Of a stretch of 64,000 nucleotides of DNA, positions 1-64,000 are shown in pieces. Origin of the DNA: an uncultured bacterium (GTDB lineage: Bacteria > Patescibacteriota > Patescibacteriia > Magasanikbacterales > GWA2-37-8). The DNA is taken from contig CALCZC010000025.1 of the NCBI GenBank assembly GCA_937903605.1, positions 67,275-131,274 of the forward strand, written 5' to 3'. The translations under genes were made by a program, and so were the position numbers. The number at the start of each line of letters is the position of its first letter. Position 1 is the first letter of the stretch. The notes below the pieces were generated by a model. It saw only the letters and a program-made list of their open reading frames with translations, had not been told where the DNA came from and did no database searches.

Positions 1-1507
1 AAAGTTACAAGACAAACGTTTTGTGAGACTAAAAACCTCGGCATTGCTTTCCGGTACCACGCCAGCCGGAGCGGTAGAAAGACTCAATAATATCTTTTAT
101 GAAATTGCCAGGGCAGGAAATATTATTTTATGTATTCACAATATCCATGAATTGTTCGGAGTCAGCTCAGGGGGTGGTAGTAGTTTGGATGTAGCCGGAG
201 CCTTGGCAGAAAATTTATCCAAAGGTAGATTTTTAACTGTAGCTACTACTAGTCCAGAGGAATTTGCCAGGACTTTTAGCGGTACGACCTTGGGAAATAT
301 CTTTACCAAGATAGATGTGCCGGAGATGAACGAAGACCAAGCGATTCAAGTTATTGAAGCCAAAGTTGGTTATATTGAACATAAACATTCGGTTTTCTTT
401 TCCTATGATGCGATAGAAAAAGCGGTTAAATATAGTCATCGCTTTTTACATGAAACACTTTTACCCGGAAGTGCTTTGGAAGTGGTAGTAGAAGCAGCCG
501 CCTATACCAAAAATCACAAAGGGATAAATTCTTTGGTAACCGGAGAGGAGATATCCAAAGTAATAGCGGATAAGACCGGTATTCCGGTATCCTCGGTTAC
601 TGTCCAAGAAAGCGCTAAATTATTGAATTTAGAGCAAGAAATGCATAAACGCGTTATCGGACAAGATGAAGCCGTGCAGGCGATAGCCTTTGCTCTTCGA
701 CGAGCTCGAGCGGAAATAAGATCGCAAAATAGACCGATTGCTGCCTTCTTGTTTTTGGGCAGTACAGGGGTGGGGAAAACCGAATTGGCCAAAACCATAG
801 CCGAAATTTATTTTGGCGGAGAGAAAAAAATGATTCGTTTGGATATGAGTGAATATCAAGACGCACAAAGCATTTCAAGACTTATCGGCGCGCCCGGTCA
901 AAAAGGTACGGGTGTATTAACTGAAAATGTTCGTCGTAACCCTTTTTCATTGGTTCTGCTTGATGAAATAGAAAAAGCTGATAAAGATATTTTAAATTTA
1001 TTCTTACAAGTTTTAGACGATGGTCGTTTGACCGACAGTGTAGGTAAGGTGGTAGATTTCACCAACACCATAATCATTACTACCAGTAATGCCGGAACTT
1101 CTTTTATTATTCAAGCGCAAAAAGAAGGTGTTTCTTCCGAAGTGGTAAAAGAAAAACTATTACACGGAGAGTTAAAACAATATTTTCGACCGGAATTTTT
1201 GAATCGTTTTGACGGCATTGTATTGTTCAAAGAACTACAAAGAGAAGATTTGAAAAAAATTGCGGGTTTGATGTTAATGCGAGTAGTCAGAGACTTAGAA
1301 GTCAAAGGTATTGAAATGGTTTTTGACGATGAAGCTCAAGAATTTTTGGCTGATGTAGGTTTTGATCCGGAGTTTGGCGCCAGACCGATGCGACGAGCGG
1401 TCCAGGAAAAAGTAGAAAATAAATTGGCTGATTTATTATTAAGCGGTCAAATAAAAAAAGGGAGTAAGATAAAATTAGGTCAAGGAGGAGAAATAACTTC
1501 TTTATAA
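1..1507 (+). CDS. clpC: ClpC/ClpA-type AAA+ chaperone ATPase, 5'-truncated at window edge (D2 domain, sensor and C-terminal region present)
   Basis: The frame is open from nt 2. A D2 Walker A (LGSTGVGKTELAK), Walker B (LVLLDEIEKA) and the ClpA/B-type motif GAPGQKG are present. The typical C-terminal small domain is present. Confidence 0.8.
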   Translation, partial: KLQDKRFVRLKTSALLSGTTPAGAVERLNNIFYEIARAGNIILCIHNIHELFGVSSGGGSSLDVAGALAENLSKGRFLTVATTSPEEFARTFSGTTLGNIFTKIDVPEMNEDQAIQVIEAKVGYIEHKHSVFFSYDAIEKAVKYSHRFLHETLLPGSALEVVVEAAAYTKNHKGINSLVTGEEISKVIADKTGIPVSSVTVQESAKLLNLEQEMHKRVIGQDEAVQAIAFALRRARAEIRSQNRPIAAFLFLGSTGVGKTELAKTIAEIYFGGEKKMIRLDMSEYQDAQSISRLIGAPGQKGTGVLTENVRRNPFSLVLLDEIEKADKDILNLFLQVLDDGRLTDSVGKVVDFTNTIIITTSNAGTSFIIQAQKEGVSSEVVKEKLLHGELKQYFRPEFLNRFDGIVLFKELQREDLKKIAGLMLMRVVRDLEVKGIEMVFDDEAQEFLADVGFDPEFGARPMRRAVQEKVENKLADLLLSGQIKKGSKIKLGQGGEITSL

Positions 1508-1513
1508 TTTTTT

Positions 1514-1867
1514 ATGTTTGTTTTGTTAAAATCGCATTTCAAGGATTATTTTATTTTTGTGAGCCTTTTGGTTTCCATTATTTTTTTTGGTTTATCAAGT
1601 TGGTATATTTTTGGTCAAATAAATTGGGGTTTAGAACGTATTTTTTTGCATTATAATATTATTTTTGGTGTGGACAGGATAGGTGAGCCCGGGGATCTGT
1701 GGTATTTTTTTGCCGGCACAATCGGTGTTTTATTATTTAATTATTTATTATCTTTGTTTTTATATACAAAAGATAAGATTATTTCCCGAATTATCATGGT
1801 TTTCGGTGGTGTCTGGCAAATTTTTATGTTTATTGCGATTTCTTTGATTGTTTCTTTGAATAGTTGA
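1514..1867 (+). CDS. small hydrophobic membrane protein, hypothetical
   Basis: 117-aa ORF with three or four predicted TM segments. It sits 6 nt after clpC. No recognisable motif. Confidence 0.4.
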   Translation: MFVLLKSHFKDYFIFVSLLVSIIFFGLSSWYIFGQINWGLERIFLHYNIIFGVDRIGEPGDLWYFFAGTIGVLLFNYLLSLFLYTKDKIISRIIMVFGGVWQIFMFIAISLIVSLNS

Positions 1868-1868
1868 T

Positions 1869-2975
1869 ATGCAAAACGGAGAACTTTCAAAAAAAAGTAT
1901 TGATTGGAATTATCTTATATATATCTTTATTTTGTTAGCTTTTGGTTTGGCAATGCTAGCTTCAGCTTCCGCACCGCTTGGTTATATCAAATTTAACGAT
2001 TCCTATTTTTATCTCAAGCGCCAAATGCTTTTTGGGGTTTTACCGGGCTTGGCGCTTTTTTTTGTCGCTTTGAAAATGAAAAATGAATGGTTTCGTTTTT
2101 TGGCTTGGCCGGCTTATTTTTTGGGTTTACTTTTAGTTTGTTTGACATTTATTCCCGGGATAGCATTGGTCTTGAACAATTCTAGCAGTTGGATACAGAT
2201 TTGGGGTTTTTCTTTTCAGCCGGGTGAATTCATGAAATTGGGACTAGTTTTATTATTAGCGGCCATGCTTTCCGATCCGCATAGAGATGTTCGGGATTGG
2301 CAAAACGGTTTATTGCCGGTTTTGGTTTTTATTGGTATTCCGTTGGGTTTGATTTTAGCTCAACCGGATTTGGGGATGATGTTAATTTTGGGGGTTATTG
2401 CTTTCTGTATGCTTTTTGCCGCGCGTTTGCCGTGGAGTTATTTGATAATTTTGGGGTTGCTCGGAATAGTAGTTTTTTCCGGAATGGTCATGATAAAACC
2501 TTATCGCATGGAAAGATTGACTGTTTTTATGCATCCTGAACTTGATCCTCAGGGAGTTGGTTATCATGTCAATCAGGCTTATTTGGCTGTTGGATCCGGT
2601 GGTTTTTGGGGATTGGGTTTTGGTCATTCACGACAAAAGTACCAGTATTTACCTGAAGTCAACGCCGACTCTATCTATGCGGTTATTGCCGAGGAAATGG
2701 GATTCTTGATTGCCGCGGGCTTGATTTTACTTATTGGACTTATTGCTTTACGCGGTTTGAAAATAGCACGAAGCTGTGAAGATGAATTTGCCAGATATGT
2801 CGTGGTAGGGGTTTCGGCCTGGTTTTTTTGTCAGTCAATTATCAATATTGGCGCGATGGTCGGGGTTTTGCCGCTTACGGGAGTACCTCTACCATTTGTT
2901 TCTCATGGTGGTTCGGCGATGTTGATTTCTTTGATAGCAGTAGGAATGGTTTTGAATTTCAGTAAAAATGACTAA
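1869..2975 (+). CDS. SEDS family peptidoglycan glycosyltransferase (FtsW/RodA)
   Basis: About 10 TM segments. The conserved C-terminal motif ...PLTGVPLPFVSHGGSAML... is typical of FtsW/RodA/SpoVE. Confidence 0.85.
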   Translation: MQNGELSKKSIDWNYLIYIFILLAFGLAMLASASAPLGYIKFNDSYFYLKRQMLFGVLPGLALFFVALKMKNEWFRFLAWPAYFLGLLLVCLTFIPGIALVLNNSSSWIQIWGFSFQPGEFMKLGLVLLLAAMLSDPHRDVRDWQNGLLPVLVFIGIPLGLILAQPDLGMMLILGVIAFCMLFAARLPWSYLIILGLLGIVVFSGMVMIKPYRMERLTVFMHPELDPQGVGYHVNQAYLAVGSGGFWGLGFGHSRQKYQYLPEVNADSIYAVIAEEMGFLIAAGLILLIGLIALRGLKIARSCEDEFARYVVVGVSAWFFCQSIINIGAMVGVLPLTGVPLPFVSHGGSAMLISLIAVGMVLNFSKND

Positions 2976-3040
2976 ACAAGAGGTTTGACAAGAGTTGTAA
3001 TTATTGGAATAATTAAGCAAATAATTAAAATTAAAAAAAT

Positions 3041-4096
3041 ATGAAATTACTTGTTTGTGGGGGCGCAGGCTTTATCGGATCCAATTTTATCCGTTATATG
3101 CTCAATAAATATCCGGATTACAAAATAGTCAATTATGACAAATTGACCTATGCCGGTAATTTGGAAAATCTAAAAGACATAGAAAATAATCCCAATTATA
3201 CTTTTGTTCAAGGTGATATTGTGGATTTGGAAAATTTGGATAAAGTTGTTAAAGAATATAGTATAACTCATGTAATAAATTTTGCGGCGGAAACCCATGT
3301 GGACAGATCTATTCATGGCGGCTGTAAGGACTTTGTCTTGACTAATACTTTGGGGGTACAAATGATTTTGGATGCTGTTCGCAATAATAAACTGGAAAAA
3401 TTCGTTAATGTTTCCACAGATGAAGTTTATGGATCTTTGGAGCTGGATGAACCAAGTCGTTTTACCGAAAGTACTCCTATAGAACCAAATATGCCATATG
3501 CAGCGGCCAAAGCCGGTGGAGATCTGATGTGTCGGGCTTATTTTGCCACACATAAAGTTCCGGTTGTAGTTACTCATTGTTCCAACAATTACGGACCATA
3601 CCAATTTCCGGAAAAATTGATTCCATTTTTTATTTTTAAACTTTTTAAAGGTGAAAAGGTTCCGGTTTATGGCGATGGGCTGAATGTGCGCGATTGGATT
3701 CATGTGGTTGATCATGCGCGAGCTTTGGATTTATTACTACACAAAGGTGTTCCCGGCGAGGTTTATAATATTGGTGTGGATAATGAAAGAAATAATTTGG
3801 AAATTACCAAAATGATTTTGAAATTGATGAATTTGGGTGAAGACAGGATAGAATATATTACCGATAGACCAGGGCACGATCGTCGTTATGCCATTGATGC
3901 GAGTAAAATAACCGCCCTTGGCTGGTCTCCGGAATATAACAAAGAAAAATTTGAACAAGGCCTTCAAGAAACCATACAGTGGTATTTGAACAACCAGCCC
4001 TGGGTGGAAAATCTTTATCAAAAAAAGAAAGATGAAATGAATAAATTTCAAAATGATTTACAAAGATCACAAGAAAAAATGAAATCTTCGACATAA
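3041..4096 (+). CDS. rfbB: dTDP-glucose 4,6-dehydratase
   Basis: N-terminal GGAGFIGSN Rossmann motif, a YxxxK active-site region, and 'YDKLTYAGNLENL' typical of RmlB. Confidence 0.9.
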   Translation: MKLLVCGGAGFIGSNFIRYMLNKYPDYKIVNYDKLTYAGNLENLKDIENNPNYTFVQGDIVDLENLDKVVKEYSITHVINFAAETHVDRSIHGGCKDFVLTNTLGVQMILDAVRNNKLEKFVNVSTDEVYGSLELDEPSRFTESTPIEPNMPYAAAKAGGDLMCRAYFATHKVPVVVTHCSNNYGPYQFPEKLIPFFIFKLFKGEKVPVYGDGLNVRDWIHVVDHARALDLLLHKGVPGEVYNIGVDNERNNLEITKMILKLMNLGEDRIEYITDRPGHDRRYAIDASKITALGWSPEYNKEKFEQGLQETIQWYLNNQPWVENLYQKKKDEMNKFQNDLQRSQEKMKSST

Positions 4097-4105
4097 TTTA
4101 TTCGT

Positions 4106-4522
4106 ATGCAAAAATTTCAACAATTTTCCCTGAAAAAAATAGAAGTTCCCGGTAAATTTGTTATGAGTCCGGTGGAACTCAAAGATTATATCGATTTTGA
4201 AGTGAAAAGAATTTATTATATAACAAAAGTGGAGGCCCCGACCGGCGCGCATTGTCATAAAGTGGAAGAAGAATTGTTTATTTTGCTTTCCGGCACTTGC
4301 ACGGCCGTGATAGACAAAGGAAACGGCTTGGAAGAAATTTCGATGACCGGACCGACTGATGCACTCTATGTTCCAGGTTATGTTTGGCATCATTTCAAAG
4401 ATTTTTCTCCGGACGCCATACTTTTGGCCGTTTCTTCCACCAATTACAATCCGGATAGAAGCGATTATATAGAAAACTACGAAGAATATTTGAAAGTAAG
4501 AGATGAAAAATTGAAAGTTTAA
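4106..4522 (+). CDS. cupin-fold dTDP-sugar isomerase/epimerase (FdtA/WxcM-like 3,4-ketoisomerase or short RmlC-like)
   Basis: 138-aa cupin with His-rich metal/active-site-like motifs (GAHCHK…, WHHF). It sits between rfbB and rfbD. It is shorter than a canonical RmlC. Confidence 0.5.
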   Translation: MQKFQQFSLKKIEVPGKFVMSPVELKDYIDFEVKRIYYITKVEAPTGAHCHKVEEELFILLSGTCTAVIDKGNGLEEISMTGPTDALYVPGYVWHHFKDFSPDAILLAVSSTNYNPDRSDYIENYEEYLKVRDEKLKV

Positions 4523-4523
4523 T

Positions 4524-5378
4524 ATGAAAGTTTTAATCTTGGGTTACAAAGGAATGCTCGGACAATCTTTGACCGATGAATTTAAAAACAACGGCTATGA
4601 AGTCGTACTTTGGGATAAAGAAGATATAGATGTTGGCGATTTTGAATTGTTAAACCAAAAAATAAAAGAAGTACAGCCTAATATTTTGATAAACGCCACG
4701 GCCGTGAATGCCGTGGATAAGATAGAAGAAGACCCAAATGTTTTTGAATTGGCTTGGAAAATTAATGGAGAAGCAATAGGGGAATTGGCCAAAATTTGTA
4801 AAGAACAAAATATTTTGTTGGTTCATTATTCGTCCGATTATGTTTTTTATGGTGATAAAAAAGAAGGTTACGATGAAAACAGTGAAACCAACCCCGTGGA
4901 CAAATACGGGCAAACCAAAGCTAGGGGAGAAAAATTATTGCAAGAAAAAGGGGATAAATATTATTTAATTCGTTTATCCAAACTGTTTGGCAAACCGGCA
5001 ATAAGTGAAGGAGCGAAAAAAAGTTTTGTAGATACTATGATCTGGTTGGCAAATGAAGGTGGTAAAACACACCTTGATCTGGTGGATGAGGAAATCAGTT
5101 CTCCGACTTACGCGCCGGATTTGGCAATATTTACCAGGAATTTGTTGGAAGAAAATAAACCCTTTGGAATTTACCATGGCGCCAATAGCGGAGTTTGTAG
5201 TTGGTATGAATTGGGGAAAGCGACGTTTGAATTGAAAAATATCAAAATAGATATTTCACCGGTGAGCGGGGATAAATTCCAGAGACCCGCAAAAAGACCG
5301 GTTTACTCGGAACTCAAAAATACGAAAATGCCGTTACAGAGAAGTTGGCAAGAAGCGCTCAAAGAGTATTTAAAATAA
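4524..5378 (+). CDS. rfbD: dTDP-4-dehydrorhamnose reductase
   Basis: N-terminal MKVLILGYKGMLG Rossmann fold, RmlD-like length and context. Its start overlaps the stop of the upstream gene. Confidence 0.8.
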   Translation: MKVLILGYKGMLGQSLTDEFKNNGYEVVLWDKEDIDVGDFELLNQKIKEVQPNILINATAVNAVDKIEEDPNVFELAWKINGEAIGELAKICKEQNILLVHYSSDYVFYGDKKEGYDENSETNPVDKYGQTKARGEKLLQEKGDKYYLIRLSKLFGKPAISEGAKKSFVDTMIWLANEGGKTHLDLVDEEISSPTYAPDLAIFTRNLLEENKPFGIYHGANSGVCSWYELGKATFELKNIKIDISPVSGDKFQRPAKRPVYSELKNTKMPLQRSWQEALKEYLK

Positions 5379-5383
5379 ATTAA

Positions 5384-5412
5384 CAAAAAACAGCCCAAAC
5401 AGGCTGTTTTTT
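5384..5412 (+). terminator. rho-independent terminator after rfbD
   Basis: Stem AACAGCC / loop CAAAC / GGCTGTT, followed by TTTTTTG. Confidence 0.7.
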
Positions 5413-5421
5413 GTTTTAATC

Positions 5422-5450
5422 TTGACAAAATAGCCAAAATGTGCTAATCT
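5422..5450 (+). promoter_or_regulatory. sigma70-like promoter (TTGACA – 17 nt – TGcTAATCT) for the high-GC ORF
   Basis: cTTGACAaaatagccaaaatgTGcTAATCT. It is near-identical to the promoter at 47179-47207. Confidence 0.6.
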
Positions 5451-5502
5451 AATTCCGTGTTCTTTGTTAGTTTCATAAACTTTTTTTGGAAGAGGTAAAA
5501 AC

Positions 5503-5961
5503 ATGACCAAGTACAAGCAGTGGGATCTGTTGACCGATGACGAGAAGTACAACCTGTGTAATCTCGGCCCCGACGGCAAGAAACAGTTCTACGAGGTCAT
5601 CATGGGCCAGTACGGGCAGCCGCTCATCGTGGCCGAACCCGACAGGGCCTTCCCGTGTCCGGCGACGCTCGAGTATGTCAACGCCAAGGGCGAGCAGGCG
5701 GTGCCCAATGAGAAGATCGCCGGGATCATCTGCAGTGATGGTAAGCGTTTCTCGCTGACCAACGCCGCCAACAAAGGGATCAGGATCGAGCCCAAGGAAG
5801 ACGGTTCGATTCAGGTCGACAATGAGGTCTGGTGGATCAAGACGCTGTTCCAGAAGGACAAGAACCGCGTCATCAACTACGATGCGTACCTTGTCCCGAC
5901 CAAGCCGGAGCAGGTCAAGGTCATCGAATTGGCCGACCTCGTCAGCTTCCTCTGTTCCTAG
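5503..5961 (+). CDS. hypothetical protein with compositionally foreign coding sequence (~55–60% GC, GC3-rich codons)
   Basis: 152-aa ORF with an RBS-like GGAAGAGG upstream. Codon usage (AAG, CAG, CTG, GAC, GGC, CCC) is unlike all neighbours. It has its own promoter and terminator. No domain recognised. Confidence 0.65.
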   Translation: MTKYKQWDLLTDDEKYNLCNLGPDGKKQFYEVIMGQYGQPLIVAEPDRAFPCPATLEYVNAKGEQAVPNEKIAGIICSDGKRFSLTNAANKGIRIEPKEDGSIQVDNEVWWIKTLFQKDKNRVINYDAYLVPTKPEQVKVIELADLVSFLCS

Positions 5962-5974
5962 TTTCCACGGGTTT

Positions 5975-6003
5975 GCCGATTGTCCCTAACAATCGGTTTT
6001 TTG
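5975..6003 (+). terminator. rho-independent terminator after the high-GC ORF
   Basis: GCCGATTGT-CCCTAAC-AATCGG followed by TTTTTTG. Confidence 0.7.
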
Positions 6004-6060
6004 TTTACAAAACACGTTTTTGATGATAAAATCAGAATAACCTTTTTAACTAAAAATTTT

Positions 6061-7119
6061 ATGAAAATTTTAGATAATTTAGCCAAAATTAAGCAACTTG
6101 ATAGTAAAAACATGCTTGGTAGTATTGAATTGCTGGGGCAACAAATAAAGGAAGTAGAAAAAGCAGTTAAAACTATAAAGATTCCGAAAAATTATAAAAA
6201 GTTTGAAAATATTATCGTGTGTGGGATGGGTGGATCAGCCCTGGGTGCGCATCTGATAAAAAGCGTATATAAAAATGATTTGAAAACTCCTTTGTCTATT
6301 GTGAACGGTTATCATTTACCCGGGTTTGCGAATAAAAATACTTTGGTGATACTTAGTAGTTATTCGGGAAACACCGAAGAAGTAATATCTTGCGCCGTTG
6401 AAGCTAAAAAGAAAAAATGTAAAATTGCCGTGATTGCCTCAGGTGGTAAATTGGCGACTTTGAGTAAAAAAGAAAAATATCCGGCTTTGATTTTTACTAC
6501 AGAAAATAATCCGTGCGGATCACCGCGTATGGGGTTGGGTTATTCCATTGTCGGACAGATTTATTTATTTTCTAAATTAGGTCTATTAAAAGTTAAAACT
6601 GAGAAGCTGAAAAAAATTCCGGAGTTAATAGGGGAGTTAAATAAAAAATTCGGTGTTAAAGTAAAAAGTATTTTGAAAGATGTTGCCGAAAAAACAAAAG
6701 GTAAATCCGTGTGGTTTGTCGGAGCCGAACATCTCGGAGGTTCGGCGCATATTGCCGCCAATCAGATGAATGAAAACGCCAAACGTTTTGCCGGATATTT
6801 TCTCATCCCGGAACTGAATCACCATTTGATGGAAGGGATGATAAATCCCAAAAACAATAAAGATAATTTGTTGTTTGTATTTCTAGAATCGGATTTGTAT
6901 AGCGATAATTTCAAAAAACGTTTTGTCTTGACTAAAGAAATTTTGAAAATGAATAAGATAAATTTTGTTTCTATCAAAGCGAAAGAAAAATCCGCTTTGG
7001 AACAAACTGTGGAAATATTGATTATGAGCTCTTATTTGAGTTTTTATTCTGCGATGGTAGAGGGGATTGATCCAACTGCGATTCCTTTCGTTGATTTTTT
7101 TAAGAAAAAATTGGTTTAA
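6061..7119 (+). CDS. bifunctional phosphoglucose/phosphomannose isomerase (SIS-domain, archaeal-type PGI/PMI)
   Basis: SIS motif GMGGSALGAHL. Start placed at ATG 6061 (MKILDNLAKI…); the ORF-track start at 5980 would overlap the upstream terminator. Confidence 0.7.
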   Translation: MKILDNLAKIKQLDSKNMLGSIELLGQQIKEVEKAVKTIKIPKNYKKFENIIVCGMGGSALGAHLIKSVYKNDLKTPLSIVNGYHLPGFANKNTLVILSSYSGNTEEVISCAVEAKKKKCKIAVIASGGKLATLSKKEKYPALIFTTENNPCGSPRMGLGYSIVGQIYLFSKLGLLKVKTEKLKKIPELIGELNKKFGVKVKSILKDVAEKTKGKSVWFVGAEHLGGSAHIAANQMNENAKRFAGYFLIPELNHHLMEGMINPKNNKDNLLFVFLESDLYSDNFKKRFVLTKEILKMNKINFVSIKAKEKSALEQTVEILIMSSYLSFYSAMVEGIDPTAIPFVDFFKKKLV

Positions 7120-7173
7120 TTATTACCAAAACTTACTTGCTTACTAGCTTACTAGCTTATAAGCTAACAAAAT

Positions 7174-8052
7174 ATGAAATTGTCAGTAATCACTGTTACT
7201 TGGAAAAATGAATCATCTATTGGAAAGCAAATAGAAAGCGTACAAAAGGGTGCGACTGGTTTAGAATTGGAGCAGATTATCGTGGACAACGGTTCAACGG
7301 ATAGGACAATAGAAGTTGTCAAAAATTATCCGCAAATCAAACTTATTCAAAATAAAGAAAATCTCGGTTTTGGTGCGGCTAATAATCAAGGTTATAAAAT
7401 CGCCACCGGTGACTATATTTTATTTTTGAACCCTGATAATGAAGTGGAACCAGATTCTTTATTAAAACTTTGTAAAATGATGGAACAACGTCCAGAAATT
7501 GGTTTGCTGAGTTGTAAATTGACTACTCAAGAAGGGCTATTTAATGAAGGTGCCAAACCTAGGCGTTATCCTGGTTTGATTGATCAATTGGCCTTGTTGC
7601 TTAAAATTCCACATCTATTTCCGAAAGTTTTAGATAAATATTTAATGAAAGACTTTAATCCGGAAATAGAACAGGAGGTAGAAACGGTGAGGGGAGCTTT
7701 TATGTTGCTACGAAAATCAACCTTAGATAAACTGGGCTGGGGTTTTGATCCACGATATTTTATTTGGTTTGAAGATGTGGACCTGTGTAAAGAAGTACAA
7801 AAATTGGGGCTAAAAGTATTTTATACCCCAGAAGTTTCTTGTGTTGATTTGGTTGGACAAAGTTTTAAACAGCAAGATAATTTATGGAAGCAAAAGATTT
7901 TTACTGCTAGTATGGTACAATATTTTCAAAAGTGGGAACCATGGTATGTGTGGGTTTGGGTTGTATTTTTAAGGCCAGTAGCAATATTTTTAGTTTGGTT
8001 TAAAGTCTCTCTAAAGAGAAAAGAAAAAGAAAAAATTAAGCCATATTTATAA
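7174..8052 (+). CDS. glycosyltransferase family 2
   Basis: LSVITVTWKN…VDNGSTDRT and a DxD region. GT-A fold signature. Confidence 0.8.
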   Translation: MKLSVITVTWKNESSIGKQIESVQKGATGLELEQIIVDNGSTDRTIEVVKNYPQIKLIQNKENLGFGAANNQGYKIATGDYILFLNPDNEVEPDSLLKLCKMMEQRPEIGLLSCKLTTQEGLFNEGAKPRRYPGLIDQLALLLKIPHLFPKVLDKYLMKDFNPEIEQEVETVRGAFMLLRKSTLDKLGWGFDPRYFIWFEDVDLCKEVQKLGLKVFYTPEVSCVDLVGQSFKQQDNLWKQKIFTASMVQYFQKWEPWYVWVWVVFLRPVAIFLVWFKVSLKRKEKEKIKPYL

Positions 8053-8053
8053 T

Positions 8054-9097
8054 ATGCCAAAACTTTCTGTAAATTTAGTTGTCTGGAACGGGGCGAAATA
8101 TTTGCCTTATCTTTTTGATTCACTGCGTAAACAAAACTATCAAGATTGGGAATTGCAAATTTTAGATAATAATTCTACCGACAATACCATAGAAATTATT
8201 GAAAAAGAAATTATAAATTTTCCGGTCTCGGTAAGATTTTTCAAAGAAAAAGAAAATCATGGTTTTGCCAAAGGACATAATACATTATTTGCAGAAAGCG
8301 ACGATGAATATTTTTTACTTTTGAATCAAGATATGTATTTGGCGGAAGATTGTTTAGAAAAAATGGTAGATTTTTTGGATAAAAATCCGGCAGTTGCCGC
8401 AGTTTCACCTCGTTTGATGCGTTGGGATTTTGCCAAAATCAATGAAGGATTATTCGGGTCTTTTTCTTCACAAATAGACGCTTTGGGTTTGAAAGTTTTT
8501 CGTAATCGTCGCGTGATAGAACAGTATACCGGAAAAAATTGGGAAGAGATAAAAAATATTTTTGGATCAAAAGATAAAATGGAAGTTTTTGGCGTCTCCG
8601 GAGCTTTTCCGATGTATCGTCGTAGTGTCATAAAAAATGTTTTGTTTGATAACGGGCAGATGCTTGATGAAAGTTATCAATCTTACAAAGAAGATGTGGA
8701 TTTGGCTTATCGGTTGCAAGCCTCCGGGTACTCTTCCTTTATATTACTCGATACCATTGCTTATCATGATAGAGCCGGTGCCGGTCCTAAAGAAAGTGGA
8801 GATTTAGCGGCTTTAAAAAATAAGAAGAAACACAGTCCTTGGGTCAAATATTTTAGCTATAGAAATCATTTGGCGACTCTTTATAAAAACGAGCGCTGGC
8901 AAAACTTTTGGCTTGATTTTGTTTTTATTTTATGGTATGAATTGAAAAAGTTCGTTTATTTTTTGATTTTTGAACCGAAGATTTTAAAAGGTTGGGCCGA
9001 TTTGATGAAAGAAAGAAAAAATTTAAAAAGTAAAAGACAAGAAATTAAAAACAAACAAAAAATTTCTTGGAGGGATTTACGTAAATGGTGGAAATAA
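8054..9097 (+). CDS. glycosyltransferase family 2
   Basis: LSVNLVVWNG…LDNNSTDNT. Adjacent to and co-oriented with the other GT2 genes. Confidence 0.8.
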   Translation: MPKLSVNLVVWNGAKYLPYLFDSLRKQNYQDWELQILDNNSTDNTIEIIEKEIINFPVSVRFFKEKENHGFAKGHNTLFAESDDEYFLLLNQDMYLAEDCLEKMVDFLDKNPAVAAVSPRLMRWDFAKINEGLFGSFSSQIDALGLKVFRNRRVIEQYTGKNWEEIKNIFGSKDKMEVFGVSGAFPMYRRSVIKNVLFDNGQMLDESYQSYKEDVDLAYRLQASGYSSFILLDTIAYHDRAGAGPKESGDLAALKNKKKHSPWVKYFSYRNHLATLYKNERWQNFWLDFVFILWYELKKFVYFLIFEPKILKGWADLMKERKNLKSKRQEIKNKQKISWRDLRKWWK

Positions 9098-9101
9098 TTA
9101 T

Positions 9102-9941
9102 ATGAAAGACATAACAATAGTATTTGTAAATTATTTAATGAAAGACGACATTATAAATGCTGTCGATTCTTTGATCAAAGATATTGCTGATTGTCCCTAT
9201 GCCGTTCAAATAACGGTTACAGACAATTCGCAAAACAAAGATAATATCAAAGAATCTTTGGCGGAAAAATTTCCGCAAGTTAAATATATTGATTGTGGAG
9301 GAAATATCGGCTTTGGTGCCGGCAATCAAGTCGGTTTTATAGACACTCCGGCTCGTTATTATTTTGCTATTAATCGTGATACGATAATTCCAGAAAACAG
9401 CAGGACGATAGAACGGTTGGTAAGATTTATGGATGAACATCCTAAAATCGGCTGTATTGGGCCAAAATTACTGAACATGGACGGAACTCTGCAGGATACT
9501 TGTTATCGTTTTGATTTTCGTGCTTTATTGATTAAACCGCTCAAACAAATAAATTTTGATAAAAAATATGCTTGGGTAAAAAAATATACAGATTATCTTC
9601 TGATGAAAGATTTTGATCATAACGAAACCAGACCTGTAGATTGGGTTTTGGGAGCGGCCATGATAGTGCGTCAAGAAGTGGTAAACGAAATTGGTTGGTT
9701 TGATCCTAGATATTTTATGTATTTGGAAGATTGCGACTGGTGTCGCAGGATGTGGGAGTACCACTGGCCGGTTTATTATGTCCATGATATTGTCATATTA
9801 CATCGTCACGAAAGACAATCTGCCAAAGTTCCGGGAATTTTCAAAGCTTTGATAAAAAATAAAACCGCCCGCATCCATCTGGCCAGTTGGTGTAAATACC
9901 TCTGGAAATGGAAAGGTAAATATAAATATTATGCTGAATAA
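9102..9941 (+). CDS. glycosyltransferase family 2
   Basis: GT-A fold motifs (…VTDNSQN…, ED motif YLEDCDW). Confidence 0.7.
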   Translation: MKDITIVFVNYLMKDDIINAVDSLIKDIADCPYAVQITVTDNSQNKDNIKESLAEKFPQVKYIDCGGNIGFGAGNQVGFIDTPARYYFAINRDTIIPENSRTIERLVRFMDEHPKIGCIGPKLLNMDGTLQDTCYRFDFRALLIKPLKQINFDKKYAWVKKYTDYLLMKDFDHNETRPVDWVLGAAMIVRQEVVNEIGWFDPRYFMYLEDCDWCRRMWEYHWPVYYVHDIVILHRHERQSAKVPGIFKALIKNKTARIHLASWCKYLWKWKGKYKYYAE

Positions 9942-11031
9942 ATATCCCAAAGTTGCCATTGTATATCTTTCATTTCACAGCGAACCGTATATTGATGATG
10001 TGGTATCCGCTTTGAAAAAAACCACTTATCCCAAAGATAAATTGGAGTTTGTTATAGTAGATAATCCACATCCGCAATATGGGCCGTCTGTCAGATTTTT
10101 GAATGAAACAGTAATGCCTTTGTCGGGTAATGAATTGCCACATGTGACAATTTTACCGCAAACAGAAAATCTTGGTTTTGCTGGCGGTAATAATGCGGGG
10201 ATAAATTGGGCATTGGAACAAAACTTTGATTATGTATACTTTCACAATAACGATGGCTTTGTAGCTACTGATTTTTTGGAACCCTTGATTGAAACTATGG
10301 AACAGGATAAAAAAATCGGCATTACCCAATCACTTGTTATGTTGCATCCGGAAACAGAATTGATAAATACTTCCGGCAACACTTTCCAATATCTCGGGAT
10401 AGGCTTTTGTAATGATTTTCGTAAAAAGAGAACGAATATTGATTTAACAAAAAACAAGGAAATTAATTATGCTAGCGGTGCGGCGATGTTGATGAGGGTA
10501 GATTTGTTGAAACAGTTTGGAGTTTGGGATAAAGATTTCTTTTTGTATCATGAAGACGTAGAATACTCTTTTCGTTTGAAAATCGCCGGCTATAAAGTCG
10601 TGGTAGTTCCCAATTCCATCTTCTATCATAAATATTCTTTTTCTCGCAATAAAGAAAAATTTTATTATATTGAACGTAATCGTTACGGAGTGATGTTGAT
10701 GTTTTTTAAATGGCCAACACTTTTGTTGATGTTGCCGATGGGAATCATTTTAGATATTGGTCTACTCTTGTTTGCTTTCAAAAATGGTTGGATAAAAGAA
10801 AAGATGAATGCTTATAAATACTGGCTATCATGGAAAAATTGGCGCTTATGGTTAAAAAAACGCAGTTATGTGCAAAGCATTCGCCAGATCAAAGATAGAG
10901 AATTAATAAAAGACTTAGCGGGCAAAGTTGAATTTGAAGATAAAAGTATCAATAATCCTCTTTTGAAATACATAGGCAATCCGCTGATGAATATCTATTG
11001 GCAAGTAATCAAAAGAATAATTTTTTGGTAA
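9931..11031 (+). CDS. glycosyltransferase family 2 (rhamnosyltransferase-like) with C-terminal TM helices
   Basis: VAIVYLSFHS…VDNPHP, a DxD-like HNNDG, and a hydrophobic C-terminus. Confidence 0.7.
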   Translation: MLNKYPKVAIVYLSFHSEPYIDDVVSALKKTTYPKDKLEFVIVDNPHPQYGPSVRFLNETVMPLSGNELPHVTILPQTENLGFAGGNNAGINWALEQNFDYVYFHNNDGFVATDFLEPLIETMEQDKKIGITQSLVMLHPETELINTSGNTFQYLGIGFCNDFRKKRTNIDLTKNKEINYASGAAMLMRVDLLKQFGVWDKDFFLYHEDVEYSFRLKIAGYKVVVVPNSIFYHKYSFSRNKEKFYYIERNRYGVMLMFFKWPTLLLMLPMGIILDIGLLLFAFKNGWIKEKMNAYKYWLSWKNWRLWLKKRSYVQSIRQIKDRELIKDLAGKVEFEDKSINNPLLKYIGNPLMNIYWQVIKRIIFW

Positions 11032-11033
11032 TT

Positions 11034-12128
11034 ATGTCTTTGAAAAAGATTAGAAAAGCTATTTTGACCGGCGGGGGAAGAGCAACCAGACTGCGTCCTA
11101 TAACTTCCACTATTAATAAACATTTGATACCGCTGGCCAATAAACCCATGATTTTTCATGCTATCCAAAAAGTCGTGGATGCTGGCGTGGAAGAAATTTT
11201 TATTAATCTTAATCCCGGAGACACGGAACTTTCTAAATATATTGGTGATGGGGGACATTGGGGAATAAAAATAACTTATTTTGAACAAGAGGGCGGTCCG
11301 CAAGGTGTGGCTCACGTAGTCAAACAAGCGCAAAAGTTTATCGGTAACGATCCATTTATTTTCTTTTTATCCGATAATGTAGTGCTTGGCGATATCAAAC
11401 CGATGGTAGCGGAATTTATGGACAATAAATATGATTGTATGTTGGCCTTATCGGAAGTTCCCAATGCCAAATCTTTTGGCGTGCCGGTTTTTGATGAAAA
11501 CAAAAAATTGATTGATGTTTGGGAAAAGCCGGAAAATCCGCCAAACAATTTTGCAGTGACCGGTATTTATATTTATGGTCCGGATGTTTTTTTCAAAGCA
11601 TTTGATAACATAGAAAAAAGCGCTCGCGGTGAATATGAAATCAGCAGTATCCATTCTCATTTTTTGAAAAATAATTATAAAGTCGGTTACAAAGAAATAA
11701 CCGGTTGGTGGAAAGATACCGGACAAGCTCACGATCTTATTTTGGCCAACAAGTTATTGCTCGATGAATTGAAAGATGAAGAGTTTACCATTCAAGGAAA
11801 AGTGGAAGAGGGTGCAACGCTTACGGAAAAAGTGCATATTGGTGCCGGAACGATTGTCAGAAATGATGTAAAAATAAAAGGCCCTTCTACTATCGGTGAA
11901 AATTGTGTTTTGGAAAATTGTGTTATCGGACCTTATGCGACTATCGGAGGAGGTTGTATGATAAAAAATGCGGAAGTTAACAATTCTATTATTTTAAAAA
12001 ATTGTACTATTGATTGTCCGCTAAAATTCACAGAGAGTATTGTGGGTGAAAAAGCGGAAATAGTGAAAAAAAGAACGGATGAATGCCGAAGGATAATTAT
12101 CGGTGAACAGACGGTGATTGAGGTATAA
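11034..12128 (+). CDS. sugar-phosphate nucleotidyltransferase (RmlA/glucose-1-phosphate thymidylyltransferase-like) with C-terminal left-handed β-helix
   Basis: KAILTGGGRATRLRPITSTINKHL (G-x-G-x-R motif) and C-terminal hexapeptide repeats. Start placed at ATG 11034 rather than the overlapping 10998. Confidence 0.75.
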   Translation: MSLKKIRKAILTGGGRATRLRPITSTINKHLIPLANKPMIFHAIQKVVDAGVEEIFINLNPGDTELSKYIGDGGHWGIKITYFEQEGGPQGVAHVVKQAQKFIGNDPFIFFLSDNVVLGDIKPMVAEFMDNKYDCMLALSEVPNAKSFGVPVFDENKKLIDVWEKPENPPNNFAVTGIYIYGPDVFFKAFDNIEKSARGEYEISSIHSHFLKNNYKVGYKEITGWWKDTGQAHDLILANKLLLDELKDEEFTIQGKVEEGATLTEKVHIGAGTIVRNDVKIKGPSTIGENCVLENCVIGPYATIGGGCMIKNAEVNNSIILKNCTIDCPLKFTESIVGEKAEIVKKRTDECRRIIIGEQTVIEV

Positions 12129-12165
12129 AATAAATATTAGATATTGGATATTGAATATTAAATAT

Positions 12166-12196
12166 TAAAAACTCTGAACTTAGTTCAGAGTTTTTT
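12166..12196. terminator. bidirectional rho-independent terminator between convergent genes
   Basis: AAAAACTCTGAAC-TTAG-TTCAGAGTTTTTT, a perfect palindrome flanked by A- and T-runs. Confidence 0.7.
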
Positions 12197-12226
12197 GTAG
12201 TCCATAGTTTGTAGACTGAAGTCCAA

Positions 12227-12823
12227 TTACGTTCTGTTTTTCAACGCGCTGATGAGAGTGATTTCATCCGCATACTGTAAATCTGATCCTAGCGGGAGTC
12301 CGCGAGCCAAACGAGTAACTTTCAAATCAGGATTGATTTGCAACAATTCTTTTTTGATATACATCATCGTTGTTTCTCCGGAAAGGTCAGGGGACAGAGC
12401 CAAAATAACTTCTTTTATTTCTTTTTTACTTATTCTTTTTTTCAATTCTTCAATTTTAATTTTAGCGATTTCTGTTTCATCATCATCGGGACTTAGTGTT
12501 CCGCGTAAAACATGGTAAAGTCCACCATACTCATGGGTATTTTCAATAGCTACCAAATCTTGCGGATCAGCTACGACACAGACAACTTCTCTGTTTCTTT
12601 TTGAATCGCTACAAATATGGCAAGGGGAGTTATCATCAAAATTCCAGCACACCTCGCAACTTTTGGTGTTTTGTAACAAGATATCCAAGGCATCGCGCAA
12701 TTCATTGACTTCCTTTTTGCCGGATTTGAGCCAATAAAAAACAAAACGCTCGGCCGTGCGTTGCCCGACCGAGGGTAATTTTTTGAGAGCTTCAATAAGT
12801 TTGTTTATTGAAGAAGAATACAT
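12227..12823 (-). CDS. recR: recombination protein RecR
   Basis: HhH region, a C4 zinc finger (CxxC…CxxC) and a Toprim domain. 198 aa. Confidence 0.9.
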   Translation of the reverse strand: MYSSSINKLIEALKKLPSVGQRTAERFVFYWLKSGKKEVNELRDALDILLQNTKSCEVCWNFDDNSPCHICSDSKRNREVVCVVADPQDLVAIENTHEYGGLYHVLRGTLSPDDDETEIAKIKIEELKKRISKKEIKEVILALSPDLSGETTMMYIKKELLQINPDLKVTRLARGLPLGSDLQYADEITLISALKNRT

Positions 12824-12827
12824 AAAA

Positions 12828-13142
12828 TTATTGATTTCCGCCTCCTAGACCAGGTAAACTGAAGCCGCTTTCTTGCATTTTGCCGGCGATAATTTTTTGG
12901 ATTTTTTTGAGCACATCCGTATGAACATCTTTGATGGCGCTTTCCAATTTTTCTTTTTTATCTGGAGCCATCATATCCGGAGCGATTTTGACTTCCGTAA
13001 TTTGCATATTGCCGTTCATGGTAATACTGACGGTAGAACCGAAATTACTAGCCGTGGCGCTTTCACCGCTTAGACTTTCTTGAAGTTTTTTTCCTTGATC
13101 ACGAAGATCTTTGAACTGTTTTAATTTGGAGAACATGGACAT
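12828..13142 (-). CDS. ybaB: YbaB/EbfC nucleoid-associated DNA-binding protein
   Basis: 104 aa. It sits immediately upstream of recR, the conserved ybaB–recR gene order. Confidence 0.85.
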   Translation of the reverse strand: MSMFSKLKQFKDLRDQGKKLQESLSGESATASNFGSTVSITMNGNMQITEVKIAPDMMAPDKKEKLESAIKDVHTDVLKKIQKIIAGKMQESGFSLPGLGGGNQ

Positions 13143-13244
13143 AAGTTTGTATTTAAGATTTAAAGATTGAAATATTTAAAGATTTACCCCAGTGAAATGG
13201 CGCTTCGCGCCAATTTTTATTAAAATAAAAATTATTTCACGGGG

Positions 13245-14723
13245 TTAAAACTGTGGGGCGGGTGGTTCGGCGGAAATAGGTTTATTTACAAAATCACTTT
13301 TTGGTCGCAAACCGGATGAAAATTTATTTTCGGTTTTATTTTCACTGGTAACTCTGGTTTCCAGGTTGCGGAAAGAAGTGCAGTTGGCATTAAAGAGTAG
13401 TTTGACCGTACCGACAGGACCGTTTCTGTGTTTGGCAACGATTATCTCTGCTAAATATTTTTCATCCGGCGGAATTTCTTCCGGACGATAGTTCTTATCG
13501 GCTGATTTACGATAGATGAACATTACCACATCGGCGTCTTGTTCGATAGAACCGGATTCGCGCAAATGAGAAAGTTTCGGGATAGCCGGTTTGCTTTGTT
13601 CAACAACACGAGAGAGCTGAGAAAGAGCGATAACCGGGATATTTAGTTCACGAGCGATACTTTTGAGACCGCGAGTAATTTCGGAAACTTCTTGAACACG
13701 ATTTTCAAAACTACCGCGTGATTCCATCAACTGCAAATAATCGATAACGATCATACCCAAACCGTGTTCAGCTTGCAGTCTTCTGGCTTTGGTGCGTAAT
13801 TGCAAAATATTGTTGTTGGGGGAGTCGTCAATAAAAATCGGAGCTTCCGATAATGTACCGATAGCATGTCCGATACGAGGAAAATCATCATCTTCCGGTC
13901 TGTCGGACAGTTTGCCGTTACGTAATCGCCACAAATCAATATTGGCCTCGGCGCAGATCATACGATCAACGAGTTGTTCCTTACTCATTTCGAGCGAAAA
14001 CATCCCGACCGGAACTTTGAGTTTACCTCCGACGTGACGAACAATATCCATAGCAAAAGACGTTTTACCCACAGATGGACGAGCGGCGATAATTATCAGA
14101 TCTGATTTTTGTAAACCGGCCAACAGTTCATCCATTTCTTTGAATCCGGTTGATAGTCCGCGCAGTTGCCCTTTATTTTTATGCAACTCATCAATACGAT
14201 CAAAAGCGGTGTCCAAGACGCCGCGGATAGGAGTAAAATTTTGTTTGAAATAATTTCCAGAAACTCCGAACAAACTGCGTTGCGCCTCGTCTAATATTTG
14301 TTCCAAATCATCTCTTTCTTCATAACCTAGTCGCGCGATATCCGATGATGATTGGATAAGACGGCGACGGACAGCTTTACGATGAACGATCTGGGCATAA
14401 TGCAGTACATTGGCCGCGGTAGGCACGACATTGCAAAGAGTGGCTAAATACGGTTTTCCACCGACTTCTTCCAATTGATTTTTTTCATTCAAACGGTTAT
14501 CAATAGTCAATAAATCTATAGATTCGTTTTTGGCATAGAGTTCTTGCATGGCTTCATAAATCTTGCCGTGAGAACTTTTATAAAAATCACTTACCTCCAC
14601 AAGATCGGCAATTTTAATCATAGCATCTTTGTCTATAAGTAAAGAGCCGATTAATGACATTTCCGCCTCTACGCTGTGTGGCGGAATTTTATCTATGGAG
14701 TCAAAATTACCCGGAATAGTCAT
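13245..14723 (-). CDS. dnaB: replicative DNA helicase DnaB
   Basis: Walker A ARPSVGKTSFAMD, Walker B, an N-terminal helical domain, and an RecA-like core. Confidence 0.9.
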   Translation of the reverse strand: MTIPGNFDSIDKIPPHSVEAEMSLIGSLLIDKDAMIKIADLVEVSDFYKSSHGKIYEAMQELYAKNESIDLLTIDNRLNEKNQLEEVGGKPYLATLCNVVPTAANVLHYAQIVHRKAVRRRLIQSSSDIARLGYEERDDLEQILDEAQRSLFGVSGNYFKQNFTPIRGVLDTAFDRIDELHKNKGQLRGLSTGFKEMDELLAGLQKSDLIIIAARPSVGKTSFAMDIVRHVGGKLKVPVGMFSLEMSKEQLVDRMICAEANIDLWRLRNGKLSDRPEDDDFPRIGHAIGTLSEAPIFIDDSPNNNILQLRTKARRLQAEHGLGMIVIDYLQLMESRGSFENRVQEVSEITRGLKSIARELNIPVIALSQLSRVVEQSKPAIPKLSHLRESGSIEQDADVVMFIYRKSADKNYRPEEIPPDEKYLAEIIVAKHRNGPVGTVKLLFNANCTSFRNLETRVTSENKTENKFSSGLRPKSDFVNKPISAEPPAPQF

Positions 14724-14843
14724 ATTGTTTTTTAGTTATTTTATCTTAACTAAAAAGATTGAAATTGGCAAGCGGGGAGGGGTGCGTTTTGCGGATAACC
14801 TGTTGATGAAATGTGATTAAAAAACCGCCCCCTAAGGAGCGGT

Positions 14844-15602
14844 TCAAGAACGAGCGTTTAATTTACTAATAAGCGACCGGTAGGCAAACGGTGCGCTCAA
14901 AATGATAAAAAAAGAACCAAGTAAGGAAAAATTGCTTTCCGGGTTGGGATAAGCCAGGATAAAAGCGCCCAAACCGCACATTTCCAGTAAAAATTTGATT
15001 TTTCCGGACATGCCGGCTTTTATCAAACACTTACTATCGTTGTTAGCGGAAAATTTTTTATAATCTTGCCAACGAACAATAGCGAGCCAAATTTCTACTG
15101 GCACAATCAAGGTCAAACTACTGAAAGCGAGTGCTGGATAAAATATTCCCGTGTTTGTAAAATCCATCAGGAAAATCAAAGGAACAATCAAACAAACAAA
15201 GAAAACCTTATCCATGAGCGCGTCAATGGCTGCGCCGAATTCGGTCAGCATTTTTCTGCTTCTGGCCAAAAGTCCGTCCACTGAATCAAGATAAGCGGCA
15301 AAAACAAACAGGACAAAGGCTGGAATCTGGAAATCAAGCAACAGCAGGATAAGTACGGGTAGAAACAAAAAAGCGCGAAAAACAGAAATGCCGTTGGGCG
15401 TGACCCAAGGGGGAAAGATTTTTCCAACGATTTTTTCCATTACGAAATTGTATCGCTGGTAAAAAGCCTTGAAAGATTTTTCAAAGAACTCAAAGGTTGC
15501 AAAGACCACTACCAGCAAGAAATCCCAAAGTCTTTTGTACAACAGGTACGGATCATAATCCACTACCGGCTGGAAAAGCATAAGGCAGTTAGTCTGACGC
15601 AT
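14844..15602 (-). CDS. CDP-alcohol phosphatidyltransferase family protein
   Basis: D-x2-DG-x2-AR motif (DSVDGLLAR). Multi-pass membrane protein. Confidence 0.75.
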   Translation of the reverse strand: MRQTNCLMLFQPVVDYDPYLLYKRLWDFLLVVVFATFEFFEKSFKAFYQRYNFVMEKIVGKIFPPWVTPNGISVFRAFLFLPVLILLLLDFQIPAFVLFVFAAYLDSVDGLLARSRKMLTEFGAAIDALMDKVFFVCLIVPLIFLMDFTNTGIFYPALAFSSLTLIVPVEIWLAIVRWQDYKKFSANNDSKCLIKAGMSGKIKFLLEMCGLGAFILAYPNPESNFSLLGSFFIILSAPFAYRSLISKLNARS

Positions 15603-15685
15603 TTTGTACCTCCTTTTAGTTTATTTTCACAAAAACACTACAATACTTTGCTTTTTTTGTCAACTTTGTTATAATTCAAATAATA

Positions 15686-17784
15686 TGTTAAAGGTAGTAA
15701 AAAATTTGCTTGTTATAGCTATTTTTTCTCTGTTTTCGGGGTTTATTTTTACATATCAGCCAGGCTGGTTTTTTGGGCTGATTTTTTTATTATTTTTTGT
15801 TTTTTATTATGCCAAAGATGGATATCTACTGCTTGAACGCGTGTTTGATTTTCCACAAAATTCTTTTTTAAGTCGTTTTTTTGGCATGCTCACAGTTTTT
15901 TGGTTATTGGTTATAGTCGGCGGTTTTCTGATTTTAATCAAAATACCGATTTTTTATTTGAGCATTTTGGTTTTACCGGTGACAGCCGGGTTTTTGGAAA
16001 TTTTATTGAGTTTATCGCGATGGCGAAAAAAAAGAGAAAATGAAACAGAAGTTTTTGCGCAAAAACAAGAAACAGTCTTGCCTAGCTCTACTTCTTTTTT
16101 AGCTGCGGTTTTACTGTTGATGGCCGGGGCTTTTTATGTTTTGGTGCGTCATCAAACTGGAGATGAAATTTTGACTCCCTGGTCGGTTTTGCCGGATTAT
16201 TATCCTTATTTGTATTTATTGATTTATCTAGGTTTGGGATTGCTTATTTTTACCAACAATCATGCCAAGACTTTACTGATTTTGTTTTTCGTTTTTTCTC
16301 TGTTATGTCATTTTGATTTGAGTTTAACACACCAACTGGTTTATGGCGCGGATTATTGGCGACATTTGGGTACGCAAAATCAGATTTTACAAGGTGGGGG
16401 AGTCGTGGTGCAAAATTTTGCGGAAAATCCGAGTTTGATTGAAAAAATAAACTTCGGACTTTATTCTTATCTCGGGTTTTGGGGATTAAACGTTATTTTG
16501 AATTTATTTACCGGGTTTGATTTTTTGACTTTGGGGAAATTTGTCGGCCCAATACTTTGGTCTTTGTTTGTGCCGGTTTTGTTTTACGCGCTGGGGCGGG
16601 TTTTGAGTTTGTCCAAACGTTTATCGCTATTTTTGGTTTGGTTGTCTTTTATCCCGAGCGCCTTGCTTATCAGCGGTTCGTTTTCACTGCCTGCTACTTT
16701 GCATTTTATTTTCTGGCTTTTTTCGTTGACACTTTTGTTAAAAGCAAATTTAAAAGAAAACAGAAGCCAATTTTGGGGACTGCTTTTTGTCGGTCTGCTA
16801 CTTCTAAGCGGTTATCTGCTTTATGCCATAATTTTCTTTTTGGCTTTGGGGTTGAAATTATTAAACACATTGGACATCAAAAATCGCCTGGCTGATATCG
16901 TAATTTGGTTTTCAGCCGGCATTGGCGGAATTTTATTTTTGCCGCTATTGGAAATCCTATCCGGATATTCGCAATTATCTTTCAAAAGCGATATTTTTTC
17001 CGCCATCAAACAGTTTGTCGGCAATCTGACCGGATATTATTTTGTTTTTGGTCCGCGACCGCATACCATCGCAACCGGAAATATTCTTTTCAACCAAACT
17101 CCTGATTATGCTTTTGTCAGTAATGGTTTGACTGCCTGGTCGGGTTGGATGTTGTTTGTTGCGATTATATTTATTGGTTTGGCGATTTACGGATTATATA
17201 AATTTTTTGTAGAAGAAAAAGAAAAACGTTGGTTGGGGATTTTATTTATCGGATTATTTGGCGGGTATTTTATTTCTCGATATTTACTCAATGGTGAAAA
17301 TATTTTGGCTCGTCGACTAGATACTGTCCTCTCTACAGGCTTGATAATATTTTTTGTTTACGGAATTTCTTATTTACAACAATATTTTTCTCACCGAAGC
17401 GTCACTGTGTTTACGGTTATTATCTTGGCGATTTTTGGTTCTGCGATTTATACACTCGGACCGGTCAGTAAAGCGGTCTCATTTCAAGAATATTTGGATT
17501 ACACAGATATTGCTTTTCAGCTCAAAGATGAAAACAAATATTGCGTCATCGCTGATCCATATAATCTTACCGTGCTTGAAGGGGTTTCTACCAAGCAGAT
17601 AGTCGGTGGAGGTTTTCCAATAAAGGGAGATTTTTCGCAAATAGAATTGCAAACAGTACTCAAAGATTTGGAAGAGGGAAGAGATAAAAATCAGATTATT
17701 GCAGAAGCGAAACAAATCACCGGCGCGAAGAATTGTTTTGTGGTCGAAAAAAACGAGAGTGGTGTTAAAATGATAAAATTTTGA
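15686..17784 (+). CDS. large polytopic membrane protein (possible GT-C-like glycosyltransferase), hypothetical
   Basis: More than 12 TM helices plus a C-terminal soluble domain. Start placed at ATG 15686, because 15604 overlaps the divergent gene. Confidence 0.45.
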
Positions 17785-17861
17785 GATATTGAATATTAAA
17801 TATTGAATATTATTTTTATTTACGACTAATATCCAGTATTCAATATTCAGTATTTATTTTT

Positions 17862-18101
17862 ATGTCTTTTTTTGTCTACATTCTAAAGTGTTCCGACAAA
17901 ACTCTCTACACCGGTATTACCACCGACCTGAAACGCCGTATTGACGAACATAATTTTTCTGATTTGGGCGCCAAATACACCCGCGCGCGCCGTCCAGTCA
18001 AACTTGTTTGGTCAAAAAAGTTCAAAACCAGATCTTCCGCCGCGCGGATGGAGTATAAAATCAAACAGTTAAGCAGAGAAGAAAAATTAAAATTACTCTA
18101 G
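17862..18101 (+). CDS. GIY-YIG nuclease family protein (UPF0213-type)
   Basis: FVYILKCSDKTLYTGITTDLKRRIDEHN matches the GIY-YIG core. Confidence 0.8.
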   Translation: MSFFVYILKCSDKTLYTGITTDLKRRIDEHNFSDLGAKYTRARRPVKLVWSKKFKTRSSAARMEYKIKQLSREEKLKLL

Positions 18102-18102
18102 A

Positions 18103-18152
18103 TTGTCATCCTTGCACCCGTCAAGCGGGTATAAACTACAGCAGGGATCCAG
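18103..18152. repeat. family-1 palindromic repeat unit (GTCATCC…GGGATCCAG)
   Basis: ttgtcatccttgcacccgtcaagcgggtataaactacagcagggatccag. Near-identical inner part to the copy at 20743. Confidence 0.7.
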
Positions 18153-18364
18153 GAAATAATTATAAAAAAGCTCGCCTGAAAATGGCGAGTTTTTGTTCCC
18201 CTCTCTTTTTTAAGAGAGAGCTTGTCCGTCCGTAGTCCGGCGTAGTCTTAACGGAGCCTGGACGAAGGCGGAGGTTAGGGGAGAGTCTCTAAAAAATTTG
18301 TATTGAAGAAAATGTAAAAAAAGAGTAAAATATATTTGTTTTATATTAAAACATTATTAAATAT

Positions 18365-19204
18365 ATGGAGGAAAAAAATAAATTAGTGGTTTTGTTTGAA
18401 GATAATCCAGTACGTCGTTTATGGGATGAAAAAGAGGAGAAGTGGTATTTCAGCGTAGTGGATATTATTCAAATTTTAACTGGTAGTGTAGATGCGCGCG
18501 ATTATTGGTTTAAGATGAAAAAACGTGTTAAAAGTGACGATGGAATTGAGTTGTCGACAATTTGTCGTCAACTGAAATTAACAGCCAAAGATGGTAAAAA
18601 ATACTTGACAGATACGGCCAATATTGAAGGATTATTTCGTATTATTCAATCTGTCCCATCACCCAAAGCCGAACCAATAAAGCTTTGGCTAGCGCGTGTT
18701 GGTTATGAGCGCATGCAAGAAACTGTTGATCCGGAAAAATCTATCAATCGCGGTAGAAAAAATTGGCAAAGAATGGGGCGAAGTCAAAAATGGATTCAAC
18801 AAAGAATGATGGGGCAAGAAATAAGAAATAAATTGACGGATTATTGGAAAGATAATGAAGTAAAAGAAAAAGATGAATATGCGATTTTGACAAATATTAT
18901 TCATCAAGAATGGAGTGATTTGACGGTTAAAGAACACAAAAATTTAAAAGGTTTGAAAGTTCAAAATTTACGTGATCATATGACAGATGCGGAATTGGTT
19001 TTTACCGCATTGGCAGAATTATCCACGCGACAAATAGCTGAAACGATGCGAACCAAAGGTTTGGAAGAAAATAAAATTCCGGCACAAAAAGGCGGACGAA
19101 TTGCCAAAAATGCGCGATTGGAATTGGAAGAAAAAACGGGGAAAAAAGTGGTGACAAAAAACAATTTTCTCAAAAACATAGAAAACAGAAAAAGAATAAA
19201 ATAA
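18365..19204 (+). CDS. DinD / Bro-N-like DNA-damage-inducible family protein
   Basis: The N-terminal …RRLWDEKEEKWYFSVVDIIQILTGSVDARDYW… and C-terminal …GGRIAKNARLELEEKTGKKVV resemble E. coli DinD. Confidence 0.55.
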   Translation: MEEKNKLVVLFEDNPVRRLWDEKEEKWYFSVVDIIQILTGSVDARDYWFKMKKRVKSDDGIELSTICRQLKLTAKDGKKYLTDTANIEGLFRIIQSVPSPKAEPIKLWLARVGYERMQETVDPEKSINRGRKNWQRMGRSQKWIQQRMMGQEIRNKLTDYWKDNEVKEKDEYAILTNIIHQEWSDLTVKEHKNLKGLKVQNLRDHMTDAELVFTALAELSTRQIAETMRTKGLEENKIPAQKGGRIAKNARLELEEKTGKKVVTKNNFLKNIENRKRIK

Positions 19205-19223
19205 AAAAACCAAACAATAATTT

Positions 19224-19258
19224 CAACACTTCAGCCTATAGGTTGAAGTGTTTTTATT
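19224..19258 (+). terminator. family-2 conserved hairpin terminator (AACACTTCAGCC-TATA-GGTTGAAGTGTT + T-run)
   Basis: Palindrome followed by TTTTTATTTT. One of six near-identical copies. Confidence 0.7.
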
Positions 19259-19418
19259 TTCTTTGTTTTAGCAAAAATAAGTTGATTTATTTATTAGTAT
19301 AAATTTTAGTATTGCATTCGTATTATTAGTAAAATTAGTATATTGGTATCAATCAAAAAATTCAGTTGAATTTTTTAGGGAAAGAGAGTAAAATAAAGGC
19401 ATTAGTTGTTATAAAATT

Positions 19419-20402
19419 ATGAAGAAAAAAGTAAAAAACAATCAAGTTATTATTTATCAAGCCAAAAATGGAGCGATTGAGCTTCGGGGTGATAATTCCC
19501 GTGAGACTTTTTGGGCCACACAAGCGCAAATAGCGCGGTTGTTTGATGTTACTCCTCAAAATGTGACATTGCACTTAAATAATATCTATAAAGACAAAGA
19601 GCTTGAAATGTCGACAACTTGTAAGGAATCCTTACAAGTTCAAATCGAAGGGAAAAGAGAAATTAAAAGAACCGTTAAGTTTTATAACCTTGATGCGATT
19701 ATTGCTGTCGGCTATCGTATAAATTCCGTCTTGGGAACAAATTTTCGTATTTGGGCGACAAAGACTCTTCGTGGATATATTATCAACGGTTTTGTTATAA
19801 ATCGTAAACAAATATCGGTTCATTATTCGCAATTTTTGGAAGCTGTAGAAAATATCAAACAAATATTACCTGGAGCCGGAAATATAGATCAAAATAGTGT
19901 TTTGGAATTGATTTCCGCTTTTGCCAATACTTGGTTATCTCTGGAAGCTTATGATAAAGATAAAATGGTCAGCACCGGAAATACCAAAAAATCAGTAGTG
20001 ATAACCGCGGACAAATTAAAAAAAGCGTTGGGTGATTTCAAAAACGAGTTATTGAAGAAAGGCGAAGCAACGGAAATTTTCGGACAAGAAAAACACAGAG
20101 ATGCCGTAGGAAGTATTGTCGGTAATGTGATGCAATCGTTTGGCGGTAAATCGCTTTACGCAACCGTAGAAGAAAAAGCGGCCCATCTTCTTTATTTTTT
20201 GGTTAAAGATCATCCGTTTACAGACGGAAACAAACGAAGCGGTGCTTTCGCTTTTGTTTGGTTTTTGAAAAAAGCCGGTTTGCTTGATTCTTCCAAAATC
20301 ACTCCGCCCGCGCTCACGGCTATAACGCTTTTTATCGCTGAAAGCAATCCAAAACAAAAAGATAAGATGATTAAATTAGTTTTACAATTATTAAAAAAAT
20401 GA
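19419..20402 (+). CDS. RhuM-family N-terminal domain fused to Fic/Doc (death-on-curing) toxin-like domain
   Basis: RhuM-like N-terminus (…FRIWATKTLRGY…). Doc/Fic motif HPFTDGNKRSGA near the C-terminus. Confidence 0.75.
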   Translation: MKKKVKNNQVIIYQAKNGAIELRGDNSRETFWATQAQIARLFDVTPQNVTLHLNNIYKDKELEMSTTCKESLQVQIEGKREIKRTVKFYNLDAIIAVGYRINSVLGTNFRIWATKTLRGYIINGFVINRKQISVHYSQFLEAVENIKQILPGAGNIDQNSVLELISAFANTWLSLEAYDKDKMVSTGNTKKSVVITADKLKKALGDFKNELLKKGEATEIFGQEKHRDAVGSIVGNVMQSFGGKSLYATVEEKAAHLLYFLVKDHPFTDGNKRSGAFAFVWFLKKAGLLDSSKITPPALTAITLFIAESNPKQKDKMIKLVLQLLKK

Positions 20403-20407
20403 TATCC

Positions 20408-20532
20408 TGTGTCATCCTGAACGCAATGAAGGATCTGTAAATAAAACAGGACTTTGAATCAAATAATTTATTTTTTTGCAGACCTGCCTGCCGGCAGGCA
20501 GGTTCTTCGCTTGCGCTCAGAATGACAAATTA
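20408..20532. repeat. composite family-1 nested-hairpin element
   Basis: tGTCATCCtgaacgcaatgaaGGATCtg … ACCTGCCTGCCGGCAGGCAGGT (perfect 22-nt palindrome) … ctcagaATGACAa. Architecture parallels 44064-44176. Confidence 0.65.
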
Positions 20533-20552
20533 TACTAAATTTAGCCAAATTT

Positions 20553-20585
20553 AACACTTCACCCTATAGGTTGAAGTGTTTGTTT
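20553..20585 (+). terminator. family-2 hairpin terminator
   Basis: aacacttcaccctataggttgaagtgtttgtttt. Confidence 0.65.
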
Positions 20586-20742
20586 TATATTGACTTATAA
20601 CCCTGATCGTGTTATATTTTAAATAGGAGACATTCAAAATTTATTAGCGCGAAATGCGCCGTATAATTCTGGTGAAAACCAAGGCAACCGGGGAAATCTG
20701 CCGGAGTGCCGTATGAATTATATCGACTAACCAAAAAGGCAA

Positions 20743-20794
20743 TTGTCATTCCCGTACCCGTCAAGCGAGTATAAACTACAGCGGGAATCCAGTG
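20743..20794. repeat. family-1 palindromic repeat unit
   Basis: ttgtcattcccgtacccgtcaagcgagtataaactacagcgggaatccag. Confidence 0.7.
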
Positions 20795-20912
20795 GTCAAA
20801 GGCGGTTGGGAGATTTCATTCTAAGAGATAGTAATATCTTTTTGATGAAATCTCTTAGCCGCTTTTTTGTTTTTCAAAAAGGTCGAATCCGTAAAAACGG
20901 GAGAAAAACAAA

Positions 20913-21617
20913 ATGACTAATTTTAATTTTTTAACATCAATCTTTATGACACACAAAATACCTGAAGGATTAACCAAATGCAAAGTTTGCGGTTGGTATG
21001 ACGGACAAACGACCAGAGGTCAGTTCAATAACGGCGGGAGTTCCACTGAAAAAATCACCATATCCTGTCTTTGCAAAGGTTTGGTTTGTAAAAAATGCGG
21101 TCAAACCAAAATACCGAGACCTTGTTCCAATTCTTATGATGAAAAATCAAACACATTCGGACATTGGCCGTATTTCATCGGCATGATGACTACCTGTCCG
21201 GATTGCAGAAGGTTGGAAAAGATAATTGAAAAACCTTTTATCGGTTTTATCATTGATTGGAAAAAAATGTATTATGAAATAAATCTGGTCAATCCTACTG
21301 ATAGAAAAATTTCCAGCGTCTTGGCATATACAGGCGCGTTTTGCGGGGATACAGATGGCTTGATAGAGACAAGCAGGGTTACACGAGAAAAAGGGGAGAT
21401 GTTACCAAATTCATCAATTCTTTTGGAAAAAAGCGATGTTGACGGTTTGGAATTCGTGATTTGGTTTCATCTGGACATTTATTTTGAAGGAGAAGAAAAA
21501 CCCCTGAAAGTTTGGTTTAATATACCAAAAAATGGTTGGAATTATAAAGACAATGAAGAAATGCTTCCGGTATTGAATAAAAAAGGGCAAATAATAGAGT
21601 TAAAAGAGAGAAATTGA
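20913..21617 (+). CDS. Cys-rich (multiple CxxC) hypothetical protein
   Basis: N-terminal CKVC…CLCKGLVCKKC…CPDC zinc-binding-like clusters. No recognisable catalytic motif. Confidence 0.4.
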   Translation: MTNFNFLTSIFMTHKIPEGLTKCKVCGWYDGQTTRGQFNNGGSSTEKITISCLCKGLVCKKCGQTKIPRPCSNSYDEKSNTFGHWPYFIGMMTTCPDCRRLEKIIEKPFIGFIIDWKKMYYEINLVNPTDRKISSVLAYTGAFCGDTDGLIETSRVTREKGEMLPNSSILLEKSDVDGLEFVIWFHLDIYFEGEEKPLKVWFNIPKNGWNYKDNEEMLPVLNKKGQIIELKERN

Positions 21618-21655
21618 GATTGTATTTTTCTTCCAAAAATGCTAAACTTTATTCA

Positions 21656-21687
21656 GTGTCATTCCTGCGAAGGCAGGAATCCAGTGG
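21656..21687. repeat. family-1 short unit (gtcattcctgcgaaggcaggaatccagtgg)
   Basis: Same unit as 23710-23741 and (reverse complement) 62491-62522. Confidence 0.7.
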
Positions 21688-21754
21688 TTAATTCGAATTT
21701 CTCGGTTATTCGGGGCATTTGGATATTAATTTGTAGTATTCGGATTATATCTAT

Positions 21755-22342
21755 ATGAAATTAACACCAAAAATATTAAAAGCTATTAATTTTGCTAGCA
21801 AAAAGCATAAAAAGGGGGTTAGAAAAGGGGACAAGGGGTTGCCTTATATTAGCCACTGTTTTGCAACTGCCTGGATCTTGAACAGCTTTACCAAAGATGA
21901 AGATGTGATTGTCGCCGGTTTGCTTCACGATGTTATCGAAGATGTCTTGGGGCCCAAGGGTTACAAAATACTTCAAGAAAAATTCGGTCAGCGCGTGGTT
22001 GATATTGTGAAGGGTGTTACCGAAGACAAAGATCCCAACAAAAAAGAAGATGAAAAGCCATGGATTGAAAGAAAACAAGATTATCTTGATCATCTCAAAA
22101 AAGATAGCAAGGAATCCATGATGGTAAGTACAGCGGATAAAATACACAATTTGCAGTCCATGCGCGATGCTTATCGCGAACAAGGGGAAAAATTATGGAA
22201 GAATTTCAACTCTCCGGCGGATAAAAAGCTTTGGTTTTATGAAGAGGTTTATAAGATAGTAAAGGGAAAATTGAGGAATAAAATTGTAGAAGAGTTAAAT
22301 AAACAAATTAAAGGAGCAAAATATGAATTTCATTTATATTAA
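21755..22342 (+). CDS. HD-domain small (p)ppGpp/alarmone hydrolase-like protein (RelA/SpoT HD-type, paralog 1)
   Basis: …HCFATAWIL…AGLLHDVIEDV… matches the SpoT-type HD motif. 195 aa. About 70% identical to the product of 27353-27931. Confidence 0.75.
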   Translation: MKLTPKILKAINFASKKHKKGVRKGDKGLPYISHCFATAWILNSFTKDEDVIVAGLLHDVIEDVLGPKGYKILQEKFGQRVVDIVKGVTEDKDPNKKEDEKPWIERKQDYLDHLKKDSKESMMVSTADKIHNLQSMRDAYREQGEKLWKNFNSPADKKLWFYEEVYKIVKGKLRNKIVEELNKQIKGAKYEFHLY

Positions 22343-23057
22343 AAAAAGTTCAGCTATTGCCGGAATTATAGCTTTAGCTTTTATTTTTGCCGGAGTCGGT
22401 TATTTTTTCAAAGATAAAATACAAAAACAAAATTTTGATAATTATATTAATGAAAATAATGCAGAAAATTATTTTGAAGTCGTTAAAAAAGCCGACATGT
22501 GTTTGATGATGGAGCCAAAAGATATTGATTGTTTTATTTATAAAGCCAATGCTTTGGCAAAAATGGCTTATATTGACGAGGCTCTGAAAGTGTTAACCGA
22601 TGCAAAAAAATATGTAAATAAATGGTCTGATGAGGGTGAAGATTTAATACACTTATATTATTCTATCAGTGACAGAGGAAAAACGGACAAATGGAATCTA
22701 ATTTTAGATCAAGATATTCAGTGGAAAGGAAAAATTGGTATAGGGTTGGAACAGATTGACGGTATAAAATTTTATTTTATCGGAGATGATGGAAAAACAT
22801 CGCGAACAGCCGGTTGGCAAGATTGGTTTTGGGTTTTACCAACATCGACAGAGGAAATTGTAATAGAGAAAGATGGATGGGTAGAATATATGCTCAAAAG
22901 TTTTGGAAATATTGATATAAATACCGTAGATTTTATTAGTGATACGTTTTTGATAACAGGTAAATATACTAATTTTGATTGTGGTTTCTATGGAGATTAT
23001 ATGTGTGTACCAATAGTTGCTGTTGAGAAAATTGAAAGAATAAAAAATAACAAATAA
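22323..23057 (+). CDS. hypothetical protein with N-terminal TM helix
   Basis: 244-aa ORF overlapping the upstream stop. No motif recognised. Confidence 0.4.
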   Translation: MNFIYIKKSSAIAGIIALAFIFAGVGYFFKDKIQKQNFDNYINENNAENYFEVVKKADMCLMMEPKDIDCFIYKANALAKMAYIDEALKVLTDAKKYVNKWSDEGEDLIHLYYSISDRGKTDKWNLILDQDIQWKGKIGIGLEQIDGIKFYFIGDDGKTSRTAGWQDWFWVLPTSTEEIVIEKDGWVEYMLKSFGNIDINTVDFISDTFLITGKYTNFDCGFYGDYMCVPIVAVEKIERIKNNK

Positions 23058-23059
23058 AT

Positions 23060-23428
23060 ATGAAAATAGTTTATTCAAAATTCATTTCCGGTGCTTCTGC
23101 TTCGCGATTTAAAGTCAAAGGAGATAAAAAAAGTGTAAAAAATTGGAGAAATAATGTGATTGAACAAACCAAAGACGGGATAGGTATTATCAACAAAGAG
23201 TGTAGAATGAAAGTTATCTTTAAATTTCATTCAAGCAGATATCCAACAGATTTTCCATATGGTCCGGATTTAGATAACCACATAAAAAATTTATGGGATG
23301 GGCTTAATGAAACCATTTTTAAAAACGCACCAGGGCATGATAGTTGTGTAAAAATACTTCACGCGAGTAAACATAAAGTTGAAAAAGAAAAAGAAGCCGG
23401 AGTAAAAATAGAAATATCTTATATATAA
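23060..23428 (+). CDS. RusA-like Holliday-junction resolvase (phage-type), tentative
   Basis: About 120 aa with GPDLDNHIKNLWDGLNE, resembling the RusA DxDNxxKxxxDAL motif. Confidence 0.45.
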   Translation: MKIVYSKFISGASASRFKVKGDKKSVKNWRNNVIEQTKDGIGIINKECRMKVIFKFHSSRYPTDFPYGPDLDNHIKNLWDGLNETIFKNAPGHDSCVKILHASKHKVEKEKEAGVKIEISYI

Positions 23429-23473
23429 AATAAGAATATTTTCTATATTATTAAAAGCTAAAATAAGCCGGTT

Positions 23474-23531
23474 TTGTCATCCCCGCGAATCCGCCTTCGC
23501 CAGTTGGCGAATGGCGGAGGGGATCCGGTGG
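23474..23531. repeat. family-1 repeat with nested inner hairpin
   Basis: ttgtcatccccgcgaatccgccttcgccagttggcgaatggcggaggggatccggtgg. Confidence 0.7.
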
Positions 23532-23648
23532 TTAATTTTTGTAATCTTTCAATTTCGTAATTTCGCCTTTTTTTGTATGCTTAGCTTGTCCGGCGTAACT
23601 TTAGTGAAGTCGGATTATATTGTCCGTAAAAATAATATTCTGTATTTC

Positions 23649-23678
23649 AAACACTTCAGCCTAGGTTGAAGTGTTTTA
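23649..23678 (+). terminator. family-2 hairpin terminator
   Basis: aaacacttcagcctaggttgaagtgtttt. It is preceded by a duplicate of the last about 30 nt of the SNase gene's 3' end. Confidence 0.65.
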
Positions 23679-23700
23679 ATTTGCTTTGTTTTAGTAAAAT

Positions 23701-23788
23701 GTAGAACACATTGTCATTCCTGCGAAAGCAGGAATCCAGCGGTCGTCTCAATTTTCCTATATTCCTGCTTTCGCAGGAATTATGTTCT
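23701..23788. repeat. MITE-like family-1 element with terminal inverted repeats (TAGAACACAT … ATGTTCTA)
   Basis: Contains gtcattcctgcgaaagcaggaatccagcgg and a second hairpin attcctgctttcgcaggaat, bounded by imperfect TIRs. Confidence 0.6.
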
Positions 23789-23833
23789 AAATCTTTATTT
23801 GAATTTTATAATCAAAAAGAGTAAAATTCCATC

Positions 23834-24667
23834 ATGAAAAAACTTTATATTTCCATCATATTTCTACTATTTCTATCCGGTTGTACTTCCGAGGTTACGC
23901 AAAATAGTAAAGTAGAAATCAAAACCGAAAATCAAACCGTCACTGCGGTTGTTTCTTCTACCACAAATATAAAAATAAACGATGATTTTGATGATATAAA
24001 AACAGAAATTTTTGTTACTACCAATACCCCTACAAATTCAGAAAAAACTTTTTTGGTGACACGAGTTATTGACGGCGACACTATCGAGATAGAAGGCGGG
24101 CAAAAAGTGCGCTATATCGGTATAGACACTCCGGAAACTGTAGATCCGCGCAAACCCGTGCAATGTTTTGGCAAAGAAGCTTCCGCAAAAAACAAAGAAT
24201 TGGTGGAAGGCAAAAAAGTGCGTTTGGAAAAAGATGTTACAGACACGGATAAATACGGGCGCTTGTTGCGATACGTTTACATCGGCGATATTTTTGTAAA
24301 TCTGGAATTGGTCAAACAAGGTTACGCCTCCTCATATTCTTATCCGCCGGATATCAAATTTCAAAATATATTTTTGCAAGCTCAACAAGAAGCGCAAGCC
24401 AAGGATCTAGGTTTTTGGTCAGCTTGTGAAGAAAATAATATCCCCGAAATATCCACTCCTTCCATAAATACCACAACAAACAACAACAGCCCGACGGATT
24501 GTAAAATAAAAGGAAATATCAGTTCAAAAGAAGAAAAAATTTATCATTCTATAGGGTGTGATAGTTACGATCTTACAAAAATAGATGAGGCTAGGGGAGA
24601 GAGATGGTTTTGCACGGAAGAGGAAGCGGTGAACGCGGGGTGGAGAAAAGCATTAAATTGTCCGTAA
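23834..24667 (+). CDS. secreted/lipoprotein thermonuclease (staphylococcal nuclease, SNase-like)
   Basis: Lipobox LLFLSGCTS. SNase core VTRVIDGDTIEIEGGQKVRYIGIDTPE. Confidence 0.8.
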   Translation: MKKLYISIIFLLFLSGCTSEVTQNSKVEIKTENQTVTAVVSSTTNIKINDDFDDIKTEIFVTTNTPTNSEKTFLVTRVIDGDTIEIEGGQKVRYIGIDTPETVDPRKPVQCFGKEASAKNKELVEGKKVRLEKDVTDTDKYGRLLRYVYIGDIFVNLELVKQGYASSYSYPPDIKFQNIFLQAQQEAQAKDLGFWSACEENNIPEISTPSINTTTNNNSPTDCKIKGNISSKEEKIYHSIGCDSYDLTKIDEARGERWFCTEEEAVNAGWRKALNCP

Positions 24668-24686
24668 AAATAATATTCTGTATTTT

Positions 24687-24717
24687 AAACACTTCACCCT
24701 AGGGTGAAGTGTTTTAA
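24687..24717 (+). terminator. family-2 hairpin terminator (perfect palindrome variant)
   Basis: aaacacttcaccctagggtgaagtgtttt. Confidence 0.7.
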
Positions 24718-24802
24718 TTTTGTTTTATATTAGCAAAAATTTGTTTCTTGAGTTTTTTAGGGAAAAGGAGTAAAATAAATGCATCTTATTTAACAAAAAT
24801 TT

Positions 24803-25465
24803 ATGAAATTAAAGGAGGTTCCCGTCGTCGATAGACCGCGGGAAAAGTTGGAAAAATATGGGGTAAATAGGCTCAGTGACAGCGAGCTTATGGCTATTTT
24901 GATTCGCACCGGGATTGTTGGTAAAAATGTTGTGGAGCTTTCCAAACAAATTTTGAAAAAAATTAAAAAACTCGGTTTGGAAAAAATGGAAATGAAGGAT
25001 TTATTGGAAATAAAAGGTTTGGGAAAAACCAAGGCCGGGCAGATATTGGCAAGCTTGGAAATCGGTCGCCGTTTTCTTCAAAACAAAAAATCCGAATTAA
25101 TACTTTCTCCGCAAGATGTTTGGAACGAAATGAAAGACTTGCGCGACAGTAAAAAAGAACATTTTGTTATTTTTTATCTAGACACGCAAAATCAAATTAT
25201 TAAAAGAGAAATTATTTCCGTCGGCACGTTAAACGAAAGTCTGATTCATCCGCGAGAAGTTTTTGAACCGGCTGTCAGATATTCCACGGCGCAAATAATC
25301 ATGGCGCACAACCATCCGTCCGGGAATTTGGAACCGTCGCCTGAAGATGTCGCAGTTTCAAGACGTTTGATAGACGCCGGAAATTTATTGGGGATTGAAG
25401 TTTTGGATCATATTATCATAACAAAGGACGGTTTTAAAAGCATGAAAGAATTAAAAATGTTATAG
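24803..25465 (+). CDS. radC: RadC-like JAB/MPN domain protein
   Basis: JAMM motif HNHPSGNLEPSPEDV and an N-terminal HhH-like region. Confidence 0.85.
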   Translation: MKLKEVPVVDRPREKLEKYGVNRLSDSELMAILIRTGIVGKNVVELSKQILKKIKKLGLEKMEMKDLLEIKGLGKTKAGQILASLEIGRRFLQNKKSELILSPQDVWNEMKDLRDSKKEHFVIFYLDTQNQIIKREIISVGTLNESLIHPREVFEPAVRYSTAQIIMAHNHPSGNLEPSPEDVAVSRRLIDAGNLLGIEVLDHIIITKDGFKSMKELKML

Positions 25466-25468
25466 GTT

Positions 25469-26089
25469 ATGTCAAATCACTATACAGAAAAATTAAAAGC
25501 GGCTTTAAAAAAACGAGTTTATGTTTACATAGACGCGGCTAATTTGGAACGCTCGGTACAGGATATGTGGGTAAACTCCAAAGATATTCCGGATAATTTA
25601 AAAGAAAATAAAGCGGAAGAGTTGCACTATCGCGTAGATTATCAAAAATTTAAAGCTTATTTTGACAAAATTTCCGATTTAAAAGAAATAAAATTTTATT
25701 CCGCCGATTTTAATAATGAAAAGCACAGTAAGTTTTTATGGTTTTTAAGTAAAATATTAAAATTTAAATTAGGAACAAAACCTTTGAAAGAATATACTGA
25801 CCACACTCCTGAAACTCCGCACCGAAAAGCAAATTTTGACGTAGAACTGGCGGTAGATGCTACTTATCATTTGAATAAATATGACACTTTGGTTTTGTTT
25901 TCAGGAGATTGTGATTTTGAATACCTGATCAAATTTTTGAAGGGTCATGGTAAAGTGGTTATTGTTTTTTCACGGGTCGGACATGTGGCCAAAGAACTTC
26001 CGCCAGCAAGCAGTTATTATTTTGACATAGTGGACTTTAGACAGGAATTGTTAAAAATAGAAACTAAAACGCAAAAAATCCCGCGATAA
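25469..26089 (+). CDS. NYN/LabA-like (PIN-fold) nuclease-domain protein
   Basis: VYVYIDAANL…LVLFSGDCDFEYLIKFLKGHGKVVIV matches the NYN Asp pattern. Starts 4 nt after radC. Confidence 0.7.
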   Translation: MSNHYTEKLKAALKKRVYVYIDAANLERSVQDMWVNSKDIPDNLKENKAEELHYRVDYQKFKAYFDKISDLKEIKFYSADFNNEKHSKFLWFLSKILKFKLGTKPLKEYTDHTPETPHRKANFDVELAVDATYHLNKYDTLVLFSGDCDFEYLIKFLKGHGKVVIVFSRVGHVAKELPPASSYYFDIVDFRQELLKIETKTQKIPR

Positions 26090-26405
26090 AGCGGGATTCT
26101 GCAGTTGATTACAAGTGATACTGCTATCACCTGTAATTCAACTATACATTAATTTTACGATTTTGTCAATGTTATCCACAACGGAAAAAGTACCTAAGAT
26201 TGTTGTAATACTAAATAAACAAAAAACCCAATCGGTTAGATTAGGCGCTTTGTTGAAGTAGCGTCTTAAAAAGTGGTTATCTGCGGCTTAAGTCCCGAGT
26301 TCCTCGGGGGAACACCACAGCGCTCTCTAAGCTATTATTGCATACTTCAAGATTAATATACCACAAAACCCCTTTTTCGCCAATATCAGCTTATCCACAG
26401 GTTTT

Positions 26406-26435
26406 TTGTCATCCTGAACTTGATTCAGGATCTCC
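26406..26435. repeat. family-1 short unit (gtcatcctgaacttgattcaggatctccc)
   Basis: Palindromic ATCCTGAA-cttga-TTCAGGAT core. Confidence 0.6.
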
Positions 26436-26473
26436 CTTTAAGTCTAATTTCGCCTGTTCAAGGCGGATTTTTT

Positions 26474-26506
26474 AACACTTCAGCCTGTAGGTTGAAGTGT
26501 TTTTGT
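26474..26506 (+). terminator. family-2 hairpin (no annotated CDS immediately upstream)
   Basis: aacacttcagcctgtaggttgaagtgtttttgttt. Confidence 0.55.
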
Positions 26507-26795
26507 TTGGGTTGAATTAGCGAAAATTTATTTTTGACAAAATCACCAAAATATACTATACTACTAATAGTTACAATCTAAAATAATTATTTATCAAGAG
26601 CGCAGGTAGTTTCTTCGCCGAGGCGGAGAACTTAGGGATCTAGCCCAAAATCTGCCGGCAACCTCTGTGGCTGACTGCCAAAGAAAGGTGCCAATTCTAG
26701 CCCGAATAGGGAAAGATGATCGTCGATTTTTTGTTTCTTGAGCAAAAAGCATCTTTCCCACCCGGGAAAGATTTTTAATTTTTAATAATGAATAT

Positions 26796-27173
26796 ATGAT
26801 AACTGAAAATTTTAATACTTATACTTTTAAATTTTTATCAGGGGTTAAAAATAAAATGACGGAGTTTACCGAAGAACCGGATCTTATTGTTTATGAATCA
26901 ATAGGATTAGCCACGGCTGGCAGTGTAGAACATGCAATTATTCTTGCTTTACAACATAAAGAAGGTTTTTTAAAAGAGGCAGTAGGGTATAGAGTCAGAG
27001 AAAATAATGATATTATTAAAATTCTCAGCAAAGCCACGGGTAAAGATTATGTCGGAGTGGAGTTTTATAAGTTAAAAAGAAAAAATCAAGAAGAATTAAG
27101 TGGTATAGGTAAGTTTTTTGCGGACAATTTGAACAAGAATGTCCTGGAAGATCAAAAAAAGATGAAAAATTGA
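26796..27173 (+). CDS. hypothetical protein
   Basis: 125-aa ORF. No motif recognised. Confidence 0.35.
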   Translation: MITENFNTYTFKFLSGVKNKMTEFTEEPDLIVYESIGLATAGSVEHAIILALQHKEGFLKEAVGYRVRENNDIIKILSKATGKDYVGVEFYKLKRKNQEELSGIGKFFADNLNKNVLEDQKKMKN

Positions 27174-27352
27174 AGTTTTCTTAAAAAAATGCTAAACTTT
27201 AATGGCAATATTCGTATAAATTTTAGTATAGCACTAGTATAATTAGTATCAATTATTCGTATCTATGAAATTAATATTAAATTAGTATAAATTTTAGTAT
27301 TACATTCGTATCATTAGTACAATTAGTATATTAGTATCAATTATTTGTATCT

Positions 27353-27931
27353 ATGAAACTAACTCCCAAAATACAAAAAGCCATCAATTACGCCAGTCGT
27401 TTGCATGCCAAACAGATAAGAAAAGGGGATAAAGACCTGCCTTATGTCAGCCATTGCTTCACCGCGGCTTGGATTCTCAATGAATTTACCAAAGACGAAG
27501 ATATTATCGTGGCCGGATTGCTTCACGATGTACTGGAAGATGTTCCGGGTTATGGTTACGAAAGGATGAAAAAAGATTTTGGCGCGCGAGTGGCGAAAAT
27601 AGTCGCCGGTGTTACCGAAGATAAAGATCCCAATAAAAAAGAGAAAGAGAAGCCGTGGATTGAAAGAAAACAGAAATATCTCGAGCATCTCAAAAAAGAT
27701 AGCCGGGAATCCATGATGGTAAGCGCAGCGGATAAAATACACAATTTGCAGTCCATGCGCGATGCTTATTGCGAACAAGGGGAGAAATTGTGGAAGCATT
27801 TCAATGCTACAAAAGAGGAATCTCTTTGGTTTTATGAGCAAGTTTATAAGATTATTAGGGGGAAATTGAGGAATAAAATTGTGGGGGAATTGGGGAAACA
27901 ATTGGCAGGGGCAAAAAAGGAATTTAAATAA
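27353..27931 (+). CDS. HD-domain small alarmone hydrolase-like protein (paralog 2)
   Basis: …HCFTAAWILNEFTKDEDIIVAGLLHDVLEDV… matches the SpoT-type HD motif. Paralog of 21755-22342. Confidence 0.75.
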   Translation: MKLTPKIQKAINYASRLHAKQIRKGDKDLPYVSHCFTAAWILNEFTKDEDIIVAGLLHDVLEDVPGYGYERMKKDFGARVAKIVAGVTEDKDPNKKEKEKPWIERKQKYLEHLKKDSRESMMVSAADKIHNLQSMRDAYCEQGEKLWKHFNATKEESLWFYEQVYKIIRGKLRNKIVGELGKQLAGAKKEFK

Positions 27932-27935
27932 TTTT

Positions 27936-27968
27936 TAACACTTCAGCCTGTAGGTTGAAGTGTTTGTT
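27936..27968 (+). terminator. family-2 hairpin terminator
   Basis: aacacttcagcctgtaggttgaagtgtttgtttt. Confidence 0.65.
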
Positions 27969-27986
27969 TTGTGTAATTTTGGCCAT

Positions 27987-28076
27987 TTTGTCATTCCTGT
28001 GGGCCAAAGGCCTCCCTTTGGGAAAGGCAGAGATCTAGGCACTTGTCATCCCCGCGCAGGCGGGGATCCAATGACT
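27987..28076. repeat. two adjacent family-1 units
   Basis: ttgtcattcctgtgggccaaaggcctccctttgggaaaggcagagatctagg + cttGTCATccccgcgcaggcggggatccaATGAC. Confidence 0.7.
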
Positions 28077-28175
28077 AATTTTTCGCAATTTTTCGTATTT
28101 TTATAATTCAAAAATTGGTATTGTAAAAAAGGGGGAAAGAGAGTAAAATATAGACAACTTATTTAATAAAAATTT

Positions 28176-29105
28176 ATGAAAAGTTATTATCGTATAATGC
28201 TTGGCAAGGGTAGTGTTTATGCCAAAGAAGCAAGGTTAGAAAATTTTATGGGCGCCGGATGGCTTGGTGATATTGATTTAACAAATGAATTACCAGAAAG
28301 TCGAGTTGAATTCAATAAGAAATTCATACCTGTTTATTTAAAAAAACATCCTGATGCAAAGAAAATGTCAGCGGCCCTTGCTTGTGGTATGTTATACACG
28401 ATCGCAAAAGGTATTGTTATTGGTGATATTGTTTTATGTCCGGATGGGTCAGGTAATTATTATTTCGGAGAAGTCATTGGTGATTATCAATATGTGTCGG
28501 GAGTAAACTTACCGCACCGTCGTGCTGTGAAATGGTATTCCAAAATTATTCCCAGAGAAGAAATGAGTCAAGCTTTAAAATATTCCACTGGCGCCATTGG
28601 TACAGTTAGCAATATAACCGATCATGCTTCTGAATTAGAAAAATTGATATCAGGTAATGTTGAAAGTCCGATTGTTGTGACCGACGAGTCAATTGAAGAC
28701 CCAAGTGTATTTATGTTAGAGAAACATCTAGAGGATTTTTTGGTACAAAATTGGAACAATACTGAATTGGGTAAGAATTATAATATTTATGAAGAAGATG
28801 GTGAAATAGTGGGGCAACAATATCCTAGCGATACTGGTCCAATAGATATTTTGGCAATTAGTAAAGATAAAAAAACACTTTTGGTAGTTGAGTTAAAAAA
28901 AGGACGCGCAAGTGATGTGGTGGTCGGCCAAATTCAAAGGTACATGGGTTATGTAAAAGACGAATTAGCAGAAAAAAATCAAGAAATTAAAGGGGTTATA
29001 ATTGCTTTTGAAGATGATATTAAAATTCGCCGTGCTTTATCGGTTGCAAATAACATCGATTTTTATACTTATAAAATTGATTTTAAACTTGAAAAAAATA
29101 AATAA
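28176..29105 (+). CDS. YhcG/DUF1016-like PD-(D/E)xK nuclease-domain protein
   Basis: C-terminal …GPIDILAISKDKKTLLVVELKKGRASDVVVGQIQRYMGY… is a D…ExK motif resembling YhcG. It is the first gene of a tightly spaced 15-gene array. Confidence 0.5.
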   Translation: MKSYYRIMLGKGSVYAKEARLENFMGAGWLGDIDLTNELPESRVEFNKKFIPVYLKKHPDAKKMSAALACGMLYTIAKGIVIGDIVLCPDGSGNYYFGEVIGDYQYVSGVNLPHRRAVKWYSKIIPREEMSQALKYSTGAIGTVSNITDHASELEKLISGNVESPIVVTDESIEDPSVFMLEKHLEDFLVQNWNNTELGKNYNIYEEDGEIVGQQYPSDTGPIDILAISKDKKTLLVVELKKGRASDVVVGQIQRYMGYVKDELAEKNQEIKGVIIAFEDDIKIRRALSVANNIDFYTYKIDFKLEKNK

Positions 29106-29107
29106 TT

Positions 29108-30682
29108 ATGACTAATTTTAATACTTCAAAAGAACAAGAACGTGCCGAGCTTCATCGTGCTATTTGGCAAATTGCTAATGATCTAAGGGGAAGTGTAGAT
29201 GGTTGGGATTTCAAACAATATGTTTTGGGAATTTTGTTTTATAGATTTATTGGTGAAAATCTTTCTAATTATATCAATAAACAACAGAGAAAAGTTAAAG
29301 GGTTTGAAAATTTTGAATATTCAAATTTGAGCGATAAAGAAGCAGAATTGGGTAAAAAAGAAATTGTGTTGGCAAAGGGTTTCTATATTCTTCCAAGTGA
29401 GCTTTTTGTAAATGTTCGTAAAAATGCTAAAAACAATGCAAATTTAAACGAAACTCTTTCAAGAGTTTTTAGTAATATTGAAAATTCTGCAAAAGGTTTT
29501 GATAGTGAGGATGATATAAAAGGGTTATTTGCTGACCTTGATGTCAATTCTCCAAAACTTGGAAATACAGTTGAAAAACGTAATCAAAAATTAGTAAAAC
29601 TTTTAGATGCTATTGGAGATCTTCAATTAGGAAATTACTCTGATAATACTATCGATGCTTTCGGTGATGCTTATGAGTTTTTAATGACCATGTATGCTTC
29701 AAATGCTGGTAAATCTGGAGGTGAATTTTATACACCACAAGAAGTTAGTGAATTACTTGCAAAAATTACGACTGTGGGTAAAAAAGAGGTAAACAAAGTT
29801 TATGATCCATGTTGTGGTTCAGGATCGCTTCTTTTGAAATTTGCCAAAGTTCTTGGTAAAGAAAATGTCCGGCTTGGTTTTTTTGGTCAAGAAATAAATC
29901 TTACCACCTATAATTTGTGTCGTATCAACATGTTTTTACACGATATCAACTATAATCATTTTGATATTGAGCTCGGTGACACACTAACTGATCCCAAACA
30001 TTGGGATGACGAACCTTTTGATGCTATAGTTTCTAACCCGCCTTATTCAATTAATTGGGAAGGGGACGCTAATCCGCTTTTAATAAACGACCCTCGTTTT
30101 TCGCCTGCTGGAGTACTTGCTCCAAAGAGTAAAGCTGATTTGGCTTTCACCATGCACATGCTTTCGTGGCTTTCTACCAGCGGAACGGCGGCGATTGTTG
30201 AATTCCCTGGAGTTCTTTATCGTGGTGGAGCTGAAGCAAAAATCCGCAAATATTTGATTGATAACAATTACGTTGATGCTGTAATACAACTTCCACTAGA
30301 TCTTTTCTTTGGTACAACCATTGCTACTTGTGTTATCGTTTTAAAGAAGAGTAAAAAAGACAATAAGACTTTATTTATCGATGCTTCCGCTGAATTTGTT
30401 CGGGGTGGTAATAAAAATAAATTAAACGAAGAAAATCGTAAAAAGATCCTGAATGCTTTTATAGAAAGAAAAGATATAGAACATTTTGCAAAAATTATAG
30501 ATAACAAAGCTATTGCAGAAAATGATTACAATCTAGCAGTTTCTAGTTATGTGGAGCAAAAAGACACTAGAGAAGCAGTGGACATAAAAGAACTTAATAA
30601 AGAAATTGAGAGAATCGTAAAAAGACAAAGTGAATTAAGGTTGGCAATTGATGAGATTGTGAGGGAGATTGAGGGTAATTAA
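29108..30682 (+). CDS. hsdM: Type I restriction-modification system, DNA methyltransferase subunit M
   Basis: N6-adenine MTase motif IV NPPYS, an AdoMet-binding region (DPCCGSGSLL), and an HsdM N-terminal domain. Confidence 0.9.
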   Translation: MTNFNTSKEQERAELHRAIWQIANDLRGSVDGWDFKQYVLGILFYRFIGENLSNYINKQQRKVKGFENFEYSNLSDKEAELGKKEIVLAKGFYILPSELFVNVRKNAKNNANLNETLSRVFSNIENSAKGFDSEDDIKGLFADLDVNSPKLGNTVEKRNQKLVKLLDAIGDLQLGNYSDNTIDAFGDAYEFLMTMYASNAGKSGGEFYTPQEVSELLAKITTVGKKEVNKVYDPCCGSGSLLLKFAKVLGKENVRLGFFGQEINLTTYNLCRINMFLHDINYNHFDIELGDTLTDPKHWDDEPFDAIVSNPPYSINWEGDANPLLINDPRFSPAGVLAPKSKADLAFTMHMLSWLSTSGTAAIVEFPGVLYRGGAEAKIRKYLIDNNYVDAVIQLPLDLFFGTTIATCVIVLKKSKKDNKTLFIDASAEFVRGGNKNKLNEENRKKILNAFIERKDIEHFAKIIDNKAIAENDYNLAVSSYVEQKDTREAVDIKELNKEIERIVKRQSELRLAIDEIVREIEGN

Positions 30683-30688
30683 ATTAAT

Positions 30689-32890
30689 ATGAATAAATTA
30701 AAAGTTAAATTAGAAAATTGTTACGGAATAAAAAAGCTTGAACACGAGTTTGATTTTTCTAATTTTAAAACTTTTGTTATCTATGCACCCAACGGCGTAA
30801 TGAAGACATCATTTGCAAAAACCCTTAGCGATATTGCAAAAGGAGAAAAACCCTGTGATCAAATAGATGATACTTTAACACCAATTTTTAATTTTTTAAT
30901 TGATGATTCTGAAAATCAAATCCAATCAGAAGAAATATGTGTTATAGAGTCATACAACAAAAAAGCGTTTGATTCTGAAGATAAGATTCTTACGCTTCTA
31001 GCAGACGACGAGACCAAAAAGGAATATTTGGCAATATTTAACGAAATTGAATCACTTAAAAAAGCTTCTCTTCCTGGATTAAAAAAAATATCAGGCAGTA
31101 GTAACTACGAATCTGAAATTACAGAAGCATTTTCTAATCTTGATAAGAAAAATATTTTTGAAATTTTTGAGGCCGTTTTAAATGACATTGAAGCATCGAA
31201 AGATTCATTTGAATTTAAATATAACGATGTTTTTGATAAAGGTGGAAAAGTTAAAAAATTTCTGGCAGATAATTTTGCATTATTAAAAGAGTACATTGAA
31301 AAATACAATGATCTGATTAGTAAGTCTACTTTTTTTGCAAAAAATGCCAACCATATTTTTGGAACAACGGAAGCAAAAATTCTTGGTAAGTCGCTTGAGG
31401 GCGATGAATATTTTACTGCTGGGCATAAATTAGTATTAAAATCACATGGGGATGTATCTGCTAAAAATAAATTATCAGAAATAATTGATGAGGAAATTGA
31501 AAAAGTTTTTAATGATAAAGACCTGAAAGATATTTTTGAAAAAATCGATAATTTGCTCAATACTAATAAAGAACTTCAAGCATTTAAGAAGATTATTGAA
31601 AGAGACAATTCAATTTTATTGAGATTAAATAATTACGATGCTTTTAGAAGAGAGGTGTGGTTTAGTTTTTTAAAACAAATTGAGACAAGCATAAAATCAT
31701 TAGTTGAATTATATAATCAGAAAAAGGTTGATTTAGAAAGGATTATACAAAAAGCAAAGGACAGTCAGTCACAATGGGAAAGTGCTATTAAAGAATTTGA
31801 AAACAGATTTGTTAATAATCCATTTACTCTTGAAATTCAAAATAAGGCGGACGCTGTATTAAACGAAAAGACACCAGTAATTGATTTTAAATTTCAAGGA
31901 AAAGATATCGAAAGAAACAATTTGATAGAAAATGTATTGAGCCAAGGAGAGAGACGAGCTTTTTATATTTTAAATGTTATTTTTGAGATTAAATCTCGGC
32001 AGCTACAAAACAAAAAAACATTATTTATTATTGATGACATAGCGGACTCGTTTGATTACAAAAATAAATATGCAATTATTGAATATTTAAATGATTTATC
32101 CAAAGAAGATAATTTCTATTCAATAATTTTAACGCACAACTTTGACTTTTTTAGGACACTTCAATCAAGAATCTTGCAAGATAATAAGTGGAACTATTCT
32201 TTTATAGCAGAAAAACTAACAGATGAAATTAAACTAATTAAAGCAGGTAGTAAAAATGTTACTGACCCATTTACTAACTGGAAAGCAGGTCTTAATAACA
32301 ACAAAAAACATTTAATTGCTTGTATTCCTTTTGTGCGAAATTTGATTGAATTTAAAGATGGACGAAATGATGGATATAAGCTTCTAACGCACACTCTTCA
32401 TAGAAAATCTTTGGACGAAACTATTAAAGCAACCCCAGATATTTCAATTGCTGATCTACAAGCACCGTTTTCGAGTGTTGTGTCTGGTGTTGCATTTACA
32501 TTTACAGACACAAATGAAAAAATTATTGATGTAATTGAGGAACAGATAGCAGTGATAAAAAATGACAGAAATACCGATTCAATTGTTCTAGAAGATAAAA
32601 TTATTTTTGCTATTGGAATAAGATTGAAAGCAGAAGAATATATGTGGTCGAAGGTTACAAACCAAGATCTAATAAACGGATCGCAAACAGGTAAGCTGTT
32701 TCAGCGATACAAAGATCAATTTAAACAAGATCCGACTCATGTTGAAGCTATAAAAATCTTAGAAAGCGTAAATATAATGACTCCTGAGAACATACACCTG
32801 AACTCTTTTATGTATGAACCAATTTTAGATATAGGCATAGATGAGTTAAAGAGTTTACACGATAAGGTTTGCAATTTAATGAATAATTAG
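30689..32890 (+). CDS. ABC-type (Rad50/SMC-like) ATPase with ~400-aa helical insertion and C-terminal R-x3-E…H module; RloC-like anticodon-nuclease candidate
   Basis: Degenerate Walker A APNGVMKTS. ABC signature LSQGERRAF, Walker B LFIIDDIADSFD and H-loop ILTHNFDFF about 400 aa downstream. C-terminal GIRLKAEEY…(39 aa)…H. Lies between hsdM and hsdS. Confidence 0.5.
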   Translation: MNKLKVKLENCYGIKKLEHEFDFSNFKTFVIYAPNGVMKTSFAKTLSDIAKGEKPCDQIDDTLTPIFNFLIDDSENQIQSEEICVIESYNKKAFDSEDKILTLLADDETKKEYLAIFNEIESLKKASLPGLKKISGSSNYESEITEAFSNLDKKNIFEIFEAVLNDIEASKDSFEFKYNDVFDKGGKVKKFLADNFALLKEYIEKYNDLISKSTFFAKNANHIFGTTEAKILGKSLEGDEYFTAGHKLVLKSHGDVSAKNKLSEIIDEEIEKVFNDKDLKDIFEKIDNLLNTNKELQAFKKIIERDNSILLRLNNYDAFRREVWFSFLKQIETSIKSLVELYNQKKVDLERIIQKAKDSQSQWESAIKEFENRFVNNPFTLEIQNKADAVLNEKTPVIDFKFQGKDIERNNLIENVLSQGERRAFYILNVIFEIKSRQLQNKKTLFIIDDIADSFDYKNKYAIIEYLNDLSKEDNFYSIILTHNFDFFRTLQSRILQDNKWNYSFIAEKLTDEIKLIKAGSKNVTDPFTNWKAGLNNNKKHLIACIPFVRNLIEFKDGRNDGYKLLTHTLHRKSLDETIKATPDISIADLQAPFSSVVSGVAFTFTDTNEKIIDVIEEQIAVIKNDRNTDSIVLEDKIIFAIGIRLKAEEYMWSKVTNQDLINGSQTGKLFQRYKDQFKQDPTHVEAIKILESVNIMTPENIHLNSFMYEPILDIGIDELKSLHDKVCNLMNN

Positions 32891-32891
32891 T

Positions 32892-34010
32892 ATGAAAAAA
32901 CACCAATCAAAAATTGAAAAACTAATTTCAGAACTATGCCCTAATGGTGTGGAGTTTAAAATGCTTGGAGAACTAGAAGATGATAATTTGATTAAACTTG
33001 GACGTGGAAATGTAATTTCAAAAACTGATATTACAAACACACCTGGTGATTATCCGGTTTATTCTTCATCTGCAAATGATGAGGGCGAATTTGGCAGGTA
33101 TGGAAAATATATGTTTGATGATGAAAGAATTACGTGGTCAATCGATGGGGGCGGTAGATTTTTTTATAGACAGTCACATAAATATTCTGTAACAAATGTA
33201 TCGGGGTGGTTAAAAGTAAATGATAATAATGTATTAAATTTACGTTATTTGTATTTTGTTCTGTCAAATGCTTGGTTAACAAAAGTTTTTGATTATACAA
33301 AAAAAGCTCATCCTTCAGTAATTAGAGAAGAGTACAAAATCCCTATTCCACCTCTTGCAATTCAAGAAGAAATTGTAAAAATTCTTAATAGTTTTACGGA
33401 GCTGGAAGCGGAGCTGGAAGCGGAGCTGGAAGTAAGAAAGAAACAGTATGATTATTACCATAAAGAACTTTTTGATTTAAGGGATGATTTCGAATTAAAA
33501 ACACTTGGGGATATTTACGAATTTCAATATGGAGAAGGAAATACTATTCCTACTTCAGGGGATAAATTTCCAGTATATGGAAGTAATGGTATTGTTGGTT
33601 CTCATGAAAAATTCAACAGTGAAGATGCTCCGGTGATTGGACATATTGGAGCTTACGCAGGAATAGTAAATTGGGCTCAAGGAAAACACTTTGTTACATA
33701 CAACGGAGTTATTTGTAAAATCAAGCCAGGAGTTAATCCAAGGTTTGGTTATCATCTGTTGATTCTCCAAGATTTTAGATCAAAAGCAAACGCAGGGTCT
33801 CAACCTTTTGTTTCTTACGACATGCTTAGAAAAACCGAAGTAAAAATACCTCCTATTTTAATACAAAATAAAATTGCAGATGTCCTTGATAAATTTGATG
33901 CACTTGTAAACGATATTTCAGTTGGTTTGCCTGCCGAGCTCAAAGCACGTAGGTCACAATACGAATATTATAGAAATAAACTTCTTGATTTTAAAGAGTT
34001 AGAAAAATAA
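32892..34010 (+). CDS. hsdS: Type I restriction-modification system, specificity subunit S
   Basis: Two target-recognition domains. Central and C-terminal conserved helices (…LAIQEEIVKILNSFTELEAEL… and …LPAELKARRSQYEYYRNKLLDF). Confidence 0.85.
   Translation: MKKHQSKIEKLISELCPNGVEFKMLGELEDDNLIKLGRGNVISKTDITNTPGDYPVYSSSANDEGEFGRYGKYMFDDERITWSIDGGGRFFYRQSHKYSVTNVSGWLKVNDNNVLNLRYLYFVLSNAWLTKVFDYTKKAHPSVIREEYKIPIPPLAIQEEIVKILNSFTELEAELEAELEVRKKQYDYYHKELFDLRDDFELKTLGDIYEFQYGEGNTIPTSGDKFPVYGSNGIVGSHEKFNSEDAPVIGHIGAYAGIVNWAQGKHFVTYNGVICKIKPGVNPRFGYHLLILQDFRSKANAGSQPFVSYDMLRKTEVKIPPILIQNKIADVLDKFDALVNDISVGLPAELKARRSQYEYYRNKLLDFKELEK
33398..33433 (+). repeat. 3× 12-bp in-frame tandem repeat (GGAGCTGGAAGC; EAEL units) in the central conserved region of hsdS
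   Basis: ggagctggaagcggagctggaagcggagctggaagt. Confidence 0.85.
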
Positions 34011-34011
34011 T

Positions 34012-35166
34012 ATGGTTGAATTCGACTCAATCTCTGAATTGTTTGTTAATATAAAAAATGATTTATTATCAGATATTGATAAAAAGAGTATTGCTTTACT
34101 TTATGCTTTTAATTCTACTGGTAAGACAAGGCTTTCTATTGAGTTTGATGAATTAAACGAAAATGATAATGGTTATATTAAAGTACTATCTTATAATGCT
34201 TTTTTAGAAGACCTGTTTGTCTGGGATAATAAGAACCTTGTCTTAAATTTTAGTCCGGATGATTGGCGGATAAGATTTATTCAGGATCAAGGTTTAGAAA
34301 ATAAAATTGTAGAGAATTTTAAATTATTTACTAATTCAAAAGTTGAGCCTATCTTTGAAATTGAAACACATAGAGCAGAGCTCGATAAATTTATATTAGA
34401 CAAATCTAAACTAGGTGGAAATAAGATAGGAAAAATTTCTTTTTTTATTGCTTCAGGAGATGGAAAAAATAAAGATAGCATAAAAATTTCTAAAAGTGAA
34501 GAAAGTATACTGATATGGTCTGTTTTTTATTCTATTTTAGAGATTGTTATAGAAGAATTAAATACACCAGAAGAACATCGTTCAACTAATCTTTTTAATC
34601 ACCTTGAATATATTGTAATAGATGATCCTGTTTCTTCGATCGATGATGAAAGAATTATTTCTTTAGCAGTAAAATTATGTAGGACTATAAAGTTAAATGA
34701 AAATAGAAAAATAAACTTTTTAATAACCACACATCACGCTTTATTTTTTAATGTTTTATTTAATTCTTTCAAAAAATTTCAAAAATCTGATGTAAAAAAA
34801 TATTGTTATATTTTATCAAAAAATGGTAATATTTTTATATTAGAAAGCCAGAAAGATGATTCACCGTTTGCATATCATATTTTAGTTAAAAATAAGCTTA
34901 AAGAAGCAATAAAAAATGGAAGTCTTGAAAAATACCATTTTAATTTATTTAGAACTTTATTAGAAAAAACGGCAAATTTTTTAGGATATACTGATTGGGG
35001 TGAGTGTATTTATAAAGAAGAAAACAGAGAAGAAGTTAAAAGACTTATTAATTTATATAGTCATAGCAAATTATCAGAATTGGAAAGTGGAAGTTTAAGT
35101 AATGCTGATAAAGAGTTGTTTGCAAATACTTTTAATTCTTTTATGGAAGATTTTAAATATAAATAA
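34012..35166 (+). CDS. PrrC-like anticodon nuclease candidate (ABC-type ATPase N-domain + C-terminal R-x3-E…H module)
   Basis: Walker A FNSTGKTRL, Walker B YIVIDDPVSSIDD, H-loop LITTHHALFF. C-terminal FRTLLEK…(37 aa)…YSHSK. Sits between hsdS and hsdR, as in the prr locus. 384 aa (PrrC is about 396). Confidence 0.55.
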   Translation: MVEFDSISELFVNIKNDLLSDIDKKSIALLYAFNSTGKTRLSIEFDELNENDNGYIKVLSYNAFLEDLFVWDNKNLVLNFSPDDWRIRFIQDQGLENKIVENFKLFTNSKVEPIFEIETHRAELDKFILDKSKLGGNKIGKISFFIASGDGKNKDSIKISKSEESILIWSVFYSILEIVIEELNTPEEHRSTNLFNHLEYIVIDDPVSSIDDERIISLAVKLCRTIKLNENRKINFLITTHHALFFNVLFNSFKKFQKSDVKKYCYILSKNGNIFILESQKDDSPFAYHILVKNKLKEAIKNGSLEKYHFNLFRTLLEKTANFLGYTDWGECIYKEENREEVKRLINLYSHSKLSELESGSLSNADKELFANTFNSFMEDFKYK

Positions 35167-35169
35167 ATT

Positions 35170-38100
35170 ATGTCTAAAAATAATAATTACAATTTAGTTG
35201 CAGAAAATACACAAAGCACGGTTGTCGCCGAGTATGTTTCTGGTACAAAAAGATTATCACAATATCAAAGTGAAGATGCTTTAGAAAAAGCTTTTATTAA
35301 ACAATTAGAATCTCAGGCGTATGAATATATTGCGATTAAATCCGAAAATGATTTGATTCTTAATCTTCGCAAACAACTTGAAAAGTTAAATAGTTATACT
35401 TTTTCTGATGCAGAATGGGATAGATTTTTTACGAGCGAAATAGCAAATCCAAATCAGAGTATTGAAGAAAAAACTGCAACTATACAAGAAAATGAAGTAA
35501 AAAATTTATATGGTGATGATGGAAAATTTAAAAGAAATATAACTCTTTTAGATAAGAAAAATATTCACAACAACAGTCTGCAAGTCATCAATCAGTACGT
35601 CACCGAAGACGGACAAAGATCGAATCGTTATGATGTGACGGTATTGGTAAATGGATTACCGCTTATACACATTGAATTAAAACGTCGTGGAGTTGCTATT
35701 CAAGAAGCATTTAACCAAATAAACAGATATCAAAGAGAGAGTTTTTGGGCTTCAAGTGGTCTTTTTGAATATGTGCAATTGTTTGTAATATCTAATGGAA
35801 CACATACAAAATATTACAGCAATACAACAAGATCACAACACGTCAAAGAATCTCAAGAGGGTTCTAAAAATAAAGGAAAGAAGACCAGTAATAGTTTTGA
35901 ATTTACAAGTTGGTGGGCTGATGCAACAAATAGACCAATCACTGATTTGATGGACTTTGCAAAAACATTTTTTGCAAAGCATGCGATTTTGAATATTCTG
36001 ACGAAGTATTGCGTATTTACGACCGATCGCCTTTTGCTTGTTATGCGACCGTATCAAATCGTAGCAACAGAAAGAATTTTAAATCGCATTGAAGTTAGTA
36101 CAAATTATAAAAAACTTGGCACCACCGAAGCGGGTGGCTATATTTGGCACACCACAGGGTCAGGAAAGACTCTGACGAGTTTTAAAACTGCTCAATTGGC
36201 AAGTAAATTGTCATATGTAGATAAAGTATTGTTTGTGGTAGATCGTAAGGATTTGGACTATCAAACAATGAAAGAATATGACAAGTTTGAAAAAGGTGCG
36301 GCGAACAGCAATACGAGCACTGCGGTTTTAAAGAAACAACTGGAGGATTCAAATTCTAGAATTATTATCACAACAATTCAAAAACTTGATAGATTTATTG
36401 CCAAAAATTCTAGTCACACTATTTTTGATGGTCATATCGTAATTATTTTTGACGAGTGTCATCGTTCGCAATTTGGTGAAATGCATTCGAGTATTATAAA
36501 ATCATTTAATAATTATCACTTATTTGGATTTACTGGAACACCAATATTTTCTAAGAATGCTTCAGCTGGTGGCAGACCTGATTTCAAGACCACAGAGCAG
36601 GCTTTTGGTGAAAAATTACACACTTATACAATAGTTGATGCTATTTCTGATAAGAATGTTTTACCGTTTAAAGTTGATTATGTTTCAACTGTTAAAGAAG
36701 CAGAAAATATTGAAGACGCTCAAGTAAAAGATATTGACCGTGAAGCGGTATTATCCGCTCCAGAACGATTAGAAAATATTGTTCGCTATATTCGTGAACA
36801 TTTTGATCAGAAAACTAAAAGAAATAGTTTTTATAAAATTCAAGATAGAAGATTAGCGGGGTTTAATTCTGTTTTTGCAGTTTCTTCTATTGAGGTAGCA
36901 AAGAAATATTATCTTGAATTTAAAAGACAGTTGGCAGATGAACCGAGTGATAAAAAATTAAAAGTCGCCACAATATTTAGTTTTGGAGTAAATGACGAGG
37001 ATATAGACGGAATGATTGATGAAAATTCTGAAGATACAAGTGGTTTAGACGTAAGTTCAAGAGAGTTTCTTGAAAGTGCTATCAAAGATTATAATAAAAT
37101 GTTTGGAACGTCTTATGACACTTCATCTGAAAAATTTCAAAATTACTATAAAGATGTTAGTGAAAAAGTAAAAAAACGAGAAATAGACATCTTAATTGTG
37201 GTTAATATGTTTTTAACTGGTTTTGATGCTACTACTTTAAATACTTTGTGGGTAGATAAGAATTTGAGATTGCATGGATTACTTCAGGCATATTCAAGAA
37301 CTAACCGTATATTAAATAGTATTAAAACTTTTGGAAATATTGTTTGTTTTAGAAACCTAGAAAAAGCTACTAATGAAGCGATTGCTTTATTTGGAGATAA
37401 AGAAGCCGGTGGAATCGTATTACTTAAAGCATATGAGGATTACTACAATGGGTATAAAGAAGGTAATAAAGAAGTTCGAGGATACAAAAGTTTTGTTAAT
37501 GAACTACTTGCAAAGTTTCCAATCGGAGAAAGAATTATTGGAGAACAAAATCAAAAAGATTTTATAAAATTATACGGAGCAATTTTGAGAGTCAAAAATA
37601 TTTTAGCTACTTTCGATGAATTTAATGGTAATGAAATATTATCTGATAGAGATGTGCAAGATTATCATAGTATGTATATTGATTTATACAATGAATTCCG
37701 CAAAGCCGATGATTCTGAGAAAGAAAACATTAATGACGATATTGTTTTTGAAATGGAACTTATCAAACAAGTTGAAATTAACATTGATTATGTTCTTGGT
37801 CTTATAAAAATATATCATGAGGATCATGTAAAAAATAAAGAACTTTTGATAGATATTAATAAAGCAATTGATTCGAGTGTGGAATTGCGTAATAAAAAAG
37901 ATTTGATCAATCAGTTTATTACTTCCCTTGATGTTCATTCTATCATTGATGAAGATTGGCAAAAGTTTGTGGAAGAGAAAAAAGTCCAAGAATTAGAACA
38001 AATTATTGAAACTGAAAATCTTGATCATGAAGCTACATATAAATTTATAAAAAACTCTTTTAGAGATGGTAATATACCGATTACAGGAACCGCTATAAGT

Positions 38101-38226
38101 GATATTTTGCCACCAGTATCAATGTTTTCCCCAAACGGAGAAAGAACTAAAAAAAGAGAAGGTGTTTTGGATAAATTAACAAGATATTTTGAGAGGTTTT
38201 TTGATATTAGTAAAAGAGATTTATAG
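35170..38226 (+). CDS. hsdR: Type I restriction enzyme, R subunit (helicase/endonuclease)
   Basis: N-terminal PD-(D/E)xK (…LIHIELKRRG). SF2 motifs TTGSGKT (I), FDECHRSQ (II) and further helicase motifs. 1018 aa. Confidence 0.9.
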   Translation: MSKNNNYNLVAENTQSTVVAEYVSGTKRLSQYQSEDALEKAFIKQLESQAYEYIAIKSENDLILNLRKQLEKLNSYTFSDAEWDRFFTSEIANPNQSIEEKTATIQENEVKNLYGDDGKFKRNITLLDKKNIHNNSLQVINQYVTEDGQRSNRYDVTVLVNGLPLIHIELKRRGVAIQEAFNQINRYQRESFWASSGLFEYVQLFVISNGTHTKYYSNTTRSQHVKESQEGSKNKGKKTSNSFEFTSWWADATNRPITDLMDFAKTFFAKHAILNILTKYCVFTTDRLLLVMRPYQIVATERILNRIEVSTNYKKLGTTEAGGYIWHTTGSGKTLTSFKTAQLASKLSYVDKVLFVVDRKDLDYQTMKEYDKFEKGAANSNTSTAVLKKQLEDSNSRIIITTIQKLDRFIAKNSSHTIFDGHIVIIFDECHRSQFGEMHSSIIKSFNNYHLFGFTGTPIFSKNASAGGRPDFKTTEQAFGEKLHTYTIVDAISDKNVLPFKVDYVSTVKEAENIEDAQVKDIDREAVLSAPERLENIVRYIREHFDQKTKRNSFYKIQDRRLAGFNSVFAVSSIEVAKKYYLEFKRQLADEPSDKKLKVATIFSFGVNDEDIDGMIDENSEDTSGLDVSSREFLESAIKDYNKMFGTSYDTSSEKFQNYYKDVSEKVKKREIDILIVVNMFLTGFDATTLNTLWVDKNLRLHGLLQAYSRTNRILNSIKTFGNIVCFRNLEKATNEAIALFGDKEAGGIVLLKAYEDYYNGYKEGNKEVRGYKSFVNELLAKFPIGERIIGEQNQKDFIKLYGAILRVKNILATFDEFNGNEILSDRDVQDYHSMYIDLYNEFRKADDSEKENINDDIVFEMELIKQVEINIDYVLGLIKIYHEDHVKNKELLIDINKAIDSSVELRNKKDLINQFITSLDVHSIIDEDWQKFVEEKKVQELEQIIETENLDHEATYKFIKNSFRDGNIPITGTAISDILPPVSMFSPNGERTKKREGVLDKLTRYFERFFDISKRDL

Positions 38227-38232
38227 GTTTGT

Positions 38233-38946
38233 ATGAATATTTTAGGAATACACACTGAATTTATTGTTAATTCAACTCTATTAATAGGAGCTGTGGCTTA
38301 TCTATCACACTTTTTTGGTAAAGTCATAACCGACTGCAAACCAATAGTTGATGATCGTAAATGGGATGCCGAACTTTCCGGAGTTTATTATATTGGAATG
38401 TATGTTTTTTTGCCACTTACACTTTTATTAATCATTCCGCAATCCATATTGATGAATTTTCTTGATTCAATTGGTTTAAATAGTTTTGTTGCTGTTTTAT
38501 TACAGTTTATCCTTTGCTCTTATCTTTCTGTGTTTCAAGTAATTAAGTCACGGTTTTTTTACAGTGTGCCAACAGGACAAATAAAGTGGGTTGAAAAACG
38601 AATTGTAGAATATATAAAAAAGAAACGAAATTTTAAATTAAGTATTATTTTGGTGTTACTTGCACAAATACAATTATATTATTCTAGCAATGTTAGATTA
38701 TTTATTCTTGGTTTAATATTTTGTTTGATCTTTTATTTTTTACGTGCTGCCATATTTTCTTATGATAAAAATGTAAAACTAAATAAATTTAATATTTATT
38801 TTATAGATACAACGATTGCACCTTTACTTAATTATGATTTGGTTAAAATTAACGATGATCATATTAAGTTAAAAAAAGACGGTAAATTTATGATTATAAA
38901 TAAAAATACTATTTTACGTCTTGAGTGTTTAGAAAAAGAAAAATAA
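38233..38946 (+). CDS. hypothetical membrane protein
   Basis: 237 aa with about five TM helices. Very AT-rich. Confidence 0.4.
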   Translation: MNILGIHTEFIVNSTLLIGAVAYLSHFFGKVITDCKPIVDDRKWDAELSGVYYIGMYVFLPLTLLLIIPQSILMNFLDSIGLNSFVAVLLQFILCSYLSVFQVIKSRFFYSVPTGQIKWVEKRIVEYIKKKRNFKLSIILVLLAQIQLYYSSNVRLFILGLIFCLIFYFLRAAIFSYDKNVKLNKFNIYFIDTTIAPLLNYDLVKINDDHIKLKKDGKFMIINKNTILRLECLEKEK

Positions 38947-38953
38947 TAAAAAT

Positions 38954-39592
38954 ATGAATTTAAATGATTATACCAAAAGATTTGAAAAATGTTATCAAAT
39001 TTTTTCCGAAACTTTTTTAAGTTTTTTTGTTTGGAAGGGATTACAAGATAAAGATTTTGAAAAGACATATTCAGAAAATAATTATTTTTGGTCCGCCATT
39101 CTTCGTTCGCTTGAAAATGATTGGCTTACTAATCTTGCAAAAATATATGAAGAATCAAGATATAGTAAAGAAAATGAAGTAATTTCTGTGTATGCTCTTG
39201 TATCATACCAGGCTGACCTTGATCGAGCAGTCAAAGTCAGACAGATTTTAGAAGTAAATGCAGATATTATTAAAAATATTCAAATTTTACGTCATAATCA
39301 GTTGGCGCACAATAATGCTGAGCATTTACTAAAGCCGGAGACGTTGTTAGAGAAATTTCCGATTGAATATAATAAAGTAGAACAACTTGTGTTGTTAACA
39401 GATGAAGTTTTATCAAATTTACATCCTGAAACGGGTCACGGATATATTTATAAAATGCTTTCTGAAGATGCTGTCAACGACAGTAAAAATATTATAAAAA
39501 AATTACAATATTATTCAAAACTTCACCATAATCATTCAGAAAAATTTAGGTGTGGAGAAGTAAATGATTGGAAATTTCCACCAGATTTATAA
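38954..39592 (+). CDS. HEPN-like (R-x4-6-H) Abi-type hypothetical protein
   Basis: …ILRHNQLAHNNAEH… fits the HEPN Rx4-6H motif. Immediately downstream of hsdR. Confidence 0.4.
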   Translation: MNLNDYTKRFEKCYQIFSETFLSFFVWKGLQDKDFEKTYSENNYFWSAILRSLENDWLTNLAKIYEESRYSKENEVISVYALVSYQADLDRAVKVRQILEVNADIIKNIQILRHNQLAHNNAEHLLKPETLLEKFPIEYNKVEQLVLLTDEVLSNLHPETGHGYIYKMLSEDAVNDSKNIIKKLQYYSKLHHNHSEKFRCGEVNDWKFPPDL

Positions 39593-39603
39593 TTTAAATA
39601 AAT

Positions 39604-40179
39604 ATGCAAACACCGATTTTAATAAAAGAACATGTGAGTATAACTCAATTTATTAATTTTTGGTCAAGTTATTATATTTATGCAAAAATTGAAAATTATT
39701 ATATAAAAAATATAAATAAAAAAGTATTTGATAGTGAAACGTTAAACGCTTTATTTATGTGGAAGAATGGATCTGTGTTAAGTAAAAAAAAGAAAGATTC
39801 TCTGAATAAAAATATTATAAGAAAAATTGAAATAATAAATTCTCTTAAAAATAAATTTGATTTCGATCTGTTTAAAAAGGAATTTAAAAATGTGTCTGTA
39901 ATATGGAAAATTTTTCTTCTAAACTTAATTAAACCGAAAACATACCCCATATTTGATCAACATGTTTTTAGAGCGATGAAATTTATTAAATTTTCTAAAA
40001 TTGAAGAAGTTCCAAATAATGACAGAGAAAAAGAAGAAGTATATTTTGATGAATACATAGATTTTTTTAATAAAATTAAAGCTGAATTACCAAGAGATTT
40101 TGATAATAAAAAAATTGATGAAGCACTTTGGTCTTTTGGAAAATTTCTTAAGAGTAATTACAAAACAATTTTATGTTAG
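39604..40179 (+). CDS. hypothetical protein
   Basis: 191-aa Lys-rich ORF. No motif recognised. Confidence 0.35.
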   Translation: MQTPILIKEHVSITQFINFWSSYYIYAKIENYYIKNINKKVFDSETLNALFMWKNGSVLSKKKKDSLNKNIIRKIEIINSLKNKFDFDLFKKEFKNVSVIWKIFLLNLIKPKTYPIFDQHVFRAMKFIKFSKIEEVPNNDREKEEVYFDEYIDFFNKIKAELPRDFDNKKIDEALWSFGKFLKSNYKTILC

Positions 40180-40946
40180 GTGCTATTGCCGGTGACATTA
40201 TAGGTTCCGCTTTTGAATGGAACAACAAAAAAACAACGGACTTCTCTTTGTTTTCTGAAAAATCTATTTTTACCGATGACACCATAATGACTGTGGTGGT
40301 GATGGAAAGTTTGCTTACAAATAAAGATTATTTTTTTAAATTCAAAGATATAGGTCGCAGGTATCCGGATGCCGGATGGGGAGATGTATTTAGACAGTGG
40401 CTTTTTTCTCGACAAGAAGAACCCAACGATAGCTTTGGAAACGGCGCGGCAATGAGAGTAAGCCCTATGGGTTTCTTTTTTGACGACCTTGATTCTGTTT
40501 TGGAAGAAACGGCAATATGTACAAATATATCCCACGACCACGTAGAAGCTCGCAAAGGCGCACAAGCTGTGGCTTCTGCCGTATTTTTGGCTAGGACCGG
40601 TAAAACCAAGCAAGAGATTAAAGAATACGTTGAAAAGAAGTTTGGATATGATTTAAGCAGAAAATTGGATGATATTCGGCCGAATTACAGGTATGATGTA
40701 AGTTGTCAGGGGTCCGTACCAGAAGCTATTATCGCTTTTTTGGAATCAGAAAATTTTGAGGATGCTATCCGAAAAGCGGTTTCTTTGGGAGGGGATAGTG
40801 ATACTATCGCTTGTATAACCGGTGGCGTTGCCGAAGCTTTTTATAAAGGTGTACCAATTGATATAATGGAAAAGGTTAGAGTTTTATTACCGCCAGAATT
40901 GTTGGAAATAGTAGATAAATTTTACGAATATATTAATAATAAATAA
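40173..40946 (+). CDS. ADP-ribosylglycohydrolase (DraG/ARH family)
   Basis: N-terminal MLGAIAGDIIGS and C-terminal GGDSDTIACITGG. Both are hallmark ARH motifs. Confidence 0.85.
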   Translation: MLGAIAGDIIGSAFEWNNKKTTDFSLFSEKSIFTDDTIMTVVVMESLLTNKDYFFKFKDIGRRYPDAGWGDVFRQWLFSRQEEPNDSFGNGAAMRVSPMGFFFDDLDSVLEETAICTNISHDHVEARKGAQAVASAVFLARTGKTKQEIKEYVEKKFGYDLSRKLDDIRPNYRYDVSCQGSVPEAIIAFLESENFEDAIRKAVSLGGDSDTIACITGGVAEAFYKGVPIDIMEKVRVLLPPELLEIVDKFYEYINNK

Positions 40947-40947
40947 T

Positions 40948-41745
40948 ATGTCCGAATACTACACCCCCAAACGTACAAAAAATATCTTTGATCCAAAATC
41001 CAAAGAGCCTTTTAAAATATCTCGTTCCAAACTGGACCTATTTTTAAACTGCCCTCGCTGTTTTTATTTGGATCGTCGTCTCGGTGTTGGTCAACCGCCC
41101 GGATATCCTTTCAACCTCAACTCTGCCGTTGATGCCTTGCTCAAAAAAGAATTTGATATTCATCGCGCGAAAAACACTACCCATCCGCTCATGAAAACAT
41201 ACGGATTGGACCTTGTTCCGCTTGCCCATGACAAAATGAACGAATGGCGAGAGAATTTTGTCGGCGTGCAATATTTGCACGAGCCTACCAATTTGATTAT
41301 CACCGGCGCGGTTGATGATCTATGGGTGGATGCTCCCACCCCCTCTACCTCCTCTTCCGCCAAAGGCGGACAGGCGGGCAGGGGGAGAGAAAAAATTTAT
41401 ATTGTTGACTACAAGTCTACGAGTAAAAGCACGGAAGTGAACTTGGATGCTGACTGGCAAATAGGATATAAGAGACAGATGGAGGTTTATCAATGGTTGA
41501 TGCGTAAAAATGGCTTTCAGGTTTCTGATACCGGTTATTTTGTCTATTGCAACGGCCGGACCGACCGAGAGGCCTTTGACAGTAAATTGGAATTTGATGT
41601 AAAGATTATTCCCTACATTGGCGATGATAGTTGGGTGGAAAAAGCCATCGTTGCCGCGCACAAATGTCTGATGAGCGACAAAATCCCCAAAGCAGGGGAG
41701 GGTTGCGATTTTTGTCGTTACGTCGATGAAGCGAGTAAATTTTAG
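40948..41745 (+). CDS. Cas4-like / RecB-family PD-(D/E)xK nuclease with Fe-S cysteines
   Basis: N-terminal …SRSKLDLFLNCPRCFYL…, core IVDYKST…QMEVYQWL, and C-terminal …GEGCDFCRY. It carries a low-complexity GC-rich insert (APTPSTSSSAKGGQAGRGRE). Confidence 0.65.
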   Translation: MSEYYTPKRTKNIFDPKSKEPFKISRSKLDLFLNCPRCFYLDRRLGVGQPPGYPFNLNSAVDALLKKEFDIHRAKNTTHPLMKTYGLDLVPLAHDKMNEWRENFVGVQYLHEPTNLIITGAVDDLWVDAPTPSTSSSAKGGQAGRGREKIYIVDYKSTSKSTEVNLDADWQIGYKRQMEVYQWLMRKNGFQVSDTGYFVYCNGRTDREAFDSKLEFDVKIIPYIGDDSWVEKAIVAAHKCLMSDKIPKAGEGCDFCRYVDEASKF

Positions 41746-41753
41746 ATTTTAGA

Positions 41754-42107
41754 TTGCTGATTTTAGATTTAAATATGGAAGACGATCCATCTATACAACA
41801 AAGTATAAAATTTTTAAAAATAACACTGATTATATTTAAGATATTTCTTTTTGTGTTAGTTTTATTTATTGGATATGTAGTTATTAATATTAAAGGTTTG
41901 AATAAAAATAGATCAACTATAGATAATTCCTGGAATTATTTTCAAGACAATACAAACGCTACTCCAATACAGAAAAAAACAGAAACGCCCATTATTGAAG
42001 AAAAAACAAAACAACTAAGTGACGAAGAGCTAAAAGCTATTTATCAAGCTCAAGAAAATGAAATTAAGGAAGCGGAAGAAAGGGCTAGACAAAAATATAA
42101 TTTTTAA
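41754..42107 (+). CDS. hypothetical protein (TM helix + coiled-coil)
   Basis: 117-aa ORF. No motif. Confidence 0.35.
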   Translation: MLILDLNMEDDPSIQQSIKFLKITLIIFKIFLFVLVLFIGYVVINIKGLNKNRSTIDNSWNYFQDNTNATPIQKKTETPIIEEKTKQLSDEELKAIYQAQENEIKEAEERARQKYNF

Positions 42108-42110
42108 TTT

Positions 42111-42713
42111 ATGTTCAAACAAGTTATTGTCATCCATGGCGGAGACAGTTACAACACTTACAAAGAATATCTTTCCAATTTAAAAAAGATAAATTTAAAT
42201 TTTGAAAAGATGTTTCGAAAAGGTTGGAAAGATGGTTTAGATAAATCGCTTGGTAAAAACTTTCAAGTGATAATGCCAAGCATGCCCAACAAATCCAATG
42301 CTCGTTTTGAAGAATGGAAAATTTGGTTTGAGAAATTGTTCCCGTATTTAAACAAAGAAGTTATTTTAATAGGACATTCGCTTGGTGCCAGTTTTTTGCT
42401 CCGATATTTATCGGAGAATAAGTTCCCCAAAAAAATTAAAGCGACTTTTTTAGTCTCTGCTCCTTACGAGCAAACAGGCATGAAGACGGAATTGGGCGAC
42501 AGTTTCCGTTTTGGCAAAGATATGAGTTTGCTTATTAAGCAATCGCCAAGATTGGTTTTTTATCACAGCAAAGACGACAAAATCGTGCCTTATGCGGATT
42601 TTAAGAAGTTTCAAGATCTTTTCCCCGGCGCTTGTTTTGTAGAATTTGCAGATAGGGGACATTTCAATCAAGAAAATTTCCCAGAAATAGTTAAAGATTT
42701 GAAAGTACTTTAG
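42111..42713 (+). CDS. alpha/beta hydrolase (YdeN/RBBP9-like serine hydrolase)
   Basis: G-x-S-x-G nucleophile elbow IGHSLGASFL. About 200 aa. Confidence 0.6.
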   Translation: MFKQVIVIHGGDSYNTYKEYLSNLKKINLNFEKMFRKGWKDGLDKSLGKNFQVIMPSMPNKSNARFEEWKIWFEKLFPYLNKEVILIGHSLGASFLLRYLSENKFPKKIKATFLVSAPYEQTGMKTELGDSFRFGKDMSLLIKQSPRLVFYHSKDDKIVPYADFKKFQDLFPGACFVEFADRGHFNQENFPEIVKDLKVL

Positions 42714-42717
42714 ATTT

Positions 42718-43194
42718 ATGAGTGTTGTTACCTTTAAACCTCACGACAGAAAAGACATTCCCTTGCGAGTAAAATGGTTGAATAATAAAAAAGCCAATGT
42801 TTGCGCTATTGATAATCCGGAAAGCGGAACGACTTTAGAAAAAGAAACGAAGTGGTTTGATGAATATGAAAAAAATCCAACCAAAAAATTCTTTACCATT
42901 TATAGCGATGAAACACCGATTGGGTTGATGGGGCTATCTAATATTAATTTAAATACTAAAACCGCCAAATTATTTATTTTGATAGGGGAGGATGAATATC
43001 GTGGAAAAGGAATTGGAAAAACATCGCTCAAATATATAATTGATTATGCTTTTAATGATATAGGACTCTATTCTATTTTTTTGGAAGTGAAGAGAATTAA
43101 TTATCCAGCAATCAAACTTTATGAATCATTTGGTTTTGTAGATAACGGACCAGGAGATAAAGAATTTAGATATATGGTGTTTGATAAAAAATAA
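42718..43194 (+). CDS. GNAT family N-acetyltransferase
   Basis: Acetyl-CoA binding R/Q-xx-G-x-G/A (YRGKGIGKT). Confidence 0.7.
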   Translation: MSVVTFKPHDRKDIPLRVKWLNNKKANVCAIDNPESGTTLEKETKWFDEYEKNPTKKFFTIYSDETPIGLMGLSNINLNTKTAKLFILIGEDEYRGKGIGKTSLKYIIDYAFNDIGLYSIFLEVKRINYPAIKLYESFGFVDNGPGDKEFRYMVFDKK

Positions 43195-43208
43195 AATATT
43201 AAAATTAT

Positions 43209-43901
43209 ATGTCCAAACCTCGTCGTGTTGCTATCTTTGACATTGACGGAACGATATTTCGCTCCAGTCTTTTGATTGAGATAACCGAAGCCCTGATAGA
43301 TGAAGGTATATTTTCTCCCAATACCAGAAATATCTACATGAAACCCTACAAAAACTGGTCCAATCGCCGGGATACTTATGAGAAATACATTGATTCGGTG
43401 GTAGTGGCTTTCTTGAAAAACATCAAAGGTGTTGATTATGATATTTTTACCAAAATTGTCAGAAGGGTGATAAATGCGAAAAAAGACCGGGTTTATCGTT
43501 ATACTCGCGATTTGGTACATGACCTAAAAAAGAAAGGATTTTTCTTGTTGGCAATTTCTCAATCACCCAAAGAACTCGTGCAAGATTTCGGTTATAAGAT
43601 GGGGTTTGATAAAGTTTACGGTCAATATTACGAAGTTGGTAAAAACAAGAAATTTACCGGTAAAGTTTTATCATTAGAGATGACCGGCAACAAAGCCAAT
43701 TTACTCAACCGCGCGTTGGAGAGAAACAATATTACTTTGAAAGGATCTGTTGGAGTTGGGGATAGTGAAAGTGACATTGCTTTTTTGAAAATGGTGGATA
43801 ATCCGATTTGTTTCAATCCCAACAACAAACTTTACCAACATGCCAAAAAACATGGGTGGGCTGTGGTGGTGGAGAGGAAAGACGTAACATATAAGATATA
43901 A
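43209..43901 (+). CDS. HAD-superfamily hydrolase (phosphoserine-phosphatase-like, subfamily IB)
   Basis: Motif I VAIFDIDGTI. Motif IV GVGDSESDIAFLK. Confidence 0.75.
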   Translation: MSKPRRVAIFDIDGTIFRSSLLIEITEALIDEGIFSPNTRNIYMKPYKNWSNRRDTYEKYIDSVVVAFLKNIKGVDYDIFTKIVRRVINAKKDRVYRYTRDLVHDLKKKGFFLLAISQSPKELVQDFGYKMGFDKVYGQYYEVGKNKKFTGKVLSLEMTGNKANLLNRALERNNITLKGSVGVGDSESDIAFLKMVDNPICFNPNNKLYQHAKKHGWAVVVERKDVTYKI

Positions 43902-44063
43902 AAAATACTGGATATTGAATATTGAATATTGCGAAAATAAATAAATAATATGATGTCTATGATTATAATAGGAATAGTATTAATTTTGGTGATAGTTGGA
44001 GTGGTGAGTTGGTATTTTGTAGATTGAAAGATTACAAGATTTAAAGATTACAAGATTAACAAA

Positions 44064-44176
44064 ATGTCATCCCCGCGAAGGCGGGGATCCAGGACATTTC
44101 GCCACTGGACCTGCCTGTCCGGTAGGCAGGTTCCCGCTCGTCCCAAAGGGACCCCTTCGGGGGAGGCGGGAATGAC
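44064..44176. repeat. composite family-1 nested-hairpin element
   Basis: tGTCATccccgcgaaggcggggatccagg … gacctgcctgtccggtaggcaggt … cgtcccaaagggaccccttcgggggaggcgggaATGACAag. Confidence 0.7.
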
Positions 44177-44245
44177 AAGTCAACGTAAATTGATAACTAA
44201 AAATTAATTAAAAATTGTAAAATTATAAAATTAAAAATTGCCATT

Positions 44246-44647
44246 ATGTCCAACTGTATTTTTTGTAAAATCATTGCCGGAGAAATTCCGTGCCATAAAA
44301 TCTATGAAGACGATTATGCTTTGGCATTCCTAGATATTTTTCCTCATGCCAAGGGTCACACAGTCGTGATTCCAAAAAAACATTTGGAAAATATTGATGA
44401 ATTTAGCGCGGAGGAATGGAACTTTTTGATGTCTGCGGTTCACAAAGTTGCCAAAAGAGTAGAGGAAGTACTCAAGCCAGACGGGCTCAATATCGCGATG
44501 AATGATAAGCCTGTTGCCGGACAAATAGTACCACACACCCATTGGCATATCTTGCCGAGATACGAGGGCGACGGGGGAGGATCTATACATTCTATAATTA
44601 AAAATCCCGGGGATATCAAACCCGAAGAATTGATAAAATTATTTTAA
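44246..44647 (+). CDS. HIT (histidine triad) family nucleotide hydrolase
   Basis: H-x-H-x-H-hh motif HTHWHILPR. Confidence 0.85.
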   Translation: MSNCIFCKIIAGEIPCHKIYEDDYALAFLDIFPHAKGHTVVIPKKHLENIDEFSAEEWNFLMSAVHKVAKRVEEVLKPDGLNIAMNDKPVAGQIVPHTHWHILPRYEGDGGGSIHSIIKNPGDIKPEELIKLF

Positions 44648-44650
44648 ATT

Positions 44651-45202
44651 ATGCGTAAAGCAAAAAAAACCGACGAAGAAATAATTCACCAAAATCCGTG
44701 GTGGACTTACAAACACGACAAATTTGAAAAAGACGACGGCACTGTCGGTGATTATTTTTATGCGCAAACAAATAACAGTGCGATGATCGTGCCTGTGCTT
44801 GATGACGGGAGAGTGATATTAGTCAGTCAATATCGCTATTTACAAGATCGAGAAAGTATCGAATTTCCTTGCGGACAATTACAAGAAGACGAAGCGCCCT
44901 CAGAAGGTGCCAAGCGTGAATTGTTTGAAGAAACCGGTTATAAAGGCGGGGATTTGATCAAAGTAGGTAATTTTTGCGGAATAAAAGGTATGGTCAAAGA
45001 CGATACTCATCTATTCCTCGGGACCGATCTCAAACAAATAGATGAACCGCAAAAGGAAGATGATAGCGGGAAGATGGAAGTGATTTATCGTCGAGTGGAT
45101 GAATTGGAACAAATGATAATAGACGGTAAAATCTGGGATGGGCAAACGTTGGCTGCTTGGGCGCTAGTGCGCGATCATCTGCACAAATTAATTTCCGGAT
45201 AA
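44651..45202 (+). CDS. NUDIX hydrolase
   Basis: Nudix box GAKRELFEETGY. Confidence 0.8.
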   Translation: MRKAKKTDEEIIHQNPWWTYKHDKFEKDDGTVGDYFYAQTNNSAMIVPVLDDGRVILVSQYRYLQDRESIEFPCGQLQEDEAPSEGAKRELFEETGYKGGDLIKVGNFCGIKGMVKDDTHLFLGTDLKQIDEPQKEDDSGKMEVIYRRVDELEQMIIDGKIWDGQTLAAWALVRDHLHKLISG

Positions 45203-45261
45203 GCTATTTTTAGAGTTTTTGTTTTTGTGATATAATATAGTTAGCTAAAAAAATTTTAAAT

Positions 45262-47157
45262 GTGAGTGATAATTTTTGGGACAATTTAGAAGAGGCAGAA
45301 AAAGAACCGGAGTTTTACGCACCTCCGGATGTTAATTATTTCGCCATGACCAATTTCCGCAATCAAATGCGTAAATTTGGTATCAAGACCGATGACCGTC
45401 GCCGACACATGTATGTTATCGGTAAGACCGGTATGGGTAAGACCACGGTGCTTGAAAATATGGTGCTCAACGATATCTATGCCGGGCATGGAGTTGGTTT
45501 GGTTGATCCGCATGGAGATTTTGCCGAAAAAATCATCAACTATATTCCGCCCCGTCGCATCAATGATGTGGTATATTTTAATCCGGCTGATATGGATTTT
45601 CCGGTCGGTTTTAATATTTTTGAAACCGTTCGTCCGGAACACAAACATCTGGTGGCTAGCGGTTTGATGGGTGTTTTCAAAAAGATTTGGGTAGATATGT
45701 GGAGTTCTCGCATGGAATATATTCTCAATAATACTATTTTGGCGTTGCTCGAATATCCGGGTACGACACTACTTGGTATCAATCGCATGTTGGCTGATGA
45801 CGAATATCGTAATCGTATCGTTGCCAATCTCAAAGATCCGGTAGTAAAAGCTTTTTGGCAAAGTGAATTTGCCGGTTATAACGACAGATACAAACAAGAA
45901 GCGGTCGCGCCTATCCAAAACAAGATCGGTCAGTTTTTGTCCGCTTCGGTTATCCGCAACATCGTGGCACAAGTAAAAAGCAAGATAAACATCCGCGAAA
46001 TCATGGATCAAAAAAAGATTTTTATCATGAATTTATCCAAAGGTAGAATCGGGGAGGATAATTCTCGACTCTTGGGAGGTATGCTCATCACCAAAATCCA
46101 ACTCTCTGCCATGGAACGTGTAGATATGGCGGAAAAAGATCGTAAAGATTTCTTTTTATACGTGGATGAGTTTCAAAATTTTGCGACTGAAAGTTTTTCC
46201 AATATTTTGTCCGAAGCGCGTAAATATCGCTTGGATTTGACCATGGCGCATCAATATATGGATCAGCTTGATGAACACGTACGCGCCGCGGTAATAGGTA
46301 ACGTCGGCAGTATCGTTACTTATCGTGTAGGTTCGACAGATGCGGAAATATTGGGCAAAGAGTTTGCGCCGATTTTCACGGAAGAAGATCTGATCAACTT
46401 ACCAAAATACAACGTTTACCTCAAATTGATGATTGACGGCGTGGCCTCACGTCCTTTTAGTGCCATCACCTTGCCGCCTATTGGCAAACCTACCGGTAGT
46501 TTGGAAAAAGTGGTACGCGTATCTCGTGAACGTTACGCGACACCGCGCGATCAGATAGAAGATAAGATTATGCGTTGGAGCGGAATGGAAGAAAATATTG
46601 ATGAAAACAGAGAATTGGATGAAGATGAAATAGAGTTTAATAAAGCCGCGCCTTTGGTAAAAACTCCCGATACCGGCGGAAAAAAAGAATTTAAGAAAAA
46701 CGATTTTCGCGGTGACAAAAAAAGTAAACCAAATTTTAATAAAAAAGATAAAAAAAGTTTTGATTTTGCCTCTTTGCGACCAGATCCGGTTTTTGTTCCG
46801 CCACCAACGGTTAAGATTCCGCGTAAAGAAATTGTTCCGCCAAAGCCGGTAATAAAAACCGAGCCCAAAATCATAGAACAGAAAACAACTACGCTTTCAT
46901 TGTCTTCTTTGCAAAATAGGACAGATGTCAAACCACCGGAAAAATTGGCGCAAAAAATAGCCCCGGAACCGATTGAAAAAGAAATTGTTGAAGAACCACC
47001 GCAAAGTATCAATTTCAGCGATTTAAAGCGTTCCCACAAAGCAGAACCGCCAAAAAAAGTGGAAAATAAACCGAATTTGCCGAAAACCGAAAAGCCGCGA
47101 GAAAATCAAGGTAATCCGAAACCGCTAAAGCCAAATGATGTGGTAACTTTTGATTAA
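45262..47157 (+). CDS. VirD4/TraG/TraD-like (type IV secretion coupling-protein-like) AAA ATPase with Pro/Lys-rich C-terminal tail
   Basis: Walker A VIGKTGMGKTT, Walker B FFLYVDEFQNF, and TraG-D_C-like RKYRLDLTMAHQYMDQL. C-terminal about 200 aa are low-complexity (PPKPV…). Confidence 0.6.
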   Translation: MSDNFWDNLEEAEKEPEFYAPPDVNYFAMTNFRNQMRKFGIKTDDRRRHMYVIGKTGMGKTTVLENMVLNDIYAGHGVGLVDPHGDFAEKIINYIPPRRINDVVYFNPADMDFPVGFNIFETVRPEHKHLVASGLMGVFKKIWVDMWSSRMEYILNNTILALLEYPGTTLLGINRMLADDEYRNRIVANLKDPVVKAFWQSEFAGYNDRYKQEAVAPIQNKIGQFLSASVIRNIVAQVKSKINIREIMDQKKIFIMNLSKGRIGEDNSRLLGGMLITKIQLSAMERVDMAEKDRKDFFLYVDEFQNFATESFSNILSEARKYRLDLTMAHQYMDQLDEHVRAAVIGNVGSIVTYRVGSTDAEILGKEFAPIFTEEDLINLPKYNVYLKLMIDGVASRPFSAITLPPIGKPTGSLEKVVRVSRERYATPRDQIEDKIMRWSGMEENIDENRELDEDEIEFNKAAPLVKTPDTGGKKEFKKNDFRGDKKSKPNFNKKDKKSFDFASLRPDPVFVPPPTVKIPRKEIVPPKPVIKTEPKIIEQKTTTLSLSSLQNRTDVKPPEKLAQKIAPEPIEKEIVEEPPQSINFSDLKRSHKAEPPKKVENKPNLPKTEKPRENQGNPKPLKPNDVVTFD

Positions 47158-47178
47158 TAAAAAAGCAAAAAAGCACTC

Positions 47179-47207
47179 TTGACAAAAAGGTCAAAATGTG
47201 CTATAAT
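47179..47207 (+). promoter_or_regulatory. strong sigma70-like promoter with extended -10 (TTGACA – 17 – TGcTATAAT)
   Basis: cTTGACAaaaaggtcaaaatgTGcTATAATatt. 22 of 26 core nt identical to the promoter at 5422-5450. Confidence 0.7.
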
Positions 47208-47221
47208 ATTGCCAAATAAGT

Positions 47222-47325
47222 TTGGGTTACGTACGTTTTTGTGACAAACAAGTAGTCGTTCCCAAAACAGGTCGTTTAATTAAAAAATCCAAATAACATT
47301 TTGGGAAATAGTCACAAAAATTACT
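47222..47325 (+). promoter_or_regulatory. structured ~110-nt 5' leader upstream of the zinc-ribbon gene
   Basis: Nested complementary segments TTTTTGTGAC(47237-46)/GTCACAAAAA(47311-20) and CCCAAAA(47261-67)/TTTTGGG(47300-06). Confidence 0.4.
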
Positions 47326-47640
47326 ATGATGGACAGACAAATGTACTCTGTAGACGCTACTTGCGCAAAATGTGGCGCTCATATTTCTGAGCTTCCTTTT
47401 CAACCAAGTGGTGATCGACCAGTTTACTGTTCTGACTGCAATCGTGAATTCCGCAACCGCAACCGTGATGACAGAGGCGGACGTGGATTCAACAATCGTG
47501 ATCGCGGTCCAAAACAAATGTTTGACGTAAACATTGACTGCGCCGGCTGTGGTACGAAAATTACCAAATTGCCGTTCATGCCAAAAGATGGCGGAAAGCC
47601 AATCTTGTGCATCGATTGTTTGAAAAAACAAAGAGCATAA
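47326..47640 (+). CDS. tandem-duplicated CxxC…CxxC zinc-ribbon protein with Arg/Asp-rich linker
   Basis: Two repeats of C-A/G-x-C-G-x-x-I-x-x-L-P-F-x-P…P-[VI]-x-C-x-D-C, separated by RNRNRDDRGGRGFNNRDRG. Confidence 0.6.
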   Translation: MMDRQMYSVDATCAKCGAHISELPFQPSGDRPVYCSDCNREFRNRNRDDRGGRGFNNRDRGPKQMFDVNIDCAGCGTKITKLPFMPKDGGKPILCIDCLKKQRA

Positions 47641-47645
47641 AATTA

Positions 47646-47672
47646 AAAAACTCGCTGATAAGGCGAGTTTTT
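47646..47672 (+). terminator. rho-independent terminator after zinc-ribbon gene
   Basis: AAAAACTCGC-tgataag-GCGAG-TTTTTT. Confidence 0.65.
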
Positions 47673-47836
47673 TAATTAAAACTCAAAACGCAAATCTCAA
47701 AACTCAAAACCACAACTTAAAACCTTAAAACTACTAATAAATCGTCCCGACTTGTCGGGACACCAAAGTTTTGACTTTTGACATTTGAATTTTGACTTAT
47801 AACATTGAAAATATCCCAAATCTTTGATATTATTAA

Positions 47837-48976
47837 GTGAGTATGAGAAATAAAAAAATGCCTAAAGTGTTAGTCTGTCTCTCCGGTGGCGTAGATTCTT
47901 CTGTAGCCGCCGCTCTTTTGGTTAAGGCCGGATATGATGTTACCGGCGCATTTATGGTGAATTATGATGATAAGGATGCTCTGACAAGTTGCTGGCGAGG
48001 GGATTACCAGGATGCTCTGCGAGTCGCTGCTAAACTTCATATTCCGCTTTTACGTTTGAATTTTGTTCGGGAATACAAAAAAGCGGTTTTGGACTACATG
48101 TACTCTGAGTACAAAAAAGGCCGGACACCAAATCCGGATGTTTTGTGCAATAAATTTGTGAAATTTGGGTTTTGGTTGAAAAAAGCGAAAAGTTTGGGTT
48201 TTGATTACCTTGCGACCGGTCATTACGCCCGACTTTCCAGTTTGTCATCCCGCGGGCCAAAGGCCTCCCTTTGGGAAAGGCGGGAATCCAGTATCAAATT
48301 GGTTAGCGCTGTTGACGATAATAAAGACCAAACATATTTCCTTCATCAATTGAACCAATCTCAATTAAAGCATATCATGTTCCCCATAGGCGAATATACC
48401 AAAGACCAAGTTCGTAAATTGGCGGATAAATTTGATTTACCAACTGCCAAAAAAGAAGAAAGCATGGGTATTTGTTTTATCGGGGAAGTACCGATGAAAG
48501 AATTTTTACAAAAAAAGATTAAATCAAAAAAAGGAAAAGTGATTTTAAATAATAGTAAAGAAGTTTTGGGCGAACATGACGGTGTCCCTTTTTATACTAT
48601 CGGACAAAGATTGGGTTTGAATAATAAACCTTATTTTGTTGTTAAAAAAGACGCAAAGAAAAATATTTTGTTTGTCGGAACTGAAAATGATCCGGAACTT
48701 TTGAAGAAAGAAATTGAAGTTGAAAATGTAAATTGGATAAGTGGACAAAAGCCGAAATTGCCGTTAAAATGTGAAGTAAGACTGCGACATAGACAGACAC
48801 TACAAAAGTGTAGTGTCGAGTTCATAAAGTCTATAAAGTCCGTAAAGTCCATAAAGACGAAAGCGAATAATAATGTAATTATTAAGTTTCAAACCCCGCA
48901 ACGGGCCGTCACCCCCGGACAGTTTGCAGTTTTATACAATAAAGGTGTTTGTTTGGGTGGAGGAGTGGTAAAATAA
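47837..48976 (+). CDS. mnmA: tRNA-specific 2-thiouridylase MnmA (with an in-frame repeat-derived insertion)
   Basis: PP-loop SGGVDSS. Conserved …NKDQTYFL…. Alternative starts at ATG 47843 or 47858. Confidence 0.85.
   Translation: MSMRNKKMPKVLVCLSGGVDSSVAAALLVKAGYDVTGAFMVNYDDKDALTSCWRGDYQDALRVAAKLHIPLLRLNFVREYKKAVLDYMYSEYKKGRTPNPDVLCNKFVKFGFWLKKAKSLGFDYLATGHYARLSSLSSRGPKASLWERRESSIKLVSAVDDNKDQTYFLHQLNQSQLKHIMFPIGEYTKDQVRKLADKFDLPTAKKEESMGICFIGEVPMKEFLQKKIKSKKGKVILNNSKEVLGEHDGVPFYTIGQRLGLNNKPYFVVKKDAKKNILFVGTENDPELLKKEIEVENVNWISGQKPKLPLKCEVRLRHRQTLQKCSVEFIKSIKSVKSIKTKANNNVIIKFQTPQRAVTPGQFAVLYNKGVCLGGGVVK
48242..48291. repeat. family-1 palindromic repeat unit inserted in-frame inside mnmA
   Basis: ttgtcatcccgcgggccaaaggcctccctttgggaaaggcgggaatccag. 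The unit is near-identical to copies at 27987 and 62426. Confidence 0.8.
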
Positions 48977-49006
48977 AATATTTAATTTTTTTAATAAAAA
49001 TTTGTA

Positions 49007-49239
49007 TGATAACAACCATCGGAATATTAGGCGCATTTTTTATGTTATTGGCTTTTGTAATGAATCAAACCGGAAAGTGGAAAACCAATGATTTGATTTA
49101 TGATGTTGTGAATTTCATCGCAGCCGTACTTTTGGTTGTTTACGGTATATTGATCAAAGGTTATCCTTTTGTAATTTTAAACACGGTTTGGGCGTTGGTG
49201 TCGCTTAAAGATGTTTTTATAGATTTAAAAAAGAAATAA
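49007..49239 (+). CDS. small membrane protein, hypothetical
   Basis: Two TM helices. Start placed at ATG 49007 to avoid overlap with mnmA. Confidence 0.35.
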
Positions 49240-49401
49240 GTATGCCTTCCGAAACTGATAAACAAAAAATAAAAAAGATTATCCAAAAATTTGATGCAGA
49301 GATTGTTTTGCTCAAGAAAAAACAAAAGGAAGTTATTAAAAAGAATGTAAAGATTGTTGAAAAAAGAAAAATAGATCAAATAAGAAAGAAAATTTTTTAG
49401 T

Positions 49402-52400
49402 ATGGAGAATAAAATGATTGACAATGAAAAAAATAACGATTTTTTTTCCGATCTGAAAAAAAACCCAGATCGTGCTATTGAATTTGAAAAAATAGATGAA
49501 TTTACTGAAAATAATTTTGAAAAAGAAACAGAAAGTTATATTACCAACCAAACTAGAAATACTATTGTATCTGGTGAAAAAAATTTAATAATAGCCATGC
49601 AATCTGTTGAAGCTTCAGAACAAGAGTTACAAATGGCAAAGAAAGAATTAAATGAAATTAACCAAGAAATTAAAAAAGTTGGTCAAGATGGTCTTGATAA
49701 AGTTCATGAAAAAAAAGAAAGCGAAAAAGATAAAAAGTACGAGGATTTTTCCGAACAAATGACCCATCTATCACAACAAGGAAAAGAAATAAACTATGCG
49801 TTAAAAGAAAAAGATGAAAATTATAGAGAATTTATTGAAACAATGCAAGTTATTGCGGATATGGGAAATGTTTCTGAAGATGATGATGTGACAGCTATTA
49901 AATATATTGAAGCAAAAGGAATTAAAAAATATTTATCGGAAAAACAAATTAAAGAAGGTGTAAAAAAAGGCATTATTTCTTGCCTTTTGGAACAAAAGTC
50001 AATACCAGATTTGACAGTCTTTAAAGGCGTCGCTTCAAAAGAAGATCTTTTGGCAGATTCGGAAATTATTGAATCATTTAAAAAATCGATTAAAGAACTT
50101 ATAGAGAGGGGGGCTATTTCTATAATTAAAGGTTATATTTTACAGGCCGGATTACCGGAAGATGAAGTTAGAAAACCAGAATATGCTGAATCAATTAAAA
50201 TAGGAATACAAAAAAATTTGGAACAAGGAGATATCTATAAAGCTGAGGGAGATCTCTTAATGTTGGGTTTTACAGAAGAAGAGATAAAAGAAGAATTAAA
50301 AAAAGCAGAGTATAATCCTTTTGTTAAAAAGGGAATAGTTGAGATGCTTAAAAATGAGGATAGTATTAAAAAACTTCTCGATTCCACATCGCTTCCTTTA
50401 GAAGAATTAGATACTCCGGATATAATACATGGTTTTGTAATTAATCTCGCTAAAAACTTTAAAGAAGGAAATTACTATAGAATGGAAGAAACGCTTCATT
50501 ATGTGCCAGAAAAAAGAAAAGAAGAAGTTATTAAAGAAAGTATAATGGAATATTTCTTGATTGCTAATTTTAAAGATCCTAGTTGGGATTTAAGAAGAAT
50601 GATTGAATGGTTTAAATTGCCTACTGAAAATTTTGATTTAATCAAATTTGTTAAAACAGAAACTGATGATAAAAAAATTCAAGCAAAAATATTTTCTTTT
50701 TATGCAGATGAAAAACAATGGAAAGAGGAATTTGGCGAGGAAGAAATAAATAGTTTTTTGGATGTTTTGCCTAAAAAATCCGAAGAAAAACGCAATGCCT
50801 TTACGCATAATAAATATGATAGAACCAGTAAATTTTTGCAATTCTTATCCAAAGATAGTCTGTTTGTTTTAGATAAAGAAAATCTGGGTATAGCAAAGGA
50901 ATATATAAATAAATTTGGTTTAGCGAAATCAAAAATATTATATGAATATTTTAACAATATTAAATTACTTGAAAAAGGTTTATTAAAAGAATTACCGGAA
51001 GAACAAAAAAATGATGGTATTGTTTCTATGGAAATATTGGAAACAAAATATAATAATTTAAAAAATACTGTGTTTGGAGATAAGCCGATGATGGCGGAAA
51101 ATCTGGAAAATTTGTCAGAATTTGAAATTAGTCTTTTGAACAGTGTTACGGGGAAAAGTACTCATCGTTTTGATGGTGATCGTCCGAACATTCAAGAAAT
51201 TATAGAAAACTTTAAAAAATATTCTAAAAATGAAGGACACGAGGCGAAGGAATATGTGCCGGTTCCAAAGGAATATACATCGGCAGAAGTCGAGGTTAGC
51301 AATGTGGATATATCTTTTGATATCGAAAGAGTAAAAGAAGATTTTGATGTTTTGAAACAGGAAATTTTTCAAAGTTTTGATACGGAAGTTTCTGATAAAG
51401 ATAAAATAAATAAAATAAAAGAATCAGTATTGGATAAAATTAAGATCAAAATTCAGGAGCTGAAAAAAAATATTGAATCAAAATCTAACAAATTTTTGCA
51501 GGTACAATTGGAAAATTATCAAAATTTAGAAAAAAATATCACAGCGGTTGATGATTATGATAGTTTGATGGGAAATTTATTAGAAATCGAAAGAGGTACT
51601 GCGGAAAAACTGGGTTTATATGGTGAAATGAGGCAAATAATATTTCGTAAGATTTTAGAAAAAAATTACGGATCAAATCAAGCTGTAGAAAATATTCATA
51701 GTAATTTGGAAGGAAAAATAACCAGTCAATCAATTTTATCTATCGTTGATTTGATTGATAACTTTGCCAAGGAACATGTCTTGAATTTACAGGGTGCAAA
51801 TAGTGAAAAATATTGGTCAAACGAAACTTGGAAAAAAATTAAAGATGCGAAAGATAAAAGTAAAATGGTAAACTTATTAAAAATTTTTAGTCCACATCTG
51901 GATAGTCTTAAAAATGAAATAGCTAATTTTGAAGTAAAAGACAAAGGAGAACAATTTAAAATAAAATGTATTCCGGATAGAGGATTGGTCGGGGAAATGT
52001 CTGGTTATTTGGCGGATGTCTGTTATACAAAAGAAACAAAAATGTTGGAAAGATATCCCAATGTTATTCCGTTTAAGTTTGTGGTGGATGATGGAGTGGG
52101 AAATAAAAATTTTATTGGGTCTGTTTTATTGTTTGAACTTACGGATAATCAAGGAGAAAAAGTTGCTTTATTGCGTGGTTTTGACGTGCCTGATGAAAAT
52201 GATATAAATATTTCGAAGTTTATAGAAAAATTTATTGATCAAGTACAAATAATGACAAAAAATAGAAATATTAAAAAAGTTATTATTCCTGGGCTTAGTG
52301 GTGCTATTTCAAATTATAGAAGGACCGTAAATCATATGGCTTATAACTATGCCAAACCAAATAATCATGTAGCTTTGAGCGAAAAGTTTGATTTTAATGG

Positions 52401-52449
52401 AAATGAATATGATATTACAAACAATTGTTATATAGTAAGAAAAAATTAA
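49402..52449 (+). CDS. large (1015 aa) Lys/Glu-rich hypothetical protein
   Basis: A single ORF with no stops over 3 kb. Predicted coiled-coil-rich. No catalytic motif recognised. Lies between mnmA and alaS. Confidence 0.5.
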   Translation: MENKMIDNEKNNDFFSDLKKNPDRAIEFEKIDEFTENNFEKETESYITNQTRNTIVSGEKNLIIAMQSVEASEQELQMAKKELNEINQEIKKVGQDGLDKVHEKKESEKDKKYEDFSEQMTHLSQQGKEINYALKEKDENYREFIETMQVIADMGNVSEDDDVTAIKYIEAKGIKKYLSEKQIKEGVKKGIISCLLEQKSIPDLTVFKGVASKEDLLADSEIIESFKKSIKELIERGAISIIKGYILQAGLPEDEVRKPEYAESIKIGIQKNLEQGDIYKAEGDLLMLGFTEEEIKEELKKAEYNPFVKKGIVEMLKNEDSIKKLLDSTSLPLEELDTPDIIHGFVINLAKNFKEGNYYRMEETLHYVPEKRKEEVIKESIMEYFLIANFKDPSWDLRRMIEWFKLPTENFDLIKFVKTETDDKKIQAKIFSFYADEKQWKEEFGEEEINSFLDVLPKKSEEKRNAFTHNKYDRTSKFLQFLSKDSLFVLDKENLGIAKEYINKFGLAKSKILYEYFNNIKLLEKGLLKELPEEQKNDGIVSMEILETKYNNLKNTVFGDKPMMAENLENLSEFEISLLNSVTGKSTHRFDGDRPNIQEIIENFKKYSKNEGHEAKEYVPVPKEYTSAEVEVSNVDISFDIERVKEDFDVLKQEIFQSFDTEVSDKDKINKIKESVLDKIKIKIQELKKNIESKSNKFLQVQLENYQNLEKNITAVDDYDSLMGNLLEIERGTAEKLGLYGEMRQIIFRKILEKNYGSNQAVENIHSNLEGKITSQSILSIVDLIDNFAKEHVLNLQGANSEKYWSNETWKKIKDAKDKSKMVNLLKIFSPHLDSLKNEIANFEVKDKGEQFKIKCIPDRGLVGEMSGYLADVCYTKETKMLERYPNVIPFKFVVDDGVGNKNFIGSVLLFELTDNQGEKVALLRGFDVPDENDINISKFIEKFIDQVQIMTKNRNIKKVIIPGLSGAISNYRRTVNHMAYNYAKPNNHVALSEKFDFNGNEYDITNNCYIVRKN

Positions 52450-52476
52450 AATAAAAAAATTAAACTTATTGTTTTT

Positions 52477-54300
52477 ATGTTAACATCCACAGAACTTCGT
52501 CAAAAATATTTAGATTTTTTCAAAAGCAAGAACCATGCGATTATTGGTTCGGCTTCGGTAATTCCGGAAAATGATCCCACTGTGTTGTTTACCACCGCCG
52601 GGATGCATCCGCTCGTGCCGTATTTGTTGGGACAAAAACATCCGAGTGGTACCCGTTTGGCTGATGTGCAAAAATGTATTCGTACCGGAGATATTGATGA
52701 GGTTGGCGATATGAGCCATTTCACTTTTTTTGAAATGCTTGGCAATTGGTCGCTCGGGGATTATTTCAAAGAAGATTCTATCAAATGGAGCTTTGAATTC
52801 TTGACTGACAAAAAATGGCTTGGTTTGGATATAAAAAAATTGGCCGTGTCTGTTTTTGAAGGCGACGCTGACGCACCGCGTGATGAATTTTCCGCTGATG
52901 TTTGGAAAAAAGCCGGGATGCCAGAAAATAGAATTGCTTATTTACCAAAAAAAAATAATTGGTGGGGACCAGCTGGTCAAACAGGTCCTTGCGGTCCGGA
53001 TACGGAAATATTTTATTGGCGCGGTACTAGTGAATTTCCACCTGTTGATAGTAATCCGAAAAACGATGAAGAAAATTGGTTGGAAATCTGGAATAATGTT
53101 TTCATGGAATATTTTAAAAATGAAAAGGGTGAGTTTGAACCGCTCAAACAAAAAAATGTAGATACGGGCATGGGAATGGAGCGTACGATAGCCGTGATTA
53201 ACGGTTTAACTGATACTTACCAGATAGACACAATGTGGCCACTCATTCAAAAAATTGAAGAAATTTCCGGTCGTGAATATGTGGAAAATAAAGATGTTAC
53301 CAAAGCTATGCGCGTGATTGCCGATCATTTGCGTACATCCACGATGATAATGGGAGATGATCGAGGTATTGGCCCGAGCAATGTAGATCAGGGTTATATC
53401 GTTCGTCGTCTCATTCGTCGCGCGGTGCGTTACGGAAAAATTATCGGTTTGAAAGAAAATTTTTGTTCAATAATTTCAGAAAAAGTTATTGAAATTTTTG
53501 GCGATATTTATCCGGAAGTAAAAAAGAATAAAGAATTTATTTTGACGGAAATGGCTCGCGAAGAAAGTAAATTTCGAAATACTATTGAACAGGGGATAAA
53601 AGAATTTGAAAAGTTGGTTGACGGTTTTCGCCTTGCTTTTGAAAAGACCGGCAAGTTGATCAATACGATTTCCGGCAAGCAGGCCTTCAAACTTTATGAT
53701 ACTTACGGTTTTCCGCTCGAGATGACCATGGAATTGGCGGTGGAACACGGATTGAGTGTGGATGTGGATGATTTTAATGTGGCTTTCAAACGTCACCAAG
53801 AATTATCTCGCGCCGGTGCTGAACAAAAATTCAAAGGGGGGTTGGCCGATACCTCGGAAATTTCTACCAAATATCACACTGCCACGCACCTGATGCACAG
53901 CGCTTTACGCAAAGTGCTGGGTAGTCATGTAGAACAACGCGGTAGTAATATCACGGCGGATCGCATGCGTTTTGATTTTTCTCATCCGGAAAAAATGACT
54001 GACGAACAAAAACAACAAGTGGAAGATATGGTAAATGAGGCTATAGCCAAAAATTATTCCGTAACTTTCGAAGAAATGACAGTAGATCAGGCCAAAAAAC
54101 AAAATGCTATCGGATTGTTTGAAGATAAGTACGGTGAATCAGTCAAGGTTTACACTGTAGGAAATGATCAAGAAATTTATAGTAGAGAAATTTGCGGAGG
54201 TCCGCATGTGGAAAACACTGGAGTTTTGGGAAAATTCAAAATTACCAAAGAGGAAGCAGTTAGTTCCGGTGTCAGACGTATCAAAGCCGTGTTAGAATAA
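52477..54300 (+). CDS. alaS: alanine--tRNA ligase (short form: catalytic + tRNA-recognition + editing domains, no C-Ala domain)
   Basis: Class II motifs (…FTTAGMHP…, …GNWSLGDYFK…). Editing-domain HxxxH (HTATHLMHSALR). 607 aa. Confidence 0.85.
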   Translation: MLTSTELRQKYLDFFKSKNHAIIGSASVIPENDPTVLFTTAGMHPLVPYLLGQKHPSGTRLADVQKCIRTGDIDEVGDMSHFTFFEMLGNWSLGDYFKEDSIKWSFEFLTDKKWLGLDIKKLAVSVFEGDADAPRDEFSADVWKKAGMPENRIAYLPKKNNWWGPAGQTGPCGPDTEIFYWRGTSEFPPVDSNPKNDEENWLEIWNNVFMEYFKNEKGEFEPLKQKNVDTGMGMERTIAVINGLTDTYQIDTMWPLIQKIEEISGREYVENKDVTKAMRVIADHLRTSTMIMGDDRGIGPSNVDQGYIVRRLIRRAVRYGKIIGLKENFCSIISEKVIEIFGDIYPEVKKNKEFILTEMAREESKFRNTIEQGIKEFEKLVDGFRLAFEKTGKLINTISGKQAFKLYDTYGFPLEMTMELAVEHGLSVDVDDFNVAFKRHQELSRAGAEQKFKGGLADTSEISTKYHTATHLMHSALRKVLGSHVEQRGSNITADRMRFDFSHPEKMTDEQKQQVEDMVNEAIAKNYSVTFEEMTVDQAKKQNAIGLFEDKYGESVKVYTVGNDQEIYSREICGGPHVENTGVLGKFKITKEEAVSSGVRRIKAVLE

Positions 54301-54302
54301 TT

Positions 54303-54728
54303 ATGTTTTCTAAAATTGTCGGATACTTCAAAGAACATTCATTTGAATTTAATAGGTATTTTGTTATAGGAATCTCTGGAACGGTTCTGGACATAGTTTC
54401 ACTTTGGATATTGAAACAGTTTTTTAATCTGGTTCCAGTGTTGGCAGTTGTGGTGAACCAGATTTTTATTTTGCTATATTTGTTTTGGTTAAATAAAAAA
54501 ATCAGTTTTCGCGCACAGGGGATAGCCCGACAACAATTAGTAAGATTTGTTTTAGTGTTTGGGGGTAATTATATCCTCGCTATAGGCTGGATGTGGGCGT
54601 TCAATCATTTATTGAATTTTAATTATTTATTGGTTCGTTTGGTTAATATTGCTCTTTCTGTATCTTGGAATTTCTTTCTATATAAAGAATGGGTGTACAA
54701 AACAGCTAATAAGCAAATAAGCTTGTAA
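54303..54728 (+). CDS. GtrA-family membrane protein
   Basis: Four TM helices. RYFVIGISGTVLD typical of GtrA-like. Confidence 0.65.
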   Translation: MFSKIVGYFKEHSFEFNRYFVIGISGTVLDIVSLWILKQFFNLVPVLAVVVNQIFILLYLFWLNKKISFRAQGIARQQLVRFVLVFGGNYILAIGWMWAFNHLLNFNYLLVRLVNIALSVSWNFFLYKEWVYKTANKQISL

Positions 54729-54802
54729 GCAGTAAAGTAGTAAATAATTTTTGGCTAAAATAAGCGAAATTATCCATTAAAAAGCCGGTTTTTGGCTAAG
54801 AC

Positions 54803-54831
54803 TTGACTAAAATTAAAAAATAGTTTAATAT
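54803..54831 (+). promoter_or_regulatory. sigma70-like promoter upstream of infA operon (TTGACT – 17 – TAATAT)
   Basis: cTTGACTaaaattaaaaaatagttTAATATat. Confidence 0.55.
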
Positions 54832-54855
54832 ATTTACATAAATAATCCTTTCAAA

Positions 54856-55071
54856 ATGGCAAACAAAGACGCTATTGAAATCAAAGGGACAATCGAAGAG
54901 CTTTTACCAGCCGGTACTTTCAGAGTAAAACTTGAAAGCGGCCAGGTGGTTTTGGCTCATTTGTCCGGTAAAATGCGCCTGAATAAAATTCGTTTGGGAC
55001 TCGGCGATCAAGTAAAGATCGAGATGACCCCTTACGATTTGACTAAAGGTAGAATTATTTATCGGTTTTAA
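54856..55071 (+). CDS. infA: translation initiation factor IF-1
   Basis: S1-like OB fold. 71 aa …[34 protein letters not shown]. Confidence 0.9.
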
Positions 55072-55093
55072 AAAATATTATTAAAAAAGAAAT

Positions 55094-55160
55094 ATCAACC
55101 ACTGCGGTGTAGCTTGACACATAAGTTGAGCGTCGATATCGCGGCAGTGGTTGATGTTTT
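55094..55160 (+). terminator. long hairpin (14-bp stem, 33-nt loop) + T-run between infA and rpmJ
   Basis: ATCAACCACTGCGG…GCGGCAGTGGTTGAT followed by GTTTTTGTG. Confidence 0.5.
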
Positions 55161-55182
55161 TGTGTAATTTAAAATTAGTTTT

Positions 55183-55296
55183 ATGAAAGTACGTCCATCG
55201 GCAAAAAAAATTTGCCAAAAATGTAAAGTCGTCAGACGTAAGGGAAGGGTTTGTGTGATTTGTTCAAATCCCAAACACAAACAACGTCAAGGTTAA
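55183..55296 (+). CDS. rpmJ: 50S ribosomal protein L36
   Basis: 37-aa [37 protein letters not shown] with the C-x2-C-x12-C-x4-H zinc ribbon. Absent from the ORF track (<60 aa). Confidence 0.85.
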
Positions 55297-55323
55297 TTTA
55301 ATTTATTAAAGTAAGTTTAACTT

Positions 55324-55710
55324 ATGCGTATAGCAGGTACCAATATACCCAAAGAAAAGAAAATACTTTTTTCTTTGCAATATGTTTACGGAGTTGGTCC
55401 GACTTTGGCGGAAAGAATTTTAAAACAAGCCAAAGTTGACGGTGATTTACGCACCAAAGATTTGACTCCCGAACAAGAAGACAAAATCCGAGCGATTGTC
55501 GAAAAAAGTTATGTTACCGAAGGAGATTTACGTCGTGAAATCGGCGCCAACATTAAACGTCTCAAAGACGTTAAATGTTATCGTGGTATTCGTCATATGA
55601 AACATTTACCTTGTCGCGGTCAAAGAACCAAGACAAATTCCAGAACAGTTCGAGGCAATACCAGAAAAACCATGGGTAGCGGTCGCAAACCCTCTGGTAT
55701 CAAGACTTAA
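55324..55710 (+). CDS. rpsM: 30S ribosomal protein S13
   Basis: MRIAGTNIPKEKKILFSLQYVYGVGPTLAERIL…. Confidence 0.9.
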   Translation: MRIAGTNIPKEKKILFSLQYVYGVGPTLAERILKQAKVDGDLRTKDLTPEQEDKIRAIVEKSYVTEGDLRREIGANIKRLKDVKCYRGIRHMKHLPCRGQRTKTNSRTVRGNTRKTMGSGRKPSGIKT

Positions 55711-55739
55711 TTTTTTAATTTGGTAAGATTTTGTAATAT

Positions 55740-56141
55740 ATGGCAACAGAACAAGCAAAAAAAGTAAAAGCTAAAAAGAAAAAAGTGGTTAAACAAGTAC
55801 CACGTGCCGTGGCGCACATTTTGGCTTCTTACAACAATACCATCATTACCGTCACCGATCCCAATGGCAATGCGTTGGGTTGGGCTTCTGCCGGTATGGC
55901 TGGTTTCAAAGGTCCTAAAAAAGCCACTCCTTATGCTGCTTCCGTGGTAGTAAAAAATTTAGCGGAGAAAATTGTTGATTATGGTGTAAAAGAAGTGAGT
56001 GTTTTTGTGAAAGGTATCGGTCAAGGTCGTGAAGGCGCCATTCGCGCTTTTCATACCAACGGCATCAATGTGATTTCTATCAATGATGTCACCCCGATCC
56101 CGCACAATGGTTGTCGTCCGCCGAAGCCTCGTCGCGTTTAA
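55740..56141 (+). CDS. rpsK: 30S ribosomal protein S11
   Basis: …AHILASYNNTIITVTDPNGNALGWASAGMAGFKG…. Confidence 0.9.
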   Translation: MATEQAKKVKAKKKKVVKQVPRAVAHILASYNNTIITVTDPNGNALGWASAGMAGFKGPKKATPYAASVVVKNLAEKIVDYGVKEVSVFVKGIGQGREGAIRAFHTNGINVISINDVTPIPHNGCRPPKPRRV

Positions 56142-56167
56142 TACTTCTGAAATCTTAATTTATAGAT

Positions 56168-56794
56168 ATGTCTAAAAAAATTAATACCAATTGCGCACAA
56201 TGTCGTCGCGCCGGAGTAAAATTGATGCTTAAGGGAGAAAAATGTTTGGGACCAAAATGTCCTTTCGCCAAACGTAGTTATGCTCCGGGACAACATGGTC
56301 CTAATTCTCGTCGTGGAAAACTTTCCGGATATGGTGCTCAATTGAAAGAAAAACAAAAAGCCAAAAGAACTTATGGTCTGATAGAAAGACAATTTGCCAA
56401 CTATGTGAATAAAGCCGAATCTAAATTGGGAGATACGTCCAAAATTTTGTTGGCAATGTTGGAACAACGTCTTGATAACGTAGTTTATCGCATGGGTTTG
56501 GGAAAATCTCGTTTGGCCGCTCGTCAAATAGTTTCCCATGGTTTAGTAACCGTCAATGGTAAAAAAGTTGACGTTCCTTCATATAATGTAAAAATCGGCG
56601 ATGTTGTTGCTTTGGGTTCTAAGGGAAAAAATAAAAAAGGATTTGAAAATATCGGAGAAAAATTATCAAAAGTTGAAACTCCAGCTTGGTTGGGCTTGGA
56701 TGTCAAAAACATCTCTGCTAAAGTTTTGAACGTACCTCAAGTAGAAGATCCTGGTTTCAGTGTCAAAGCTATCATTGAGTATTATTCACGTTAA
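56168..56794 (+). CDS. rpsD: 30S ribosomal protein S4
   Basis: N-terminal zinc-ribbon-like CAQCRRAG…C…C and an S4 RNA-binding domain. Confidence 0.9.
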   Translation: MSKKINTNCAQCRRAGVKLMLKGEKCLGPKCPFAKRSYAPGQHGPNSRRGKLSGYGAQLKEKQKAKRTYGLIERQFANYVNKAESKLGDTSKILLAMLEQRLDNVVYRMGLGKSRLAARQIVSHGLVTVNGKKVDVPSYNVKIGDVVALGSKGKNKKGFENIGEKLSKVETPAWLGLDVKNISAKVLNVPQVEDPGFSVKAIIEYYSR

Positions 56795-56815
56795 AAATTT
56801 TTAATTTTAAACCAT

Positions 56816-57655
56816 ATGGAGAACTTATTATTACCGTCAAAAATTGAGTTTAATGAAGGCGAACAAGGTAATATCGGGGTGGTTACCGTCAGTCCGTGTT
56901 ATTTCGGCTACGGCACAACTCTGGGAAACGCTTTGCGTCGCGTACTTTTATCTTCTTTGCCGGGGGCAGCGGTAGAATCTTTCAAAATTAAAGGCGTTCA
57001 ACATGAATTTTCTACCATCGAAGGAGTAAAGGAAGATGTTGTAGAAATAATGTTAAACCTAAAACAATTGGTGGTAAAAGTTTATTCGCAAGAACCGGTA
57101 ACATTGGTACTTACCAAAAAAGGTCCTGGTGCGGTCACAGCAGCTGATTTTGAAAAAAATGCTGATGTGGAAATTATCAATTCCGACTTAGTTATTGCCA
57201 ATTTAACCGCCAATAAAACTTTTGAAATGGAAATTACTGTGGGAGTTGGCAGAGGTTTTAGAACGGTTGAAGAAAAAGATAAACAAGCTGTTGATTTGGG
57301 AACTGTTTTGATAGATTCCATCTATACTCCGGTCAAAGATGTTGGTTATCATGTTGAATATACTCGTGTAGGAGATATTACCAACTATGAAAAATTGACT
57401 TTAACCATTGAAACCAACGGTTCAATTTCACCAAAATTGGCCTTACAACAAGCCAATGACATCTTGATGGAACATTTCAAAATCGTCGCTTCCGGTATAA
57501 AAACCGAAGAAGAACTATACAGTGAACCGGAAATTTCTCTAGAAAAAGAAATTGAAGGAATAGATGAAGAAACACCGATAAAAGAAAAAAAGAAAAAGGG
57601 GGAAGAAAAGGTCGCTAAAAAAGTTAAAAAAACCACTAGTAAAAAAAGTAAGTAA
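56816..57655 (+). CDS. rpoA: DNA-directed RNA polymerase subunit alpha (short, Lys-rich C-terminal tail)
   Basis: Alpha NTD dimerisation motifs (…GYGTTLGNALRRVLLSS…). Conserved gene order. Confidence 0.85.
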   Translation: MENLLLPSKIEFNEGEQGNIGVVTVSPCYFGYGTTLGNALRRVLLSSLPGAAVESFKIKGVQHEFSTIEGVKEDVVEIMLNLKQLVVKVYSQEPVTLVLTKKGPGAVTAADFEKNADVEIINSDLVIANLTANKTFEMEITVGVGRGFRTVEEKDKQAVDLGTVLIDSIYTPVKDVGYHVEYTRVGDITNYEKLTLTIETNGSISPKLALQQANDILMEHFKIVASGIKTEEELYSEPEISLEKEIEGIDEETPIKEKKKKGEEKVAKKVKKTTSKKSK

Positions 57656-57661
57656 ACCCCT

Positions 57662-58012
57662 ATGAGACACAAAAGTAAAAAAATAACTTTGGATAGAGCT
57701 AAAGCCGGAAGACGCGCGTTGATGGCCAATCTGGTTGAAAGTTTGATTTTGTACGGAAAAATAAAAACAACCAAAGCCAAAGCCAGAGCGACTCGTTCCG
57801 CAATAGAAAAATTGATCACTATTGCCAAGAAAAATAATTTAGCTGCCCGTCGACAAATTTCTAAAACATTATATACAAAAAATGCGGTTAAAAAGTTGAT
57901 GGAAGTATATGGTCCGAAATATAATGAAACCAAAGGCGGCTGCACCAGAATTATTACTTTAAAAAACCGTAAAGGCGACGGAGCCGAAGAAGCGGTTGTA
58001 GAATTTATTTAA
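57662..58012 (+). CDS. rplQ: 50S ribosomal protein L17
   Basis: MRHKSKKITLDRAKAGRRALMANL…. Confidence 0.9.
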   Translation: MRHKSKKITLDRAKAGRRALMANLVESLILYGKIKTTKAKARATRSAIEKLITIAKKNNLAARRQISKTLYTKNAVKKLMEVYGPKYNETKGGCTRIITLKNRKGDGAEEAVVEFI

Positions 58013-58023
58013 TTTTTTTAGCT

Positions 58024-58371
58024 ATGAATAGAAAGAAAATTGAAATTGACGCCACAGACATGGCTCCGGGACGTTTAGCCACAAAAATCGCGATGATTTT
58101 GATGGGTAAACACAAAGTCGGCTATGAACCGCGCTTGGACAAAGGAGATAAAGTCGTGATAGTCAATGTAGAAAAATTAAAATTTACCGGTAAAAAGTTG
58201 GATCAAAAAGTTTATCGTCACCACAGTATGCATCCAGGCGGTTTGAAAGAAACTCCGGCTAAAAAAATCATGAAAGAAGATCCTAAAAAAATTGTTTTGC
58301 ATGCTGTCGCGAAAATGTTGCCGAAAAACAAATTACGCGACGGAAGAATGTTAAGAATATCATTTAAATAA
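58024..58371 (+). CDS. rplM: 50S ribosomal protein L13
   Basis: …DATDMAPGRLATKIAMILMGKHK…. Confidence 0.85.
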   Translation: MNRKKIEIDATDMAPGRLATKIAMILMGKHKVGYEPRLDKGDKVVIVNVEKLKFTGKKLDQKVYRHHSMHPGGLKETPAKKIMKEDPKKIVLHAVAKMLPKNKLRDGRMLRISFK

Positions 58372-58379
58372 TTTGTTCT

Positions 58380-58805
58380 ATGGCAAAAACAACAGTAAAA
58401 ACTTTAAAAAACGCTAAAAAGAAAGATGAAAACAGATCAGTTGGTCGTCGTAAATCAGCTGCTGCCAGAGTTAAGATAGACAAAGGTGAAGGTAAAATCA
58501 TTGTTAACGGCAAAGATTACAAAGAATATTTTTCTTTTTTTGAACAAGGTTTGGTTATCGTGCCTCTTAAAACCTTGGCAAAAGAAAAAGATTTGGATAT
58601 TTCCGTAAAAGTTAGCGGTGGTGGTAAAAAAGGCCAAGCTATAGCCGTACAACACGGTATTGCTCGTGCCTTGGTCAAATGGAACGAAGAATTTCGTAAG
58701 ACTTTGAAAGTTTCCGGATTATTGACTCGTGATGCTCGTGTAAAAGAAAGAAAGAAACCGGGTTTGAAAAAAGCTCGCAGAGCACCGCAATGGTCGAAGC
58801 GTTAA
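58380..58805 (+). CDS. rpsI: 30S ribosomal protein S9
   Basis: C-terminal …KKARRAPQWSKR. Confidence 0.9.
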   Translation: MAKTTVKTLKNAKKKDENRSVGRRKSAAARVKIDKGEGKIIVNGKDYKEYFSFFEQGLVIVPLKTLAKEKDLDISVKVSGGGKKGQAIAVQHGIARALVKWNEEFRKTLKVSGLLTRDARVKERKKPGLKKARRAPQWSKR

Positions 58806-58925
58806 GCGAGACCAGTGTGGCAGAGGGGGGTCGGGGGAACTGGGTGTTCCACCGCGGAGGAGAGCAGTGAAGCGCTGAGAACCGTGGGTTCTTAGAGCGC
58901 GCAGCGCCCGCAAATGGAGCAAACG
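58806..58925 (+). other. GC-rich (~65%) 120-nt structured segment downstream of rpsI; candidate small RNA or structured 3' UTR
   Basis: Composition is sharply different from flanking DNA. Strong hairpin GCGCUGAGAAC-CGUGG-GUUCUUAGAGCGC. It is followed by an independent terminator. Confidence 0.3.
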
Positions 58926-58939
58926 TTAATATTACTTCA

Positions 58940-58972
58940 AAAAAATCCCGATTTTACATCGGGATTTTTTGT
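58940..58972 (+). terminator. rho-independent terminator of the r-protein operon
   Basis: AAAAAATCCCGAT-tttacA-TCGGGATTTTTTG. Confidence 0.75.
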
Positions 58973-59015
58973 TTGAAAAAAGAATAGATTACTGATATAA
59001 TGGAAGAAACAAAAT

Positions 59016-60443
59016 ATGGCTAATAGTATTGCAAAAAATACGACTTTTATGACAATTGCTTCGATCGCTCAGCGGATCGTTTCTTTTGTTTACTTTATCA
59101 TCATTGCGCGAATTATCGGAGTAGAGAATACCGGCGATTACTTTTTTGCTTTATCCTTTTCTACCATATTTTTGGTAGTGGCTGATTTCGGGCTTAACAA
59201 TGTATTGGTTCGAGAATTAGCGAGAAACCAAGAAAAAGGAAATAGTTATTTGAATAGTTTATTGAGTTTGAAATTTTTCCTCGGTATTTTTTCTTACGCT
59301 TTGATAATTTTATTCGCTAATATTTTGGGTTATTCGGAAAATATCAAACAATTGATTTATGTTGCAGGTATCACGGTGGTTTTTGACAGTTTGCAAAATC
59401 TTTTTTATGCCTCTTTGCGCGCGGCGGAAAAACTGAAATATGAAGCTTTTGGGATTTTTATGTCTCAGGTTTTAACTATGGTTATCGGAACAACAGCTTT
59501 ACTTTTGCACTGGCCGCTTTATTTTCTTATTTTAGCTTATACAATCCCGAGTTTTTTGAGTGTTTTTTACGCCGGATATTTTACTGCTAAAAATGTTGGC
59601 TGGAAATTTCACCCTGTTTGGAAAAAAGAAATTTTGCAACCTTTTTTCTTCATGGCTTTGCCATTTTTTGCGGCCGCGATTATCGGCAAACTCTATTCTT
59701 TTAGCGACTCTCTTTTGATGAGTAAAATTCTTGACAGTACGCAATTGGGTTATTGGAGTGTGCCATATAAAATAGTTTTTGCATTTCAGTTTATTCCTAT
59801 AGCTTTGACCGCCAGTTTATATCCGGTCATTTCTGCGCTTCACACCGGGGAAAACAAAGAGCGCATCGCGCAATTACTTCTCAAAGGTTGGCGCTATTTA
59901 TTACTTATTGTCATGCCTCTCATGTTTGGAATTTACGCTATAGCTGATAATTTTATCATATCTTTTTATACGTCTGCCTATGCACCATCTGTTGCCGTGC
60001 TCAAGATTTTGATTTTTAGCCTGGTTTTCGGTTATCTCAATTATACTATGGCCGCACTGCTTAATGCGGTAAATAAACAAACCGAGCAAACACTGTTGGT
60101 TTTGTTAGCCCTGATCTTAAGTGTTTGTCTAAATTTGTGGCTATTACCAAAAGCGGGGGTGTTGGGTGCCGCTATTTCCGCTTTGCTTAGTAATGCTATT
60201 TTATTTATTTTTACATTATGGCGTGTGCGAAAAATTGTTTTATTGCCAATACGTGATATTATAGCTTTGGTTGATAAATGTCTCTGGCCGGCGGTTATTA
60301 TGGCGGCAGCGGTTGTTTATTTACAAAATTATTTTCATTTCATCGCTTGTATCTTTTTAGGCGCTTTGATTTATATTGCTTTGGCTTTTGTTTTTGGCGG
60401 TTTGGTGCGTGAAGATCTAAACATTAAAAAAATTATTTTATAA
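59016..60443 (+). CDS. polysaccharide flippase (Wzx/MOP-superfamily oligosaccharide flippase)
   Basis: 475 aa with about 12–14 TM helices. Context with GT genes. Confidence 0.65.
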   Translation: MANSIAKNTTFMTIASIAQRIVSFVYFIIIARIIGVENTGDYFFALSFSTIFLVVADFGLNNVLVRELARNQEKGNSYLNSLLSLKFFLGIFSYALIILFANILGYSENIKQLIYVAGITVVFDSLQNLFYASLRAAEKLKYEAFGIFMSQVLTMVIGTTALLLHWPLYFLILAYTIPSFLSVFYAGYFTAKNVGWKFHPVWKKEILQPFFFMALPFFAAAIIGKLYSFSDSLLMSKILDSTQLGYWSVPYKIVFAFQFIPIALTASLYPVISALHTGENKERIAQLLLKGWRYLLLIVMPLMFGIYAIADNFIISFYTSAYAPSVAVLKILIFSLVFGYLNYTMAALLNAVNKQTEQTLLVLLALILSVCLNLWLLPKAGVLGAAISALLSNAILFIFTLWRVRKIVLLPIRDIIALVDKCLWPAVIMAAAVVYLQNYFHFIACIFLGALIYIALAFVFGGLVREDLNIKKIIL

Positions 60444-60452
60444 AAGGAATTT

Positions 60453-61565
60453 ATGAAAACGCTTATTATAACATTGGAATATCCGCCAAAAATCGGAGGT
60501 ATAGCTTCTTATACTTATAATTTTGCTTCTCATTTGAAACCGGAAGAAGTTTTTCTTTATGCCCCCAAACAATCAGGGGATAAAGAATTTGATGCTCATA
60601 ATGATTGGAAAACATATCGTTTCAAGCCATATTTTAGGATTTTATGGCCAAGATGGTTGAGAATGTTTTTTCAAGTTCGTAAAATAATAAAAAAAGAAAA
60701 AATAGAAAAAATTTATGTTCACCATGCGTTACCTTCCGGTTATGTGGCTTATTTATGTAAAAAGTTCTATAAAATTCCATATATCGTCTTTTTTCATGGT
60801 ACGGATTTGGAAGTCGGACTCAAGAAAAAAGCACGCAAAATAAAACTGGTTTGCGATGGAGCAGAAAAAATTGTCGTTAGCAGTCATTTTCTAAAAAATA
60901 AAATAACAATGAGAATAGAAAGTTTGGAAGAAAAAATTATAATTTTACATCCATGTCCGGGAGATTTCTTTTTACAACCGATTAAAACAGAAGAGTTAGA
61001 AAATTTACGGGCGAAGTTGGCACTTAAAGGTAAAAAAGTTTTGATTTCTGTAGGGAGAATGGCGGATGGCAAAGGTTTTCCTCATATGGTCAGATTATTG
61101 CCAAAGATTTTGGAAAAAGTTCCGAATTTGGTTTGGTTGGTTGTAGGCGATGGTCCTAAAAAAGAAGATTTGATTAAAAATATTCAAAAAAATTACCTGC
61201 AAAATGTCGCTCGTATTATGGGCTTTATTCCCTTAGCGGAACTACCTAAATATTATCAGTTAGCTGACACATTTGTTTTACTTACCCATAAAGACGAAGA
61301 GAGTGAAGAGGGTTGGGGGACTGCATTTCTAGAAGCTGCAGCGTCTGGTTTGCCGGTGATTGCCGGACGTGTGGGTGGAGTGGAAGAAGTGATAGAAAAT
61401 TTGGTTACCGGTATAGTGGTTGATGTTTATCAAGATCAGGGTGTTGTTTCCGCAATTTCCGAACTTTTGAAAAATCCAGATTATGCTAGACAGATGGGAG
61501 AAGCAGGACGCCAGAGAATTCTGGCTGAATTTAATTGGGAGAAACAGATAGCGAAGTTAAATTAA
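60453..61565 (+). CDS. glycosyltransferase family 4 (GT-B, group 1)
   Basis: C-terminal E-x7-E-like region (…EGWGTAFLEAAASGLPVIAGRVGGVEEV…). Confidence 0.8.
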   Translation: MKTLIITLEYPPKIGGIASYTYNFASHLKPEEVFLYAPKQSGDKEFDAHNDWKTYRFKPYFRILWPRWLRMFFQVRKIIKKEKIEKIYVHHALPSGYVAYLCKKFYKIPYIVFFHGTDLEVGLKKKARKIKLVCDGAEKIVVSSHFLKNKITMRIESLEEKIIILHPCPGDFFLQPIKTEELENLRAKLALKGKKVLISVGRMADGKGFPHMVRLLPKILEKVPNLVWLVVGDGPKKEDLIKNIQKNYLQNVARIMGFIPLAELPKYYQLADTFVLLTHKDEESEEGWGTAFLEAAASGLPVIAGRVGGVEEVIENLVTGIVVDVYQDQGVVSAISELLKNPDYARQMGEAGRQRILAEFNWEKQIAKLN

Positions 61566-61656
61566 TTTGGTATATTGTATACCGTATGTCGTATATCGTA
61601 TAGTTTATATTATGCTTACAATATACTAAATACTATATACGAAATACGTTTTTCAT

Positions 61657-62361
61657 ATGGTCTCAGTAATCATTCCCATCTACAACCACAAACACACAAT
61701 AATCCCGACTTTAGAGTCCATAATGGGGCAATCTTATCGTCCTATAGAAGTGATAATTGTGAATGATGGTAGCAATGACGGATTTGAAGAAATGGTGCCA
61801 AAATTGACTCAAATAGGCCGTATCAACGGGGTAGACGTTAAAATACTCAACCAAGCCAATTTCGGGGCTCCTAAGGCCAGAAATGAGGGTTTTTTGGCCT
61901 CCCGCGGGGAGTATGTTATCTTTTGGGATGCTGATACTATTGGTGAATCCCAAATGCTGTCAAAAATGGCTTCGGTTCTGGATAAAAAACCAAATATCAG
62001 TTTTGTTTACAGCGGGTTTAAATTTGGTTGGAAAAAATTTAGAAACTGTACTTTTGAACCTGAAAAATTGAAAAAATTCAATTATGTAGATATTACCAGT
62101 TTGATAAGAAGAAAAGATTTTGTGCCATTTGATGAAAGTTTAAAAAAATTCCAAGATTGGGATTTTTGGCTGGGTCTCACACTGTCTGGAAAAAAAGGTG
62201 AGTGGATTGATGAAATTTTGTATCAAAAAATAGTTCGCGGGAGAAAGGGTATTAGCTTCTGGTTGCCGAAGTTTGTTTATAAACTTCCTTGGAAGATGGA
62301 AGAAGTAAAAAAATATGAGGAAGCGAAAAAGGTTATATATAAAAAACATCACTTAGATTAG
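61657..62361 (+). CDS. glycosyltransferase family 2
   Basis: VSVIIPIYNH…VNDGSNDG and DAD (FWDADT). Confidence 0.8.
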   Translation: MVSVIIPIYNHKHTIIPTLESIMGQSYRPIEVIIVNDGSNDGFEEMVPKLTQIGRINGVDVKILNQANFGAPKARNEGFLASRGEYVIFWDADTIGESQMLSKMASVLDKKPNISFVYSGFKFGWKKFRNCTFEPEKLKKFNYVDITSLIRRKDFVPFDESLKKFQDWDFWLGLTLSGKKGEWIDEILYQKIVRGRKGISFWLPKFVYKLPWKMEEVKKYEEAKKVIYKKHHLD

Positions 62362-62400
62362 TATTTAGTATATAGTATTAAGTATTCGGTATAAAAATAA

Positions 62401-62426
62401 AAAAGACCGTTAGTAGACGGTCTTTT
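62401..62426. terminator. bidirectional hairpin terminator between convergent genes
   Basis: AAAAGACCGT-tagtag-ACGGTCTTTT. Confidence 0.7.
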
Positions 62427-62522
62427 GTTATCCCCGCGGGCCAACGGCCTCCCTTTGGGAAAGGCGGGGATCCAGAAAATTTAATTACTACCACTGGATT
62501 CTTGCTTTCGCAGGAATGACAG
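62426..62522. repeat. two family-1 units in opposite orientation
   Basis: ttgttatccccgcgggccaacggcctccctttgggaaaggcggggatccag … ccactggattcttgctttcgcaggaatgacag (reverse complement of the 21656 unit). Confidence 0.7.
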
Positions 62523-63863
62523 TAAAAAAATTATCAAAATTATTCCCATCACATGAAATAACGCCGGAGAAGTGAAATTGATAATCAAAATGGAAATTAG
62601 AAGCGACAAAGAAAGTTTGTTATTTTTTGTTTGTTTAAATAACAACCAAATTAAAGCCATCCAGATTAGAATTCCAACAATTCCCATTTCACCGATAATT
62701 TCGAGATATCCCCAATCATAATGCGAAGTAGTAATTTCTTTTTTGAAAATAGGGGAATAAACGGCTATGGTATCACCTAAACCATTACCAATAAGTGGGT
62801 TAGTTTTTATTTTCTCCCAAATTTTTGGCAATAACATCATACGAGAAAGCGAACTATTCTCGGAGCTTGGGTCGATTACACTTTGAGCACGACCAAGAAG
62901 TAAATTTAATCCTGCGTCTTTACCTTGAGTTATTATTAAGTTTGTTGAACAAAAAATAAATATATAAATAAAAGCGGAAAGAAAAAAAACAGAAAAAGTT
63001 TTTTTCCAATTTAGTTTGGTGATTAAAAATAAACATCCGAAAATTATCGCCAGATGATAGATACGAGTAAAGTTAATCCCGAGAACAAAAAGTAAAGCGG
63101 ATAATATGGTAATATTTTGCCAAGTAATTTTTTCTTTGATGATTTTATAAAGCCAATAAAGCAAAATAGGCGCCAAAAGCAGTTGTTCGTTGAGAACCAG
63201 ACGGAAGAAATTTCCGCCCATTTCCGTAATCTTTCCCAAACCGATATCGCGGTACCAGTGGTAATATGGATCAAACATTACCAAAGTACCGGAAGAATAA
63301 CCGATGAAAGTCAACAAAACAAACAAAGCATTGCCAATAATGGCAGCCAAAATAAGTTTTTTGACAAATGAAACAAATTCAGCATTATCCAAAAGTTCTT
63401 TGAGCGGAAAATAATAAAAAAGAAAAAAATAGGGGAGAATGTCGGAAAAAATCAAATTCATACTGTGCCCGTTTAGCAAACCAACAACAGCTGAAATACC
63501 GGCGGATAATATTAATAAGCTAAAAATTAGGCTTATGATTCTATCCTCTTTAATTAAAGGAATCAATTGTTTTCGTTTCAGTTTTTGAAAGACAAAAATT
63601 AAGGCCGAAGAAATCAAGAGTAAAGTACGTAAAGATAGACCGAAAGCGGATAGAAATCCGCCGGCCCCGCCCAAAATAATTTCAAACGCAATCAAATACC
63701 AACCTTCTTTTCTTTTGGCAATAAGCAAAGCAGCGGTTATACTCAAAAAAAACAAAGTTAAAACGGTATTCATCCAATCGCCGGGTTGGAAATAAAAAGA
63801 AAAGACGCGTAGTAGTGCGTAGTCTAGTAAGAGTAGATAAGTGGGGTAGGTGGAGAAAGACAT
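62481..63863 (-). CDS. O-antigen-ligase-like / Wzy-like polytopic membrane protein
   Basis: 460 aa with about 12 TM helices and a periplasmic loop. Sits in the glycan cluster. Confidence 0.45.
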   Translation of the reverse strand: MSFSTYPTYLLLLDYALLRVFSFYFQPGDWMNTVLTLFFLSITAALLIAKRKEGWYLIAFEIILGGAGGFLSAFGLSLRTLLLISSALIFVFQKLKRKQLIPLIKEDRIISLIFSLLILSAGISAVVGLLNGHSMNLIFSDILPYFFLFYYFPLKELLDNAEFVSFVKKLILAAIIGNALFVLLTFIGYSSGTLVMFDPYYHWYRDIGLGKITEMGGNFFRLVLNEQLLLAPILLYWLYKIIKEKITWQNITILSALLFVLGINFTRIYHLAIIFGCLFLITKLNWKKTFSVFFLSAFIYIFIFCSTNLIITQGKDAGLNLLLGRAQSVIDPSSENSSLSRMMLLPKIWEKIKTNPLIGNGLGDTIAVYSPIFKKEITTSHYDWGYLEIIGEMGIVGILIWMALIWLLFKQTKNNKLSLSLLISILIINFTSPALFHVMGIILIIFLLSFLRKQESSGSN

Positions 63864-63867
63864 GCAG

Positions 63868-64000
63868 TTATTTTAAATAACCATTGATAAATGCTTTAGC
63901 ATTCATGGATTTCTTTCCCTCAATTTGTAATTCAAATATTTCCAGCGCTCCTTCTGTGCATCCAATAAACAATCTTCCGTTTTCAACAACAAATTTTCCC
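63868..64000 (-). CDS. fmt: methionyl-tRNA formyltransferase, C-terminal end (5' part beyond window)
   Basis: The reverse strand translates to …GKFVVENGRLFIGCTEGALEIFELQIEGKKSMNAKAFINGYLK*. This is typical of the Fmt C-terminal domain (…LQ.EGKK.M.A.DF..G). Confidence 0.6.
   Translation of the reverse strand, partial: GKFVVENGRLFIGCTEGALEIFELQIEGKKSMNAKAFINGYLK

What the first reader, a model, noticed from the sequence alone, without database searches (positions are those of the whole stretch)
5415..6003. Compositionally foreign (~55–60% GC) 152-aa gene cassette with private promoter and terminator inserted between rfbD and pgi
Every neighbouring gene is about one-third GC with AT-ending codons. 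This ORF uses GC-ending codons throughout. It is bracketed by an upstream terminator (5384–5412), a consensus-like promoter (5422–5450), a good RBS, and its own terminator (5975–6003). It has no recognisable domain. Possible explanations are recent horizontal acquisition from a high-GC donor, a phage-derived gene, or an engineered insert. The alternative-frame ORFs inside it are GC artefacts.
Basis: seen in the sequence. Interest (0 to 1): 0.7.

Follow-up and report, generated by a model that had tools for sequence, protein, structure and literature searches.

The report
GC-recoded accessory gene in AT-rich bacterium
A small gene of unknown function in an AT-rich, uncultured Magasanikbacteria-type genome uses almost only G- or C-ending codons; it is not a recent foreign import, because relatives have kept the same gene G/C-rich at silent positions for a very long time.

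Summary
ORF 5503-5961 (152 aa) has 57% GC and GC3 0.86. The 63 other ORFs in the window average GC3 0.32 (highest 0.48), so it lies 6.9 SD out. Both terminators, the promoter and the RBS are present.

The favoured interpretation, a recent import from a high-GC donor, a phage or an engineered insert, is not supported.
- The protein belongs to an uncharacterised family seen only in candidate-phyla-radiation bacteria (138 clusters). It has no phage, plasmid, Pfam or PDB relatives, and its confident all-beta model matches no known fold.
- Every member of the Magasanik-type clade is GC3-enriched (0.63-0.99 against backgrounds of 0.24-0.45). Other clades are compositionally normal.
- The amino-acid composition stays AT-genome-like.
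- Four-fold sites are saturated for C/G exchange yet remain G or C.

The gene is nevertheless accessory. It was missing from the rfbD|pgi slot in 7 of 7 relatives sampled without reference to it. Other GC-rich cassettes can occupy that slot. Its alleles are mosaic and do not track the flanking genes.

A long-acting force keeps the silent sites G/C. I think selection on the transcript is most likely. GC-biased gene conversion is the main rival. Protein function is unknown.

The parts
5382..5415 (.). Hairpin terminator of the upstream rfbD-like gene. It forms on both strands and marks the left edge of the slot.
   Evidence: Terminator scan: 14-15 bp stem followed by a T-run.
5394..5416 (+). Left copy of an imperfect 23-nt direct repeat that brackets the cassette (terminator 3' arm, T-run, then GTTT).
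   Evidence: the repeat finder family D1: 5394-5416 and 5984-6006, 83% identical, 590 nt apart. Empty slots in relatives carry a single copy of terminator-TTTTTTGTTT-ACAAAA. The repeat may only reflect two similar terminators.
5422..5450 (+). Promoter of the GC-rich gene: -35 TTGACA (5422-5427), 17-nt spacer, extended -10 TGc-TAATCT (5442-5450).
   Evidence: Read from the sequence. The -35 hexamer is identical in six loci down to 79% flank identity, and the -10 region differs in one locus at one position of TGc and one position of the hexamer. The consensus scan did not call it because the -10 hexamer matches 3 of 6.
5491..5495 (+). Shine-Dalgarno sequence AGAGG, 7 nt upstream of the ATG.
   Evidence: Sequence. 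AGAGGT is invariant in alignment A2.
5503..5961 (+). Coding sequence of the 152-aa protein 'X'. GC3 is 0.86, and A occupies only 3% of third positions.
   Evidence: ORF list. Composition. 22 close homologues and 138 family clusters. dN is well below dS. AlphaFold2 model has pLDDT 91.9.
5975..6003 (+). Intrinsic terminator of X. Its 3' part (5984-6006) is the right copy of the direct repeat.
   Evidence: Terminator scan: 9-bp stem, 5-nt loop, T-run. Repeat D1.
6004..6032 (+). Promoter of the downstream pgi-like gene (TTTACA, 17 nt, TAAAAT, with TG). It marks the right edge of the slot.
   Evidence: Promoter scan, 10 of 12 matches. The TTTACAAAA element is present in 5 of 7 aligned slot junctions, including the empty slots; the -10 part is seen in only some of them.

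Best explanation
X is a genuine protein-coding gene for a small, probably cytoplasmic, all-beta protein. It belongs to an uncharacterised family restricted to the candidate phyla radiation (CPR). It is expressed as its own one-gene transcription unit.

In Magasanikbacteria-type genomes X is an accessory gene. It usually occupies a variable slot between the rfbD-like and pgi-like genes of a sugar-nucleotide and glycosyltransferase cluster. Its alleles are exchanged and recombined between strains.

Its GC-richness is not a leftover of foreign origin. A long-acting directional force keeps silent codon positions at G or C, and in several lineages the UTRs as well, while the protein keeps the amino-acid make-up of an AT-rich organism. 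This much is shown.

The inferred step is the cause. I think the force is most likely natural selection on the nucleotide composition of the transcript itself. A GC-rich mRNA, often capped by GC hairpins in its UTRs, would be hard for AU-directed RNases to cut. Such an mRNA could stay translatable when ordinary AT-rich messages are degraded. The selection is not for tRNA-matched codons and not for a specific RNA fold.

The biochemical role of the protein is unknown. From its neighbours in this lineage, a role linked to cell-envelope glycan variation is the best guess.
For: X is coding and real:
- GC1/GC2/GC3 of 0.53/0.33/0.86 shows three-base periodicity.
- dN is far below dS in every comparison.
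- 22 homologues have conserved length, and 138 family clusters were found.
- The AlphaFold2 model has pLDDT 91.9.

The GC-richness is long-standing, not recent:
- Orthologues at the same X-pgi-GT1-4-NTP locus occur in loci whose flanking proteins are 56-60% identical. Their GC3 is 0.63-0.92 against 0.32-0.43 for neighbouring genes.
- Every member of the Magasanik-type clade in the tree is elevated. Log-odds against contig background are 0.8-5.1. L014 has GC3 0.99 against 0.38.

Silent sites have turned over but stay G/C:
- At conserved four-fold codons, distant pairs show as many C/G differences as identities. For window versus L030 the counts are 16 against 14. Over all pairs they are 734 C/G, 1196 same-S and 534 S/W.
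- In a neutral AT-biased model, that much C/G turnover leaves less than 1.5% of the excess GC3.

The composition does not look donor-derived:
- K/(K+R) is 0.53-0.85 and GARP is 0.19-0.28 at every GC3 from 0.14 to 0.99, like the host background (0.72 and 0.20). Neither correlates with GC3.
- Two other GC-rich cassettes near this cluster are R-rich with GARP 0.31-0.32, which does look foreign.
- All 45 loci examined have AT-rich flanks.
- There are no phage or plasmid relatives.

This is not ordinary translational optimisation:
- Ribosomal-protein genes use CAA 100%, AAA 87% and GAA 95%. X uses CAG 8 of 8, AAG 13 of 15 and GAG 8 of 11.

The effect extends over the whole transcript:
- The 5' UTR (100 nt) and 3' UTR (60 nt) are 0.44-0.72 GC in L013, L014, L016, L018, L021, L030 and L031. 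The DNA beyond them is 0.30-0.44 GC in most of these loci (0.51 in L030 and 0.66 in L021).
- The 3' UTRs of L013, L018 and L030 (read in full for L013) carry several GC hairpins before the terminator.

The effect is compositional, not a specific structure:
- The fold z-score is -1.65.
- The RNAalifold covariation term is -0.71 over 13 orthologues.
- There is no Rfam match.

Recombination alone does not raise GC here:
- GT1 shows clear allele replacement (71% aa against 92-99% for its neighbours) but keeps GC3 0.28-0.35.

X is accessory and its alleles are shuffled:
- X is absent from the slot in 7 of 7 pgi-anchored relatives.
- L026 flanks are 94-99% aa identical to the window, but X is 65% identical.
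- L010 matches the window allele at 99-100% over codons 1-62, then drops to 70-89%.
Against: - There is no expression or RNA half-life data. High expression is inferred only from a conserved strong-looking promoter and RBS.
- In the window's own lineage the UTRs are AT-rich (0.29 and 0.38). There the enrichment is confined to codons.
- Three unrelated genes in or near the same variable slot are also GC-rich: L045 NUDIX, L045 HD-like and L048 half-dehydratase. One cause acting on the slot or the cassette pool, such as biased conversion or a shared GC-rich gene pool, would be more economical than separate selection on each transcript.
- Mosaic alleles and enrichment in non-optimal GC-ending codons are exactly what GC-biased gene conversion predicts (PMC4450053).
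- Homologues in other CPR clades are not enriched. Whatever the benefit is, it is not intrinsic to the protein.
- The tRNA complement could not be examined.
Confidence: 0.4

Rival explanations
1. GC-biased gene conversion. The rfbD|pgi slot and its cassettes form a recombination hotspot. Repair of heteroduplexes favours G/C, which drives silent sites and some UTRs to high GC regardless of any benefit.
For: - Alleles are mosaic, with breakpoints inside X.
- The X phylogeny is uncoupled from the flanks.
- X is enriched in GC-ending codons that are non-optimal for the host. This is the pattern reported for recombining bacterial genes (PMC4450053).
- UTRs are GC-rich in several lineages.
- Other, unrelated cassettes in the same slot are also GC-rich.
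- There is precedent for GC-rich recombining loci in AT-rich genomes: vls cassettes are 49.1% GC against 28.6% for the chromosome (PMC11499132).
Against: - Neighbouring genes that also show allele replacement (GT1), and the rest of this mosaic cluster, keep GC3 0.27-0.37.
- In the window lineage the GC step coincides with the start and stop codons. The allele-variable 5' UTR stays AT-rich.
- X is equally GC-rich when it sits outside the slot, in unrelated neighbourhoods (L014, L016, L021, L031, L040) and directly abutting GC3 0.33 genes.
- The magnitude, log-odds up to 5, is far beyond the few-percent effects described for bacteria.
- Recombination into a recipient that lacks the cassette forms no heteroduplex inside it (inference).
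Confidence: 0.22
2. X alleles evolve in an unsampled GC-rich reservoir, such as a GC-rich CPR lineage or a mobile element. They are repeatedly and recently transferred into AT-rich Magasanikbacteria, so their composition has not had time to ameliorate.
For: - The distribution is patchy, and the slot is empty in relatives.
- The gene has its own promoter and terminator.
- X sits in different genomic locations in different lineages.
- The gene tree disagrees with the flanks.
- The slot also holds cassettes whose protein composition does look GC-genome-like: L048 half-dehydratase with K8/R17 and GARP 0.31.
Against: - None of 45 loci has GC-rich flanks; the range is 0.28-0.48.
- There are no phage or plasmid relatives.
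- The protein's K/R ratio, GARP, FYMINK and GC2 (0.31-0.40) are those of AT-rich genomes. They do not shift with GC3 despite 35-48% amino-acid divergence among the GC-rich alleles.
- By the Muto-Osawa relation (from my own knowledge), GC3 of 0.86-0.99 would go with GC2 near 0.5.
- The AT-rich promoter is nearly identical across alleles whose coding sequences are only 63-80% identical.
- The scenario needs a dozen or more independent recent transfers into the same slot.
Confidence: 0.12
3. Codon-gated translation. X is built from the host's rarest codons, so its translation depends on scarce or conditionally available tRNAs or wobble modifications. The principle is that of bldA/TTA in Streptomyces, or codon-biased stress regulons. 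Alternatively, slow decoding may help this beta-rich protein fold.
For: - X's codon use is close to the inverse of the ribosomal-protein genes: CAG, AAG and GAG against CAA, AAA and GAA.
- The bias is maintained across the clade.
Against: - C is preferred over T in two-fold NNY boxes (TTC 5/5, ATC 10/11, TAC 6/7). Both codons are normally read by the same G34 tRNA (from my own knowledge).
- GC enrichment extends into untranslated regions in many lineages.
- GC1 also rises with GC3 (rho 0.62).
- The tRNA repertoire could not be checked.
Confidence: 0.1
4. The GC-rich segment is really a structured non-coding RNA or another nucleic-acid element, and the ORF is incidental.
For: - GC-rich islands in AT-rich genomes are classically RNA genes (from my own knowledge).
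- Some orthologues have long GC-rich UTRs.
Against: - GC enrichment is strongly three-periodic.
- dN is far below dS, and ORF length and protein motifs are conserved.
- The protein model is confident.
- There is no Rfam match.
- The fold z-score is -1.65.
- There is no covariation across 13 orthologues.
Confidence: 0.02

Closest known systems
Atypical-GC accessory genes of polysaccharide (O-antigen/capsule, rfb-type) gene clusters
   Same: - X sits inside a dTDP-sugar, isomerase and glycosyltransferase cluster.
- The locus is mosaic between strains. It has a variable slot, whole-gene allele replacement such as GT1, and alternative accessory genes.
- Its composition differs sharply from the rest of the genome.
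   Different: - The deviation is towards high GC in an AT-rich genome.
- It is concentrated at silent sites while the protein composition remains native-like.
- It persists across a whole clade.
- X has no recognisable sugar-pathway domain.
- X also occurs outside such clusters in other lineages.
Phage 'morons': single genes with their own promoter and terminator and a deviant composition, inserted between two genes
   Same: - The unit is self-contained: promoter, one ORF, terminator.
- It lies between two otherwise adjacent genes.
- Its composition differs from its neighbours.
- Relatives have the two neighbours directly abutting.
   Different: - The context is chromosomal housekeeping and glycan genes, not a prophage.
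- No homologues occur in IMG/VR, INPHARED or PHROGs.
GC-rich recombining variable loci of AT-rich bacteria, for example Borrelia vls cassettes
   Same: - A locus about 20 points richer in GC than an AT-rich genome is maintained over evolutionary time. vls is 49.1% against 28.6%, and its authors infer strong selective pressure (PMC11499132).
- Sequence exchange is segmental and mosaic.
   Different: - X has no GC skew (0.02, against 0.52 for vls) and no marked excess of G-runs (7, against 6 C-runs).
- There are no silent cassettes or paralogues in the 64-kb window.
- Exchange is between strains, not within a genome.
- X has no signal peptide or surface-protein features (seen by reading the sequence; no predictor was run).
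Codon-bias-based translational control (bldA/TTA in Streptomyces; codon-biased stress regulons)
   Same: A gene built from codons that are rare for its own genome.
   Different: - Nearly every codon is affected, not a few sentinel codons.
- UTRs are affected too.
- No evidence about tRNAs could be obtained.

Membership tests
Recently acquired gene from a high-GC donor (compositional island) | Base composition and codon usage deviate from the host genome | tested here: met
   GC3 is 0.86 against a mean of 0.316, z = 6.9.
Recently acquired gene from a high-GC donor (compositional island) | Amino-acid composition (GC1, GC2, K/R, GARP) reflects the donor's GC pressure | tested here: not met
   GC2 is 0.33, K/(K+R) 0.79 and GARP 0.21, matching the host background (0.32, 0.72, 0.20). 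None of these correlates with GC3 across 26 homologues.
Recently acquired gene from a high-GC donor (compositional island) | Closest relatives lie in GC-rich taxa or elements | tested here: not met
   All 45 loci carrying a homologue have 0.28-0.48 GC flanks, and those that are named are CPR bins. Not all 138 clusters could be traced to contigs.
Recently acquired gene from a high-GC donor (compositional island) | Absent from close relatives, or present with signs of amelioration | tested here: inconclusive
   X is absent from the slot in 7 of 7 pgi-anchored relatives. It is present at the same slot and still GC3-rich in lineages with 56-60% flank identity. Silent sites are saturated for C/G exchange, so there is no amelioration.
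Phage moron | Own promoter and factor-independent terminator around a single ORF | tested here: met
Phage moron | Located within a prophage or phage genome, or has phage homologues | tested here: not met
   The neighbours are ClpB, FtsW, rfbB, fdtA, rfbD, pgi and glycosyltransferases. No relatives occur in viral contigs, phage genomes or PHROGs.
Structured non-coding RNA (GC island in an AT-rich genome) | Conserved secondary structure with covariation, or an Rfam match | tested here: not met
   Rfam found only terminator-like noise below threshold. The fold z-score is -1.65. The RNAalifold covariation term is -0.71.
Translationally optimised, highly expressed gene | Codon usage resembles that of ribosomal-protein genes of the same genome | tested here: not met
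   X is close to the inverse for Lys, Glu and Gln and for the four-fold boxes. Ribosomal-protein GC3 is 0.26-0.38.
vls/P1-type intragenomic antigenic-variation locus | Expression site plus silent donor cassettes; GC skew or G-runs | tested here: not met
   There is no second copy in the 64-kb window. GC skew is 0.02. The rest of the 348-kb contig was not available.
Diversity-generating retroelement target | A variable repeat with a matching template repeat and a reverse transcriptase nearby | not tested
   The only hint is a bAvd-family gene after pgi in some relatives (L002, L003, L005, L045). It is absent from the window. Divergence between X alleles spans the whole gene, not a C-terminal variable repeat.

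The most novel reading that the evidence does not exclude
X may be an example of a 'nuclease-proof' gene. Selection would have recoded the whole transcript to G/C wherever the protein allows, up to GC3 0.99, and added GC hairpins to the UTRs. The message would then survive AU-directed RNases, such as toxin-antitoxin mRNA interferases, phage shut-off nucleases or bulk RNase Y/J decay, that destroy the organism's ordinary AT-rich mRNAs. The protein would then still be made during stress or infection. If so, extreme gene-specific GC3 in AT-rich genomes would be a readable signature of a previously unrecognised expression strategy. An even more radical variant is expression of the gene inside a GC-rich host cell. 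That variant is not excluded, but nothing supports it.
Probability: 0.15. Interest if true: 0.8.

Novelty: new variant of a known kind. Interest (0 to 1): 0.58.

Why it matters
Whether bacterial GC content is shaped by selection, by biased gene conversion or only by mutation is a long-running dispute (PMC2936529, PMC2936535, PMC4450053). Most of the evidence consists of small genome-wide shifts.

Here one gene family offers a much larger contrast. Silent sites are held at 63-99% G/C inside genomes whose other genes sit at 24-45%. This holds over enough time to saturate C/G exchange. The amino-acid composition is unchanged, and sister clades with normal composition serve as controls.

This natural experiment can separate selection on the transcript from conversion bias using data that already exist: metagenomic polymorphism and metatranscriptomes.

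It is also a caution for annotation. Atypical composition together with a private promoter and terminator does not by itself mean recent foreign origin. In addition, gene callers can choose the wrong strand in such islands, as happened in L048.

Finally, X defines an uncharacterised CPR protein family with a confidently predicted fold that has no match in the PDB.

Tried and rejected
- **Domain and sequence searches** of X against Pfam, PHROGs, NCBIfam, PADLOC and PDB sequences, as a single sequence and as a profile, gave nothing.
- **Domains in longer family members:** Pfam finds nothing in the N-terminal extensions. The very long hits (MucBP, Ig, CBM9) are spurious weak matches.
- **Phage or plasmid origin:** no relatives in IMG/VR, INPHARED or PLSDB.
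- **RNA element:** rejected by Rfam, single-sequence folding and alignment folding.
- **Overlapping or antisense gene:** antisense ORFs of about 95 codons recur. They occur only in the frame whose stop codons are suppressed by sense GC3, and they mirror the sense-strand conservation. I treat them as artefacts.
- **tRNA-based explanation:** there is no tRNA gene in the window, and only a handful in 25 loci. This could not be tested.
- **Conserved UTR motif across lineages:** alignments show similarity only between close relatives.
- **Silent copies or paralogues** of X in the window: none.
- **Transcription-coupled relief of AT mutation bias:** I considered this and set it aside, because ribosomal-protein genes are not GC3-enriched.
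- **Literature searches** for a described equivalent in Patescibacteria or Magasanikbacteria found nothing.
- **Source names:** The listing of cluster members returned no taxon or functional names for the ten more distant family clusters looked up (one is labelled only 'hypothetical protein').
Full report
**1. The observation**

The window is AT-rich, 0.349 GC outside the feature. In 200-nt windows GC jumps to 0.55-0.63 only between about 5500 and 6000. No other 400-nt window in the 64 kb exceeds 0.47.

The jump coincides with ORF 5503-5961 (+), 152 aa. Its GC1/GC2/GC3 is 0.53/0.33/0.86. Among 64 non-overlapping ORFs it is the only outlier. The other 63 have mean GC3 0.316, SD 0.078 and maximum 0.48, so z = 6.9.

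- hairpin terminators at 5382-5415 and at 5975-5997 plus a T-run;
- a -35 TTGACA at 5422-5427, a 17-nt spacer, and an extended -10 TGc-TAATCT at 5442-5450. The consensus scan did not call this promoter. The -35 hexamer is identical in six loci, and the -10 region differs in a single locus at two positions;
- an AGAGG ribosome-binding site 7 nt before the ATG.

The identical protein occurs on 23 independently assembled contigs, so this is not an assembly artefact. The window is part of ENA ERZ724087 NODE_23, 348 kb.

**2. It is a real protein gene of an uncharacterised family restricted to the candidate phyla radiation (CPR)**

- X has no match in Pfam, PHROGs, NCBIfam, PADLOC or PDB sequences.
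- It has 22 close homologues of about 150 aa at 53-100% identity. The only source names are 'hypothetical protein', from Candidatus Magasanikbacteria bins.
- A profile search of 1.84 billion cluster representatives finds 138 clusters, 98 of them below 1e-10.
- dN is much smaller than dS in all comparisons, and many residues are invariant.
- Some longer family members carry an N-terminal amphipathic-looking helix and a low-complexity linker. Others are tandem duplications.
- There is no Rfam match, no significant folding (z = -1.65) and no covariation across 13 orthologues. The RNA-gene reading is therefore rejected.

**3. The GC-richness is old and actively maintained**

Orthologues lie at the same place, upstream of pgi-GT1-GT2-GT3-GT4-NTP-transferase, in many loci. 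In some of these loci the flanking proteins are only 56-60% identical to the window's. In each case X is the GC3 outlier of its contig. Examples are 0.70 against 0.34 (L011), 0.86 against 0.42 (L013), 0.91 against 0.40 (L030), 0.88 against 0.43 (L036) and 0.99 against 0.38 (L014).

On a neighbour-joining tree the whole Magasanik-type clade is elevated. This includes L017 and L034, at 0.29 against 0.15-0.16 in a 28% GC genome. Other clades are normal or slightly low (L019, L020, L022, L023, L052). L021, L040 and marginally L051 are additional elevated cases. Expressed as log-odds against the contig background, the bias is 0.8-5.1 in the Magasanik-type clade and -0.9 to -0.15 in the normal clades.

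At conserved four-fold codons, distant GC-rich alleles differ by C/G exchange about as often as they agree. For window versus L030 the counts are 16 against 14, while A/T states stay rare. Silent sites have therefore been hit repeatedly but return to G or C. In a simple AT-biased neutral model, that amount of C/G turnover would leave less than 1.5% of the excess GC3.

Between close relatives, X has dS of 0.011-0.043 while its flanks have 0.13-0.52. This fits constrained silent sites, recent allele sharing, or both.

**4. It does not look like a gene from a GC-rich donor**

- X's amino-acid composition matches its AT-rich host. K/(K+R) is 0.79, GARP 0.21 and GC2 0.33, against window background values of 0.72, 0.20 and 0.32.
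- Across 26 homologues spanning GC3 0.14-0.99, these measures do not track GC3.
- By contrast, two other GC-rich genes near the cluster are arginine-rich with GARP 0.31-0.32, as expected for truly GC-lineage proteins. They are the L048 half-size NDP-hexose 2,3-dehydratase and a 147-aa ORF in L009.
- None of the 45 loci examined has GC-rich flanks.
- No relative exists in viral contigs, phage genomes or plasmids.

**5. It is not ordinary codon optimisation**

The ribosomal-protein genes of this window use CAA 100%, AAA 87% and GAA 95%, and they prefer T or A in four-fold boxes. X uses CAG 8/8, AAG 13/15, GAG 8/11, GTC 9/11 and ATC 10/11. Only 3% of its third positions are A.

**6. It is nevertheless accessory and recombining**

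All loci in sections 2-3 were found through X, so I drew an X-blind sample. I searched with the pgi protein and fetched seven relatives with 57-83% pgi identity. X is absent from all seven.
- In five of them (L044, L046, L047, L049, L050) rfbD is followed directly by pgi.
- In L045 the slot holds a NUDIX gene (GC3 0.75) and an HD-like gene (GC3 0.64).
- In L048 the slot holds a half-size NDP-hexose 2,3-dehydratase homologue (GC 0.57) with a similar TTGACAAAAT promoter and its own terminator. That family is also seen only in CPR.

In lineages outside the Magasanik synteny, X sits in unrelated neighbourhoods. It is always a separate, GC-rich unit, sometimes directly abutting GC3 0.33 genes.

Allele history is uncoupled from the flanks:
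- L026 has pgi and glycosyltransferases 94-99% identical to the window, but X only 65% identical.
- L002 has flanks with dS of 0.13-0.52 but a nearly identical X.
- L010 is a mosaic. Codons 1-62 are 99-100% identical to the window allele. The remainder is 70-89% identical and resembles the L012 allele at the 3' end.

A 23-nt imperfect direct repeat brackets the 590-bp unit. It consists of a terminator arm, a T-run and GTTT. Empty slots carry a single copy followed by the pgi -35. This may mark how the unit is gained or lost, or it may merely reflect two similar terminators.

**7. What keeps it GC-rich**

Shown: a persistent directional force acts on silent sites.

In L013, L014, L016, L018, L021, L030 and L031 the UTRs are also GC-rich (0.44-0.72). 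The DNA beyond them is AT-rich in most of these loci, though not downstream in L021 (0.66) or L030 (0.51). The 3' UTRs of the related loci L013, L018 and L030 carry several GC hairpins before the terminator. In the window lineage the UTRs are AT-rich. No specific RNA structure is conserved, so the target is composition rather than a fold.

I favour selection on the transcript, for stability or resistance to AU-directed RNases, and therefore robust expression. My reasons are these:
- The enrichment follows transcription-unit or ORF boundaries in many independent contexts.
- It travels with X wherever the gene sits.
- It ignores tRNA optimality.
- GT1, a neighbouring gene that shows clear allele replacement, keeps normal GC3.

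This step is an inference. No expression data are available.

The main rival is GC-biased gene conversion. It is supported by the mosaic alleles, by the enrichment in non-optimal GC-ending codons (the pattern in PMC4450053), and by the fact that unrelated cassettes in the same hypervariable slot are GC-rich too. The Borrelia vls cassettes are 49.1% GC against 28.6% for the chromosome (PMC11499132). They show that recombination-active loci can be held GC-rich in AT-rich genomes. X, however, lacks their GC skew (0.02) and has no silent copies in the window.

A hidden GC-rich reservoir and codon-gated translation are less likely, for the reasons given under each rival explanation.

**8. Function of the protein**

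The function is unknown. X has no signal peptide or membrane segment that I could see by reading the sequence. It has a conserved acidic-hydrophobic C-terminal tail (ELGDLDLF in most members, ending in LCS in the window's subgroup). Its invariant charged and aromatic residues are compatible with a binding or catalytic site.

In this lineage it shares a variable slot with sugar-nucleotide-related accessory genes inside a glycan-synthesis cluster. A role connected with envelope-glycan variation is therefore the best guess. The association does not hold in other CPR clades.

**9. Verdict**

The interpretation as a recent foreign, phage-derived or engineered insert is not supported. What is supported is an accessory cassette with its own expression signals.

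The feature is best described as a native CPR accessory gene whose silent sites are kept G/C. This is an unusual and possibly undescribed variant of the atypical-composition genes found in polysaccharide loci. It is also a promising natural test case for the debate over selection versus biased conversion in bacterial GC content.

Noticed in passing
L045:2911-3546 and 3674-4855; L048:4263-4880: In relatives that lack X, the same rfbD|pgi slot holds other single-gene GC-rich units. These are a NUDIX-domain gene (GC3 0.75), an HD-like 393-aa gene (GC3 0.64) and a half-size NDP-hexose 2,3-dehydratase homologue (GC 0.57). The last has a TTGACAAAAT promoter and its own terminator, and its family is also seen only in CPR (11 homologues).
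   Followed up: partly
L048:4179-4985 (- strand) versus 4263-4880 (+ strand): The public gene call for this GC-rich island is a 267-aa ORF on the minus strand with no domain. The plus-strand 205-aa ORF matches PF03559 at 1.5e-22. GC-rich islands in AT-rich genomes can mislead gene callers about strand.
   Followed up: yes
L009:16872-17516 (same as L013:16866-17510): Another GC-rich ORF (GC 0.61, R-rich, GARP 0.32, no Pfam hit) lies just after the NTP-transferase gene, at the far end of the same glycan cluster.
   Followed up: no
window 7174-8052 (GT1) compared with L002:11497-12411: The first glycosyltransferase after pgi is only 71% identical between the window and L002, while neighbouring genes are 92-99% identical. 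This is whole-gene allele replacement, yet the gene keeps normal GC3 (0.28-0.35).
   Followed up: partly
L002:11114-11476, L003:10653-11015, L005:4244-4606, L045:6043-6405 (no counterpart in window 7119-7174): A 120-aa bAvd / 23S-rRNA-IVP family gene sits between pgi and GT1 in several close relatives but is absent from the window. This is another presence/absence difference in the cluster. bAvd proteins are accessory factors of diversity-generating retroelements, but I did not look for a reverse transcriptase or template repeat.
   Followed up: no
window 28176-40179: A run of ORFs has unusually low GC3 (0.14-0.24, against a window mean of 0.32), with regional GC down to 0.21. This is a compositional island in the opposite direction from X. 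I did not run any domain search on it.
   Followed up: no
window 5394-5416 and 5984-6006: An imperfect 23-nt direct repeat (83% identical, 590 nt apart) brackets the X unit. Recombination between the two copies would excise X and recreate the terminator-TTTTTTGTTT-ACAAAA junction seen in empty slots. It may equally be coincidental similarity between two terminators.
   Followed up: partly
L015:8476-8889: The X homologue here appears truncated at the N-terminus. It directly abuts the rfbD-like gene, and pgi is missing downstream. Its GC3 is still 0.80-0.88.
   Followed up: no
proteins P0025, P0028, P0032, P0044, P0051: Longer family members share an N-terminal glycine- and lysine-rich segment that looks like an amphipathic helix (for example AAISGIISGVKNAISKIGNIGKNIF). 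A low-complexity linker follows, before the X domain. This suggests membrane association in some lineages.
   Followed up: no
L014:6739-6861: A LOOT RNA (RF03000, 82.8 bits, E 4.9e-14) lies about 3 kb upstream of the X homologue in this contig.
   Followed up: no
L031:3621-7177: In this lineage the GC-rich X gene lies immediately upstream of a 234-aa ORF (GC3 0.33) and about 2 kb downstream of two short ORFs that look, from their N-terminal sequences only, like a ribosomal protein S16 gene and a KH-domain gene. The neighbours were not annotated. It is an example of X at a quite different insertion point.
   Followed up: no

Follow-up and report, generated by a model that had tools for sequence, protein, structure and literature searches.

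The 64-kb stretch of DNA analyzed here (the window) contains many short palindromic repeats, most of them in an accessory island. This raises the question of what the repeats are and which protein acts on them. The first-pass annotation described them as nested MITE/RPE-like elements that mediate cassette shuffling. We believe, at a probability of about 0.6, that they are strand-oriented hairpins of the NTS/SRM family, which are bound and nicked by a small GIY-YIG nuclease, probably a 79-aa protein encoded beside one of the copies.

Identification of the repeat family

All 11 positions annotated earlier (18103, 20408, 20743, 21656, 23474, 23701/23711, 26406, 27987, 44064, 48242, and 62426) carry a copy. 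The window holds approximately 15 units in total, together with two or three flank-less or weak hairpins. The newly found units are one plus-strand copy (28043-28071) and three minus-strand partners (20503-20528, 44131-44179, and 62490-62522). Each partner lies tail-to-tail with a plus copy, giving three doublets with the ends TGTCAT...ATGACA. The copies and related hairpins are listed below, with covariance-model scores in bits.

18103-18152, plus strand: complex singlet with inner hairpin ACCCGTCAAGCGGGT, directly 3' of the GIY-YIG stop codon
20410-20528, both strands: doublet of plus unit 20410-20437 (GTCATCCTGAACGCAATGAAGGATC), palindrome CCTGCCTGCCGGCAGGCAGG at 20483-20502, and minus unit 20503-20528
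20743-20792, plus strand: complex singlet, 86% identical to copy 18103; repeat family D11
21656-21688, plus strand: simple singlet (TGTCATTCCTGCGAAGGCAGGAATCCAGTGGT), 45.4 bits, at the left junction of the HD-domain cassette
23474-23528, plus strand: complex singlet with long inner hairpin TCCGCCTTCGCC...GGCGAATGGCGGA
23711-23739, plus strand: simple singlet, 44.3 bits
23761-23780: degenerate inverted partner hairpin of 23711, 21.3 bits, without the GTCAT flank, dRS3-like
26075-26100: hairpin without flanks
26406-26435, plus strand: simple singlet of subtype ATCCTGAAC...GTTCAGGAT, 34 bits
27988-28037, plus strand: degenerate complex (three-way-junction) singlet
28043-28071, plus strand: simple singlet (TGTCATCCCCGCGCAGGCGGGGATCCAA), 43.9 bits
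29985-30012, minus strand: weak candidate in hsdM (CGTCATCCCAATGTTTGGGATCAG), 13.6 bits, E 0.3, which could be a chance match
44064-44179, both strands: doublet with a simple plus unit (44064-44092), palindrome CCTGCCTGTCCGGTAGGCAGG (44110-44130), and a complex minus unit (44131-44179), marking the right island edge
48242-48291, plus strand: complex (three-way-junction) singlet in mnmA, in frame, encoding LSSRGPKASLWERRESS
62425-62522, both strands: doublet between convergent genes; complex plus unit 62425-62475 (GTTAT variant), simple minus unit 62490-62522

The variable inner modules GGGCCAAAGGCC and CCTGCCTGCCGGCAGGCAGG described before are present, and CCGCCTTCGCC lies within the 23474-23528 copy. 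That these nested palindromes form a real family was borne out by stem pairing, covariance scores, and a shuffle test, which agree. In 13 simple copies, 96% of the stem cells were paired and two-sided changes occurred in four of the eight pairs; such compensatory changes support the hairpin. A covariance model was built from these 13 copies, and the six simple window copies, which are among its training copies, scored 34-45 bits (E 6e-7 to 4e-10). With up to two mismatches allowed, GTCATCCCCGCG had nine matches against 1.33 expected, and nine or more were reached in 0 of 100 shuffles. When units and doublets were folded as ssDNA, the z values were -2.2 to -4.7 relative to shuffles. The doublet at 20410-20528 reached -24.5 kcal/mol (z -4.7), and its halves pair with each other. 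Long composite copies were matched only weakly by the model because extra hairpins occupy their loops. With the conserved flanks and the basal stem as anchors, the copies can be aligned as a single family.

The unit reads, 5' to 3', T-GTC-[AT-YCCYGC…GCRGGR-AT]-C-CAG(TGGT), where the bracket encloses the basal stem and the loop. The loop consists of 4 nt or of extra hairpins, including a conserved three-way-junction form. Invariant columns among the 13 simple copies are G, T, C, A, and T 5' of the stem and A, T, and C 3' of it. Nested variants retain the basal stem and the flanks; they are 97% paired, and compensatory changes occur both in the basal stem and in inner hairpin 1. The functional unit is a single oriented hairpin and not a TIR pair.

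This bears on the MITE label. Classical MITEs are deletion derivatives of DDE-transposase insertion sequences that move by cut-and-paste through their TIRs. The ATGAC/GTCAT terminal inverted repeats noted earlier do bound the three doublets, and these have a MITE-like size of 98-119 bp. The description does not hold for the single hairpin, and the commonest form is a singlet with only one "end". No consistent target-site duplication was seen at approximately 20 inspected junctions, and no transposase was found within the 64-kb window. The same 25-29-mer is conserved across phyla, unlike lineage-specific MITEs. The classical MITE reading is largely refuted, and we regard it as very improbable.

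Relationship to the Neisseria NTS

NTS/SRM hairpins and the GIY-YIG ssDNA nucleases Ssn (SsnA) have been described by Chenal et al. (Nat Commun 2025, PMC11893778). The NTS includes ATTCCC-N8-GGGAAT, the dRS3 repeat of Neisseria. In SsnA assays, cleavage depended on the three bases 5' of the palindrome, and binding depended most on the C directly 3' of it. SsnA cuts split-stem substrates, so that loop content is dispensable, and it is an ssDNA nuclease inactive on RNA (PMC11893778). Copies 21656 and 23711 match the NTS CGTCATTCCCGCGMAVGCGGGAATCYRG (PMC11893778) at 25 of 28 bases, and two of the three differences are one compensatory change from C-G to T-A. The plus unit of copy 44064 matches the published SRM pattern exactly (0.03 expected) and is the only one of approximately 15 window copies to satisfy the strict pattern. 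The nested variants, with basal stem and flanks kept, are consistent with the dispensability of the loop for SsnA. The 25-mer GTCATCCTGAACTTGATTCAGGATC of copy 26406 recurs unchanged in a Sulfurimonadaceae genome (L089) and almost unchanged in a Doudnabacteria genome (L069). Judged by sequence, the repeats belong to the NTS/SRM (dRS3-containing) hairpin family and behave like REP elements.

The adjacent GIY-YIG gene

17862-18101, plus strand: gene for a 79-aa single-domain GIY-YIG nuclease (Ssn-like/UPF0213-like); Pfam GIY-YIG, E 2.5e-20

The stop codon of this gene ends 1 nt 5' of repeat 18103. The catalytic-type residues Y6, Y16, R26, H30, N31, and E64 are invariant among homologs. The protein is 29-30% identical to the N. 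gonorrhoeae SsnA homolog (41-43.5 bits) and closer to UPF0213/YhbQ (42% identity and 65 bits with E. coli YhbQ); its best PDB matches are the UPF0213 proteins 1zg2 and 1ywl. It would miss the published blastp cut-off of E < 1e-10 to meningococcal SsnA (PMC11893778). Of 18 element sites at 80 close-homolog loci, 5 lay within 150 nt of the gene, compared with 1.0 expected (p ~0.003). Near these homologs, an SRM-pattern match occurred at 2 of 80 loci and a covariance-model match at approximately 14 of 80, while most loci were without a detectable element. In 120 viral contigs whose sole selection criterion was the hairpin, six small GIY-YIG genes were detected by tblastn, and in five of these cases a hairpin lies 25-172 nt from a gene end. 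The copy 3' of the GIY-YIG gene is present in the window and in relative L223 and absent in relative L224. The 79-aa protein is the most likely candidate for the cognate ssDNA nuclease of the repeats.

It is also conceivable, but unlikely, that the hairpins are REP sequences and the inverted doublets REPINs moved by a RAYT, and that the GIY-YIG gene is incidental or only degrades ssDNA. REPIN architecture is seen in the three tail-to-tail doublets of the window and in many doublets of relatives, and strand bias without target-site duplication is found in IS200/IS605-type ssDNA elements. The same Neisseria core, ATTCCCGCGCAGGCGGGAATC, counts as a REPIN population associated with the RAYT NMAA_0235 in the work of Bertels and Rainey. 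However, the window units are mostly singlets, and no RAYT or IS200 gene was found in the 64-kb window, the only part of the genome covered, so that a RAYT or a second GIY-YIG gene may lie elsewhere. No convincing RAYT or IS200 gene was found by tblastn with E. coli RayT and IS608 TnpA in 1.72 Mb of fetched loci, of which 1.14 Mb were chosen for the hairpin; this search is weak for a single-copy gene and blind to divergent RAYTs. The sole weak match lay in a Sulfurovum locus without elements. In the hairpin-selected 1.14 Mb, small GIY-YIG genes did adjoin hairpins.

Mobility and strand orientation

Across relatives, four or more sites in mnmA (47837-48976 in the window) hold an in-frame element. 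At the site of copy 48242, the complex copy recurs in relative L233, a simple one is found in L004 and L005, and the site is empty in L001. The three other sites in relatives hold singlets, doublets, and a nested copy. The RPE-like label is therefore apt, since 48242-48291 lies in frame in mnmA, the site is simple, complex, or empty in relatives, and copies occur elsewhere in the gene. Within this lineage, single units, inverted doublets, and nested forms have all spread, in part into coding sequences, where they lie in frame.

All nine singlets are on the plus strand (p = 0.004), with gene orientation and replication direction confounded in the window. The plus strand has positive GC skew throughout the window, which indicates leading-strand sequence, so that the parental plus strand is the lagging-strand template. 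The orientation could also come from transcription if the repeats were stem-loops that stabilize, process, or terminate cassette mRNAs. All singlets are co-oriented with genes, several copies lie just 3' of stop codons (e.g., 18103 and 20410), and the stem covariation fits RNA as well as ssDNA. We consider such an RNA-level role rather improbable. None of the oriented units has a terminator-like T tail, and terminators are supplied by a separate repeat family, AACACTTCAGCC...GGTTGAAGTGTTTTT, which adjoins the hairpins. Copies occur in frame within coding sequences, and the doublets hold both orientations. Moreover, the invariant single-stranded flanks are those required by an ssDNA nuclease that is inactive on RNA (PMC11893778).

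The accessory island

17785-44245, plus strand: accessory (defence-type) island holding most copies, with small monocistronic cassettes, a type I RM system, HEPN/AbiU2, and others

The island is real and larger than the 18-28 kb first proposed. It is absent in relatives L001 and L004, where the flanking genes lie 12 nt apart, and relative L005 has different cargo at the site. Close relatives differ in cassette content, and a repeat lies at two of the junctions. On the left side of the HD-domain cassette, homology to L223 starts exactly after ...CCAGTGG of copy 21656. Copy 23474-23528 lies inside a 357-nt block that is 97% identical in L224, but the neighbouring genes differ. The suggestion that the repeats mediate cassette shuffling was not upheld. 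Longer terminator repeats (58-74 nt) and promoter repeats also flank the cassettes; they are equally good recombination substrates and could equally drive shuffling. In one relative, the covariance model detected no repeats in the island at this site.

The array of small genes in one orientation, with imperfect palindromes of variable centre between them, also resembles an integron, in which attC sites mark cassette 3' ends for capture by a tyrosine integrase. This reading is extremely improbable, because neither the island nor its surroundings yielded an integrase, the repeats end in conserved GTCAT and ATCCAG where attC sites have RYYYAAC and GTTRRRY, the cassettes have their own promoter-like and terminator repeats, and copies also lie inside genes and far from the array.

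Proposed mechanism

We propose that NTS/SRM-type hairpins are the targets of a small GIY-YIG nuclease. The hairpin would fold when the plus strand is single-stranded, as in the lagging-strand template, incoming transforming DNA, or conjugative or phage ssDNA. A small single-domain GIY-YIG nuclease would bind the folded hairpin and nick it a few bases 5' of GTC. The most likely nicking enzyme is the 79-aa protein encoded at 17862-18101, mirroring SsnA and the NTS in Neisseria. Nicking may restrict or redirect the recombination of ssDNA segments flanked by sites, which would explain the copies between island cassettes and at the island edges. Our preferred guess is that copying of the element is also initiated by the nuclease.

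Comparison with known systems

attC sites are recognized as folded single strands in integrons. Like them, the repeats are imperfect palindromes, variable in the centre, that separate co-oriented cassettes and would be read as folded single strands; they differ in the absent integrase, the ends, the promoters and terminators on the cassettes, and the intragenic copies. RPEs are palindromic elements of approximately 100-150 bp in Rickettsia-specific families; they lie in frame in protein genes, where they are tolerated as extra surface peptides, and also between genes. The likeness to RPEs is one of behaviour, namely in-frame insertion into a protein-coding gene, where the element would be tolerated as an extra surface peptide, with further copies between genes; the units here have 29-55 nt (doublets ~100-120 nt) and a different consensus. 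The paper on Ssn counts Rickettsia among the SRM-rich genomes without treating SRMs as RPEs (PMC11893778).

The repeats share several traits with REP, BIME, and REPIN sequences: they are short palindromes with a defined orientation, have a conserved 5' motif that is single-stranded, stand alone or in inverted pairs, lie largely outside genes, and presumably act as ssDNA. Unlike in REP/RAYT systems, no RAYT was found, and adjacency points to a GIY-YIG nuclease as the partner. GTCAT is the motif conserved on the 5' side, whereas E. coli REPs have a GTAG-type motif.

The closest likeness is to NTS/SRM: a near-identical hairpin with the same orienting flanks (GTC 5' of the stem and C 3'), numerous copies that lie largely between genes and concentrate near certain non-core genes, oriented copies together with dRS3-like ones that lack the flanks, and a small single-domain GIY-YIG gene directly beside a copy. 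The adjacent nuclease is only ~30% identical to a Neisseria SsnA homolog and nearer to UPF0213/YhbQ, and its gene has a flanking repeat on one side only. Many copies have in-loop hairpins, outside the 0-5 loop bases of the published pattern (PMC11893778). In-frame copies are common in a conserved gene here, whereas only 2% of N. meningitidis NTS are intragenic, and the host is a member of the CPR (Patescibacteria; Candidatus Magasanikbacteria), a group unmentioned in that paper (PMC11893778).

Oriented hairpin units and their variants

The G+C content of the window was 35%, and its plus strand carried nearly all genes. The first-pass annotation had listed at least 11 nested palindromic copies, and the motif it described was present at every position. 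We counted approximately 15 oriented units, 12 on the plus strand and 3 on the minus strand. Each minus unit paired with a plus unit in an inverted orientation, giving three doublets with the ends TGTCAT...ATGACA; lone units are called singlets.

Hairpin units of the window
18105, 20411, 20745, 21658, 23476, 23713, 26408, 27990, 28045, 44066, 48244 and 62427, plus strand: units, given by the G of GTCAT
20526, 44176 and 62520, minus strand: units, each the tail-to-tail partner of a plus unit
23761-23780 and 26075-26100: two hairpins without flanks
inside hsdM: weak candidate unit from the covariance model

Each unit begins with a T and the pentamer GTCAT, the last two bases of which open a G+C-rich stem (AT-YCCYGC ... 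GCRGGR-AT). The stem is followed by a C and then by CAG, often with TGGT after it. All 15 units had the C that follows the stem, and 14 had GTC, the unit at 62427 having GTT instead. Both were invariant in a 13-sequence alignment, which had the conserved ends TGTCAT and ATCCAG. With at most 2 mismatches allowed, a 12-mer matched 9 times in the window against 1.33 expected. Simple window copies scored 34-45 bits under a covariance model built from 13 simple copies, six of them from the window. In the alignment of simple copies, 96% of stem cells were paired and four of eight stem pairs changed on both sides, so that the stem itself is constrained. Folded as single-stranded DNA, units and doublets gave z-scores of -2.2 to -4.7. 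The hairpin family is far beyond chance, and it has no family in Rfam.

Simple units have a loop of 4 nt. Composite units retain the flanks and the basal stem, and their loop holds extra hairpins.

Composite copies of the window
18103 and 20743: type with ACCCGTCAAGCGGGT
23474: type with a long hairpin
27988, 48242, 62425 and 44131-44179 (minus strand): three-way-junction type, GGCC-AAA-GGCC then TCCC-TTT-GGGA

The composite window copies reached only E 0.07-5 under the simple-copy model, and the three-way-junction form had to be aligned on its own. When metagenomes were scanned with the 3' half of this form, 10 further contigs came up, mostly in unrelated contexts. Among 13 copies, 97% of cells were paired, and inner hairpin 1 showed compensatory changes (GGCC/GGCC, CCCC/GGGG, AGCC/GGCT); the search pattern had prescribed inner hairpin 2, which makes the invariance of that hairpin uninformative. 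The three-way-junction form is a real sub-family. It was not found in the viral collection.

Other palindromes accompany the hairpins. The separate palindrome CCTGCCTGCCGGCAGGCAGG adjoins the minus units of two doublets (20483-20502 and 44110-44130) and is nested in hairpin loops of other genomes (loci L049 and L101). In MnmA homologs it is apparently translated in frame as ...ACRQAG.... A third palindromic element, TTGTCCGTCCGTAGTCCGG...CTGGACGAAGGCGGA, lies at 18226-18276 and interrupts the hairpin CCCCTCTC...GGGGAGAG, which is uninterrupted in the close relative L224. An element resembling TTGTCCGTCCGTAGTCCGG...CTGGACGAAGGCGGA occurs at the left end of the island of another locus, L005 (about 2790-2840 of L005).

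It is unlikely that the hairpins act primarily at the RNA level. The units are not terminator-like, and a terminator scan found another repeat family and none of the oriented units. In addition, units occur in both orientations within doublets, and some lie inside ORFs.

Relation to the NTS/SRM hairpins

The 28-nt Neisseria Transformation Sequence (NTS), CGTCATTCCCGCGMAVGCGGGAATCYRG, takes in the older dRS3 repeat, and the Ssn-related motif (SRM) is a looser motif. Across phyla, small GIY-YIG proteins of a single domain (Ssn, cd10448) are found in spatial association with NTS/SRM hairpins. For meningococcal SsnA, the hairpin is a ligand solely as single-stranded DNA and on one strand, and the cut falls just upstream of it. 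The cleavage is controlled by three bases 5' of the palindrome, and the C just 3' of the palindrome is the most important base for binding. Split substrates continue to be cut, so the loop is replaceable. With SsnA, transformation by DNA that contains the NTS is reduced (all PMC11893778).

The copies 21656 and 23711 were identical to the NTS at 25 of 28 positions, and two of the three differences form one compensatory pair. The window units are oriented semi-palindromes of the same kind, with GTC(A/T)Y directly 5' and C directly 3' of the stem, and the invariant columns of our alignment coincide with the flanks that are functionally critical for SsnA. The published SRM search pattern, HGTCWYN(0-2)YYVSBRHN(0-5)WNVSBRGN(0-2)RNCYNB (PMC11893778), was matched exactly by one window copy only (44064/44065; 0.03 expected), by copies in L001, L005 and L052, and by 2 of 80 GIY-YIG homolog loci. 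What excludes the remaining window copies is a stem variant (C-to-T), a differing base at the end of the flank, or an insertion of more than 5 nt in the loop; for the present genome, the pattern is too narrow. The same 25-29-mers were found in Sphingopyxis, Azospirillum, Photobacterium and Neisseria records, in a Sulfurimonadaceae genome, and in at least 120 viral contigs. Sequence and flanks directly support membership in the family. As far as the sequence goes, the window repeats appear to be NTS/SRM hairpins paired with a small GIY-YIG nuclease, an already known kind, and a near-identical NTS/SRM hairpin is now placed in a Patescibacteria genome.

A 29/29 match to TTGTCATTCCCGCGAAAGCGGGAATCCAG lies beneath an annotated ileS in Sphingopyxis indica (NZ_CP076395.1, 32499-32527). 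In-gene hairpin copies may also occur in Alphaproteobacteria.

The small GIY-YIG gene beside the hairpins

17862-18101, plus strand: GIY-YIG ORF, 79 aa, wholly one GIY-YIG domain (Pfam GIY-YIG covers residues 3-75)

The stop codon of this gene is 1 nt from the copy 18103, and the gene is flanked on one side only. As a single domain of less than 150 aa with a Tyr/Tyr/Glu set, the protein has the size and catalytic residues of an Ssn; Y6, Y16 and E64 were invariant among its homologs. The SsnA mutants in the published assays were Y6A, Y17A and E64A (PMC11893778). CPR, Campylobacterota and other groups contain homologs 60-90% identical to the window protein.

At most of the 80 homolog loci, no element was nearby; where elements were present, they hugged the gene. 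The adjacency of a copy and a GIY-YIG gene recurred in L024, L045, L052, L059, L093 and L223. A doublet begins at, or within a few bases of, the GIY-YIG stop codon in L024, L059 and L093, a single inverted copy has this same position in L052, and a doublet ends just before the start codon in L045. Over the 80 loci, 5 of 18 element sites were within 150 nt of the GIY-YIG gene against 1.0 expected (p about 0.003). The reverse test was made by tblastn on 120 viral contigs chosen solely for carrying the hairpin. Six small GIY-YIG genes were found, five of which had a hairpin 25-172 nt from one end of the gene. In L224, with a nuclease 89% identical, a terminator and not a hairpin follows the gene. 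A generic search for GTCWY plus any hairpin gave no enrichment at the 80 homologs (0.80/kb near the gene vs 0.79/kb elsewhere); this detector was too noisy, so it was dropped and the covariance model was used instead.

As a proxy for meningococcal SsnA, we used the single GIY-YIG ORF of an N. gonorrhoeae chromosome (L098), which was taken to be the SsnA ortholog. The window protein aligned with it over the full length at 29% identity (43.5 bits). An Ssn is defined by a blastp E < 1e-10 with at least 75% coverage to N. meningitidis SsnA, or by a top CDD match to cd10448 (PMC11893778). Judged from the proxy alignment, a proteome search would probably not bring the window protein below E 1e-10. 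E. coli YhbQ is nearer to it (42%, 65 bits), and so are the UPF0213 structures 1zg2 and 1ywl in the PDB (E 6e-18). The hairpin-flanked viral GIY-YIGs were just as distant from the window protein (32-35% identical) and still farther from the gonococcal protein. Window, viral, gonococcal and YhbQ/UPF0213 proteins all align end to end and therefore belong to one radiation of small GIY-YIG proteins.

No NTS with at most 2 mismatches lay within 1.2 kb of the gonococcal ORF, and the canonical hairpin was absent from the flanks of the plasmid GIY-YIG genes of Legionella, Sphingomonas and Acidiphilium, which are candidate bridges to SsnA. The recognisable DNA site seems far better conserved than the presumed enzyme, or the site has other partners.

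Mobility of the hairpins

The alignment of MnmA showed length variation at several loops. The loop after ATGHYA differed among the loci as follows.

State of the mnmA loop after ATGHYA
L001: no element
L004 and L005: simple 29-nt unit
window and L233: 50-nt three-way-junction unit

The reading frame was preserved in every case. The window and L004 share the mnmA flanks, and the 21-nt difference between their units leaves the frame intact. L100 has an in-frame 84-nt doublet after YTIGQR. In L101, the first site holds a different singlet and the second a doublet; near the C-terminus there is another singlet, whose loop contains the CCTGCC palindrome. Overall, mnmA copies were found at four or more sites in several lineages. 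The tolerance of units in genes is explained by their open frames: a unit can be read through in five of the six. Within the window, one and possibly two of the approximately 15 units are intragenic.

The presence/absence and simple/complex polymorphism at one mnmA codon position, together with the independent in-frame insertions elsewhere, is clear evidence that the hairpins are, or were, mobile. In published work, the mobility of NTS/SRM hairpins was only hypothesised (PMC11893778).

The comparison with Rickettsia palindromic elements (RPE), already drawn in the first-pass annotation, holds for behaviour: as in Rickettsia, units insert in frame into a conserved protein-coding gene. RPE families are about 100-150 bp. 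The units here, at 29-55 nt, differ from that length. The label MITE, given in the same annotation, is wrong, with singlets predominating, no IS present in the window, and no consistent target-site duplication in the flanks of about 20 inspected copies. As candidate duplications, CCAGT, CCGGT or CAGT stood on both sides of three copies and of no others, and this motif overlaps the 3' end of the element, so that it does not convince as a duplication. Integron attC sites have an adjacent IntI integrase and the R''/R' core sites RYYYAAC ... GTTRRRY. They were rejected, as the window has no integrase and its units have TGTCAT and ATCCAG as conserved ends.

Two paralogous HD-domain (HD_4) genes, 21755-22342 and 27353-27931, have 71-80% DNA identity. 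An upstream block (...AAAAATGCTAAACTTTA) is common to both, and a hairpin unit directly follows the block only at the first. These upstream regions were tried as filled and empty sites and were too divergent to fix insertion boundaries.

All nine singlets were on the plus strand (p = 0.004), a strong bias that is confounded with gene orientation. The GC skew is positive throughout, so that the plus strand carries the sequence of the leading strand; the parental plus strand then serves as template for the lagging strand.

The hairpin repeats appear to fragment metagenome assemblies. Contigs with exact window proteins were of the same strain or broken at repeats, and showed no strain-level polymorphism. 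Three independent assemblies of the same strain (L009, L010 and L012; Logan SRR3330210-12) start 36 nt upstream of the HIT gene, near the 44.1-kb doublet. The practical effect of the hairpin elements is twofold: CPR proteins become longer and more diverse, and metagenome assemblies are broken.

Repeats of short AT-rich words (ATTAGTAT / TTCGTAT, AAACTCAAAAC, AAGATTACAAG) occupy the promoter regions at 19293-19353, 27210-27341, 47680-47730 and 44027-44057. Similar words seem to be translated in frame in three MnmA homologs (P0003, P0009 and P0012) as KSIKSVKS, RKLKVESRKLKDFE and LRTTDYGL repeats, so that the hairpin family is not the only source of low-complexity insertions in CPR proteins.

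The accessory island and its cassettes

MnmA and other proteins assign the host to Candidatus Magasanikbacteria (Patescibacteria/CPR). In two relatives, L001 and L004, a conserved 699-aa gene is followed 12 nt on by the HIT gene; the same pair is 26.4 kb apart in the window, and a third relative, L005, has a different cargo between them. Since the site is empty in L001/L004 and holds other cargo in L005, 17785-44245 is a true accessory island, larger than the 18-28 kb first proposed.

Contents of the island
first 10 kb: small monocistronic genes (GIY-YIG, Bro-N, Fic/RhuM, two HD-domain genes, RusA, SNase, RadC, NYN)
rest of the island: type I restriction-modification system, HEPN/AbiU2, other genes

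Ten of the approximately 15 units in the 64 kb are in the first 10 kb of the island (18.1-28.1 kb), and one doublet is 65 nt from its right end. Like NTS/SRM hairpins, the window copies are thus numerous, for the most part intergenic and unevenly clustered.

The first-pass annotation had suggested that the hairpins mediate cassette shuffling. The relatives L223 and L224 have near-identical nuclease genes and different cassette sets (GIY-YIG, NYN, HD, RadC, NYN, then a type I system in L223; MetK, HD-like, GIY-YIG, nSTAND-like and DUF3800 in L224). Two junctions coincide with hairpins. The homology of the HD cassette between the window and L223 begins exactly after ...ATCCAGTGG of the copy 21656-21688; beyond this junction, L223 has unrelated sequence without a hairpin. 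A 357-nt block (hairpin 23474, terminator, hairpin 23711 and partner) was 97% identical in L224, where the upstream gene is different, and its left edge is about 25 nt before the first hairpin. These junctions lend the suggestion some support; however, terminator and promoter repeats could equally serve. The terminator hairpin frequently lies within a conserved block that is longer, at 58-74 nt. Cassettes are bracketed both by this terminator family and by promoter-region repeats; for example, the SNase cassette is exactly enclosed by the segments 23614-23687 and 24652-24725, with 92% identity between the two. It is plausible that the terminator repeats are a substrate for cassette gain and loss by homologous recombination. 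Under the covariance model, the L005 island had no hairpins, and the empty site of L001/L004 had none. The data fit hairpins that create junctions as well as hairpins that merely accumulate in them.

19225-19252, 20555-20582, 23649-23676, 24687-24714, 26474-26501 and 27937-27964: intrinsic-terminator family, hairpin AACACTTCAGCC(T)NTAGGTTGAAGTGTT then a T run, following most island cassettes

Several other features of the island were observed. An AT-rich direct repeat, GATATTGAATATTNAATATTG (75% over 40 nt), is at 17766-17805 at the left boundary, where it belongs to an inverted repeat (17786-17855), and at 43892-43931, about 330 nt before the right boundary; it could be an att-like duplication or just a recurrent AT-rich word. 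The minus strand encodes a DUF3800-V RNA (Rfam RF02964, 72.9 bits) at 26254-26349, which is equipped with promoter-like and terminator-like sites of its own. No DUF3800 gene was found in the window. The homologous stretch of L224 (93% identical) immediately adjoins a gene for a DUF3800 protein; the RNA retained in the window thus appears to be an orphan. A full-length SAM-I riboswitch match at 26588-26722 on the plus strand, with an apparent insertion, scored 38.8 bits (E 3e-6), below the Rfam gathering value of 44.4. Downstream are a terminator-like hairpin (26751-26772) and a 125-aa ORF without a Pfam match; in L224, a similar leader (72% identical) is about 250 nt upstream of metK. At 20590-20740, a stretch of about 120 nt that is richer in G+C (…GGTGAAAACCAAGGCAACCGGGGAAATCTGCCGGAGTGCC…) comes after a promoter-like TTGACT-17-TATATT with TG and before the hairpin 20743 and an unknown 234-aa ORF. 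This region is possibly a structured leader and had no Rfam match at E 0.1 or better.

Possible mechanism and comparison with known systems

The adjacency of gene and hairpin suggests the 79-aa protein as the putative cognate nuclease of the window hairpins. It would nick 5' of GTC on the plus strand, the nicking may modulate recombination of the island cassettes, and nuclease-initiated copying could spread the elements. In its full form, this model holds that a UPF0213/YhbQ-like GIY-YIG nuclease, and not a tyrosine or DDE transposase, propagates the CPR hairpins, nicking at GTC so that repair or template switching copies them into new sites, into loops and into genes in frame. We consider the full model doubtful, with a probability of roughly one in five.

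For the spreading step, the main rival is a RAYT encoded outside the window that spreads the hairpins as REP/REPIN. Inverted doublets forming long hairpins agree with it (three in the window, and more in L024, L059, L093, L100 and L101), and the same Neisseria core sequence has been treated in the literature as a REPIN population with RAYT. Weakly against it, a tblastn search with E. coli RayT and IS608 TnpA over 1.72 Mb of fetched loci gave one weak, unrelated match. No transposase, integrase or RAYT was found in the window. The weak match (L031, a Sulfurovum MAG, 3436-3834; 21% identity, E 1e-4) lies downstream of a GIY-YIG homolog at a distance of about 200 nt, and no hairpin units were detectable at that locus.

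If propagation by the GIY-YIG nuclease were true, a GIY-YIG gene plus hairpins would be a distinct class of ssDNA mobile element, and the widespread UPF0213 family would gain a function. CPR cells are thought to rely heavily on DNA uptake. As the defence island has oriented, putative sites for an ssDNA nuclease at its junctions, one can test directly whether they govern which stretches transformation may replace.

The Ssn/SRM system was described in 2025, mainly in Pseudomonadati (PMC11893778). Compared with the NTS/SRM family as published, the window differs in its CPR host and its UPF0213-like candidate partner nuclease, and its repeats differ in the conserved three-way-junction variant and in the frequent in-frame insertion into a housekeeping gene.

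Follow-up and report, generated by a model that had tools for sequence, protein, structure and literature searches.

An ultra-small bacterium of the Patescibacteria carries, in an island of defence genes, two stand-alone small alarmone hydrolase (SAH) genes, HD1 and HD2, which lie within a 64,000-nucleotide stretch of DNA referred to here as the window (all features described lie on its plus strand unless stated otherwise). The enzymes are of a known kind, and it is their accessory modules and context that are new: a β-sandwich domain, here called X, and a SAM riboswitch are previously undescribed SAH partners. With a probability of about 0.5, HD1 and HD2 are active SAHs belonging to accessory modules of Patescibacteria restriction-modification (RM) and defence islands, in which they would tune an alarmone-type signal.

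Two RelH-type hydrolases and the search for a synthetase

HD1 (21755..22342, 195 aa) and its paralogue HD2 (27353..27931, 192 aa) were both identified as SAHs of the RelH/Mesh1-L type, the former from HD_4 and RelH matches and from in-frame codon usage, which marked it as coding, and the latter from HD_4, its identity to HD1 and dN/dS. Each matched Pfam HD_4 (PF13328; 74.9 bits for HD1, 77.2 bits for HD2) and no other domain, and thus consists of a single hydrolase domain of the approximately 180-200 aa class, lacking synthetase, TGS or ACT domains. A previous sequence-only reading of this DNA had described two paralogous open reading frames that were about 70% identical; the coordinates were right, and the identity was found to be 75% over 192 aa (71-80% at the DNA level in a repeat/duplication comparison of the window), with a dN/dS of 0.145 indicating purifying selection. 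A recombinant form was observed in a sister strain. The best PDB matches, aligned over the full length, were RelHCg (7QOC, E = 2.7e-37) and RelHLl (7QOE, E = 2.5e-33), at only about 40% identity, and long Rel/SpoT proteins, Mesh1 and (p)ppApp hydrolase scored far below these. Careful alignment confirmed conservation of the HD dyad, as had been proposed, together with the other catalytic residues: H34, H58-D59, E62-D63, D128 and N132 were present in both proteins and were invariant or nearly so among 16 relatives. The Mn ligands of RelHCg are H34, H58, D59 and D122 (PMC9293644). By homology, HD1 and HD2 are predicted to be Mn2+-dependent and to remove the 3'-pyrophosphate from (pp)pGpp, with (pp)pApp probably a further substrate; by analogy with Mesh1 and XccSAH (PMC9765508), their substrates could include NADPH.

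A Pfam search of all open reading frames in the 15.6-54.3 kb region that encode 90 aa or more revealed no RelA/SpoT synthetase domain (PF04607), in agreement with the earlier description of stand-alone SpoT-type hydrolases without an adjoining synthetase, for which RelHCg and RelHLl are the closest solved structures. A toxSAS-SAH module was rejected, as no synthetase toxin adjoining the hydrolase genes was found among the open reading frames searched and the protein encoded at 20913 models as a β-sandwich. A phage-encoded SAH was likewise rejected, the best phage/IMG/VR relatives being at most 43% identical and the locus being devoid of phage structural genes. It is possible, if unlikely, that HD1 and HD2 are orphan type-IV antitoxins or immunity enzymes directed against a toxSAS elsewhere in the genome, a phage-borne toxSAS or injected effectors that make (p)ppApp, in which case the genes beside them would be incidental. 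Every toxSAS that has been tested is neutralised by SAHs, with no need for direct contact, and SAHs are frequent in prophage-like regions (PMC7229694). The island holds both prophage-like genes (Bro-N, RhuM and RusA) and many defence genes, and an orphan SAH shields Xanthomonas from killing by Pseudomonas (PMC9765508). The known SAH antitoxin, however, belongs to the PbcSpo subgroup and not to Mesh1-L/RelH (PMC7229694, PMC5954133), no synthetase domain was found in the 39 kb around HD1 and HD2, and the recurrent X fusions and the SAM-riboswitch link described below would be left unexplained.

Domain X and the HD1 unit

The product of the HD1 partner gene (20913..21617) is 234 aa long; its N-terminal region is Cys-rich and zinc-ribbon-like, and its C-terminal part forms domain X (residues 104-234, approximately). 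The protein had no match in Pfam, NCBIfam or PADLOC. In its AF2 model, residues 105-234 were predicted with a pLDDT of about 97 as an all-β structure (β-sandwich), for which Foldseek returned only generic Ig/C2-like folds, with no enzyme-like fold and no specific match to a nucleotide-binding domain. X is a new and widespread β-sandwich domain without a Pfam family and is repeatedly fused to SAH. Of 78 representative clusters with X, 8 were fusions to HD_4, which were seen in both domain orders (HD-X in P0125, P0132, P0137, P0139, P0142 and P0247; X-HD in P0131 and P0227), while SAH fusions were present at four of nine metagenome X loci. The order in P0131 is that of the 20913-HD1 gene pair, with 47% identity in X and 41% in the HD part, and the HD part of P0142 was 58% identical to HD1. 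As the 20913-HD1 pair represents a split form of the X-SAH fusions, X most likely serves the hydrolase as a subunit for regulation, ligand binding or targeting, rather than being a toxin enzyme; that it binds a ligand is pure conjecture. In P0133, P0195 and P0145, X was found joined to multi-pass membrane segments and, in P0130/L157, to a protein designated Y, which is considered below together with the riboswitch.

A promoter-like stretch common to both HD genes (TTGTAT-17-TGcTAAACT, 21619..21651, 88% identical to 27169-27201) lies upstream of HD1; as it fell below the cut-off of a simple promoter scan, its promoter role is putative. The HD1 leader contains a REP-like hairpin (GTCATTCCTGCGAAGGCAGGAATCC, 21654..21701) of repeat family D7, other copies of which start at 20745, 23713, 28045, 44066 and 44129 (minus strand). 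The open reading frame following HD1 (22323..23057) overlaps its 3' end by 20 nt, consistent with an operon, and encodes a 244-aa protein with an N-terminal hydrophobic segment that is probably transmembrane. No relatives of this protein were detected in Pfam and PDB searches, and it was not kept beside SAH in the neighbourhoods of other genomes. The last gene of the unit (23060..23428) encodes a RusA-like protein of 122 aa (Pfam RusA, 26.6 bits; PHROG 140), and the unit ends at a terminator hairpin (23649..23676) which, by repeat comparison and terminator scan, is one of six near-identical copies.

The SAM-I riboswitch and the HD2 unit

The unit containing HD2 starts with a near-consensus promoter (TTGACA-17-TATACT, 26534..26562, 11/12 matches) followed by the aptamer of a SAM-I (S-box) riboswitch (26588..26722), the P2/P3 region of which is enlarged. 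The element scored 38.8 bits against RF00162, under the gathering score of 44.4, with E = 6.8e-7 on 1.4 kb, and its core strings UUAUCAAGAG, GGCAACC, AAGGUGCCAAUUC and GAAAGAU align to the model. A terminator with a T-run was found by terminator scan at 26751..26772, and its 5' arm can pair alternatively with 26712-26720 to form an antiterminator. The two structures are mutually exclusive, GGGAAAGAU being present at both 26712-26720 and 26764-26772, and the minimum-free-energy fold of the expression platform was the antiterminator helix with 26712-26720. Two other genomes likewise have a SAM riboswitch adjoining a close SAH relative; it would control a Y protein there, the gene order being riboswitch, Y, SAH in L005 and SAH, riboswitch, Y in L092. 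The orthologous riboswitch in L005 also has an enlarged P2/P3 region and, at 40.2 bits, is under the Rfam threshold, while that of L092 reached 63.3 bits and is above the gathering score. Compensatory changes were observed in 11 of 45 pairs among the window, L005 and L092 elements, the statistics being weak with three sequences. Approximately 230 kb of sequence from further SAH and X loci yielded no SAM riboswitch, and the riboswitch-SAH link comprises these three instances only.

The first gene past the riboswitch (26796..27173) encodes an ORFan of 125 aa and occupies the same position as the Y protein gene in L005. Its sole match among 5.8 billion proteins was itself, yet the gene carries a strong in-frame codon-usage signal; no significant similarity to the proteins designated X, Y or Z was detected, and its AF2 model (pLDDT 43) was unusable. 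The products of 20913, 22323 and 26796 had been suggested as places in which a synthetase or other toxin fold might be hidden. As far as they were testable, with the model of 26796 of no use in this respect, none was synthetase- or toxin-like. The promoter-like stretch of the HD genes recurs here (TTGAAG-17-TGcTAAACT, 27169..27201), the putative promoters of both HD1 and HD2 being weak consensus matches, and the unit is closed by a terminator hairpin (27937..27964) identified by repeat comparison and terminator scan.

The sequence-only reading had further linked the two genes through an AT-rich element of about 60 nt, copies of which were said to precede each of them. The element is real, but of the two HD genes only HD2 is directly preceded by it. 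Immediately before HD2, the GTAT-hexamer array is present in two tandem copies (27210-27270 and 27281-27341, together 27210..27341), which belong to an 88-nt tandem duplication in which the start codon was copied too. A further 61-nt array (19293..19353), found by repeat comparison and promoter scan to abut the -35 box of the RhuM/Fic promoter, is 93% identical to 27281-27341 and 70% identical to 27210-27270; it is located directly upstream of the promoter of RhuM/Fic (19419) and is separated from HD1 by 2.4 kb and two genes. The 5' region of HD1 holds the REP-like hairpin and only one TAGTAT unit, and the upstream sequence that the two HD genes have in common is the 33-nt promoter-like stretch, not the GTAT array. 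The window contains six GTAT-hexamer clusters, whereas shuffled sequence would give 0.6. Arrays of a similar kind lie on either side of an unrelated glycosyltransferase gene (61.57-62.39 kb), and a related strain has this 61-nt array upstream of RadC. The repeat is neither HD-specific nor present as an array at HD1. The earlier view was supported for stand-alone hydrolases without a synthetase but not for a shared repeat connecting them. That view did not include the X-SAH fusions, the SAM riboswitch before 26796 and HD2, or the association with RM genes.

RM context, proposed role and known systems

RM genes adjoined eight of nine sampled contexts of the SAH clade with at least 57% identity, a small sample chosen by length of assembled sequence. 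More distant stand-alone SAH loci were RM-adjacent in only 2 of 26 cases (Fisher p = 5e-5 for 7/8 versus 2/26, with detection methods that differed between the close-clade and distant groups). The flanking core genes differed in every genome while the RM adjacency stayed, indicating that the SAH moves with islands. This argues against a housekeeping (pp)pGpp hydrolase that replaces SpoT in a reduced genome and merely sits in a variable region, X then being a regulatory domain like the C-terminal domains of long RSH proteins and the RM adjacency a product of insertion hot spots. Two diverged paralogues in one island, the recombinant form in the sister strain and variable unannotated partners, which are typical of accessory gene pools, also speak against it. 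Although RelHCg belongs to normal (pp)pGpp metabolism (PMC5954133), distant SAH relatives have conserved, housekeeping-looking neighbours, the HD-X gene of L159 comes after NUDIX and ITPase genes, and HIT and NUDIX genes border the window island, such an explanation is rather improbable, and the role of the SAHs in the island is probably not plain housekeeping.

In the accessory-module reading, each SAH would be the conserved hydrolase of a small module that travels in Patescibacteria RM/defence islands with no toxSAS adjoining. The first module would comprise the zinc-ribbon and β-sandwich X protein (20913), HD1 and two further genes, and the second a strong promoter, a SAM-I OFF riboswitch, the small 26796 protein and HD2. 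HD2 would be kept at a basal level at all times by its own weak promoter, whereas low SAM would allow the 26796 protein to be made, with extra HD2 arising by read-through. The likely role would be to end or tune an alarmone-type nucleotide signal during conflict or stress tied to SAM supply and RM. It is a long shot that the SAH is the eraser of an unrecognised Patescibacteria nucleotide-signalling or toxin-antidote system guarding RM, with Y or the ORFan as writer or effector and X as reader. A drop in SAM, for example through a phage that evades RM by destroying SAM, would then de-repress Y or the 26796 ORFan, X would read the resulting product, and constitutive SAH would reset the system, the two paralogues in the window representing variant modules of one such system; a reader function would explain why X is fused to SAH (the eraser), to Y or to membrane effectors. 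A mainly non-alarmone substrate, such as NADPH converted to NADH as by Mesh1 for cofactor tuning when SAM or methionine is short, is very improbable: Mesh1 and XccSAH do hydrolyse NADPH (PMC9765508) and no synthetase was found nearby, but the closest similarity is to RelH enzymes, whose (pp)pGpp hydrolysis has been demonstrated (PMC5954133), and the context holds nothing pointing to NADP metabolism.

The field has yet to settle the regulation of SAHs and the purpose of orphan SAHs (PMC9293644; PMC9765508). Testable handles are provided by the X-SAH fusions, the small proteins under predicted SAM-riboswitch control beside SAH and the strong RM association of this SAH clade in the candidate phyla radiation. 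If the SAM/RM link is functional, alarmone turnover would be tied to methyl-donor supply and phage defence, and the riboswitch would join the sensors wired into defence islands.

Among known systems, the RelH enzymes of C. glutamicum and L. levettii (RelHCg, 7QOC/7QOD; RelHLl, 7QOE) are likewise single HD_4 proteins of about 190 aa; they align with HD1 and HD2 from end to end and have the Mn2+ ligands, the ED motif and the D..N motif in common with them (PMC9293644, PMC5954133). In contrast to RelH, HD1 and HD2 are duplicated, located in a defence/RM island and coupled to a β-sandwich partner and a SAM riboswitch, none of which was found in the RelH studies examined (PMC9293644, PMC5954133). 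XccSAH of Xanthomonas campestris similarly lacks a cognate toxic synthetase and has a proposed role in stress tuning and interbacterial conflict; it is a single-copy chromosomal gene, and neither a riboswitch nor a domain of a fused or accessory kind is mentioned for it in the abstract (PMC9765508). The toxSAS-SAH pair FaRel/ATfaRel resembles the present genes in having a stand-alone SAH in a small operon within a mobile or defence-type region, and shows that an SAH can serve as a product-degrading antidote (PMC7229694). Unlike in that pair, where ATfaRel is a PbcSpo-type SAH, no synthetase adjoins HD1 or HD2, and neither sequence nor, for X, structure revealed any relation of X, Y, Z or the ORFan to RSH synthetases. 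The CBASS effector Cap15 consists of two TM helices and a small β-barrel, a second-messenger receptor domain placed on a membrane effector. X is likewise small and all-β and is found fused to membrane segments as well as to a signal-degrading enzyme, but had no specific Foldseek match to nucleotide-binding domains. SAM-I riboswitches (RF00162) share with the window element, for which SAM binding is predicted, a conserved aptamer core followed by a mutually exclusive terminator and antiterminator. S-boxes usually control genes for methionine or SAM synthesis or transport, whereas those described here would control small proteins beside an alarmone hydrolase and RM genes.

Two RelH-type hydrolases and the partner of HD1

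The two open reading frames that a sequence-only reading had described as paralogous SpoT-type hydrolases, HD1 (21755-22342; 195 aa) and HD2 (27353-27931; 192 aa), were confirmed, with coding in the annotated frames backed by codon usage. Their products shared 75% identity across 192 aa (E = 9e-109), matched the Pfam family HD_4 with 74.9 and 77.2 bits, respectively, as well as the general HD family, and were aligned by the NCBIfam spoT_relA model over its N-terminal hydrolase part alone. As dN/dS between the two genes was 0.145 and dS about 1.2, the duplication is old, with purifying selection on both copies. ENA metagenome contigs of up to 348 kb contained exact copies. Named relatives were labelled 'Patescibacteria group', Pacebacteria and Uhrbacteria, the host being itself a Patescibacteria/CPR bacterium; a phage origin of these small alarmone hydrolases (SAHs) was rejected. 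The closest solved structures, aligned end to end, were 7QOC/7QOD (E = 2.7e-37) and 7QOE (E = 2.5e-33), which represent the RelH SAHs of Corynebacterium glutamicum and Leptospira levettii, with Mn2+ ligands H34, H58, D59 and D122 (PMC9293644). RelHCg, a member of the Mesh1-L subgroup, hydrolyses (pp)pGpp (PMC5954133). In the same PDB sequence comparison, far lower scores were obtained for long Rel/SpoT, Mesh1 and a (p)ppApp hydrolase than for RelH. A loss of the catalytic His/Asp residues was looked for by aligning 16 members of the family; H34, H58, D59, E62, D128 and N132 were invariant and D63 nearly so. The residues were kept, and the claim of a conserved HD motif therefore stands. By sequence, HD1 and HD2 are very probably bona fide RelH-type SAHs.

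The gene upstream of HD1 (20913-21617) encodes a 234-aa protein without a family match, residues 105-234 of which, here termed domain X, were modelled by AF2 (43-sequence alignment) as an all-beta sandwich with a pLDDT of ~97. Foldseek searches with this model returned only generic likeness to Ig, C2, CsgC and Kir cytoplasmic domains (E at least 3e-3), and comparison of the X profile with PDB sequences gave only noise (MeCP2, E = 0.35). X is thus a new, non-enzymatic-looking domain and has neither a synthetase fold nor a known toxin fold. Few homologues of the 20913 protein were found in the word-indexed database, among them P0125, in which HD_4 is joined to the same C-terminal domain. In a full HMMER scan against 1.84 billion representative sequences, the best 150 matches included 78 X-bearing clusters. 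HD_4 fusions made up 8 of the 78 and occurred in both orders, HD-X in P0125, P0132, P0137, P0139, P0142 and P0247, and X-HD in P0131 and P0227. The order in P0131 is that of the gene pair in the window (X 47% and HD 41% identical), and the HD half of P0142 was 58% identical to HD1. HD-X fusions were also present at 4/9 metagenome X loci, with a frameshifted HD_4 gene directly upstream of X at one more. Through these independent fusions, X is probably functionally tied to SAHs. The domain was further found in four other settings: on its own, behind multi-pass membrane segments, ahead of a membrane region at the C terminus and, exclusively in the lineage of the window, behind a Cys-rich zinc-ribbon-like region. 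A C-terminal CxxC...CxxC zinc-ribbon extension was carried by P0041 (255 aa), a close SAH relative; such a region therefore sits on the SAH in P0041 and on X in the window, a further domain-shuffling link.

A predicted riboswitch unit upstream of HD2

Upstream of HD2, a near-consensus promoter (26534-26562), a SAM-I aptamer (26588-26722) and a terminator (26751-26772) precede a 125-aa ORF (26796-27173). Against RF00162 the aptamer scored 38.8 bits, short of the gathering score (44.4), with a local E of 6.8e-7. The 5' arm of the terminator can pair instead with 26712-26720, and this alternative pairing was displayed by the minimum-free-energy fold. The predicted promoter-aptamer-terminator layout is that of the classical S-box OFF design. 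As the terminator scan placed no terminator between the 125-aa ORF and HD2, read-through would raise HD2 expression too. The 125-aa protein is an ORFan, yet with strong coding statistics. Its match to designer PPR proteins in the PDB (E = 3e-13), with zero passing stretches, was treated as a repeat-summation artefact, and its single-sequence AF2 model (pLDDT 43) was discarded. Profile comparisons of the ORFan with X and with Y, a partner protein of SAH relatives elsewhere, were negative, and the Y profile gave only noise against PDB sequences (E = 0.037). SAM riboswitches and Y or ORFan genes are linked to SAHs by repeated adjacency, the order being riboswitch, Y, SAH at locus L005 and SAH, riboswitch, Y at L092.

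Other small RNA units lie close by. With a promoter-like site (26383-26355) and a terminator (26246-26226) of its own, a DUF3800-V RNA (26254-26349, minus strand; 72.9 bits) lies in the interval that separates the NYN gene from the riboswitch unit. Locus L167 carries a DUF3800-IX RNA (5285-5353, minus strand) near an HD-X fusion and a type I restriction-modification (RM) operon; being present in both the window and L167, DUF3800-type RNAs recur in these islands. Also on the minus strand, a promoter matching 11/12 of the consensus (26169-26141) and a terminator (26100-26075) would yield an antisense RNA of ~60 nt opposite the 3' end of NYN; only insignificant Rfam matches were obtained for it.

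Repeats and cassettes

The AT-rich repeat that the sequence-only reading had placed ahead of each hydrolase gene is real and precedes HD2, but HD1 has no such array, its leader containing a REP-like hairpin instead, and the 19293 copy lies elsewhere, abutting the -35 box of the RhuM/Fic promoter. The copies at 19293-19353 and 27281-27341 were 93% identical, and that at 27210-27270 70% identical, each element being a series of five or six T(A/C/G)GTAT hexamers with a spacing of 8-13 nt; six hexamer clusters were found in the window against 0.6 expected. An identical array precedes RadC in a sister strain. Further GTAT/CGTAT hexamer arrays (61570-61598, 61623-61647 in reverse, and 62361-62389) flank a family-2 glycosyltransferase gene (61.57-62.39 kb), those upstream of it forming an inverted pair around a promoter-like site that looks like an operator pair for some regulator. 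With arrays at RhuM/Fic, glycosyltransferase and RadC genes and none at HD1, an HD-specific element was rejected, and the arrays may be generic protein-binding or promoter-proximal modules of the lineage. Common to the upstream regions of HD1 and HD2 is another element, a promoter-like stretch of 33 nt that has an extended -10 (TGcTAAACT) and is placed immediately behind the preceding gene's stop codon. Both arrays before HD2 belong to an 88-nt tandem duplication that includes the start codon; this duplication of the HD2 5' end (27242-27274, 27330-27362) also creates an upstream mini-ORF, MKLILN*, whose start context is the same as that of HD2. GC-rich REP/MITE-like hairpins (GTCATTCCTGCGAAGGCAGGAATCC and longer variants) occupy intergenic positions of the island at 20745, 21658, 23713, 28045, 44066 and 44129 (minus strand), one pair forming a perfect 20-nt inverted repeat (23716-23780).

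The region 18303-28149 (18.3-28.2 kb) is a cassette-like array of seven transcription units, bounded by a 28-nt terminator hairpin in six near-identical copies (AACACTTCAGCC..GGTTGAAGTGTT) and by a promoter in five such copies (TTGAAT-17-GAGTAAAAT), all absent from the rest of the 64 kb. Cassette and gene order differ in the sister strain, which suggests shuffling by recombination between the terminator and promoter repeats. Its single SAH, P0002, present on four contigs from three sources (L163-L166), is HD1-like over residues 1-~98 and HD2-like from ~120 onward, and the switch zone is the stretch of lowest HD1-HD2 synonymous divergence. This points to P0002 being a product of recombination between the paralogues.

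Genomic context and interpretation

The sequence-only reading had also seen no obvious synthetase partner adjacent to the genes, and this was borne out by Pfam searches of ORFs of at least 90 aa between 15.6 and 54.3 kb, in which no RelA_SpoT synthetase was matched. Families found there were GIY-YIG, Bro-N, RhuM/Fic, RusA-like, SNase, RadC, NYN, NucS/YhcG-type nuclease, AbiU2, ADP-ribosylglycohydrolase, PD-(D/E)XK, HIT and NUDIX, together with a type I RM operon in which SMC/AAA_13 genes are embedded. The neighbouring 20913, 22323 and 26796 proteins, which that reading had singled out for a check for synthetase or toxin folds, and the partner proteins Y and Z of SAH relatives had no match in Pfam (also at E up to 10), NCBIfam, PADLOC or PHROGs. 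A PDB sequence search with the 22323 protein (244 aa) was empty, and profile comparisons of this protein and of Z with X were negative. The window thus contains two functional-looking RelH-type SAH paralogues with no adjacent synthetase. The PADLOC candidate defence families PDC-S02, S13 and S23 were matched by several neighbours, not by the SAHs. Downstream of HD2 lies a dense defence cluster (28176-41745) with a PDC-S02 NucS/YhcG-type nuclease and the type I RM operon. Here the HsdM, HsdS, HsdR operon is interrupted by genes for an SMC-like protein (733 aa) and an AAA_13 protein (384 aa); AbiU2 (HEPN) and PD-(D/E)XK nuclease genes are also present, and the start of the ADP-ribosylglycohydrolase gene overlaps the end of a 191-aa gene without assigned function.

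Nine contexts were sampled for SAHs with 57% or more identity to HD1, and in eight of them an RM system was located within a few genes: type I RM in the window, SNF2/PLD with an Eco57I-type enzyme (L004), type III RM with Pycsar (L006), type I RM with Thoeris (L008), type III RM with SLFN (L090), DpnII (L092), type III RM (L159) and type I RM with Fic, Abi_C and KAP (L167). Only L094 had no adjacent RM. When 26 more distant stand-alone SAH loci of GTDB representatives were compared with a small RM panel by BLAST, RM-like genes turned up within 6 kb at only two. The SAH clade is enriched next to RM (7/8 versus 2/26; Fisher p = 5e-5, from a small sample with detection methods differing between the groups). 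Core genes on the side away from RM differed in every context.

As a whole, the favoured reading, with a probability of roughly one half, is an accessory module that degrades alarmones in connection with conflict or stress. In such a module the SAHs would hydrolyse alarmones, X may modulate or target them, and low SAM would, through the riboswitch, lead to production of the small partner and of additional SAH. An orphan antitoxin or immunity enzyme appears unlikely, as does a housekeeping substitute for SpoT. A more elaborate system of writer (Y/ORFan), reader (X) and eraser (SAH), reporting SAM loss and backing up RM, is improbable, and an NADPH phosphatase is very improbable.

In the literature and libraries searched, no description was found of domain X and its fusions, of SAM-riboswitch control of SAH-adjacent genes, or of an RM association of SAHs in Patescibacteria; literature searches for alarmones in Patescibacteria/CPR and for SAM riboswitches tied to RM and phage likewise found nothing. 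Both orphan SAHs and SAHs located in prophage-like regions have been described before (PMC7229694, PMC9765508), and HD1 and HD2 add new members to a subgroup already known.
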